From: Tubulanus polymorphus | Taxonomy: Eukaryota > Animalia > Nemertea | Assembly: GCF_964204645.1 (NCBI RefSeq) | Contig: NC_134034.1 | Coordinates: 1,798,072 to 1,862,071 of the forward strand | DNA: 64,000 nucleotides | Reading direction: 5' to 3' | In this document: positions 1-64,000 of the stretch, piece after piece | How the letters are laid out: the number at the start of each line of letters is the position of its first letter | How positions within the stretch are numbered: the stretch's first letter is position 1 | Notes under the pieces: generated by a model | Database searches by the model: none | Seen by the model: the letters and a program-made list of their open reading frames with translations, nothing else | What the model was told of the DNA's origin: nothing | Translations under genes and position numbers: made by a program

Positions 1-594
1 GCCATTTTCGATCGCGCTCCTCCGGGAGGTTGACATTTCTTGTCTTAACTTCCGAATGCGGTGATCAAGAAATAGATCATTCTTCTGGAAAGGGACAATC
101 GAAAATGGACGGTTCATAAAAGTACATTCGATTCTTTATGCTTTAAATAGGTGCTCCTTTCACATAGAGGTCACGCGTACCTACGGCTTTAGTACGTACG
201 CACTTTATGAACGATCCTGAAAGGGTTTTATCCAGGGAGGGGGGTTATTTTTAAACCATGGTCGGGTAGACGTGTCGTATGCCACTGCTGGTCAAATTTG
301 TATTTTTATAACGCGATGCGATTTTTTGTGAATGAATAAAGATTTGCATTTATTTTAGAAGAAATGTTTTCATTCGTGGTTTCAGTGGCAGGACCTTGAT
401 TTGTGCAAGCGTGTGGACTCCTCATCAATCTGCTGACTGGAACCACATTCCCCACAACCTGGAACCACTCAATCCCTCTCATAGACTACGATCTCTGCGC
501 CCTGGAAATCCACCTCTTCTTCGAGAACATGTACTTAAGCAAAGGGTTTGATTGCCTCCTGTTAAACCCTGGCCACAGACCCTTCAATGGTCTA

Positions 595-720
595 GGGATC
601 ATTCATTTATTGCGTATGCATCAAGTTTGTTTCCCCCCTCCCCCCCCCCCCCCATTAAGCATTACTGTAGGCATTTACCTCTCCCTCCCCTAATGGGTAT
701 GTAATAAATGAATGATCCCC
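595..720. mobile_element. PIF/Harbinger (Tourist)-like MITE nested in another MITE
   Basis: TIR GGGATCATTCATTTATT...AATAAATGAATGATCCC; related copies at about 1450-1595 and 6241-6443. Confidence 0.6.
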
Positions 721-1732
721 TTCAAGATTTCTTGGGCAGCCAGGGAATAGACCAATAGACTGAAGGGTCTGTAGCCAAGGCCTCTGGTGTTCAGTAGGAG
801 GCTATGTAACCCAGGAGAGTGAAGACATTGGTGAAAAGCAGACGGCGTAAAGTGTCCTGGCTGCAAATTTATAAAAGTCGGTCAGCGTTTTTATTCCATT
901 TCAGTAAAACCATTGATAGAAACTGAAACAGATTCGAATATTTATTTTTTATTTACAAAAAAAAACAAAACAACACACACGAACTTTCCATCGATAATGA
1001 ATGAAGAAGCAGCAGACGCGATGTTTGATGAGACAACGTTGAAACGGAACGAGAGAGAAATTATTAACTAGAAATGAAATAAATGCCGTTTAAAAATAGC
1101 ACCTCATATAAACGTGTCAACAGACTCAGTCAGGGGGGGGTTAGTCAAAGTCCACGGGGCCCCGCTGGGGAAACCAGACACTGTCTAGTGGCTGGTGCCC
1201 CCTAGTGACTCCCTGGTATTGACGCGGTCTCTACACATCAGTTAATTCTGGATAAAAAATTTCAATAAAGGAAATTATATCTTATTCCGAGGAAGTCGTT
1301 TATCTCGGTAAAACATAAATTGAATGGTTTTGTAGGCGAAATTCTTATCGTTTACGCAAAACTTGATTTCTCGCTGGGTAGAGAATAAACGCAGGTCCTG
1401 AATGTATCGATTTAGGTGTAGTTTACCGTACTACATCAAACTAAACTAGCGATCATTCATTTATTACGTACGCATAAAATTAGACGTTATCAACCCCCCC
1501 TCCCCCCTCTGTACGCAAAATCGGCCATTTTTCATGTACATTAAGCATAACAGTACGCAATTGCACTGACGCGTACGTAATAAATTAATGACCCCATAGA
1601 CAAAAATTTATCAAATTACCTATTTCTCAAATTTGAAGGAAATTCAGGCATTTTGCTCAAATTAACAGAGTTTCTGTTAAGAAATCGAGTTGTAGGGACT
1701 CTGATAGGTGTAAAACTGGTAGGTGCTGCCCC

Positions 1733-4471
1733 CTAGTGACTGTCCGGTATAGCCGATGTAGAGTATATGGAAGAAGACGCCGGCGAACGCATCCATTGTA
1801 AATAATCTTTCATTTCGACGTCGTAGCGTTTTTTCTCCGAGTCGTACAAATCTTGATAGATCTTACGATCCTGCGGCGGAAGGTGTTGCCATTTTTCGGC
1901 GAGAACTCGACTCAAATCGTGAGCAGTCGACTCCGTTTTATGCTCCTGAAACGAACAAATAAAATCGAGAATAGGTTTAACCCTTTCAGTGCTGGCTAAT
2001 TAATACCCTATAGTGCTGGAGATAATTCGAAAATTTTGAAAAATTCCACCCTACTGTGTTGAATAACGGGAATACCACTAGTGCGTCTACACCGCGGTGC
2101 GGTGTATCGTTAGTTACTAATATTTCACTATGTTCGACAGGTGCTGCCATCTTTCAAGAGAGATAATTAGTAATTACTAATTACATCAATACACGGCAGT
2201 GCGGTGTACTAGCAAAATCCATCACTGATTCGTACACCGCACTGCGGTGTAGACGCACCGAAAGGGTTAAGCGATTGATATGTTGTTTCTCCCTCTACTG
2301 AGCTTAAAAGTTGACCCGACCGCCCGCCTATGTACCCTGTACAATCATGATCAAGCTTATCATAACAGAACCGGCAGTTGTAGAAATAAACTGCTTATGA
2401 ATTTTATTGCGGTTTACAAAATGAGGTAACCATTTTTTCGTCATAACCCCTTTTCAAAACGACACACAATGGACAGCAACAAAAAAAGAAAATACATAGA
2501 TTTTGCATTATCAAGTTATTTACCTGACCAGTGACCAAGCATTCACTGATTAAATTATAATATATCTTCAATGAGGGCTGTTTCTTATCAAGAGGCTCCT
2601 TGTGTCACTTGTCGCCAGCAAGAACAACAAGACTCCAACAATTTAAATTCCCTAACTTTCAAGAAGAGTCGGAGTTCCCTGATTTTCCCAACGGGTAAAA
2701 TGAATCTGGAATTTCAGATTTGCCCAGATCGCAAAATTTATACATTTCATTTTTTCAATAGAAACTAGGTGGTGCTGGGCTCCACTGACCTTGAAATACG
2801 CTTCCTTCAATGCCTTCGTGTTGTGCTCAGAGAACAGCACGAACGGATGAACCGGTTTCTTCGGAGCGTCACGTTCGCACTTCTCGATTTTGATCCGCTT
2901 CACGAGACTGGCCGCCGTAGACGTCGTCGCCGGGGGAGACGACGTATTGTTGCCGATAGACGTCGTCGCGACGACCGACGGGTCGGGTCTCGGTAACACC
3001 ACCGGGGGCGACACTTCCTGAAAAATGAATATCAAAATGATTAGTGTCACTGTCTAGTGAAAGATGGCGCTTCTTTCGTAAATGAATTACAATTTCTTTT
3101 GAGCTTTCATATCGATCCTCACTTGCCAGGGTTTGATTGCCTCATGCCAACTCAAACACGGCCCAAGACTTCTTGGGTGGACTGGTTCCCACTCAGTGGC
3201 GACCAGTCTATAATATCTAGCCAATCGAATGCGTTATTGTCAGAACGAATCTGGCGGTGAAAAAAACATCCGATAGGCTTAATTACATAGACTGGTGGCC
3301 GCTGAGCGGGAACCTATCCGCTCATGAAATCATACGCGGTGTAATAGACCACTGAAAGGTCTGCGGTCAGGGTTTGTGAGCTTCTTGCGGGAGGCATTAA
3401 ACCCTGGCAAGCGAGGATGGTTAAATAGATGACCGTTCAACGTACCTCCCACATAACCGGAACTTGTGCGTCTCTGAAATCATCTCCGTAATCATCTAAA
3501 CAATTCATTAACAACCTATGATAAAATATTGAGAGACCAGAAAATTACGTCTGAACAGATTAGCAAATAAAATACAGTTTTCAAGAGGTGCAACTCAGGT
3601 TATGATGGGCTGACAATGACAGTCGAGATTTGGAGAGAGGGTTGTGTCGGGCCGAATCGGTTTATTTACCTTCTTTCTTTCTTGTAGAGTTTACATAATA
3701 CTTTAGAGTAATACAGACGGTTGATTAGTTTTTCATTTGCCTGAAAAACAACGCAATCAACTGACAATCGCTGAAGACTGTAAACATAGCAGCATATATT
3801 AGAGGCAGGCGCGTTGGAAGCAATTTTTGATTGCCGCGGCCAATTGTCAGATTTTTCCATAGGTTCTAATATTTACTTCAATTTCATCAAAAATATAGTA
3901 TAGAAAGATGAAAGACGTCATTCAGTAAATTATTGCCATGGTTTTCGCCGCTGCAGTCACTACAGTTCCAACGCCAATGAGAGGGTGGAGGAGTGAAAGT
4001 GCAGGGACCGTGTGAGTTACAATTGATACAGTGAGTGGAACCATCTTGATCAATGTGAGTGTGGATGGATGATATGAATCCAGTCATTGACACAAGTGAG
4101 CTGTCTATTCCAGATGGTGACAACCATTGCCAGGACTGGTTTAACAAACAAATGGGATGAGCTCGTGACTGGAAAACTTGATTACTGGAGTCTCGATGAT
4201 GGATTGGATTATATTACTGGAGGATCGAGTGGATGAGGAAGATTTTTGCGGACGAAAAAGGAGGCCAAAAATAATGAAAATCGAAATGTGGCCCCTGTAC
4301 CTGCTGAGTTTGTTCACATTTTCGCCTCAATGTAAAGTATTTTTTCTGGTAACTGCTCTGTTTCGAGATGTTGTCCAGTATTTGTTCTAAATACGCCGAT
4401 TTGCTTCTGACTTCTTTGATTTTCTCGTCAGTATTGTCGACGTCTTCGTCGGGAACTGAAGCGGCCGCCAT
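1733..4471 (-). CDS. TFPT: TFPT/INO80F (amida)-like INO80-complex subunit with C-terminal HMG box, about 250 aa, 5 coding exons
   Basis: Exons 4471-4301, 3740-3670, 3515-3446, 3017-2790, 1945-1733; all introns GT-AG, phases consistent, 753 nt total. The segment YQKKYFTLRRKCEQTQQANEKLINRLYYSKVLCKLYKKERRLLMNCLDDYGDDFR matches the TFPT coiled coil. The segment APKKPVHPFVLFSE...LSRVLAEKWQHLPPQDRKIYQDLYDSEKKRYDVEMKDY is an HMG box. Confidence 0.85.
1981..2266. mobile_element. piggyBac-type MITE
   Basis: TTAA TSD on both sides; TIR CCCTTTCAGTGC...GCACCGAAAGGG; subterminal TACACCGC.GTGCGGTGTA repeats. Confidence 0.85.
3115..3418. mobile_element. MITE with long imperfect TIRs (ATCCTC[A/G]CTTGCCAGGGTTT)
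   Basis: ATCCTCACTTGCCAGGGTTTGATTGCCTC at the left end and GAGGCATTAAACCCTGGCAAGCGAGGAT at the right end; a related copy lies at about 540-800. Confidence 0.7.
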
Positions 4472-5261
4472 CTTTGTTATCCTTGTTGACGCATTTCGAC
4501 CGTCAGGTGCTGCCGCTATGCTCGTCGTTAGCGGATTTTTCGTGAACTAACACGAATCGACTCTGTCACGTTTACAGTGTAGATTGCCAGAGGTGGTTGA
4601 TTTTAGTTCACGAAATATCCGCTAACGATGAGATTAGCGGCAGCACCTGACGGTTAGACGATCAGGTGTCCCCAATAGGAAAAGTTAAAGTAGTTAACTA
4701 GGTTTAGGGGTAGGGTTTTCCACACCATAGGTTCTAATGTCCCAAATTCTACGTCCACCAGTGGCCTTCAGATCCAGGTCCATATCAAGCCACAAAAACA
4801 GGGTCAAAGAACTCTTAACTCAAGTATTTCAATCAACTCATCATTTATTTTTTTCACATTTCACATCACAAACGTACTAATTTTTCTTATTAGCGTTAAT
4901 GAATTAATCAATAAAAACTTTAAATAATCGATAATGTATTTGTCTATAATTACGTAGCACTTTATAATGTGTATGATATAATATTGAAGCACCCGACCGA
5001 AGGTTAGTCAGTCAATAACTGCGGTTGAAAAATCGTTTCCAAAAGACGATAAATATATTTTTAGATTTTCCAGATCAACTTATTCAAGAAGATATTAAGT
5101 ACTAAATCCACGAATTAGCCAGCCAGTAGAGCCCATTTGAACATGTCACAGTGCCAGTGGTCCTCAATCTCATCTGGTTGGGGAAACTAGGACAAGGTGC
5201 ACAGTCGAGGCTAAGATTTTAAACAAACTTAGGAATGGAAATCGAAATAGTCAATTCGAAG

Positions 5262-5822
5262 ACTTAAGATCAGTCTAAGCTCATTTTGGTTCTACAACCG
5301 ATCTAAAAACTTAGGACCAATCTAAACTTGTTTTAGCAATAACCAATCTATCAACTTGCAACCAGTCTAAGCTCATTTTGGTTCTATAACCAATCTAACA
5401 ACTTAAGACCAGTCTAAACTCATTTTGGTTCTATAGCTAATCTAACAACTTAAGACCAGCCTAAGCTCATTTTGGTTCTATAACCAATCTAACAACTTAA
5501 AACCAGTCTAAGCTCATTTTGGTTCTATAACCAATCTAACAACTTAAGACCAGTCTAAACTCATTTTGGTTCTATAGCTAATCTAACAACTTAAGACCAG
5601 CCTAAGCTCATTTTGGTTCTATAACCAATCTAACAACTTAAGACCAGTCTAAGCTCATTTGGGTTCTATAACCAACCTAACAACTTAAGACCAGTCTAAG
5701 ATGATTTGGTCTTATAGCCAATCTAACAACTTAAGACCAGTCTAAGATGATTTGGTTCTATAAACGATCTAACAATTTAAGATCAGTTCAAGCACAATTT
5801 TGGTTCCATTTCCAATCTAACA
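5262..5822. repeat. 47-bp minisatellite, about 12 units
   Basis: Unit ACTTAAGACCAGTCTAAGCTCATTTTGGTTCTATAACCAATCTAACA. Confidence 0.9.
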
Positions 5823-6934
5823 TATCGAGCCATGATTGTCCAACCGCGCCTTACAGCCTATCGTCCAACTAGGCGATAAATACCACAGTAACAACAAGCC
5901 TAAAAGCTGACAGATTCCAACATGTCCTCGCTCTACGACACCGTGTCGGGAATTATGCTATTCTGTTTATTGATTTATTCATTTAAATAGAATAAGATTT
6001 ATCCGTATAATTTATAGCAGCTCAGGCGTTATAGTGTAGAGAAAGACATAAATTAACACAAATTAAACTACCTTCAACCCATAGTAGTTCGTTCTAAATC
6101 TCATTGGTCGATGAATTCAATCAACTGTCGTTTACTAACCAATCATATACCTTTTTTCACATAAATTAAAATAACAATTTGCTAATAACTCCAGTTGAAA
6201 TTATTTTCAATTCACTCAAAAATGAAAACAGTTCCTAATAGGGACCATTTATTTATTATGTATTTTATCAATTAGTTTTCAGCGAGTTTGAGCCTTTCGT
6301 CCCATCACTGTATCTGTAGTTTACAGTTTCAGAAATTCCTCATAAAATAAACATATCATTTGACCCCCTCTCCGATTGTAGACTTATACGCATCAGACAT
6401 GACCCCCTCCCCCAACGAGCATACGTAATAAATGAATGGTCCCGTAGCATGAAAATTTCAGAACACGGAGACAAGAAGAGATTTGATTATCCATGTTCAA
6501 GTGTCGCAAGCGGAAGTTTTTCAAAAAGGTTCTACCGCCTTAACAATTCATAATTCAGTCCAGACCGTGTTTTAGTGGAGAACAGTATAGTTCGTTATGA
6601 ATCCAAGTTTTTCTTGCCACAAGCGGAAGTTTTCAAAGAAGTTTCGCCATCATAAGAATCCGTAGTCCAGTCCAGAATGCGCGTTTTAGCAGAGAAAAGT
6701 AACGAAACATCGAAATCTTTCATTTCAGATCCGCGTTTTTCGACGTATGAGAAAATTTTTCGAAAAATTTCTTTTGTCGTAAGAATCCGTAATCTAGTCC
6801 GGAATCCGTGTTTTAGCAGAGAACAGTTAGACACGCGAAACAACTGTTCATTCGGCGCGTGAATGCGTTACAAGCGCGCAGAAGTTGATTCGTACAGTTT
6901 TTCATTGTTGGACTTCGTCGTTGCGTAACCGTGG

Positions 6935-9900
6935 CTACGACAACTGCGCGAAACCGATGAGTAGATTTTCGTCGGAGGGTTCGTTCGGCCCGAAGCCTGA
7001 ACGCTGAAAACGCAGAGTAGAACTAAATTAAAACAGCCAAAAGACGGTTCCTAAAGATCAGTCATTCCTGGACATAAGGAGGTTTCGCATGTTTTTAAAG
7101 AAAATTTTGAAATTTTGAGGAAGCGTCTGCATCACTTTCATATCCCAATTACAGTAGACTCCTAAATCGGTACTGTTTATCTCAGTAAACCAATAGTGGA
7201 TTTCATCTCGGCGGTTTCGTGAGTAAATTATCACCCCTACGACTACCTAAACTTCGTTTCTAATACAGTAACCAACTAATTGGGTAAACGCAAATCCCAG
7301 TTCCAACTGTACCGATTTAGGTGTAGTCTATTGTACAACTAACAAACTTAATAAAAATATCTTATTCACTATTCCTCAATATTGAAGGAGTTTTTTAAAG
7401 AAGTTTCAGGCATTAAGCATAAATCAAAGGAGTTTCAAGCACATTTGAAAACATTTTCTGTTTAGAAGTTTTTAACCCTTTCAGTGCTGACTAATTAATA
7501 CCCTATAGTGCTGGAGATAATTTGAAAATTCTAAAAAATTCCACCCTAGTGTGTTGAATAACGGGAATACCACTATAGTGCGTCTACACCGCGGCGCAGT
7601 GTATCGTTAGTTACTAATATTTTACTATGACACATGCTGCCATTTTTCAAGAGGGATAATTACTAATTACATCAATACACCACAGTGCGGTGTACTAGCA
7701 AAATCTATCACTGATTTATACACCGCACTGCGGTGTAGACGCACTGAAAGGGTTAAGGAATCGAGGGTTTGTAGGGGACCCTGTTAGGACACATGAAATA
7801 GAATGGGTGATATTTACCAACGCAAATTTCATATTTCGCAACGACGGGTTCTCGATCACTTTCCGTAGATTCGCTCCGACTTTGAAAAAAAGAAATATCG
7901 ACGAAATTAGAGGCAGATCCGATCGCGGTACCCCCTCCCTGCCCGAGGATCGTATATTATTGTAAAAATATCGCCCACACAGTGCCCCCTAGTGATACTT
8001 ACCGACAACCATATCGGTGCCGTTCACTAAACCCGCATCGACTAATTCTAATGATATACTCTCCGGCGTATCTAGAAATGAGATCGAAATCGTATTTTTA
8101 TTGAATTGATACGATGAATTTGACGCGGTCGTTCACCTCGGGCGCGATAAGATACGATAAGATACGACAAGCTTACCGACTCCGGGAGTAAAATCAAATT
8201 TGATATCGTTTAATTCTCGTTTTTCGTTACGTAATCTGAGCACGAAGTGAAGAGTTTCCGGTTCCTGCAAAAACAATTACATCGGTGTCACCATCTGGTG
8301 GCAGTATAGAACACTACAGTGTCACCATCTGGTGGCAGTATAGAACACTACAGTGTCACCATCTGGTGGTAGTATAGAACACTACAGTGTCACCATCTGG
8401 TGGCAGTGTAGAACACTACAGTGTCACCATCTGGTGGCAGTATAGAACACTACAGAGTCACCATCTGGTGGCAGTATAGAACACTACAGTGTCACCATCT
8501 GCTGGCAGTATAGAACACTACAGTGTCACCATCTGCTGGCAGTGTAGAACACTACAGTGTCACCATCCGGTGGCTGTATAGAACACTACAGTGTCACCAT
8601 CTGCTGGCTGTATAGATCACTACAAAGTTGTTACAAAGCCGCAGAGTGGACCACATAGTGTCGCCACCTAGTGCCAGTATGTAGCACTAGGCTTGTTGCC
8701 ATCTGGTGGCAAGGCGGGATATTTCAGCGTCGCCATCTGGTAGCAGGTTAGAACAATAAATACCTTATTAGTTGATTGAGGAGAAGCAGGAGCGGGTTCG
8801 GCGTTAGTTTCAGTTTTCTACAATAAATAGAGAGAAAACGGTTACCGTTTTTTAACCCTCCACTTTTACGTTGTGTGAAATCACAAATTGGGAGGTCAGA
8901 CGTACTTTTTGAGCAACATTCTCCGCAGGTTCTTTCACCCTCGGCGACTGGAAATACAAAAAAACAAACTTTCGAGTGAAAAAGTTTTTTTCTCTGGCGT
9001 TTTCAGCGTTGGAGCGATGTATATCATAACATACCCGTTCTCCAGATACAGCAGCTTTTCCCTCCTCGGAGTTCTCATCCAACTCATCATCCGACCACTC
9101 CCACTCTCCGTCGACTGTTTTGTGTAAACGTCCACTCGAACCAGGAACGCGTTTCACCTGAAATACGTTTACAATCAGTGCTGCCCTCTAGTGGACTAAT
9201 ATGAGTGCCGTTCTCTTGAGGGTCACTGTAACTGTCACACACTTGTGTACATACAAATGCTGCCCCCTTGTGGGCTGATATCAAAGCTCTAGATTACACC
9301 ACAAGTGCTGCCCCCTTGTGGGCCCATATTAAAGTCCCTAGATTACGCCACAAGTGCTTCCCCCTTGTGAGCCGATATCAAAGTTCCTAGATTACACCAC
9401 AAGTGCTGCCCCCTTGTGGGCCGATATCAAAGTCCCTAGATTACACCACAAGTGCTTCCCCCTTGTGAGCCGATATCAAAGTTCCTAGATTACACCACAA
9501 GTGCTGCCCCCTTGTGAGCCGATATCAAAGTTCCTAGATTACACCACAAGTGCTGCCCCCTTGTGAGCCGATATCAAAGTTCCTAGATTACACCACAAGT
9601 GCTGCCCCCTTGTGAGCCGATATCAAAGTCCCTACATTACACCACAAGTGCTGCTCCCTAATAAAAGTGCTGCCCTCTATTGGACTACTATGAGCATTGC
9701 CCAATTGTGGTATTATAATACAATAACCAAGTGAACTGCCATGTACTGCCCCCTATGTGGTTTACTGTCAGTGCTATGTTATACCCACTAGTGTGCTGCC
9801 CCCTTGTGATGGATGGTGTAAGTAACAGTACCTTCTGCGGTTTGACGACAGGCGCGAGGTCCTCGATCAACACTTTACGAAGGTAAGCTTTATCTTTCGG

Positions 9901-12900
9901 TTTCTTCTGGAAAAACTCATGTTTCTTCCGCAAAAAATTGGCCGTCGGTCTTAGCAAAAAAAAAAAATAATATTCATAACCACTCGATCAGGTACGTGCA
10001 TAGACCCCCGTAAAATAATTCAAAATACTATCATGATACATCAATCCATAACGATAAGGTATGGACAAATCAACATGTCATTCATGCAAACATGTTATTT
10101 GCCCAGTTAACGTCTTTTGGAACAGGGACGCATTGTTTAAGGGCTAACCAACAATTGCTGTAAGCTCCCTACTCCTCTTACCGTTTATCGGGATCTCTTT
10201 TCAGACATTCCGAGATCATTTTTCTAAACAATTTGCTGTACTGTTTGAAACAGTCTTTATCTTCAGCTCCGGAGTCTAGGGTCGGAGGCTCGTTCTGTAG
10301 AGTTAACATCAACACCTACAGTGAAAATACATATTGAATCAAACTTCCTGATTGAGGATCCACCAGATGCGCTAGTTGTATCTGAAATGTTACTGTGGCA
10401 AATGAGGATCCACCAGGTGCGCTAGTTGTATTCGAATATTACTGTAACTGTTGAGGATTCCTTTTCTGGCAATTGAGGATCCACAAGGTGTGCCAGTTGT
10501 ATCTGAAATGTTACTGTGGCAATTGAGGATCCACCAGGTGCGCTAGTTGTATCTGAAATGTTACTGTGGCAGTTGAGGATCCACAAGGTGTGCCAGTTGT
10601 ATCTGAAATGTTACTGTGGCAATTGAGGATCCACCAGGTGCGCTAGTTGTATCTGAAATGTTACTGTGGCAGTTGAGGATCCACCAGGTGTGCTAGTAGT
10701 ATCTGAATGTAACTGGGGCAGGCAAGGAGGGAATTCACTGCAAATCATTGACTAAATTGTTGACTTGTTATATCAGATTGTTCGTCACGCACACCACCTG
10801 GTGGCGAGGCCCGTTATTACTCACCTTCATTGGAGGGTATTTATGGTAGGGGGCAGCACCGGTTGCCAGTTCGATCGCCGTGATTCCGAGACTCCAGATA
10901 TCAGCGCTGAATTTGTAACCAGTCGATAACTGGAAAAAACATATCAAATATCAAAAATATCCAGGACCTCACGTCTACAGTTCTTATACAGATTTGACTT
11001 GCGGATGAAAACATCGGAAATGAATTAAGCTTTCAGTCAAATTCAATCTGGGCCTGGTTGCATAGTCATTGTTAAGTCCAAAAGTGGTCTTAAATCTTAA
11101 CACTGGTCTCAAGTTGTAAGATTGGTTATAAAACTATGGAGGTAGACTTAAATTTACCAGTAAGCCATGACTATGGAATATTTTTATGGACACTTCTCTT
11201 GAAATTCAAACGTCTTCACATCGAGCTAACCCCTCCAACTTTAAGACTAGTCTTAAGATCGAAAACCACTTTGTGAGTTAGATCATAAAATCACGCGTCG
11301 TAAGGAATTCGATTTTCGTTTTACCTGTTCCATAACCTCCGGAGCCATCCAACACGGAGTACCAACGAACGTGTGTCGCACGGTGTCCCGCGATAAATCT
11401 TTACCCGTCGCGATCCACGCGCTTACTCCGAAATCTGTAATCAAAATCGTCGGAGTTTACACCAAGAAATACATTTTAACTCCAATGAGAGAGGGTTCAT
11501 TTTTGATTCGCAAAAGCAATTCCCCAATTATTTCATCTCTAGCCCAGAGAGTTAAGATTCGATATGCCATCATAATCGGAGCCGGAACCATCAAATGTTG
11601 GAGGATGATCAGGTAACCGGCTTGGCAACTTTTTATTGGTTGGAGCAATTTTTGAGATTCCAGATATCACCGGAGTCCCACAGATGATTCCTCCAGTGAA
11701 GCGTTGGAGTGGATCAACAAGATATCTGTGTAGAGTCAGTCTTGGAGTGAGTTTACTAGATATTACTGTATGACTCCAGCGAGTCTTGGAGTGAGTGTAC
11801 TAGATATTACTGTATGACTCCAGTCAGTCTTAATAGAGAGTGATTATACTGAATATCACCGTGTGACTCCAGCGAGTCTTGGAGTGAGTGTACTAGATAG
11901 CAATGTGTGACGCCAGTGAGTCTTAAGAGAGAGTGATTATACTAAATATCACCGTGTGACTCCAGCGAGTCTTGGAGTGAGTGTACTAGATAGCAATGTG
12001 TGACGCCAGTGAGTCTTGGAGAAGGAATTCTTTCTTACCCGCGATTCGAACGGTTCCGTCGTCTCCCATGAGAATATTTCCGGCTTTGATGTCGCGGTGA
12101 ATTTGACCGTTGGCGTGAAAATATTCGAGCCCCTTGAGAACCTCGAGCAGAACGGTAGAAATGGTCGTCTCGTCGAGCACGCCCGTACGAGAACAATTCG
12201 GCTCCGTGCGCATTTTATATTTGATTATATCCAACAGTGAACCTGAAAAAGAAAATGAAAATAATTCTAAACCGTCCGATCTAAGCACTTGCCCGGGACA
12301 AGTATATTCTCATCAGGGCAAGTAGGTTATCATTGTCCGCCGGGCTAGTGCAATTTTATGTCACAAAGCTTTTTTTCCCACTCGATATAACGGACGATAG
12401 TGCCACCCATCGGACTGCCTGTATAGGGCAAGTAGTTTTTGGAGAGGGTAAGCAACATTTCAGATATGCTTGCCCACCGGGCAAGTGGCTTTCATTCCTT
12501 AGATCGGACCCTGGTTTATGAGGGCAGAGTTACATAGATGTCACCCTACATTACCCAGGCATATCAATCTTTCAACTCAAACTCGATTGAAGTTTACCCC
12601 AGAATTCACTAAGTTGACACCAGTCTAGAACACTTCGAGCCCGGTTTGTCCCCCCCCCTGAGAATGGAAGGAACGGAATACGGATTTCGACACAGTACCT
12701 CCGCTGCACAGCTGCATGACGAGCCATAATTCATCTTTAACAACGAACGACGTGAAATAACTGACGACATTCTCGTGTTTACACTGGTGCATCGCTTGGA
12801 TCTCTTTCTGTAAGCCAGAAAAAAAAAAAACAACTAAAACGTGATTCCGACATGCGTCTTAATTCTGCTCAGGTTCCACAGAAATATTTCAGCATAAAAG

Positions 12901-15900
12901 GATCCCTACAGATCAGTTATTCCTGAATAATATCAGTTTTAAAGGAGAAAATTTCAAATTTTGAGGAGGCGTCTGCATCACTTTCATATCTCAATTACAG
13001 CAGACGCCTCCTGAATCGGTACTGTTTATCTCAGTAAACCAGTAATTCATTGGTCAGCAAATTTTTATCCTACACACTTCCTAAACTCAATTTCTAATTC
13101 GGTAACCGCCTAATTGGGTTCCTAGCACTTGGGTTTATCGGGCGCTTACCACTAACTCTTCGATAGTCGTGTTACATTTTTCGAGATTGATTCGTTTGAT
13201 TGCGCAATACTCCTGACGAGGAATACAGTAGGCCTTCTGTACAATAGCTGTAGCACCGGCACCTAAAATACAACAAAACATAAACATCCTCATTACAACT
13301 TCTCCTGACCTCATAACAACCTACTGTGACCTCCTTACAACCTCTCCTGACCTCATTACAACCTACTATGACCTCCTTACAACCTCTCCTGACCTCATTA
13401 CCTACTGTGACCTCCTTACAACCTCTCCTGACCTCATAACAACCTCTCCTGACCTACTATGACCTCCTTACAACCTCTCCTGACCTCATTACCTACTGTG
13501 ACCTCCTTACAACCTCTCCTGACCTCATAACAACCTACTGTGACCTCCTTACAACCTCTCCTGACCTCATTACCTACTGTGACCTCCTTACAACCTCTCC
13601 TGACCTCATTGCAACCTTCTATGACCTCATTACAACCTCTCCTGACCTCATTGCAACCTCTCCTGACCTCATTGCAACCTTTCCTGACCTCATTGCAACC
13701 TACTAAGACCTCCTGACCTCGTAACAACCTTCTATGACCTCATTACAACCTCTCCTGACCTCATTGCAACCTCTCCTGACCTCATTGCAACCTCTCCTGA
13801 CCTCATTACAACCTCTCCTGACCTCATTGCAACCTACTAAGACCTCCTGACCACACTATAACCTCCTTACAACGTCCTGACCTCATTATTACCCCCATAA
13901 CCTCCTTACAATCTCTTAATCCCACACCTCCCATAACCCCAGTTATTTGTTTCTGAACTCATAACCTCCATTTCTAACCCCCTTCCCTCACCTCCTTACA
14001 TCTTCGCCTGCATCTCAAGACCTGATATCACCACCTGACCTTTCACCTCACCTGAACTTCTCTATAAGACCTCCCAAGACCTCTCTGCGCCTCCCTATCT
14101 TCAACCTCCTCTGACCTGTCATCCCCTCGTTTACTTACTAGACCGAATTTACAAACCTCACGTCGCCTGCTTTTAACCTCGACCGTTCTATCATCCCGCC
14201 CTCCTCAGTCCCTTAACCTCATAACCTCGCAACCTCCCATAACAACCCTCCTGACCTCCCTTCTATTTTGTCAACCTCACAATCATATGTATGACACATA
14301 CTCAGAGGTAAATCACTCCAAAACACATCTTCTAAAGCGTATTCATCCGCATTGTTCGGCCACGGCGCGTTATTCGGCTCGTCGGGTTTTCTACGCCCGA
14401 GGAAATAGTCCGCGAAAGCTTTTATCATGAAAAACGGAGAATTGAGCGTACGACCGACCGAGCGCTAATAGTCAGTCATTTATATATCAATAATAAACAC
14501 AAGGGTTTCATAGTTACAGTAATAACTAAGGGAACCGTAAACAGATATAATTAGATACTCGTCAGGAATTTGTTTATCAACAGGTTCCTCGCGTCTCACA
14601 GCTTCAGTTCGCGCTACGCAAATAATTGTCTGATATCCAAAAACTCTACCGACGGGACTAACTCCTCGCTGGTGCCATCTTGTGGCAAAAAAATTCCAAA
14701 AATTTTCTTTTTTATTTTGACAGCAGAAACCCGATTTTTTTTTTATCAAAACGTATCCTTGCGTCACTGGTCGCCAGGAAGAACATTCAAGTTCCCCGAT
14801 TTTCAACAAAAAGAGTAAAAATTCCCTGATAATTTTGGGAAAAATACATCTGTAAATCCCTGAACTGCTTAGAACCCTGTAACCAAACCATTACCCTTAC
14901 TGACACTAGCGCCATCTAGCGGATTAGGTGACCACGCCCAACAAGTCTTGTGTTCAAGATCTCACCCAGATCCTGTTTGCTCTATTGGGAAAGTACTGTT
15001 TACAATCTAAATTTTATTGTCTGTAACCATTTTTTCATTAGGCAAAATTTTTTTTAAAGTTGGTTACCATTCTTTTTCTAAAAAAAAAAAAAAATCGAGT
15101 AGGGTGGGAGGTATTTATTTTTATCTCTTAATTAAATGTTGTGAATGATGTATGATGAATAAATAAAGCAACATTTCCACCAGAATAACTTTATCCGCGC
15201 AGGCTACCAAGCATTACAAACTTTCCGCCCTGCTACCGAGGTATTATAATGAACCCACAACCGATAAATTTGTGTCAGTTTGTCATACAGTGAACAACTT
15301 TTTGTTCACTGAAATTTACTGCTTAACTGCCCTACATTTGACATGAAACAGCTCGCTACAATTATTTCCAATTGGCTCAATTAGACGATAAAGTGGTTTT
15401 TTCTATTAGAAAAAAAAATGAGGGATTTAGTAGAGTCGGGCGAGACGCTAGACAACTCATTTTTTTATTTAGCTAATTTCATTTTGCTAGATTTTTTTTA
15501 AGTATGCAAATATTGACATTAATACGACCGGTGAAACTGTGCAATCTCAATGAACCATCATTTTTATAGGCCTAACCATTTATTTTATGTTAATTGAATG
15601 ATTGGCTTTTAATTATCAGAGTATCAGAAAAAAATAGACTCCACCATGCTGGGAGCGACTGCAGTTAGGAGTTTGCTAATTCCGTACACTTTCACCTTAC
15701 CAAACGGTAAACCATTACCCTAATAATCTTAGCACTAGCAGGATAGGACTGGCTACCTCAGCAGAAACAGATATAGGAAAATTGGGAGAAAATGGCATTT
15801 CTCGGATAAAGCATCAACGTTAATTTTTGGGTCCGCTTTTTGGGTTTTAGCGTTGTTCCGCCATTGGTTATAGGTATATTTCTTAAGTCAAAGAATTACA

Positions 15901-16485
15901 TCAGAAAGGTTGCAATTTCCGAGAGGATCAGTATAAGCCAAAGGGGTCAAATTTAGAGGTTTTAACGATCTCTATCATGTTGATGAAAAAGACAACCTCA
16001 ATGGGAAGGCAGGGGTCCAGACCCTGAGACCAACCCCTAAATCTGCCCTGCCTAGATTCGCCCCAGCTCCTGGCTGTCCGCAGTCCGAGATGAGTGGGTG
16101 TGTGTGGATTATAATGTACAACATCCAAAAATTATCATTCGAAAATCAACTTCCAAAATGAATATAAGTGTTTAAGAAATGTAATTGAAATCGCGACACA
16201 TTTTCATCGCACCAGGAGTAAAACGAGAACAGGTCCAGCTGTCGAAATGAACTCCAGAACTCTCGAACGCTTTACGCACAGACTAACCACTCTCTCGTAA
16301 ACTACCGTCATTTACACGCGATCACGTGACTGTCAACGGTTAATTCGATCGTTTTTTCGAAATTCGAAATTAACGGTTTCAGATGCGGCGATTGAACTGA
16401 GAATTTACTCACCGAGAACATCCTTCAACTCGTAATCATCTTTTTTAATCGACCACGGCACTTCCTGGTGATGATCGGCGGCCAT
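6935..16485 (-). CDS. OXSR1: STE20-family SPAK/OSR1 (fray) serine/threonine kinase, about 490 aa, 15 coding exons
   Basis: Exons 16485-16413, 13262-13150, 12807-12699, 12242-12039, 11434-11325, 10929-10825, 10315-10182, 9949-9832, 9157-9035, 8947-8906, 8817-8764, 8264-8177, 8071-8003, 7879-7818, 7003-6935; 1473 nt in frame. Motifs: [42 protein letters not shown]-motif [22 protein letters not shown] domain [18 protein letters not shown]-terminus LIGFAQLS*. Expected to be co-orthologous to vertebrate OXSR1 and STK39. Confidence 0.95.
7151..7335. mobile_element. Tc1/mariner-like MITE
   Basis: TACAGTAGACTCCTAAATCGGTAC...GTACCGATTTAGGTGTAGTCTATTGTA with TA-flanked inverted ends; partial copies at about 1290-1430 and 12995-13120. 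Confidence 0.55.
7476..7752. mobile_element. piggyBac-type MITE, second copy of the 1981-2266 family
   Basis: TTAA-CCCTTTCAGTGC...GCACTGAAAGGG-TTAA; internal sequence highly similar to the first copy. Confidence 0.85.
8285..8624. repeat. 34-bp minisatellite, 10 units, each a CTCF-like site
   Basis: Unit GTGTCACCATCTGGTGGCAGTATAGAACACTACA. Confidence 0.92.
9257..9660. repeat. 49-bp minisatellite, about 8 units, with CTCF-like core
   Basis: Unit GTGCTGCCCCCTTGTGAGCCGATATCAAAGTTCCTAGATTACACCACAA. Confidence 0.92.
10351..10715. repeat. 50-bp minisatellite, about 7 units
   Basis: Unit GAGGATCCACCAGGTGCGCTAGTTGTATCTGAAATGTTACTGTGGCAATT. Confidence 0.88.
11738..12021. repeat. About 44-bp degenerate minisatellite
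   Basis: GAGTCTTGGAGTGAGTGTACTAGATA...TGACTCCAGC repeated with alternating variants. Confidence 0.8.
13288..13890. repeat. 21-bp minisatellite
   Basis: Unit ACCTCATTACAACCTCTCCTG and variants; decays into a C-rich tract to about 14260. Confidence 0.9.
14302..14428 (-). CDS. Candidate alternative first coding exon (1b) of the SPAK/OSR1 gene
   Basis: ATG at 14428; translation [50 protein letters not shown] is paralogous to exon 1a [14 protein letters not shown]. Phase-1 donors after 14317 (GTGATT) and after 14302 (GTATGT) both fit exon 2. Confidence 0.65.
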
Positions 16486-19307
16486 TTTGACGGGTCGTAC
16501 TAATTGCCGAACGAAACCGGGCAGCGGTATGTTCATCAGTAGATTCGGTCTTGTTCATACCCGCGAACGACCACGTCACCTTCTATGCGCTGCAGCTTGG
16601 AAAGTTCGAGTTCGAATCCCATTTTAGTTGGACCGATGTCCAGATATTACGTGGGATTTTTGCAATAAATCAGAGAATGACCGGACGTTGCCTGACACTG
16701 CCCAGTGGTTGGCCGCGATCCCAGACCCATACGTGAGTCCTACATACGACAGGACAGATTGCAATGAACAGGTGCCAGACTTTCCTGTACTTGGCACTAC
16801 CCTCGCTACTCTCGGTTTCGCCGAAACGTCTGGATGACATACTCCAGAGGTCCCAGGTTAAAATCTTTGCCTTTTGGTGCCACGACTGAAAAAATCCTCG
16901 GACATTTGGTAATTGGAACTGCAAGACCCAGGACGTGTCAAAAAAATAAATAACATCGAAAGATGAACAATCCTTGTATTCTGGTGGGATTTTGAACACG
17001 GCGAAATGAAAGGTTACTTTCTGACTGATTAGGGTTTGGGTCTGGGTAAATCTCTTCCCTTATGGCCCTCTTTATCGCCTTCACACACTGAACCTTATAA
17101 TACAATACACGACTCCGTGTGAGGAAACTGTGGCTGCCGTCCCTGCATATAGTAAAAGGTCGCATGACGTTGTGATTATAACGTATGAGCCGCGAGTCGG
17201 CGCCCCGCGCGCGATCGCCTGCTCTGTGAGAGAAAGTGTGATTGATGATGATCTGTTGAGAAGTAAAAGGCTAATTTAATGTTGCAGTAATCTGTTTCCA
17301 CGTGGAGTCGGCAGACGAACCTTAATCGATTTAAACCGCGCAATAATACATTTATCATCTCGCCGCCAACGCACACACGCACGCACGCACGCGCTACTTT
17401 GCGAGAGTTCCGGTCAAACTTGCAGTTCATCTTCATCGATCATTCAGACTGCGCGGAATGGAAATTTTAATAGGATTTTAAACTCGAGTTGTCTCACTGA
17501 CATTGCCGAGGAAGGTCTCTGACTGTATAGATTATCACTAGCGGTATTACCCTCATCTCCAGCCAGTCTCTCTAAAGTTCTGGATCTGCGGCACCCAGTT
17601 TGAGACCACAGACATAGTCCTCGGACGATTTGTGGTCTTCCATTCGAAATTGTAATTTTTCAAATTCTTGTTTCAAGTTCTTGATAAGAATTTCAATGGT
17701 TAAATAAAATCTCACTTCCCTAACAACTGTGAAATTGCGCCTGTCGGATGGATTTCCTCATAGATTTCCAAACCCCGCCCGAGACCTTCGGCGTGACGTC
17801 TGTTTTATTCTGAGAAATGTCCTACTTTTATAGACCCGACCACCTTGACTTTGGCAGAACCATGTTAAGTATTTTCCGCGAGATATTTTCAGCTGTGGAA
17901 AATGTAAAAAAAAGTTGGTTGCACGCAAACAAACCACTTCTGGGTTAGAGGCGAAAAATGAAAAAAAAATGGCGGCGTTGATTACGTGCATTATATCCCG
18001 TTAAAAAACCGTTGAATTTGAAATTCGAATGCATGCCATTTTAACCGATGGTGAATAGCTCAATAAAACGGGGAAGTTAAATTGAGTAGAGAAGGGGAAG
18101 GCGGGTGAGAGCGACTGTGAATGGTTATTAAGGAGTGGAGCGGATCGCGCGGCCCGCGGCAATTTCTCATTACCACGTGCGATCGACAAGCGGATATAAC
18201 TTCCGGTTTGCCGGCGGCACCTTGCGACGTTACACCGAACTTCACGGCGCAGACGATGCCGCCGTGTGTTGTGCGTTGACATACCTCCTGGTGGTTTCGA
18301 GACTCAATCGAGCTCAGGCGCAACACACGCCGAGACACCGGGAGTGTTTTCGAAAACTGTGGTTACTTCGAGTGTCTATAAGGGTTAGCAATTTGTAACG
18401 CAACTCTCCGCGGCGGCTCTTTAAGAGGAAAAGAAATTCTAACTGAATTGTATTTGTTTTCCTGTTTCTTTCTACTCAAGAGAGAACCTGCCCAAGATCA
18501 TCTCAGCTGAAATCGAAACCCATTGGAGAATACAAGTTTGGGAATAAAAACCTACCGGACTGACGAAGAAAGGTTACTTAGGACATATAGAGACTAGCGC
18601 CCCCTATAAGGTGTCATGATTCAGAGTCGGGACGAATCTAGGGTTTAAATTTGGGGGAGAAAAAAGGGGCACCTGTTGGCCATAAAGGCACCGTATCATC
18701 TGCACGGCACCATATGTGGGCAACGTAGCAAGCGAAGCAAAAAAAGGGCGTCCATAAAATGCTTGATTTTCAACGCCATTTTAGTGCCTGGGCACTTCTG
18801 AGAACATGTCACGCTACAGAAAGGATTTCAAAATTTCAAGACATTTTTAGGGCACTTGAATTTGAATTTTGTATTTTTCTTCGCAGAGACTTTTTTTCTT
18901 TCAGACTTCTCGAAGGTCACATTCGAATTTTGAAGGTACGGTCCACCGGGTCTTATTCCCGTAAAATCCGCCATTGGACAGAGAGACTGACGAACATCCA
19001 CGCGATACAACAACGACACGCTATATTAAGCGCCCCAGTTGAATCAAGGCGTACAACAGACATGCCCGATATGAATGATAGTACAGTGACACTATGCTGC
19101 GTGTACAAGAGTGCAACGAATGCAGATTTCGTGACTGTTGTTTGTAATTAACCAATTGTAGGCAATAATTAAACGAACTGTCACTCATATCTCTAGAGCT
19201 TTACATTAGTTAAACATAAGACGACGTCGACCTTCAGGACAAACCGATACAATTATCGGTTTCACATTATTTACGTTTCTAGGTCTGACGTTGTGAATTC
19301 CGCGCGT

Positions 19308-19403
19308 CTGGCTATGGTGCGGCTATGGTGCGGCTGTGGTGCGGCGTGGTGCGGCGTGGTGCGGCGTGGTGCGGCTGTGGTGCGGCTGTGGTGCGGCGTG
19401 GTG
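19308..19403. repeat. 10/11-bp tandem repeat
   Basis: (GTGGTGCGGC[T])n. Confidence 0.85.
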
Positions 19404-19759
19404 CGGCGTGGTGCGGCGTGGTGACGAGTCAGTCACCCACGTTCTAACATAGGAGTTCCGGCACCGACTCTGTGGCAAGATTCCCTTACGATCCGCTAGG
19501 TGTCACTGCGCTGAAATATCTTCGAATTCTTCTTCCACGAGTGTGGTTAGAGTGTGGTAAATAAATCTTATCCAATCTTACCTTTCGAATCAACTTTTTT
19601 CCATTAAGGTATATATTTTCAGCAAGATCTATATGAAACGCTTGAGTTAGAAAGTGAATCTGATATCTATGCAATAGATTTGTTGGATAATTTTCGTTTT
19701 TAGAAGCCTACAAATCTCAATTTTCATTGAAATTTCATTGAAAATTAACTTAATTTCAG

Positions 19760-21433
19760 TACGAATAGCCCAGTGAAATGTTGCGCCATCTCGTGAGTGC
19801 CACCGGTACCCAATAGCACCCACGGCGTTATCGAACCCGACCCAAAGACCGGTGGCCTTCGGACACTGGCAACTATACCGTGCGCGCACTCCCTCTTCCC
19901 GCCTGGGACCAGCTGAACCCCTGAGGCTTTATTGGTAACAATGATGCAGATAACCCGTGGAAGGTGAATTATGTGTGGATCTTGTATCAATTAGATAGTT
20001 TTGTGTATTATGGTAATAGCAGGTTGAATATGAACGTGTAAATGGCCGTAGACTTGTCCGTGACGGGAATAATGTACGCCGGCCTCACTGGTCAGTAAGC
20101 ATCACCCATCCAGCGCGTGGAATAACCTCGTTCAGGACGAACTTCGGTTATCGGAGTTATAGTCGACTATTTGCGAACTAAGTGAATCCGAATGTCAGTT
20201 AGTCGAAACTAAAGTCCGGAAATAGTCGACGGACCACGGGATTTGAGCACGGCTCGCTGTAGTTCGGACCTGCGGTCAAACTCCGATATACCGCCCTCCC
20301 ATAAACCGCCATCCCCGCCTACCGCCAGGTTTTCTCAATGTACATCTCAATACAAATACATAGTAAAACAACCCCGATATACCGCCATACTCTCTATACC
20401 GCCAAAATCGTTTTGCACCGATGTGGGCCGTATGATCGGGGGTTGGTTGTAATTCTAAGATGGCCGACACTGTGAAATGCGTAAGACGAAACTATAGTGC
20501 GTTCGATTAGTTCCGACCACTAGTCGAGAGACTTATCACGAAATCCGAGGTTCGCTTAGTCCGTCACGGTAACTTCTCAGACTGTGTTAATACTATATCT
20601 GCTGCAACAGAAATTCTGAGAAAATTGTCAGCTGTATCTTTCGGTCACAGACCTAAAAATAATCGATACTCGGCCATACATCTGACGTCTGGACGCTTGA
20701 CCGCGAGACGCAAAGCTCTGTTCTAGTTCTGAGTCGTTCATCACCGCATGCAACCCCGACTGCTGGTGTAAATACCCTCCAGGTTACTATACCACCAGGC
20801 TCTCACTTTCCCCTCACCCAACTCGATCAGATCAGATTCCGTTTGACCTCGACTGGTAACGAGTTCACCTTTCGTCTGATCTCGTCTGCCCAGGGGATCA
20901 ATCAGACGACACTGGAATACTTTATATCCGTATCAATTCACATCATGGAGCAGACGTTAACGATCTCTAATCAGCAGGACCCCGCAATTCGGAATCTATA
21001 CGTGGCGCCCTCTAGACGCCGATCCAAGGTTAATGAGATCCAAGGCAATATTGCAAGCGAGAAAACCTTGGGAACTTGATTATGAAATTAGCACTTTTTG
21101 TGTGTATATCATCACACGTCGTGGTCGTGAAGCCAATACGGGGGTCTGGACGATCATTTCCAGAAAATCATGAAATTCTAGGACTCACGGCATTTATAGA
21201 GGTTTTATACTTTTTCTCAGATGAAGCAGAGACGCACAGAAGGCCTCGAGCGGTGTTTGGAAATTTATGGAGAAATCCATCCGAACAGGTGCAATTTCTG
21301 TAAGGATGAGTGTCCAATTTTCAGGTTCGAACACGATCTGTGCATCTGTGACGAACCGGGCTACCTCAATGGATTCAATTTCATCACCGCTGATACCCTA
21401 AAACCGGAGTTAACTTTAATATCCAGTCTATAA
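19760..21433 (+). pseudogene. Probable decayed multi-exon gene of unknown family
   Basis: AG/GT-bounded blocks 19760-19963 (204 nt), 20023-20094 (72 nt), 20651-21028 (378 nt) and 21221-21433 join in phase 0 without frameshift. There are five in-frame stops, all near the 5' end; the last about 190 codons are open and end in a Cys-rich segment. Confidence 0.4.
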
Positions 21434-21555
21434 AATCTTGCCTAGCTTATAGATTTCCCTCGAGGAAAAAAATAATATACCATCAAAAATATGGTCGGTG
21501 AAATGCGAAAGTGCACTTGAAATCTAGACCGTTTTCTTTTTGGTATATGGTTCCC

Positions 21556-21893
21556 ACCCCTGCTGTGGTAGTGGCACCCCTGCTGTGGTAGTGACACCCC
21601 TGCTGTGGTAGTGGCACCACTACTGTGGTAGTGGCACCCCTGCTGTGGTAGTGGCACCCCTGCTGTGGTTGTGGCACCCCTGCTGTGGTAGTGGCACCCC
21701 TGCTGTGGTAGTGGCACCCCTGCTGTGGTAGTGGCACCCCTGCTGTGGTTGTGGCACCCCTGCTGTGGTAGTGGCACCCCTGCTGTGGTAGTGGCACCCC
21801 TGCTGTGGTAGTGACACCCCTGCTGTGGTAGTGGCTACCCTGCTGTGGTAGTGGCACCCCTGCTGTGGTAGTGGCACCCCTGCTGTGGTTGTG
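21556..21893. repeat. 20-bp minisatellite, about 17 units
   Basis: Unit ACCCCTGCTGTGGTAGTGGC. Confidence 0.92.
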
Positions 21894-24374
21894 ACCAAAG
21901 TGGTAGTGACCTAAGTGTACGCTTACTTGTAAATGGCCTCGTCAGAATATCCTTAACTATTTGGAAGTGGTGAAGAGACCGCTGCGTCGTTTTGACCTCT
22001 CGATCAGTCGCACACGTGGTAAGCGAAGGTCAAGCGATGAAAATGCTGAACACGCTTCAATCTATATGAAGTGGATAGCCTTATATATATATATATATAT
22101 AATGGGAATATTCTAACCTTGGGCGCTGCTTGTCCATTAACGTATCATATAAATGATTCAATCCCTGAATCCTTAACCCCCCTCCCCGCCCCTCCCGCCC
22201 CACTTATTTATCTAAGCCGCTCTGGACAGATTCAGATTGCTACGTAGATAGAGCAAGGCACCCCCGGAGAAAGTGAGGAGACGCAATCTCTCAAAACACT
22301 GAACACGTAGCAGCGGCTGGAGCGCGCAGACAATGTTATTACTAACAAAGAGCTTTCGATCAAATAAATAAATGCGTAGTTAATTTTCTAATGTAAATAT
22401 GTTTGTACACGGTTACATGGCGTATAAAGACCTAGCTCTACCGAAACGTCTAGAGATATTTACAGAGATTCACCCGATAATCAGATACCCTTCGTCGTAC
22501 AAAAGGTACGTGTGGCTAATGTTAAATTCTTCCGATAAATGTTTGAAATATTGGTTTTGTCTGGAAATCAGCAGATAATATTAGCACGAAAAAACTGTAA
22601 GAATTTTCACTATTTCGCACATGAATGAATCGTACATCAAATGTTTTTAAAAAAGATCTATGTATATTTAACTAAATGGTCATGAAATTAGACAAGTAGA
22701 CAAGATTATTAGAAGAATGAGGTTTAACTCTAAACTCAGTCATTGGAATTGCAGATGCGTGCCCCAATTTTAAAGATCCGCCTCCGGGCTATATACCATC
22801 GGTCCAATCAGAGATCGTTCCCCGTTCAAAGCACCAATCAGCGAATGTTTGCCACGTGAAGCACCAATCAGAGATCGAATTAGTAAACAATGGACCAATC
22901 AGAGTGAATGTATCACACACCAGATCCAGTCTCAATATATAAGGTTTCCATAGACTGTCCATAATCAAATTGAAATAAAAAACCACGTTGTCGAGAAAAA
23001 CTAAGAGAGTAGTGACGTTTTGCTCGGAATCGAGTCCAAATGTCACCACTCTCTTAGTTGTTCTTCATAATGTGGATTTTTCACCACAATAAAGACTACA
23101 TTGCCAATATATTCGGCATTAAAACAATTTGACAACAAGTTGAATTAGACCTACAGTTACAAGTTGGAGCGTCGCGTGTTCTGTTGCTAAACATCGTCTC
23201 GGTGTTGTACACAGAGAAAGTTTAAGTGAATTTATAAACCGGAAATGGTAATTGTGCGAATATTTATCACCGGGTGTAGCTAAAGTGTTTCTGATTAGGA
23301 ATGAGAAACAGTGAAACAGTCGACACTGTCATCTGCAGCATTCAGACGACAACAGACAACTGAAAGAGTGTTTAATTAAATCAATTTAAATCCACAGTTT
23401 GAAATTCTGTTCGTTTGTCTCCGAGCGCAGTTAGTCGTCTGTCGACGAGAAATACGGCTGTGCATAATGTGTATTTCATAATTATGTGTGTATACGTAAA
23501 ATCAATTCACGGATTCGGACTATGATCCAAAACTTCCGGCATATTACCGTCGTCTCGACAGAGCCTAGTTTCAAGGACAGGGTATTTACTTGACTTAACC
23601 ATCTCTAACGGTAAATCCTCACTCAGGGCCGGTTTCATAGACCGGCAATTTAAGTTACCCGTATAGGGACGAATGCTCACTCTTCGCGACAAACGTCACT
23701 AAACCCTTTTAACTGAAAAAAATAAAATGTTACCAGAAATTGATTTGCCCCTTCATCTATGAAACTTAACTCAGGACAAGTTCTCTAACGTCCCATAGTC
23801 AGTATTTTGGTCTTACAAAACTTAGTTTTAAAACTGAAATGAACTTGATCGCCTCTATAGCTAAGCTCAGGTCCAACTTACGACCGGATCGGATCCAGGT
23901 CGCAAGTCAACCTGAGCTTGGCTTATGAGAACTGGGTCCGATTTGCCAAAGGTGCGTGACGATGAACAAACAAATTGGTTTTAATACGGCCCCTTAGCGC
24001 ACACCGTAACAGTGAGATTCTGAGACATACCCTAGGTATCGAGTATACGGTAAAAGAGAAATCTCTGACCGGCGCGCGCGCGAAACGAGGAGAATTTGCG
24101 TGATCAAACGAGACAGGTGCTGGTCGATACAATTAGATAATAGTCTCCATTTATTCGCCAATAGTTTACTTATGGTTCATCAGTTCTTGTACGTGAATCG
24201 TTTTTTGACGCATTAGGTCAGAAATTGGCGTCAATCAGCCGGGTTTTATTTGATTGTGTTGTTGTATATACGCGGAGAGTTCTGACTGTCGTCTCCTGAT
24301 TGATCCGGTGACAAGTGATGGGGATAAAGAGAGGGAAAGAGAAGAGACGCAGATAGATAAAGACTAGCTGAGAG

Positions 24375-24633
24375 AGGCAGAGGCAGAGGCAGATGCAGAG
24401 GCAGAGGCAGAGACAGAGGCAGAGGTAGAAACAAAGGCAGAGGCGGAGGCGGAGGCGGAGGCGGAGACGGAGGCAGAGGCAGAGGCAGAGGCAGAGGCAG
24501 AGGCAGAGGCAGAGGCAGAGGCAGAGGCAGAGGCAGAGGCAGAGGCAGAGGCAGAGGCAGAGGCAGAGGCAGAGGCAGAGGCAGAGGCAGAGGCAGAGGC
24601 AGAGGCAGAGGCAGAGGCAGAGGCAGAGGCAGA
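24375..24633. repeat. (GGCAGA)n hexanucleotide microsatellite
   Basis: Directly visible. Confidence 0.95.
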
Positions 24634-27600
24634 GTTTTGGCATATGTCGAATTGTTCGCAAACCACAAACCCGTTTATCTTAAGAGAAAAAAGTTTACTA
24701 CACCCTCCTCTCCCTCATCTGTTTAAATATGTATAGGTATCGGGTTCATGCATCATTCATGACCTACACCAACAGTTAACAGTATAACGCGGACGCGTAT
24801 GAATTTCCCTATTTTATCTATTCACTATATCAAATAAACTACAGTGTGTTTCACAACATGATCGCGGTGGAGAGAAGAGTGATCGGATAATTTCACAAAG
24901 TGTGTCTGGAAATGATGACATTTTTAAATATGAATGAAGAATACAGACGGCGCTCGGCATTAGTTATTATTATCGCGCGATGTGTGATGAGGGCCTTGTG
25001 AATTAAAGCGAGCGATAGGTGTAACTGTCTGCTCCGCGGGGCTGATGACTTTCTATATGACTGATAGCGATTTAATAACCGTGTAGCGTAGATAGAGTCG
25101 AAAAACGACCGACGAGACGAATGCATTCGGAACTCCCAGCTCTCTCTCTCTCAAATTGATCTCGAGTATGGGGTTCGTAAAATCGTCTGCCGCTCGTTGC
25201 TGCTCGATGAATAGACTAAAATCGAATGTCAACACTCGATGATATTCGACATAAGTCTTCGCCGGATTTATGATTAATTGTTTGCTTTCTTTCTACTTCC
25301 CGCCCGTTAGTGTATCGCCGTAACATGATGCAGATTACGAACCCGGAGCAGTCCTCTCTTCCGTCTCATCCTTTCTTCCTGTCCTCCTTTTGCCCAGGTC
25401 CACGTAATACACGTTATGCCCCTTTTGAATTGGATTTTAATAATCAGTTTAAGTAGCTCTAATTGTCATGGTCTAGCAACTATGATGACTCATACAAGCT
25501 ACTTGTGACAAGCGAGGCTCCAGCAGGTGTCGCTAGTGTGCAGTAGGACATCAACTTTTGAGCGAATGGAAGATTCTATTTGTGGCAAGTGAGGATTCAC
25601 CAGGTGTCGCTAGTGTACATTAGGACACCATCTACTGAGCGAATACAGGACTCTACAGTGACGACGATCCATCAGGTGTCGCTAGTGTGTAGTCGGATAA
25701 CAACTACTGCGGCAATAGAAGATTCCTATTGTGGCAAGCGAGGATCCACCAGGTGTCGCTGTGTGCAGTAGGACATCTGCTAAAAGCGAGGATTCCCACC
25801 AGAGTTCGAGAAGTTCAATTTTTTTTTCGAACTCGACATCGTGTTCTATATCGTGGTGTTGTATACGATATTTTTGAAACTTTTTTTCAAAACGAACGGT
25901 ATCACGCGGCGCGCGCACTGCTGCGAGAGGAGGATTGAGGAGCAGTGAAAATTGACGAGGCACGGGGGAATATTTTCAGTTCGGAATGGATCAACATTCT
26001 GTCGATTACCGCTCACTGACTGTAGGGTTATTAAACAGAGTTTTATCGGCTGGATTAGTCGCATATTTGTCGCCGTATCCGAAACATAAAACGGCTTGAA
26101 ACCCGATGGGACGTGAACGGCACTTGCTCAGACTATTAGCGCGCGGTGATGTCGGTCTCAACGGCGGTTTGAACCTAATACCGCGGTCGTCCAAACAGCT
26201 CCGTCCGCAGTCGTATAAACGACATTGATTGCCGTTGAAGTAATTGTCGATTTCTGGCATCAACGCTGCTCCGCTCACAGCGTTAACGCATATATACGTA
26301 TACGTACTTACGGTAACGTCATCATATTATAGACGTAACGTTGCCGATGATAACGTTATAAGGCGTTTAAAGTATGAAATAACGTTTGACCGATTTGCTG
26401 AAGATGGTTTTAAGCCATAGTATTTTTTACGCTGATACATGGATGGCGTGAAATAGAGACCGATGTTGACGAGGTTGAATGAACGTATTATCGGTTATTA
26501 GCGTTTTATGCGGTAACGTCACAGGAACACACGAAGGACCATCACCAGCAGCACTGTGTCATCGATTCCTCTGGACACGGTACAAATATGGGCCGATGTC
26601 TCAGACTCTTCGCCAGGCGTCGTTCATTTAGGCCAGGTTCTATATTGGTAGCTAGTTTTCACAACTTTCCCGTCCGCTAGGGGGCGCTTCGTCGCGCCTA
26701 CCGCGCGCAGCTCTGGTCGTTGGAAATCTTCTTGTGGACAGAACACGGACTCTTTTTGTTAGGATATCGTTTTGCAAAATCCCTAATATAGTTGTAGGTC
26801 TGCTTTCTTAAAACACCAATTTAAAACTCACTTTGATTCCATAAACATTCTAATAACCTAATAACTATTACTGGGAGAATTTCAGAGTAAATGAGCAAAA
26901 ATGTTATTCAATGCTATTTTGTGTCATGTTATTTTCGTTTTTAATGATGCAGTTTAGTCAAAACTTGCGAACAGTCAGAATAAATTGTTAAATCGTCATC
27001 TGTGGCTTTCGCTCATTAACCTTAGACCAGTCGATCTCTTTTCTATAAACAATCTCTTACAACGCCAGTCGCCAGATTCAGGACCACTTTTGTGGGTTTA
27101 TGCCATGTGACAACTGAATTTGCATTTTCACCATGTTATTTGTCAACCACAGTTACCGTAACCAACTTTTCAGCTACTGGCTACAGTTACACTTTAACAC
27201 CGCCATACTTTCACTTTCTCTCCCTCTCTATCTTTATTAGTTAGATATAAACTATGCGTTCACGGACAGAACGACGACACAGTCGACCTGATTTAGTATT
27301 ATATATGGATGTCGGGTGAGACTCCACATTAGATCAAGGCTATCGAGTGTCGCTAGCACCGCGCGATGGTTTAGAGGTTATCACTCTGTACACATGAATC
27401 ACTTATTTTCTATTAGCGGCCGCGCGTATATTTTCTACCCTGAGTCTATCGAAGACGTTTTTAAATGAAAGACCCATCATCGCAATCCGCACATCCGTCG
27501 CAGCCACCGCCGCCGCCTGACGAAAATATTACCAAAATTGGCCGCAGCGTCGATCGACGGGTAATGGACCGTCGTTACCATGGCGACGACGTGTGATCGT

Positions 27601-27974
27601 TGATTTTTGCTCGTTTGAATACTAACTGTCAAAATTTGCCCCCCGTCGCGCTCCTGACGCCGCGGACGAACGGACTGCCCGTTTCGTCTGCCCAGACTAG
27701 CGCCCTGTTAGCGATCGGTAAATTGACCACTGCGGAATGAGCGTATGTGACTAGAATTCGCTTTCCGTCGTTCATTGATCAAAAACACACAGAATTACAC
27801 TTAATTTTGCCGATAATCAATTTCTTCCTCAAAATGGCCTCTCCGGTGTTGTGGTTGATGAAGCGCTTCGGTGTTTGATGTGTCGACTGAATTCTTGCGG
27901 TCCTTACGCAAAAAAGAGGATTCGCGTGGAGGGCGCCATCTTTTCTAGTCGTTTTCAAAGAGAGCTATTACCTA

Positions 27975-28742
27975 CCACTGTGAAGGAAAGTAACTCGTAC
28001 CCCAGCAAGTGGAGAGAGTAACTCGTGGTACCACTGTGAAGGAAAGTAACTCGTACCCGAGGGAATGGAGATTTACTGATGGAACCACAGCGAAAGGCGA
28101 GTAACTCGTTGTACCACATTGAAAGGAAAGTAACTCGTGGTACCACAGCGAAAGGAGAGTAACTCGTGGTACCACAGTGAAAGGAGAGTAACTCGTTGTA
28201 CCACAGTGAAAGGAGAGTAACTCGTGGTACCACAGTGAAAGGAGAGTAACTCGTTGTACCACAGTGAAAGGAGAGTAACTCGTGGTACCACAGTGAAAGG
28301 AGAGTAACACGTGGTACCACAGCGAAAGGAGAGTAACTCGTGGTACCACAGTGAAAGGAGAGTAACTCGTGGTGCCACAGCGAAAGGAGAGTAACTCGTT
28401 GTACCACATTGAAAGGAAAGTAACTCGTGGTACCACAGCGAAAGGAGAGTAACTCGTGGCACCACAGTGAAAAGAGAGTAACTCGTTGTACCACAGTGAA
28501 AGGAGAGTAACTCGTGGTACCACAGTGAAAGGAGAGTAACACGTGGTACCACAGTGAAAGGAGAGTAACTCGTGGTACCACATTGAAAGGAGAGTAACTC
28601 GTGGTGCCACAGTGAAAGGAGAGTAACTCGTGGTGCCACAGTGAAAGGAGAGTAACTCGTGGTGCCACAGTGAAAGGAGAGTAACTCGTGGTGCCACAGT
28701 GAAAGGAGAGCAACTCGTGGTGCCACTGTGAAAGGAGAGTAA
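27975..28742. repeat. 29-bp minisatellite, about 25 units
   Basis: Unit GAAAGGAGAGTAACTCGTGGTACCACAGT containing the palindrome GTGGTACCAC. Confidence 0.93.
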
Positions 28743-29227
28743 GGCGCAGCAGCAGTAAGGCGGAGCAGCGTGAGTCTGGTCGCTCGTCGTCTAGCGCTGC
28801 TACTGATTGATTGTTTATTGTCAGGCGGTAAATGTGTTTCATGAAATAAGATTATAGAATGTTATCGTCTGCGCGCTACGAATCAATCATAGATGTTTGA
28901 TTGACGTCACGTGATTACACGTCACGCGTGTTCCGCTCCGCGTTCGGCACTTTAAATCGTGTTCTAATTTAACAATCAAAATTCGTCTTTTCAGTGAAAC
29001 AGGTTTCTCTCTATTAGCAGCAGGCTGCTCAGCGCCGCTCGAATAAATAGACAATTACTTTTATTCACCACCTTACAGTGTTCCATCACCCCTTCGAGTC
29101 GAATGGAATCGTCTAAAAAGATGGCTGCTTCCTCCTTGAATCGCTCAAAGGCATTGTAGGTCGTTACAAGTAACGTAGCTCACTATATAGACTCTTTTCC
29201 CAAAATGATTGGTGCCTCTTATGAATA

Positions 29228-29565
29228 GACCCTTCCAGATGGCTGCCTATCAAGACCTCTTTGAAAAAGATCTCTGCTTCTATAAACAAGCCTCCAGAAA
29301 AGATGGCCGCGTCTATAGACCGTTTTAGAAAAGTCGGCCGCATCTATAGACCCTTCTAGACATAGCCACCTCATGGACCCTTCTAGAAAAAGATGGCCAC
29401 CTCCATAGACCCTCCTAGACAAGATGGATGCCTCTAGACACTTCCAGAAAAAAATGGCCACCTCTTTAAAACCTTTTAGACAAGCTGGCCGCCTCTAGAA
29501 ACCCTTCTAGACAAGATGGCTGCCTCTAGAAACCCTTCTAGACAAGATGGCCGCCTCTAAAAACC
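29228..29565. repeat. About 30-bp degenerate minisatellite with AAGATGGCCGC core
   Basis: TAGACAAGATGGCCGCCTCTAGAAACCCTTC-type units. Confidence 0.8.
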
Positions 29566-32248
29566 TTTGCGGAAACGTGAAGTTTCCTCGTTGATACCCG
29601 GAACTGATCTCGTGATTTCTTTGAATAATCGAGATTTCCACACACATTTCTAAGCGCAGTCACGTGCAACACACGAAGCGAGTGGACGTTTTTCACACAC
29701 GACGAGGGAAATATAAGAAACGATCTGAAGAACGGATAAGACGTTGATAATCCGCTAGACATATTCATTCTCTCTCCGTTATCCCCCCCCCCCTTCTGCG
29801 ATAAGCAAACAGCAGCGCTCGCTGACGAGCTGGAGAAGCCGCGCTGTTTATATCATTCACGATGATACCTCCGAACAAATCCGCGCGCCACGAATAAAAG
29901 CGTACGGTGCAGAAAAAAGGTGACCGTTAGAAAAACAATAAAGCGCGTCGACGACCTCGGAAAGAAGAACTTCTGATAGGGGAGATTTGTTCTTTATCCG
30001 GGATATAAGCGTCAAGATGAAGTACTATACTAATCCGTGTGTAGGCTATACGTGGAACTTTCATCCCGAGGAACAAGGCTTACCCTAATATCCCCTACAG
30101 ATACATGGAATGCATATTAAGGTGTTCTATGTACGATCTCGTAAATTGTCATTTCATGCATACTTCATGCGGACGCGCGGTCTCACGCGGTCGACGTCTC
30201 TTCTTGTGCTGACGACGTTTTTAAAGAAGTGTTTTAGTATTAATATAACGTATATACGACTAATATACGTGCCGTTTATCGCAGGCGTATAATGTAGGGA
30301 TTTATTATCGTGGGATAGCTGCACGCCAATTCATCGTATGTCCTCGCCGAACCTTTATCTACCATCCCTGCAACACGCTTTGGTCATGTAAATATCTATT
30401 TCCCGTCTCTAGCTTTTTACAAATGTTTTTTTTTTTGTTGTTTCATTTTATCTCATTTCATCGACGTCCATGAATCTTGATTATGATTATTGTCAATATC
30501 CCACGCGTTGTCTCCTCTCTGGATGTTGTGTACTTATTTACCCGATGAAGCTACTTTAGTAGCGAATGCTCGTACTTTAAGTAAATCAATGTTAACTTTT
30601 AATTGTGCTCATTTGTCGTTCTTGGTTATTGATAGATGGAACAATTTAGATTAAAACTTAGTCCTTCATTGCTCCCCGTACCCCATCCTCTGTACCCCGC
30701 CAGCCTTTGTGACATTTTGTCCTGTGCAACATTTTTTTCATCCGCAATGATGACATGCATTCTAACTTAGCAGGGAATTTCTTCGAAAACAAAACGGATA
30801 GAATGAAAGTAATGATAATGATAAAATATGCTTTTATATAGCGCTATTTTCTAAAAAAAAGACTCCATCATTGCGCTTTACATGAAACAATAATTCCAAC
30901 CCCAACATAAAACACAGTAGTATTCCAAGAATTAAAAGCATTGGGAAACATGAACCCTTTTAACCTATATCTACCCCGTTTTGCGTCATGTTTAGTGTAA
31001 AATGCCCCTTAATAGTTACGAGTCCTTCAAAAATTGGCTCAACGTCCGCATCCCTTCTCTCCCCACCTTTCCCTACTTCTTCTCCCTCGACCTCTCCCCT
31101 TCTTCACCTTTGTCTGAACTCTCCATTTCCATAGTGTCGTATTAATATGGCCGCGAAAAGTGAAAGAGACAGTAGCGAGAGAAACACTCGGTGTGTCCAG
31201 TACAGCTACGGGTAATAAATAAATAAACGGCAGTTAAACAGACTCTGGTGGCGGTTCCGTGGCGCTGCACACAAATCGTAAATAACATCACAGTCGGTTC
31301 GGGCTACGACTCCATACACAACAATGAATAGATAATATAAAAACCTGCTTGTGTATTATAGGACATTAGATTTGCATATATTTGCATATTGTCGTCTGTG
31401 TGAGTGCGAAAATACGCATACTATTATCGATCGGTATTGTTGCGCGATGCTGCGTGCGGGGAGGCAAGTCGAGCTGCCGCAGGCAACCGGAGCCGTCCCA
31501 GGAGCTGTCGGCGGTTAGAAAAAGTGCTCGAAAAAATAAATCAACGAAATAACCGACCGCTGCCAGGACGTGTTACTACTAACTAAATATAATTACAAGA
31601 AACTTGATACGCTGAAGACTGTCCCTGCAATCGGGACATTAAAAAAAATCCGGGCATCGCTATACGAAGCAATATCGCGACGCCATTTTAGCTTGTAGCG
31701 TGAGTCATTTTGCTTAGCTATAACTATCTGAATTTCTGTTTGTTTAAGAATTAATTCCGGTAATGAAACAGCGAAAGTCAATAGTAAACAAACCGGCTAG
31801 GCCAACATTTTTAGGCGTTTTGTTCACTGAGAATTAATTGATCGTCGTTCAGACGGATGTCAAACCCATCATAATGGGGAAAAAACGAAGGAAAAATCTA
31901 AATCTCTTTTGGAGGTAAATCCATCCTTATGTATTTTGTTGACTAGTCCCTTTTAAAGTAATCTAAATCGAATTCTGTTAAGTTTCTAAGCTAATTCTGT
32001 TAATGGGTTATGCTCCTAAATCATTGTTTATAAATGATTATATATAAATGGTTCGGAAGACTACGGATTATCGCGCGTTATCTGTTAATCGCTTAATCCG
32101 TTATTAAAAGCTTGGTTGGTCGCGGGTATTCCGGAATTGAAATCTGTTGACTGTATTTCACTATTGCGCTGTATGGGGAGAGGTCTTATGGAGAGAGGAC
32201 AGTGATGTTTCTAAGAAAAGTGGTTTATTTCTGTATCTTGGAAAACGA

Positions 32249-32490
32249 ACTAATGTCTATTTCAACCTGACTTGAGAGCATACAGGGTTGCCTAGCTCGC
32301 TAATTTTTGGTAGTACATACCTGATAAAGGTCTTAATAGGACCAGAAAGGACGAGCATAAAAAATGATGATTTAGGTCGACTGCCAATGCATTCTGGCCC
32401 TAATAAGACTTCTATCAGGCATGTACTACCAAAACTGACTGAGTTAGGCCACCCTGTATGCTCTCAAGTCAGGTTGAAATAGACATTAGT
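32249..32490. mobile_element. Foldback MITE with about 100-bp inverted arms
   Basis: ACTAATGTCTATTTCAACCTGACTTGAGAGCATACAGGGT at the left is the exact reverse complement of the right end. Confidence 0.75.
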
Positions 32491-33565
32491 ACATGTAATT
32501 GATTTCTACCACGATGATAATTTTCGAGTCTTTTCGTTCTTAATGGTCGTAATAATTCGTGCGGTGCAGTCAATGATAGCCACAGATATGGACGATGGTT
32601 CTTAAAGTATCCAAAAACCATAGAACTCAAATCAAGATTTGAGTTCTACGCCAAAAACCAGCGAGAACGTGGAAAATAAACCAATAATTCAGTATTCGCA
32701 TTTACAAAATTAACCAAAATAAAGAGACAAATTCACTGGCATTATTTGAACACCTAGTAGGCCTAGATATTACTTGAATTATAACTTTAACAATATGCAA
32801 ATCTTTTCTCACAAGACCCAAGACCCATGTCACGTGTACGCCAAGCACTGGCAAAATGCACTAATTCTACCATAGAACATTGAATAATATTTTGCAGTTG
32901 CACTAAACTAAACGGGCGTGAATTTGATGTGTTAACACGAATGTTAATTCTGGAAGCACGGAAATGTAGAGGGGAAATAACTAAAAAAAATCAAATCCTC
33001 GTAAACATAAATAACGAAAGTCTAATCAAGGCAAAAACTTCACAATAAAAAAGGTTAATATGTAACATAGATCGTCGATTACTTTTCGTTTTGCGTCGCT
33101 TCATTTGTTTTTTTTTTTTGATTCCGTGGATGTGAACGGAGAGGAAGCCGAGTGGACCGAGCGTCGTAGTAGAAATGACAGTCGATTATAAATGATGTAA
33201 GCCGCAAGTGGACGAAGAAGCCGTTAGTTCAGTGAAGTGTAGTGTACGATGCGTCTATTCTCTCTATAATAATTCACGCTTGAAGAAGTTTAGCTTTTCT
33301 TCCTTTACTGAGGGTCTATTTCCTTCCATAAATACGGACGGTAACCGGCCACGCTATCCAGCGATACTCGTTATCAAATTACTGTCTCTCTTCATACCGT
33401 GTAGAGTCCGGCATGGCGGTCACTGTATTCTGGATTCACTGCGATATTACTGTTGGTTTTCATCGTAAAGTTACTTTCTGTTGAATTCAACTGAAGAAAG
33501 AAACCACAATCATTGACAAGATAACGAAACCAGTAGTTGCGTTGAGCCATTTCCCAAAACCAAGA

Positions 33566-33930
33566 AAGTAGTGACGTTTAGACTCATTTCTATGACCCAT
33601 TTTTAAGAGAGTAGTGACGTTTAGACTCAATTCTATGAGCCATTTTCACAACTTAGAGAGTAGTGACGTTTAGACTCAGTTCTATGAGCCATTTTTAAGA
33701 GAGTAGTGACGTTTAGACTCAATTCTATGAGCCATTTTCACAACTTAGAGAGTAGTGACGTTTAGACTCAATTCTATGAGCCATTTTCACAACTTAGAGA
33801 GTAGTGACGTTTAGACTCAGTTCTATGAGCCATTTTTAAGAGAGTAGTGACGTTTAGACTCAATTCTATGAGCCATTTTCGCAACTAAGAGATTAGTGAC
33901 GTTTAGACTCAATTCCACACGCCATTTTCA
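33566..33930. repeat. 42/49-bp minisatellite
   Basis: GAGAGTAGTGACGTTTAGACTCAATTCTATGAGCCATTTT(CACAACTTA) units; the core also forms the hairpin at about 23001-23057. Confidence 0.88.
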
Positions 33931-34231
33931 AAGCAGGGGTCAATAGGGTCATGGGTCACCTTCTCGTCAGTAGTGCCATGTAGCGGAGGTTATTGGTATT
34001 CAGTAGATGAAATTTAATATCGCCAAACATATCATGAGATGCTGCAATATTCCCTAAATGTTCATGGAATATTTGTCAGGATTATTGTAAAATCATTTTT
34101 GACGAATAAAAGTAATTTTCAGAATAACAAGTGCATTAGATTCATTTATTGGTAGATTTATATAATTTGAACACCGGTCACATATCGACATGGTCAGTCG
34201 TATATATCAAAATGGCGAACATTATGTAAGC

Positions 34232-34726
34232 ATACTTACCTGGCACAGAGGTCCACCGTGATCTGAAACGGAACAGCCAACTAACTTAGATAAACGAGTA
34301 ATATATTTCGGCTTGCCTAGACAGATAATTAGAAATTCAAAAAATAGACATATATGTAATTATGTAATAACAGTTCTAAAATGGACACTGTACAAAAATC
34401 ACCGTAAATCATGTGACGGGGAACAGCAAATAGATCTAAAAAACTATGCTAGGAATTATATTGTAAATAGATTAAAACAAGAGATTGCACACAAAAAGAA
34501 CATACATTTGTGGACCCAAAATGAATCCCTAATTAAAATAACTGAAATGGAATTGGTAATAAATGAAATACTACTCGATACAATTTATGATATACTGTAA
34601 GCTTTGTATACTATGTACTACGTATATTATTAAATACTATGTATAGTATGTTTGTGTATTTTCCGACATGAATAATGTATTATTGATATATATATATATG
34701 TATATATATGTATATATATGTATGTG

Positions 34727-34785
<59 letters not shown>

Positions 34786-35310
34786 ATATGTATATATATG
34801 TATATATATTTATATATGTATATATGTGTATATGTATGTATATATATATATATATGTATATGGACTTGTTAATTCTGTAAATGTGTATATATTGAAGAAT
34901 GATAGACTATTTGATAACGATGTCTAGTATGTAAATAGGATTCTGTACCGATAACTGTATATAATTTTTCAAAATTTTAAGAAAAAAAACAAAAGCAATA
35001 TAAAAAAAAGATAAAAAATACTGAAAAAAAGGAAAAAATGTTAAAAAAGAACGAAAATTTTTTATATCCTATTTGGAAAGAGTAGAACAACCTAAAATGA
35101 AAAGAGATAACAGTTATTTAAGAACTTTCCCTCTCGGTCGTAAGGTGTTCTTACACCTAATACACGGAGCTAGAGGTGATTTTTTTTTTCTTTTTAAACT
35201 GCATATTCTCGCTACAATCATGTAACAATATCAGTCCCCCACATGACTCCAGTGGGTGCGATGTAGATGTAATGGAGCTTTCCATTAGATAATAAAGTAA
35301 GATAAAAAGC

Positions 35311-35354
<44 letters not shown>

Positions 35355-35494
35355 ACCGTGATCTGAAAGGCGGTACCTCTATGGCGAGGCCTGTCATTGC
35401 ACAAAGACTGGTTGACCCATACGATCTCCCCAAATGTGGGAGACTCGGGTGTACAATTTCTGGTAGTGGGGGACTGCGTACGCGCTATCCCCTC
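34232..35494 (+). ncRNA. U1: U1 snRNA gene interrupted by a retrotransposon (5' part 34232-34268, 3' part 35369-about 35494)
   Basis: Starts ATACTTACCTGG; stem-loop I CCGT-GATCTGAAAG-GCGG; loop II ATTGCAC; Sm site AATTTCTGG; terminal stem GGGGGACTGCGTACGCGCTATCCCCT. Removing the insert and one TSD copy gives about 163 nt. Confidence 0.95.
34269..35352 (+). mobile_element. 5'-truncated non-LTR retrotransposon (L1/Tx1-like) inserted in U1
   Basis: 16-bp TSD CCACCGTGATCTGAAA at 34253-34268 and 35353-35368. AATAAA at 35291 followed by an A38 tail (35315-35352). Open frame from the 5' junction to TAA at 34600 (LDKRVIYFGL...ICNYVITVLKWTLYKNHRK...HLW) resembles an L1/Tx1 ORF2 C-terminus. The 3' UTR contains a (TA)n tract. 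Confidence 0.85.
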
Positions 35495-37042
35495 TATATG
35501 AATAAAGAATACATTGCCCTCTCAAACTGTCAACGTCCACAACTCGCAGAACTAGTGGTATCGTGATGCCTGAATCCATGTGAGAGGAACGCGGAATGTT
35601 TAAGTCTTCGCCTAATCGCTCTATTTATCTGAAATTAATTGTTACTATGTCCATAACGTTGTTAGGTCCCTTATAAACCTGCCAACCACTTCTGGCGAGA
35701 ATGAAACGGGGTTTGATATCGGGATAGAGGTTATACGTAAGTCTATATGACTGCCTGGTGGCCGTCTTCAAAATCGAATTCGACTGCCCGGCGGCCATCT
35801 TTAAGACAAGAAGTTCGATCGACGATGTCTTCTTACGTCACATTGCGTAACGTTAACGCGTTTGGTCGGATCTGGAATTATATAGTTGTCGATCTCGGCA
35901 ACAACAATCAACGTCCGACGTAACGAACGTAAGCGGCGTGTGACGCGCTATCTCCGTTGACGTTGACGTTGTAAGAACGCTGGTGCGCGGCGTAACGTCG
36001 TTTCTCACATCGAGCAAGTCCGTAAGAAGCGCGCGCGTCTCGTACGTGTATTTTCAATACTCGCGGATTATCAACAGATTAACGAACATTTGGATAACGG
36101 ATTAAGCGCAATTACGATGCGGATTAGTGAAATTGGATTAGCGTCGGATTATTCGTAGGTGTTTGAATACGGATTAGGCCGCGAATAAATTCATAAACGC
36201 GCTTTTATCTAAAGTGAGTATATTTCGGATGTAGATTTTCTCGAGTTCCGACGACGAAATTTTCTGAACAATCTAAAAATAGAAAGAGAAAACTGTGAGA
36301 ATTTATTTCTTAACTAATTTTTCTCTTGTGATATCGGAACCTTTCGAAAGCGCTACCTCATTAAATCAGATCCGGGTAGATTTTTTAGGTAGATTTTTTT
36401 TTTCTGGCGGGGGTAAAGGGAATGAGTCTTCCTCGGTATAGATCGAACCAAAATGTGACCCGCGCCGTTTCGTTCCCGGCAGGCGTGACCGTTTCGGTTT
36501 TTAAGGGACACACGACAGATAAATAGAATCCAAATCGATCACATGAAAATAAGATGGAAAATCGTCGGCTTTTTCGCGTGATTAAAGAATCGGAATAATT
36601 CTGAAATTTATAGAGAGTCAAATTAAATCGTGAATTGTGGAACCGAGGTATGTTTTATTCATCCCGGCAGGTGTGACTGGTCGACACACGACAAATCAAG
36701 CAATCAAACATAGGAAAAATCATCCTTAAATTGGAAATGACAAATCAAAAGTCAATTTTATCTGACAGACCGTTTGAACTGGGACAGGCAGATGTGGACT
36801 AGCGGGTCTCTATCGAGGGATCCGCCAAATCAGTATAAACCAAATCCATGCCTTCTTAAACTTGGAAAAAAGGCCAAACTCGTTGAAATGAATTTATTAT
36901 TGTTTAAATCTATTGATATTTCCCGACGCTGTTGATTGTCTATTTTAACGTAATTCTAATCTTATTTTGGAAATATCGAGAAAAGCTCAATAATTCAGAT
37001 TATTCAGAGCTCGCGGCAATGGCGGCACCGGAAGTCAATTAT

Positions 37043-37157
37043 TCAGTCAGTCAGTCAGTCAGTCAGTCAGTCAGTCAGTCAGTCAGTCAGTCAGTCAGTC
37101 AGTCAGTCAGTCAGTCAGTCAATCAGTCAGTCAGTCAGTCAGTCAGTCAGTCAGTCA
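37043..37157. repeat. (TCAG)n microsatellite
   Basis: Directly visible. Confidence 0.95.
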
Positions 37158-40100
37158 ACTGAAAACGTTTTCGATTAAAGCTCATTCCCTTGTTCTCTTG
37201 TTCTGTTCCGTTCCTAATTGAAAAATATCAATTATTTCACGCCAGAATGAAATTTCACTTGTAAATTAACTTCCTTGTCGTTTCCCGAATCGAATCGATT
37301 GATTAAATCAGATTTTAGACCCAGCTGTTGGGAGGAAGGAGGGGGTTAATTAATACTCGTTAATAGTTGCATTTATTCAGAGAAATCAGAATTAGAAGAA
37401 ATCAGAATCAATAGAAATATTCAGCAGCGAAAAGATGAGGAACGAAAGCCTAATTTAGTCGATATTCAGCGAAGGGAGCGGGAATTTTTCGGGTCGTGGG
37501 CCCCCGATTAAGGGGAGTACAAGGAGCACATATAGTGCTCTCGTTGAAATATTCCCTCGGACCCTTTTTAAAGCAATATTTTTCGGGCCGATTTTTCTTT
37601 TAGATTTCTCGTCAATGTCACATTCGAGTGTCCCTGCAAATTGCATTAAAACGCATTGAGATTTCCAATATTTCCCTGCGTGGAAGGTTGCTTTTAAAAC
37701 AGTTTCGCCGCTTCAGCATCTTTGTGCTCCTGTCAGATTTTGCCTCTTGATCAGTCCACGGCGAAGGGAACGGGTATATACGTGGTTGTATAGTTCGTCT
37801 GTCCAATCACGCACTTTCTCTTTCGTCTGGAAACTTTCTGCCTCTGTTTCTCCCGTCTCTGCGCAGACGGCTGAATGTTCTACCGAGAAGTATATTCAGT
37901 CTTGCGGAGGGGAGAATAAGCGTTTTAAAAGGGCCTCGGATTCTTCGTCCGAAGCGAAGAGAAAGGAACGATTCTCTTCTAGATCGTAGATTCCTTTTCT
38001 ACGGTCCACACAATGCGGAAATACAGAACGGAGCGAATAATATGGTGAGATTCGTTTGTAACGTAGATTCCTTGTCCACGGCGAAGTGAGCGGTGTAGTC
38101 TTTCGCTGAATCACGTCGATCGAATAGCTAGCCTAGCTGCAAGCGATGCAAGCGATACAGAGAGAGAGAGAGAGAGAGAGAGACAGAGGCAGAGATTGAA
38201 AAGATTGCGGACGGGAGGGGAGAGAATTTGGACTATGTAATGATGAGAAATTCTGGTGTTTATGGTATGTGTGTTACGTACAGCGAGGTGGCATTCCGCA
38301 CACAAAACACCAGAACAACACAAAAACTACATCAATCTAAACACAGGATATATAGCAGTGCGCCGTGGTGTGAAACAAGGGTCGATTCTGAAGCTACTAA
38401 TGTTGATGCTGCTGCTGCTGCTTCTAAACAGATTCAATTTCAATTTATTTCAAAACAACAAGAGAATGAATGAAATGTCTGGGTACGAATTTAAAAGATA
38501 CCCTAAGTAAACAAAGGGTTGATATAGCTAGGGGCGAGGGGGGACTCAGAGGATCTGCACCAGTAAGTCGAGAAGATACACAATGTCCGTGTAAATAAAT
38601 ATCCTAACTATAGAAATCCCACAAGGATTCAAACAAAGATTCTAAGTTCTTAAGTAAAAGTTTATGAGTAATGTTTCGGCTAAATACTATTAGCCATCGC
38701 CAGGCGTATCAGTACTCCTGATAATAATGATAATAATAATCATAATTGAATTGAATTAGTCTATAGAAGAAACATTGCTCAAATACAGTCAAATCTCGTA
38801 TTCAAACTGTAACAGACATCTTAAAACTTAATTTCTTTAAAAAATTGCTGTCTCTCTTTCTCTAACCAAAACTTGAGTAAAAGAAGACTTTTTGATAATC
38901 CGTTGATACCACGGTGCAAAATAGATATATAAACTATTCATGGACTGCACATTTTCATTGATTATTCAATTCGCGGATAAGTTCAGCAAGGGGGCGCAAA
39001 GGGGCAGGGCACGATGGGTTGGGAGCAAGCGTCGCCTTCATGTCTATCGTGGAGCATCAGAGAGTCTAGAAAGTAAAAGTTCACAAAACGCATTTTTCTA
39101 ATTATCAACCCGTCATTAAATTCCAATCCCCATTTCCTGCCGTTGTGTCACGTCACGCTGTTCTGAAATCGACTTTAAGAGTTTGAATTCTAACGGCGGT
39201 TTAAAAACTCATCCGCGCGCGGTTAGGATTGACTTCCGGCGACGCACGATCGGTGTATTACACCGCGCTCAGGGGGAGGGGAAGAGGCAGATTCAGGGCG
39301 AACTTTGGTTATCGGAGGTTCGATAAGATGATTACTCTCTATGGTAAAACCGAATATCAGTTTTAGTCAGGACTTCCGAAAATAGCGAACCACGCAACTG
39401 AGCGCGGTCGCTGAAGTTCGGACCTAGTTCCAAGATGGCCGACACTGTAAAATGCGTCAGTACCGAACTATTATCGGTCATTCTGACCACCTAGGACCAC
39501 TAGTCAAGACTAACTATACCGAACTGAAATTCACCCGAGCAATGTTCCATGTGCTCCGGATGATAGTTAAAGTTGGGTTCGAATCCCACTGGCTGCTTAC
39601 ACTGTGGAGGTAACACTTCAAAGGCAGATGGCCCCGGTTAGATGTGAACACCATCAGTTAAGGGTTAAATTTTCTGGGGGAAACCAAGATCAGAACAAAG
39701 GATAAAAACGAGAGGTTATCGAAATCTCGCGTGATCTAAATGGTCGATTTTAGAGACGGTGAATCTAAGTATTTTCCATTCTGTGAAATCAAACTGTCAA
39801 ATACATGTAAATATATCGATTGTTTTTCTTTTACAGGATATGTGTCCCGGTTAAACGACAACATCAGGAGCAGCAGATTGTGAGCGAGAGAGAGACAGAG
39901 ACAGAGACTGTTGTTAGTAAGATTCAGCGCCATTTATTAGTGAATTGCCCGAACAATTTAGCGTAATTTAATAAAACTGGAGCGCGGAGACAAACGACCG
40001 TTTATCCCTGCTGATAATCCCAATAGACACACTTCACTCGCAACGGTTTTAATCCCTAGGGTGCGACCGATCTGCATATCTTTCCTGCTGTCTATTCGTG

Positions 40101-41641
40101 TTACATATCGAACTGTCTTCTGCCGCATCGAGCTAATAATAGGATAGCCGACTGTCAATAGGAGACCAGTCCAACCGGACACCAGTCTCATCGGGAGCCA
40201 CGATATCGAGGGTTTACGGCGCTGTGATTGGTTGTTGATTTGTTGCGGTTGGCCGATAGGGACCAGTCCAACCACTGGACACGAGTCCCCGAGGAAAATC
40301 GGGGCTTTTGCTTGCAACCTTTACGACCGGTAACCAGTCTACGCTCGCGGACGATCAGGGCACCAGTCCACTGATAACCAGAATTCTATTCTGGACACCA
40401 GTCCAGTGGTCCCCGTTCAAGAAACTGAAATCAATAGTAGCAAATGGTAGACACGGACACCAGTCATCTGATGCAGATAATAAACCGGACACCAGTTCAC
40501 CTGTAGACTGGAACCAGTCCAACACCGGGTTGTAGTAGCCACTACCTTCATATATAGATCAAGTTTCAAAAGCCAGTGCCCCGAGGTCCCTTTACAAAGC
40601 GCCATCGCTACGATACGAGTTCTAACCGAAAAATTGAAGTTCCATTTCATTAAGCGAAATTGCGTCAGCAGCATATGGCACGCACTACACGCACTGCGGC
40701 AATCGACTGCACGCACTATGCGTGGTTGATTGATGTACCGAGAATAAAGCGGGATTAAATCCAAATCTCTTTTTACTCGTTATCACATTAAACAGGTGTT
40801 ACTCCCTTTATCCGCGCCCTCCCCCCGTACTACACCCCCACCCCCTCCGATTCGAAAACACCGCATGCCTATTCCGCGCATCCGCTGTACGAACCGACCG
40901 CGACGACAATCTCGCATCATCTCGCGATAATTGCCGAGACATCTGTTGCGAATTGTCTCCAAAAACGCGAACAACAATAGACAACTGTGAGAGCCGCGCG
41001 TGGTGAACCTAATTATACCGTAATTCATCTTATATTCTAAACACAAACTTCGTAATTCCTTACATCTCAACTGGGGATCTATCGAAAATATCCACTCATT
41101 GATAATTCCGATCAGATCATCTCTGCCGGATTAACTAATCTATCTACTAACGGATAATCCGGTACTGTAATTGATTAAACGATTTGATGCATAGGTCGGA
41201 GCGATTATTTTCGGTATAGAGTTTGTGTAACGTGTTTGTGAGTACGCGTTGATCTAACGGATCTAACAAGACATAGTGTATTCGCTGTAATTAGGTTGTT
41301 GATAAGCGTTTGGAGAAAGAGGAGAGAGCAGAAAGAGTAGAGAGAAAGTAGAGAGAGAGGAGAGAGAGGGCAGAGTGAGGACAAGAACCTCTCACATTAT
41401 ACAAACATAGGCGCTCGTAGATGATACAAGTGTATCGACGCGCGATTGACTCATCGCAAAAGATGTCTGCGATTATTTCTAAATCGTGATAATTTTCCAT
41501 CCTAAGCGGATCTATATATATATATATATAAATATAGATATATATCGGAACTCTAGGATTATGTACGTATGCCGGGGAATTAATTTACTCTCGGATTAGG
41601 TATATTGTTTGTGCGCTTTAGCTGCGGGATATAGCGAGGAT

Positions 41642-60886
<19,245 letters not shown>

Positions 60887-61814
60887 AAACGCGCCGCGCT
60901 ACTTACAGGGATTGGTACGTTTACATATCAATACGCGTGGTGATTACCACCAGGCGGCGTGCGAGGTATCCATTACGGATGTGATGATTAGGATTTTACC
61001 TGAACGGGTGTTAGGCGTAACGCGTCGCCATTGATTGCCAGGGACTCATTTGAATCGCAGGGATATCCGATGAAAACATCGACCATTTCTCGTTCTCAAT
61101 ACGTATATTTCCTTAGTGTAGAGTTTGTTTTTATAAAGATGGCCGCTATGGCAGCCACATAAGGCCAGGCTCTTATAATAATCCATTTGCAATACGCTTT
61201 AATTTGATATCCCACAATTCACGACCAATGCTTAGTTTTTTTGTATCGTCAGCAGATGGCGCTAGTACAACTATTCAAGATGGCCGCTGTTACGATATAA
61301 ACACTTCAAAGCGTTATTAATCATAGAAGATCTGTTTGTTCATCAAACGGACAGCAGGTGGCGCTTCAGCTACTCAAAATGGCTGCTATACAGCAACACG
61401 TGCACTTTTCACATTGAATATAGACACGCATTTATTTGGAAGCTTCAATCTATGATCACCAGGGGGCGTTGTTTTCACCTACACTATGTGAATGTATATA
61501 GGTGTGCGTGCGTGTAGTTAGATATTGATTGAATGAGAAAATTAAGATGTATAATTAATTATACCAATAATTTATACGAAAAAAAAACAAATTCGTTTAT
61601 AACAGAATAAAATAAACATTGTACACTTTATAATCTAAGCTCTTCCCTTTATTTGTTATATTGATTAAAAAGAACTGCGCAAGGTCTTCAGAATATGTTC
61701 TCTAAAAAGGAGGAGTCAGGATCTTTTTTTTATTTTGAAAAAAAAATTTGTCTCAATTATATCTGGAATCGGGTTCGTCACCTACGTACGAAATGCCATG
61801 GTGTAGACTTAAGC

Positions 61815-61905
61815 GACCCCGGTAGCTCAGTAGGATACGGCTTGTTGCTGTTGCATTGACTATCAGTTGTCAGTCAGAGACAAGCAGGTTCGACAACCTG
61901 CTGGT
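61815..61905 (+). mobile_element. tRNA-derived SINE head (family also at about 49643-49710 and 54300-54380)
   Basis: A-box TAGCTCAGTAGG, shared GATA[A/C]GGC..G...ACTATC[A/G]GT core and B-box GGTTCGAC; no cloverleaf; three diverged copies. Confidence 0.55.
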
Positions 61906-62845
61906 TGTGTTACAGTTCACCCCTGCTCGAGAGCCCCAAGCGTCGACACCACTGCTCCAACCTTCTCCAACAAGAAGAAAGATCTGGAAGATACTCAACT
62001 AAAGGCAATTTTTCCACTGACCTTTCTGAAAGGCACAACGCACAATAATACAGCCGGGCGCAATATGCTTCGAGACTGCTCGCCTTCTCAGGATGACTAG
62101 CCACTGTAAAAACAGCACCATTGATGATGAATTACTTTATATTCTATATGAATAGGGATGAGCCAACCGTCTGTCTTCATATACACATATAGATATTAAT
62201 GTAAACAGACACAGGTTGTAACAGGTTTCACGCGACCCGTCGCCCACTTCCAAATTGTCGCCACACTTCTTTCGCCTTTTGTTTTATACAATTAATCAAA
62301 CTCAACGCAAGAATGCTCGCGGTGCGGCGTAAAATATTTGTTAATTAACAAAAAGCATTCGATCGGATAGGCAAACGCTAAAACATTGGTAAGAAATAAT
62401 CTTTTCGGGAAAGCAATATACTATAAAACGTTGCGTTAACTAGAAATATACAAGTGCCAGTGTTTTCATGGTTTTTGCTGCGCTGTTTAGGTAATTAACA
62501 TAACATTAACATAAAATTTGAATATGCTAATCAGGGGCAAATTATGAAACCGTCATCTAGAACCAAATTTGGTTCCAACTCAGAAAAACAGACCCCGCTG
62601 GAGATACACAGTACAGTACAGTAATGAGCATAATTTACTGAGCTTGTGCATGAACATAATCTGGTGCCTCCCGATTGGTCGACAATACCTTTGAATTGGT
62701 GTTCTTGAGATTTCTGGCTTTTCTATGGTAGTTATAACGAATAAGACACTACTATTGAGTGACTCAGAATAGAATGTACTGCCTAACTGATGGATTTCAC
62801 AATTCATTTACAGTTTTTTCTGGTTTGCTAATTCATTTTGAAGAG

Positions 62846-64000
62846 ATGAACATCGTTTTGCTGGTTTGCCTGATGATCCAGGTTTCCTTGGCCTTCAATT
62901 TTCCAGGTATGAAAAACAATCGAAGCGTGGTAACATCCTAATCCTCTAAGCGAGGTTGAAATGAACAATATTGATGATATCATTATTTTTTGTTGTTAAG
63001 CGCTATCTTCTATTATCCTATCATATCAGTTTTCATAACGCTATTTTAGGTACCGCAAATAAGATAAAACCCCACTATTTACAAATTAAAAAGAAATCTA
63101 AAAGCACACCTAAATCTAAGGCACACTTGACGATGATCTCTAGGGTGAGATCGAAACGTCGCGTTCGTATATTTTAGATTGTTTCAATAAATAAATTTCT
63201 CGATTTTAGATTTCTTTTAATTTGTAAATGGTGGGTTTTTATCTTATCATCTGTTCACCCGACGTTTGAGTGTGGTTATCGTACTAGGTACCGCTATCTT
63301 AGGCCTTGTGTAGATTATCAATCCAAGACGTATTCGTATTGACAGGACTCTACACAGATCGGTTTAATCATACGTTTCCCAAAATCTCGTTAAATTTCCA
63401 GAGCAATAAAGATAATGATGATAATATCTTATAAGAGTAATTTTTAGTGTCTGGAAACAAATAAACCTGCGTATATGCTTACAGGGATGCCTCGTCAGGT
63501 GCAAAATATTATTGGAGGGACATCACCCCGAGGACAAGACGCCAATGAAGGAGGTTTTGACGTGTCCGGAATGTTGGGCCGACTGAAGAAAGATATCCCT
63601 CAACTAACGCCGGGCTATAAACAGCCTCAAAAAGGTACCCAACAGCAACAAGGTATCCAACAACAAGGTATCAGACAGCAACAAGACGGTATCCAACGAC
63701 AAAGTATCCAACGGCAACCACAAGGTATCCAACAACAGGGTTTCCCGCAGCAGCAAGGTTTCCAGCAACAGCAAAAAGGTTTCCAATCGCAGACGAGACC
63801 TATTCGGCAAAGGCGCCGAAGACGACCGCGTCCCCGATTGCAACCTCAATCCAATATCATCAAACAAAGACCCGTTCTACGGCCTCAATCTAAGCCAGTT
63901 CAATCTGAAGCTCGACCTGTCAAACAGGCAGAAATAGAGCCTGTTCAGTTTCAACCCGCACAAAAGGCTCAAGAAAAACCAGCCACACAACCTCAACAAA
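62846..64000 (+). CDS. Secreted Gln/Pro/Arg-rich low-complexity protein, 5' part only (runs off the window)
   Basis: Exon 62846-62906 encodes a signal peptide (MNIVLLVCLMIQVSLA-FNFP) and ends at a phase-1 GTATGA donor. The exon from 63485 (after TTACAG) stays open to 64000 with G[IF]QQQ repeats and RQRRRRRPRPR. TATAAAA at about 62422. Confidence 0.75.
63058..63248. mobile_element. Foldback MITE in intron of the Gln-rich gene
   Basis: ATAAGATAAAACCCCACTATTTACAAATTAAAAAGAAATCTAAAA versus TTTTAGATTTCTTTTAATTTGTAAATGGTGGGTTTTTATCTTAT. Confidence 0.6.

Follow-up and report, generated by a model that had tools for sequence, protein, structure and literature searches.

A 34-bp minisatellite of predicted two-part CTCF sites fills an intron of a nemertean SPAK/OSR1 kinase gene

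Is an intron composed of tandem CTCF-like sites an element selected for binding CTCF, or a minisatellite that happened to multiply a CTCF-type word? To our knowledge, CTCF biology is nearly unexplored beyond vertebrates and flies. In two reviews, a single in-depth spiralian 3D-genome study is recorded (PMC10658181, PMC10658182). The locus considered here lies in the 268-Mb genome of Tubulanus polymorphus (Nemertea; a spiralian), and all coordinates are numbered within the window, the 64-kb stretch of DNA that was analysed.

The host gene is a SPAK/OSR1 (STE20-type) kinase gene, which is transcribed and spliced. Exons searched one by one against Pfam gave Pkinase (43.7 bits) upstream of the repeat intron and OSR1_C (27.7 bits; cut-off 22.4) in the exon just downstream, and one spliced transcript contig of run X5 contains five GT..AG introns of the gene. 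The repeat intron is removed in this contig, 8264 being joined to 8764, with CT..AC on the plus strand equivalent to GT..AG on the minus strand (GT at 8763-8762, AG at 8266-8265). Splice junction and domain-bearing exons agree with the sequence-only reading, which had placed the array inside a SPAK/OSR1 intron. The introns adjoining it in the contig measure just 87-88 nt each. The parts of the gene referred to below are:

8265-8763, minus strand: intron of the SPAK/OSR1 gene, 499 nt, defined by the spliced contig of run X5
8265-8284, minus strand: 3′ tail of this intron, its sole non-repeat part, with a pyrimidine run and the AG acceptor
8764-8817, minus strand: 54-nt micro-exon directly upstream of the repeat intron (X5 joints 8817>8906 and 8263>8763)
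8177-8264, minus strand: exon in which the OSR1 C-terminal (CCT/PF2) domain begins (X5 piece 8177-8263; Pfam OSR1_C)

Besides the 20-nt 3′ tail, the intron holds 13 head-to-tail units of 34 or 35 bp, three old and ten young. In the direction of transcription these are:

8728-8746, minus strand: site 1, the oldest unit, 12.7 bits, core end GGCGAC
8694-8712, minus strand: site 2, an old unit, 20.9 bits, the best core in the intron, core end GGCAAC
8659-8677, minus strand: site 3, an old unit, core GCACTAGGTGGCGAC, 16.7 bits
8285-8624, minus strand: young array of ten 34-bp units, delimited by TRF, 13.3-17.7 bits by position weight matrix

The repeat is a minisatellite, its head-to-tail 34-bp unit falling within the 10-100 bp class. 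TRF assigned the young array a period of 34, 10.0 copies, 95% matches, no indels and a score of 603, bearing out the 10 × 34-bp array described earlier, and the minus-strand unit reads as it was then quoted. Each young unit comprises TGTAGT, an 11-bp spacer, the 15-bp core CCA(C/G)CAGATGGTGAC and a final AC. The three remaining sites, previously taken for non-tandem singletons, are in fact diverged older units of the same array, at a pitch of 34 and 35 bp. The core of site 1 begins 20 nt past the 5′ splice site, its unit overlaps the 5′ splice-site region, and its 11-bp spacer is identical to that of the array at 9 of 11 positions. Site 3 is followed by a diverged stretch of 52 nt, which ends in the first TGTAGT. 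Core endings divide the units in the same way, with GGCGAC or GGCAAC in the old and GGTGAC in all of the young. An upstream module had been claimed beside the core, and TGTAGT is found at a gap of exactly 11 bp 5′ of the core in the ten young units; in each of the three old units the hexamer matches at 4/6 positions only (TGAAAT at gap 11 in site 2), and the premise that both modules are present applies to the young units and not to the old. Among the old units, cores are better kept (37/45 positions) than the DNA between them (23/38; Fisher P = 0.048).

Resemblance to CTCF sites was assessed with matrix MA0139.1, p values being taken from a first-order Markov null, and with a strict IUPAC test independent of the matrix. 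Scores of the 13 sites run over 12.7-20.9 bits, each with p ≤ 7e-6. The top young-unit score, 17.7 bits (p about 3e-7), was not attained in 20,000 shufflings of the unit, the best of which scored 15.3 bits, and the CTCF core earlier claimed for the unit is thereby upheld, as is its advantage over shuffled units. Relative to the strict core CCASYAGRKGGCRS, old units have 1-2 mismatches and young units two: A for S at position 14 and T for C at position 12, the latter a base with a frequency of 7% in the matrix. The amplified core carries a CpG>TpG change (C>T) at a strongly conserved position. The complete two-part site spans 32 bp of the 34-bp unit.

A protein suited to such sites is encoded in the genome. 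The CTCF gene was located by the probe C..C.ARFTQS as L031 (contig C3, about 3.43 Mb), which has 11 fingers in conserved order. With three exons searched apart, its best PDB match was human CTCF (7w1m_H; E 4.2e-68 and 5.5e-62), and the matches are colinear with human CTCF residues 216-373 and 375-521. Two other routes to the gene were abandoned: Pfam zf-C2H2 was uninformative, with 3243 candidates, and the degenerate probe FRTVTLLRNH gave a control-level match only. The sequence-only reading presupposed a CTCF gene in this genome, and L031 is a clear orthologue. Its YDF motif is retained (...MSIYDFKEE... aligned with human ...VSVYDFEEE..., residues 216-235); in human CTCF this motif makes contact with cohesin. 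The 14/15-bp CTCF core is read by ZF3-7; here the recognition helices of ZF4-6 are those of human CTCF save one V/L difference in ZF5, those of ZF3 and ZF7 are unlike human at 2-3 positions, and those of ZF9-11 have a partial likeness only.

Because a canonical CTCF is present and its ZF4-6 helices match human, the array probably provides up to about 10-13 co-oriented candidate CTCF sites of moderate strength, and these predicted sites are probably bound by CTCF. Their co-orientation with transcription, also claimed earlier, holds for the SPAK/OSR1 gene, where it was shown. Judged from sequence, the premises of the sequence-only reading hold, and its interpretation as a whole appears partly supported.

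Binding might nonetheless be blocked by the C>T change, by gene-body chromatin or by crowding, leaving an ordinary intronic minisatellite with a CTCF-like word in its ancestry. This explanation fits the two departures from the strict core, one of them at the conserved C; it also fits the wealth of minisatellites of every kind in the genome and the rarity of the core variant, which is absent elsewhere, compared with at least 1245 genome-wide occurrences of the canonical CCASYAGRKGGCRS. We consider it unlikely, since the matrix score is still high (17.7 bits) and the ZF4 helix, which reads the core triplet holding position 12, matches human. In vertebrate CTCF sites a T is tolerated at this position, though infrequently. 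Compensation by the added TGTAGT would also be expected, because affinity is about 3-fold higher with the upstream motif (PMC12885311).

How did the array arise? At up to three mismatches the 34-mer has no match outside the array in the 268-Mb genome, and the exact 15-bp core of the young units has no other site in it, which argues for local birth and not for insertion of a transposon. A transposon origin was also rejected on the content of the intron, which holds only units and splice signals, without flanking mobile-element features. In an independent WGS run, X6, depth was about 13x over the array vs about 6.4x in the flanks, and this roughly twofold depth in one run hints at copy-number variation. 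SNPs at 8370 and 8442 fall on positions that vary between array units, as expected under between-unit exchange. No read-level length variant is among those listed for the array, and contigs break inside it. Minisatellites are plentiful in the window: its 64 kb hold 23 TRF clusters, or 22 distinct arrays once the cluster nested in the focal array is discounted.

The reading that we prefer, at a little short of an even chance, is a young minisatellite of local origin that has multiplied one genuine CTCF-type site in a formerly short intron. With unit 1 and the 3′ tail alone, the starting intron would have been about 57 nt long. Replication slippage or unequal exchange may then have amplified a version that had gained a perfect TGTAGT 11 bp upstream and had also lost the core CpG (GGCGAC -> GGTGAC). 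Neighbouring CTCF molecules would crowd one another and occupancy would probably be partial, because the two-part site takes 32 of the 34 bp. The expansion may have been a near-neutral by-product, enlarging an already dense same-strand block of CTCF-type sites across the gene, and the array would not have been purpose-built as the copy-number-tuned insulator suggested by the sequence-only reading. Counted for this local, near-neutral origin were the age gradient of the array, the short neighbouring introns (87-88 nt), the minisatellite-rich genome and the X6 depth.

The near-palindromic core (CACCA..TGGTG; 11.8 bits on the plus strand) contains the E-box CAGATG, and the RNA of the intron is more stably folded than its shuffles (z = -4.8), so that another zinc-finger protein or a bHLH protein, hairpin formation in the DNA or structure in the intronic RNA might account for the repeat in place of CTCF. 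This is very improbable: the fold is explained by the self-complementarity of tandem near-palindromes, and the word over-represented genome-wide is the whole 14-bp CTCF core and not the E-box. The hairpin was rejected, two units as DNA folding at an unremarkable z = -1.7, and so was a known RNA family, Rfam giving sub-threshold miRNA-model noise in the array (20-24 bits vs gathering scores of 62-88).

CTCF-type cores occur genome-wide at about 80-fold above the reversed control. Repeat-unit enrichment was tested over 264 kb, where 4 of 42 sampled arrays carry the motif and about 90% are without it; motif-bearing arrays are nevertheless about 10-fold above what the density of non-repeat sites predicts (4 vs 0.4 expected), and three remain when the focal array is left out (vs 0.39 expected). 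An unrelated 49-bp array with CTCF-type cores occupies the next-but-two intron of the same gene in the same orientation. A 154-bp CTCF-motif array was seen in L029. From 1193 to 14925 there are eight independent clusters of sites, every one of them on the minus strand (P = 0.008), and site orientation turns mostly plus at 19.5-26.7 kb. The excess of motif arrays, the 49-bp array, the conservation of the old cores and the 8/8 minus-strand clusters were counted as hints of constraint, against neutrality.

These hints bear on a second explanation, in which the array would be a selected multi-site CTCF element, serving as a directional cohesin barrier or insulator or as a Pol II roadblock that aids recognition of the 54-nt micro-exon, with copy number setting its strength. 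We regard it as possible but rather unlikely. The full two-part sites at vertebrate spacing speak for it, as do the YDF motif of the protein, the block of co-oriented sites across the gene with its switch of strand, the occurrence of two unrelated motif arrays in introns of one gene, and the enrichment of the motif among repeat units. In vertebrates, moreover, the upstream motif is needed for insulation and a tandem group of CTCF sites is a better insulator than a single site (PMC12885311, PMC11417384). Inclusion of weakly spliced exons is favoured by CTCF bound within them or up to about 1 kb downstream (PMC8373115), and the first site here starts 20 nt past the micro-exon; against this, the sole transcript contig simply contains that exon. 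Selection also sits poorly with a T at core position 12 in an amplified 15-mer used nowhere else in the genome, with old units that are without the full upstream module, with an array that is young and unique, and with the steric crowding of neighbours 34 bp apart.

The spacing of the two modules bears on a bolder proposal. A genome-wide search for TGYAGT-N(8-14)-core returned 106 matches vs 1 in the control, and a scan of gaps 0-30 placed the hexamer at gap 11 in 7 of ~40 independent loci (1.3 expected; P about 3e-4). Two-part sites account for 13-15% in vertebrates vs 106 of at least 5747 cores here, where they lie mostly within a few repeat families, and none of the 54 local sites outside the focal array has the upstream module. 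No such module is reported from Drosophila, and the ZF9-11 upstream motif is possibly vertebrate-only (PMC12885311). That the CTCF of this spiralian reads vertebrate-type two-part sites through ZF9-11, and that full-length sites are preferentially multiplied into footprint-sized minisatellites serving within genes as directional barriers of graded strength to cohesin or Pol II, seems to us decidedly doubtful. If it were true, the upstream module would predate vertebrates and the sites of the intron would form a natural dosage series.

Should CTCF bind, 10-13 full-length sites in one orientation would stand close together in an expressed gene; this natural series would be convenient for asking whether site number tunes cohesin blocking or Pol II passage, and could address whether the two-part geometry is ancestral to bilaterians. 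Should it not, the array would be one more case of a minisatellite-prone genome multiplying whichever word is there.

A literature search on CTCF-motif arrays in nemerteans (Lineus) and in a Helentron or minisatellite context found none of this kind reported. The nearest relatives are the mammalian CTCF-bound tandem repeats DXZ4, FIRRE, ICCE and the 1q23.3 tRNA VNTR (PMC6985041, PMC3218863, PMC4041453), which are likewise head-to-tail with a CTCF motif per unit; their copy number is polymorphic, and a boundary or loop-anchor role has been proposed or shown. The mammalian units are kilobases long, hold much besides the site and are intergenic or lncRNA-associated, whereas the 34-bp unit is one predicted site alone and its array takes up a spliced intron within a housekeeping kinase gene.

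Vertebrate two-part sites combine an upstream CTGCAGTTCC-like motif, bound by ZF9-11, with the core bound by ZF3-7 (PMC12885311, PMC11417384), and in mouse the gap is 11 at HS-94 and HS-38 and 12 at HS+66 (PMC11417384 Table 1). The present unit resembles HS-94 and HS-38 in having a TG(C/T)AGT hexamer 11 bp 5′ of CCA and a total length of about 32-34 bp, and differs in that the hexamer is TGTAGT, not TGCAGT. As at the roadblock of CD45 exon 5 (PMC8373115), a short exon has intragenic CTCF-type sites close by on its downstream side, although here they are candidate sites from sequence and the exon is included in the one transcript contig. The annelid Dimorphilus (PMC7854359), also a spiralian, shares a CTCF orthologue and abundant CTCF-type motifs near or inside genes; its motifs are mostly single and at promoters, with no directional arrangement, whereas those described here are tandem and strictly co-oriented over about 15 kb.

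Within the same genome, a subtelomeric two-part repeat family has the common core consensus and the arrangement TGTAGT-N11-CCACCAGATGG. This family and the 154-bp family are dispersed and multi-copy, unlike the single-locus 34-bp unit, the spacer of which is unrelated to theirs. In its unit length, its ten young copies and the variants recurring between units, the array is like an ordinary intronic minisatellite (VNTR), from which it differs in that each unit matches an entire two-part transcription-factor site, as shuffled units never do.

A spliced transcript contig from run X5 joins 8264 directly to 8764 on the minus strand, skipping 499 nt bounded by GT..AG, which sets the focal intron of the SPAK/OSR1 kinase gene at 8265-8763. 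Pfam searches with single exons placed the opening of the OSR1 C-terminal domain (OSR1_C, 27.7 bits) in the exon downstream of this intron and Pkinase matches in exons further upstream.

8764-8817, minus strand: micro-exon of 54 nt, directly upstream of the focal intron
8818-8905, 8948-9034, 9156-9829 and 9950-10181: other introns spliced out in the X5 contig
8728-8746, 8694-8712 and 8659-8677, minus strand: cores of the three old units
Young unit, minus strand: TGTAGT, 11-bp spacer GTTCTATACTG, 15-bp core CCACCAGATGGTGAC, then AC

The 54-nt micro-exon and a second one of 42 nt (8906-8947) bridge the conserved S-motif exon (9035-9155) and the C-terminal domain, with introns of 87-88 nt in between. 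Upstream of the first kinase exon, minus-strand ORFs at 14219-14428 and 16405-16536 each offer a possible N-terminus ending W..(N/K).D(E/D)Y.L.DV, which makes them candidates for alternative first coding exons or promoters. Just past the last mapped kinase exon pieces lies a very high-copy palindromic element (7700-7757, and 7663-7751). It reaches ~2,500-5,000x depth in raw WGS reads, shows joints of the "opposite strands" type at 7700/7719 along with numerous loose ends, and looks like a MITE; its match to a mir-497-like hairpin is weak and sub-threshold (29 bits vs 62).

Tandem Repeats Finder resolved 8285-8624 into 10.0 copies of period 34 with 95% matches and zero indels, confirming the array as first described; the fourth base of the core is C/G in four of these young units. 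The sequence-only reading had set three singletons beside this array. However, successive old-unit cores are spaced 34 and 35 bp from start to start, the DNA separating them aligns to the inter-core segment of the array at 10/19 and 13/19 positions, and the 20 nt from the 5′ splice site to the first core hold a spacer identical to the array spacer at 9/11. The intron is therefore a single 13-unit array, old in its 5′ part and young in its 3′ part. Non-repeat sequence is confined to its last 20 nt, a pyrimidine run plus AG, in keeping with the earlier description of an intron almost wholly made of sites. Because the two adjacent introns measure 87-88 nt each and unit 1 plus the tail alone would leave an intron of ~57 nt, the array has most likely lengthened an intron that was originally short.

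Scoring with approximate JASPAR MA0139.1 counts gave 12.7-20.9 bits for 13/13 sites (each p ≤ 7e-6, first-order Markov null). The unit scored 17.7 bits, a value equalled by none of 20,000 shuffled units (best, 15.3). Without recourse to this matrix, the window contains 19 copies of the IUPAC core CCASYAGRKGGCRS with at most one mismatch vs 0.39 expected, and the genome 1245 without mismatch vs 16 for the reversed pattern. Matches of at least 14 bits numbered 16 vs ~1.2 expected in a 200-kb mid-contig sample (drawn from nine further contigs plus a remote part of the contig that holds the window), and site density in the window is 4-7 times that of this sample. Among the matches listed, exact CTCF-type cores cluster near contig ends and are few mid-contig (e.g. 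0-3.4 and 29.7-31.7 Mb of the 32-Mb contig C1), so the dense window fits its place 1.8 Mb from a contig end.

A degenerate probe for the conserved finger-7 peptide matched contig C3 at ~3.431 Mb, and three exons were translated there and searched singly.

G000:C3:3429870-3432901: CTCF orthologue (L031); exon 1 ~57-830, exon 2 1399-1839, exon 3 from ~2040

Human CTCF (7w1m_H) is the top PDB match of exon 1 (E 4.2e-68, colinear with residues 216-373), which holds a YDF motif and ZF1-5, and again of exon 2 (ZF6-10; E 5.5e-62, residues 375-521); exon 3 encodes finger 11 with FRQKQLL and an extra C2H2-like finger (HECSECSKIFAHKGNLLRHMAMH). SIYDFKEE of the orthologue aligns opposite human SVYDFEEE; in human CTCF the YDF motif contacts cohesin. 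The recognition helices of fingers 4-6 match human with a single V/L exception (finger 5). Two or three positions differ in each of fingers 3 and 7, and conservation is partial in fingers 9-11.

The reading we tentatively place first, at close to an even chance, is a young expansion that arose locally from a single genuine site and that CTCF can probably still bind. Old-unit cores end in GGCGAC or GGCAAC and all ten young ones in GGTGAC, a CpG>TpG change where the approximate matrix has 7% T; the amplified version is a weakened core. The window holds 22 distinct minisatellite arrays (from 23 TRF clusters, of which one lies inside the focal array), and ~90% of 42 arrays in 264 kb are without a CTCF-type motif. 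SNPs of other samples at 8370 and 8442 sit where units differ among themselves, a pattern expected of exchange between units. Polymorphism extends to the old units: relative to the window, 8716 G>A, 8749 T>C and an ATAA insertion after 8720 are found in X1 contigs and X6 reads, and 8718 G>A in X1 contigs only. Array depth of ~13x vs ~6.4x in the flanks, from X6 raw whole-genome reads of a different sample and study with no length variant listed, suggests more copies than the ten assembled. Short-read contigs of other runs end inside the array, which is probably a VNTR of variable copy number. Insertion of a mobile element was ruled out, since within 268 Mb neither the 34-mer (≤3 mismatches) nor the exact 15-bp core is present outside this array.

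A selected multi-site barrier, as first proposed, ranks second and appears less likely, ahead of an unbound relic, the least probable of the three main readings. The hints of constraint that bear on it all come from small samples. Motif-bearing arrays number 4/42 vs 0.4 expected from non-repeat site density, and 3 vs 0.39 without the focal array (P ~0.007). Old-unit cores are 82% kept vs 60% for inter-core DNA (P = 0.048). Intron 9156-9829 is filled by an unrelated 49-bp x 8 array (9253-9659, minus strand) with CTCF-type cores oriented as in the focal array.

9179, 9668 and 9794, minus strand: single sites flanking the 49-bp array; cores CCACAAGGGGGCAGC-type, 14-20 bits (array included)

Between 1193 and 14925, a span that includes two minus-strand genes (kinase and HMG-box), 8/8 independent clusters of sites of at least 12 bits lie on the minus strand (P = 0.008). 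CTCF-type sites at 19490-26689 are mostly on the plus strand, giving a divergent arrangement around the 5′ end of the kinase gene, near 16.5 kb; such arrangements are typical of vertebrate domain borders. Full occupancy of adjacent units seems unlikely on geometry, because the full two-part site (upstream TGYAGT-like hexamer plus core) would cover 32 of the 34 bp, and the N-terminus and first two fingers of one CTCF would clash with finger 11 of its neighbour. The first interpretation is partly supported, with a real array of CTCF-type sites and, in the genome, a canonical CTCF, the lack of which would have refuted it; CTCF binding and an insulator, pausing or tuning role are putative.

The core is near-palindromic, and the tandem arrangement of such near-palindromes explains why folding of the intron RNA surpasses that of shuffles (z = -4.8); a DNA hairpin was rejected (two units, only z = -1.7), and no Rfam family came near threshold in the intron. 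Another recurrent word, GAGGATCCACCAGGTGTCGCTAGTG, is similar to the CTCF core but reads GTGTC in place of GGGGC/GGTGGC.

10467-10720, 25503-25775, 44497 and 52830-52982: GAGGATCCACCAGGTGTCGCTAGTG word, in its own 50-bp and 77-bp arrays; also genome-wide

Speaking against use of the upstream module in this genome, exact two-part sites make up < 2% of cores genome-wide, and 0/54 ordinary sites in the local sample carried it. In favour of its use, the genome has 106 matches to TGYAGT-N(8-14)-core vs 1 for the control. In a scan of gaps 0-30 between hexamer and CCA, with arrays and obvious families collapsed by eye, gap 11 accounts for 7 of ~40 independent loci vs 1.3 expected per bin (P ~3e-4), and gaps 11-13 together 13/40. 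Other gap-11 loci have unrelated spacers and include a subtelomeric repeat family and the C6 array. Elsewhere in the genome, locus L029 holds a 154-bp array with a CTCF-type motif.

G000:C6:107756-109280: tandem array, TGYAGT plus CTCF-type core, period 78/112 bp, gap 11
C7:392451-393321: the same, period 45 bp, gap 13
C9:337657-338480: the same, period 160 bp, gap 6

In 13-15% of vertebrate sites, ZF9-11 read a CTGCAGTTCC-like motif of 10 bp, which is reported not to be found in Drosophila (PMC12885311). Mouse sites named as module-bearing are HS-94, HS-38 and HS+66 (PMC11417384); counted on these, the gap is 11 bp in HS-94 and HS-38 and 12 bp in HS+66. Upstream hexamers of the old units match at 4/6 each, which also speaks against use of the module. 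The proposed match to both modules holds for the ten young units, which join a strong core to TGTAGT at exactly 11 bp in 10/10, the gap of HS-94 and HS-38.

Follow-up and report, generated by a model that had tools for sequence, protein, structure and literature searches.

The window, a stretch of 64,000 nucleotides from Tubulanus polymorphus (C10:1798072-1862071), contains a U1 snRNA gene that is split by a retroelement. The features at the locus, with the basis of each assignment in brackets, are as follows:

34170..34175, + strand: AACACC, a PSEA-like box in the U1 promoter, with the nick 83 nt downstream (box comparison across snRNA genes)
34201..34207, + strand: TATA-like box TATATAT, some 31 nt before U1 nt 1 and some 51 nt before the nick (box comparison)
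34232..34268, + strand: U1 snRNA gene nt 1-37, left of the insert (blast against U1)
34253..34268, + strand: first copy of the target-site duplication, U1 nt 22-37 (16-mer CCACCGTGATCTGAAA)
34269..35352, + strand: 5'-truncated LINE copy of subfamily A, 1084 bp, sense to U1 (97-100% identical longer copies)
34269..34600, + strand: what is left of ORF2, its C-terminal 110 or so codons, with the stop codon at 34598-34600 (match to the L049 ORF)
34686..34861, + strand: (TA/TG)n microsatellite in the 3' UTR of the element, variable from copy to copy (TRF; breaks in the blast alignments)
35291..35296, + strand: AATAAA polyadenylation signal (sequence)
35315..35352, + strand: A38 tail (TRF)
35353..35368, + strand: second copy of the target-site duplication (exact 16-mer)
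35353..35494, + strand: 3' fragment of the U1 snRNA gene, nt 22-163 (Rfam RF00003, 87.3 bits; blast)

Excision in silico of the insert together with one copy of the duplication restored a U1 of 163 nt, in agreement with the initial annotation, which had described a complete U1 interrupted by a sense insert of 1084 bp. The score of the 3' fragment was above the Rfam cut-off for U1 of 69.5 bits. The perfect 16-bp duplication that had been proposed was also found, the 16-mer having no occurrence in the 64-kb window other than those at 34253 and 35353, which exactly border the insert. The AATAAA signal and the A38 tail were confirmed as well. The reading frame that enters the insert at the 5' junction remained open until the stop codon and, from EQPTNLDK to that stop, was identical to the C-terminus of a 1087-residue ORF with APE, RT and zf-RVT domains in longer copies, L049 among them; the earlier suggestion of an open ORF2-like C-terminus was thereby substantiated. 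With U1 sequence on both sides, the insert is, to judge from its flanks, a genuine insertion in a U1 gene. The window copy itself is dead and codes for nothing useful, and one of approximately 18 U1 genes has been inactivated.

Equivalents of the AACACC box were present at equal distance in U1 and U5 genes and in two further loci, X and Y, described below; the box reads AACCACC in U4 and CACACA in U2. The two-box layout, with equal spacing, preceded the U1, U4 and U5 genes examined, and the first box of U2 was a variant. Since the boxes and their spacing are common to the snRNA genes of the host, the interrupted U1 is a real promoter-bearing gene, as opposed to a retropseudogene. Two features were looked for as marks of a functional U1 gene, an snRNA-type promoter upstream and an entire U1 once the insert is excised, and both were found at the target.

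A search of the genome (268 Mb in 77 contigs) located the first 412 bp of the insert at four other places with 100% identity and at several others with 70-93% identity, and the 3' part in about nine near-identical copies. In the longer copies, near-identical sequence continued upstream of the 5' junction into a long ORF. Because these copies reach further upstream into ORF2, the window copy is 5'-truncated, as expected of the truncated product of target-primed reverse transcription that had been proposed. ORF2 of the longer copies matched Exo_endo_phos (PF03372/PF14529), RVT_1 (PF00078) and zf-RVT in Pfam, and its best solved relative was human L1 ORF2p (E 1.6e-74, residues 7-870). The initial annotation had accepted that its reading would fail if the ORF matched no non-LTR ORF2; the endonuclease, reverse transcriptase and zf-RVT matches identify the remnant as a true ORF2 C-terminus. 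An N-terminal apurinic-type endonuclease and a reverse transcriptase in a single ORF2 are diagnostic of the L1 group of non-LTR elements, and the hallmarks of L1-group insertion, namely poly(A), differing 5' truncation points and duplications of 0 to 16 bp, were seen across the copies. Target-specific insertion into repeats, a Tx1 trait, was likewise observed, in snRNA genes here and in U1 and 5S genes in the relatives.

The family comprises roughly 20-25 copies. The window copy belongs to subfamily A; a sister subfamily, C, has seven long copies and is approximately 70% identical in DNA and 72% identical in ORF2 protein, and minor subfamilies B and D are also present. A full-length copy, the recovery of which had been proposed as a check, was found in subfamily C, where L058 has an intact ORF1 of 342 residues and an intact ORF2 of 1271 residues. 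ORF1 had no match in Pfam and the ORF1 of the relatives gave a weak or faint zf-CCHC match, while zf-RVT was present in ORF2. The element is best read as an autonomous, Tx1-like LINE of the L1 group, with ORF1 and an ORF2 that carries APE, RT and a C-terminal zf-RVT. Protein-cluster and protein-atlas labels gave only the description 'reverse transcriptase', from mostly chordate taxa, and no family name.

Target-primed reverse transcription brought the window copy into a U1 gene of functional appearance. The template strand of U1 was nicked between nt 21 and 22, the cDNA was primed on the poly(A) tail, and the other strand was cut 16 nt downstream, giving the duplication of U1 nt 22-37. The nick site GGT/CCACC implied in the initial annotation is supported.

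The targets of the other copies were called by comparing the flank that follows the poly(A) with the snRNAs of the same genome and with Rfam, which gave about 18 analysable events in the one genome. The tally leaves out an eighth C-type copy at C7:18550407, a fragment of U6 nt 1-47 at C4:17223690, weak U1 matches on C10, and U2 matches of reduced score at C7:14020880, C7:3853011 and C7:14055551. The insertions in snRNA genes and in the loci designated X, Y, Z and W were:

U1, 3' flank from nt 22: window copy, subfamily A, 16-bp duplication
U1 (another gene), 3' flank from nt 22: L055, subfamily C, 13-bp duplication
U4, 3' flank from nt 22: L052, subfamily A
U2 tandem array on C7, junction at about nt 21-25, 3' flank from nt 22-25: L056, subfamily C
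U5, 3' flank from nt 24: L049, subfamily A, no duplication
U5, 3' flank from nt 25: L021/L025, subfamily A, 9-bp duplication
U5, 3' flank from nt 25: L013, subfamily C
Locus X, same site twice: L054 and L031, subfamilies B and D
Locus Y: L024, with a paralogue in L053
Locus Z, promoter-like boxes upstream: L058, the intact C copy
Locus W, promoter-like boxes upstream, apparently struck twice at one point: L050 and L015

L021 and L025 look like a single duplicated event. The spacing of the U2 array on C7 was broken exactly at the L056 insertion. The flanks of X, Y, Z, W and an additional locus, V, had no Rfam name even at permissive thresholds, and the transcription starts assigned to X, Y, Z and W are predictions. 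Locus X belongs to a dispersed repeat of at least 40 copies; the possibility that it represents the 5' end of the LINE itself was rejected, as intact X halves abut one another and X far outnumbers the LINE.

Every insertion in an snRNA gene or a promoter-type locus was in the sense orientation, and seven of the nine youngest subfamily A copies were at promoter-type sites. U1 accounted for two of at least 13 promoter-type insertions, with about 2 of 18 U1 genes occupied. Copies 97-100% identical to the window copy were located in U4, U5 (twice), Y and W, and members of subfamily C in U1, U2, U5, W and Z. Chance is excluded as an account of the U1 insertion site by the occurrence of a copy from a second, 70%-identical subfamily at the identical nucleotide of another U1 gene. 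Taken together, the genomic copies show that the family does not scatter and has a strong, oriented preference for positions 21-25 nt into snRNA genes. In other loci of like promoter layout, which include at least two unannotated repeat families, it lands at the corresponding point, about 82 nt past an AACACC box and about 51 nt past a TATA-like box. The claim that multicopy small-RNA genes are targeted non-randomly was upheld for U1, U2, U4 and U5, whereas the claim of a family specific for U1 was not supported in this genome, given the near-identical copies in U4 and U5 and the presence of the sister subfamily in U1, U2 and U5. Copies at unrelated sites had been named as evidence that the U1 insertion was a one-off hit; a few copies do reside elsewhere, but the repeated targeted landings speak against a single accidental event.

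When the events were aligned on the nick, the AACACC box fell in identical columns for U1, U5, X and Y. Eight of 15 rows had ACACC at a distance of 81-85 nt upstream of the nick, corresponding to seven independent events when L021/L025 is counted once, against a background over 225,000 positions of 0.8% for ACACC and 0.07% for ACACC accompanied by a TATA-like box at the right distance. A TATA-like box was located 49-55 nt upstream of the nick in the U1 (two), U5, X (two) and Z events. The distance to the promoter was constant across unrelated targets, the behaviour by which position-specific integration is recognized. The sequences that flank the nick, GGT|CCA, GGC|TAA, TAC|CAT, ACC|GCG, GAA|CCT and TAA|TTG, had no obligatory common motif. 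Two short words recurred downstream of the nick: U1, U5 and Y have ATCT at +9 to +12, while U2 and U4 have TCAA at +6 to +9, which with the preceding purine makes (A/G)TCAA at +5 to +9. Such words may reflect a weak preference of the endonuclease.

It is fairly probable that the element integrates by position, approximately 22 bp downstream of snRNA-type transcription starts, by a mechanism that we infer from this geometry. The nick would be set by its distance from the snRNA-type promoter or start site. The likeliest route would be tethering of the element ribonucleoprotein to the transcription complex of the snRNA gene, whether SNAPc, the pre-initiation complex or Pol II at an early stage, and cutting at the downstream edge of that complex, near +20. 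Alternatively, the endonuclease may cut a structure formed by early Pol II, and a weak local sequence preference may contribute to the choice of the nick. The more far-reaching proposal, that this is the first LINE lineage to read a Pol II snRNA-type promoter, being tethered there and nicking about 22 bp downstream whatever the local sequence, is tentative and in our estimate falls a little short of an even chance.

The positional model is based on a small set of events, and several observations run counter to it, 1) at least four copies were found elsewhere, L051 in a satellite of 58 bp, L008 (a tRNA-Glu chimera) at a generic site, L057 at V, a site devoid of the boxes, and L030 in A-rich DNA, 2) the shared words near the nick leave room for a sequence component, 3) the relatives in other species all cut beside the conserved GTGATC of U1, which resembles sequence recognition and 4) no U6 gene was clearly interrupted, despite the PSEA and TATA boxes of these Pol III genes.

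The closest database proteins to the ORF2 of the family were 31-36% identical, and the contigs of ten relatives were examined for the target. Five of the ten (L060, L061, L062, L065 and L066) were followed by the 3' part of U1. In these five, the poly(A) or the end of the element abuts (CC)GTGATCA, at U1 nt ~22-28, and the duplications of the U1-resident relatives end near nt 37-40; that of L066, TGATCAGTAAG, ends at nt 37, as does the duplication of the window copy. Two relatives (L059 and L063) were in 5S rRNA arrays, with the nick at 5S nt 27/28, and three (L064, L067 and L068) were uninformative. The contig of the closest relative, P0001, ends within the poly(A) tail. In an ORF2 tree obtained by a quick search, composed of database relatives only and lacking reference Tx1 sequences, subfamilies A and C formed one clade nested among the U1-resident elements, U1 residence was spread over the tree, and the 5S pair was in a separate clade. 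As judged from these flanks and this tree, a U1-resident lineage of Tx1-like LINEs exists in several organisms, and the Tubulanus element is a descendant of that lineage with a broader target range.

The relatives bear directly on the reading closest to that of the initial annotation, in which a strictly sequence-specific, Tx1-like family has an endonuclease that reads the stem-loop I region of U1, and copies outside U1 are off-target events. Such a family would account for the coincidence, at one U1 nucleotide, of insertions that two subfamilies made independently of each other, for the five foreign relatives that cut U1 at nt 22-28 by GTGATC with duplications ending near nt 37-40, and for the spread of U1 residence over the ORF2 tree. 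However, the copies of 97-100% identity in U4, U5, Y and W, the occurrence of the sister subfamily in U2, U5, W and Z as well as in U1, and the minor share of U1 among the promoter-type insertions are at odds with it, and off-target events would not be expected to fall, without exception, in the sense orientation 21-25 nt from a start site. We consider this explanation unlikely. What stands of the original reading is a target-specific, Tx1-like LINE that uses snRNA genes; its scope was too narrow, U1 not being the sole target.

A loose preference of the endonuclease for short downstream words alone, with the promoter irrelevant, would explain the ATCT of U1, U5 and Y and the (A/G)TCAA of U2 and U4, and could also accommodate the GATCAC that the U1 and 5S targets of the relatives have in common close to the nick. 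The words are short, were chosen after the fact and are absent from X, W and Z. Moreover, they occur thousands of times in 268 Mb, yet the young copies are promoter-proximal in seven of nine cases, and a constant AACACC/TATA distance in unrelated loci would be unexpected. Local words as the whole explanation are thus improbable, and position-specific integration is the reading pursued here.

Judging by their structure, full-length copies could dispense with an internal promoter; the host snRNA promoter would transcribe them, and U1 nt 1 to ~37-40 would be kept as a 5' leader. Degenerate pieces of U1 were found in the 5' UTR of the C copies (L058 2582-2740; L050 9165-9281). In L050, a promoterless U1 nt 1-37 was fused to the start of the C element and preceded by GACATATCG; the same 9-mer was also found after the poly(A) of a C element end in L015, approximately 10 kb downstream; the comparison covered these two ends and not the stretch of about 5 kb between them. 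The L050/L015 pair probably represents a chimeric RNA that began in U1 and was then retrotransposed, whole, into the non-U1 locus W. In L061, a relative from another organism, three tandem units of U1 nt 1-40 precede the element, each ending at the end of the duplication, as would be expected if each generation were transcribed from the U1 promoter and then re-inserted at the same U1 site. The proposal that full-length copies are expressed by read-through from the host snRNA promoter is well supported by such leaders. The U1-promoter-driven chimeric RNA foreseen in the initial annotation finds support at the level of the family, where it is implied by the U1 leaders on full-length copies.

U1 sequence next to a LINE could also arise if the reverse transcriptase switched templates onto U1 snRNA, giving a chimeric retrocopy in the style of human U6-L1. 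The reverse transcriptase of the family does jump onto small RNAs, as L008 shows. There, a 5'-truncated element is joined to a complete tRNA-Glu and its 8-nt trailer, and copies of a 10-bp duplication, CATTAAGTAC, border the chimera at a generic site. Tx1 families with U1 or U2 heads have been described (PMC4494074). Template switching can add small-RNA sequence at the 5' end only, whereas the 3' flank of the window copy is U1 nt 22-163, the duplication is itself U1 sequence and the U1 promoter boxes are located upstream. The features of a template-switch retrocopy were thus present in L008 and absent from the window copy, for which this origin is refuted by the U1 3' flank and the upstream promoter; as an account of the U1 flanks it is very improbable.

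The insert is young by two measures, the identity of its first 412 bp to four other copies and the perfect state of the tail and the duplication, in accord with the recent insertion originally proposed. Raw reads from a different individual, at approximately 7x coverage, had a depth of about 8.5 just inside the insert, where eight reads continued into the ORF2 of longer copies, and essentially no reads bridged the U1-insert junction at 34268/34269. The read check was limited to the 5' junction, avoiding the microsatellite and the A38 tail; the reads there derived from U1 paralogues and from longer copies of the element, and there were fixed differences in the flank. At this low depth, the reads weakly suggest that the insertion is absent from the second individual, that is, polymorphic and recent. 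That the U1-repeat junction is an artefact of assembly, for which the lack of a Logan contig or, essentially, of any independent DNA read across 34268/34269 might be cited, is scarcely credible, since Logan unitigs break at repeats, the reads come from a different individual at 7x with fixed flank differences, and an artefact would not explain the perfect 16-bp duplication, the complete U1 on excision and the same architecture in a second U1, in U4 and in U5.

Position-specific integration is known from Dictyostelium TRE5 and TRE3 and from yeast Ty3, which are directed to Pol III genes via TFIIIB/TFIIIC and insert outside the gene or at the gene start. The logic proposed for the Tubulanus element is similar in that the distance from a transcription complex would set the site, and many genes of one promoter class would be used. 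In contrast, the Tubulanus element would be directed to Pol II promoters of the snRNA type and would land within the transcribed region, about 22 bp from its start, the tethering being proposed. Full-length Tubulanus copies resemble R2/R1 and SLACS/CRE/NeSL in their apparent reliance on the promoter of the host gene and in their target-derived 5' leaders, but those elements belong to other clades, have rRNA and spliced-leader targets, and are targeted by sequence.

Among Tx1 elements, Keno is found in U2 genes and Mutsu in 5S rRNA genes (Kojima & Fujiwara 2004, as cited in PMC4640811, PMC4494074 and PMC3706591). Both, like the Tubulanus element, are APE-type LINEs of the L1/Tx1 group with poly(A), inserted in sense into multicopy small-RNA genes, and the presence of relatives of the Tubulanus element in 5S arrays is a further likeness to Mutsu. 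Keno and Utopia enter U2 at nt 38/39, with the flank beginning at nt 39 (PMC4640811). The Tubulanus family differs from Keno in that its U2 site is at about nt 21-25, with no flank from nt 39, and in its use of U1, U4, U5 and non-snRNA loci. Utopia also targets a spliceosomal snRNA gene, with tandem insertion and variable 5' junctions, but has a restriction-like endonuclease and the single target U2 nt 38/39, and belongs to another clade (PMC4640811). Dada-U1 and Dada-U6, which are DDE transposons, use U1 and U6 genes as safe havens with a fixed site and orientation (PMC3706591), a likeness that does not extend to their 6-8-bp duplications, their lack of poly(A) and RT, or their U1 site, which is near ATTGCAC and not at nt 21/22. 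The crocodilian Tx1 families with U1- or U2-derived heads (Tx1-Mar; PMC4494074) and the U6-L1 chimeras have a small RNA 5' of a truncated LINE, as does L008, whereas the window copy is a true gene insertion with U1 on both sides. A 2015 list of snRNA-gene specialists contains only Keno, Utopia, Dada-U1 and Dada-U6 (PMC4640811), and for non-LTR elements a paper of 2022 refers to the same two sources (PMC8869645). In the open literature, which included papers of 2013, 2015 and 2022 (Repbase and Dfam being outside the search), no non-LTR element that targets U1, U4 or U5 was found, and no description of the U1-resident Tx1-like lineage was found in the open papers searched.

Target-specific LINEs serve as models for the way in which retroelements spare their hosts and are under development for site-directed gene insertion. 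The known snRNA-gene specialists each have one site in one gene (Keno and Utopia in U2; Dada in U1 or U6). Targeting of U1, U2, U4, U5 and promoter-matched loci at one distance would point to a principle as yet undescribed for LINEs at Pol II genes, in which a transcription complex is recognized instead of a sequence. For the host, the cost is the inactivation of about 2 of 18 U1 genes and of several U5, U4 and U2 copies. The element would also be a natural case of an snRNA promoter that drives a polyadenylated, protein-coding RNA. If the proposal is true, every class of Sm snRNA gene, and any locus with a like promoter, would be both a landing pad and a promoter for the element.

The chimeric retrocopy at locus L008 was found to join a complete tRNA-Glu, together with an 8-nt trailer, to a truncated LINE sequence that ended in a poly(A) tail, and a 10-bp duplication, CATTAAGTAC, lay on both sides of the entire tRNA-Glu/element unit.

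G000:C5:19923049-19926185 (G000, the T. polymorphus genome), minus strand: L008, complete tRNA-Glu with 8-nt trailer joined to 5'-truncated element

Since the tRNA-Glu and the element were fused between the two copies of one duplication, the L008 chimera shows that the reverse transcriptase of the element jumps between templates, onto Pol III transcripts.

The window itself carried three tRNA genes, two of them with identical scores and 4 kb apart, that bear no relation to the LINE in U1.

43115-43189, minus strand: tRNA-Lys(CTT)
47168-47242, minus strand: tRNA-Lys(CTT)
59218-59301, plus strand: tRNA-Leu(CAG)

The subfamily-C copy in the U2 tandem array on C7 (L056) was a candidate for serial insertion.

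L056:8200-9212, G000:C7 U2 array, strand not given: extra pieces between the LINE tail and U2

Two additional pieces separated the LINE poly(A) tail from U2 nt 22-193, and each was followed by a stretch similar to U2 nt 22-32. On the 5' side U2 nt 1-21 and about 0.5 kb of spacer were deleted. On its sequence, the locus looks like the product of repeated, successive insertions into the same U2 site. The 5' junction of the subfamily-A copy in U4 (L052) is rearranged, because the DNA directly upstream of the ORF1 start was U4-array spacer copied in inverted orientation (L052:2600-3118 compared with L039:1140-1700). The inverted spacer included an old element fragment, and the same fragment was present in every unit of the U4 array.

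Among the relatives on contigs of other organisms, a U1-resident one had U1 nt 1-40 repeated three times in tandem ahead of it (L061:101-218; NCBI assembly GCA_029980105.1), an arrangement in which U1 leader copies seem to build up with each round of insertion. Other relatives (L059 and L063) were inside tandem arrays of 5S rRNA genes, where their poly(A) tails adjoined 5S nt 28, and on two further contigs (L065 and L066) one repeat unit linked U1, 5S, U2 and histone genes.

A single site in a locus family designated X was entered twice by the LINE, at L031 and L054.

L031:1345-1466 and 1907-2010, and L054, strand not given: copies of X, a repeat with snRNA-type promoter layout

The repeat was dispersed through the genome (at least 40 scored matches among 87 candidates, 80-93% identity) and an Rfam search of X gave no match. 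X may represent a family of small-RNA genes, or else a transposon that captured a promoter.

More than 15 matches in the genome (47-52 nt, 92-96% identity) were confined to the last 50 nt of the LINE 3' UTR, which hints at a short non-autonomous partner with the same tail. A partial U6 match could be a U6 gene broken by insertion.

G000:C4:17223690-17223738, strand not given: partial U6 match covering only model positions 1-47

In the flank upstream of U1, reads from another individual (run X5; window positions 33950-34300) carried fixed differences, among them at 34047, 34187 and 34221. The depth on the element was far below that expected from five identical copies, so the number of subfamily-A copies may differ from one individual to another.
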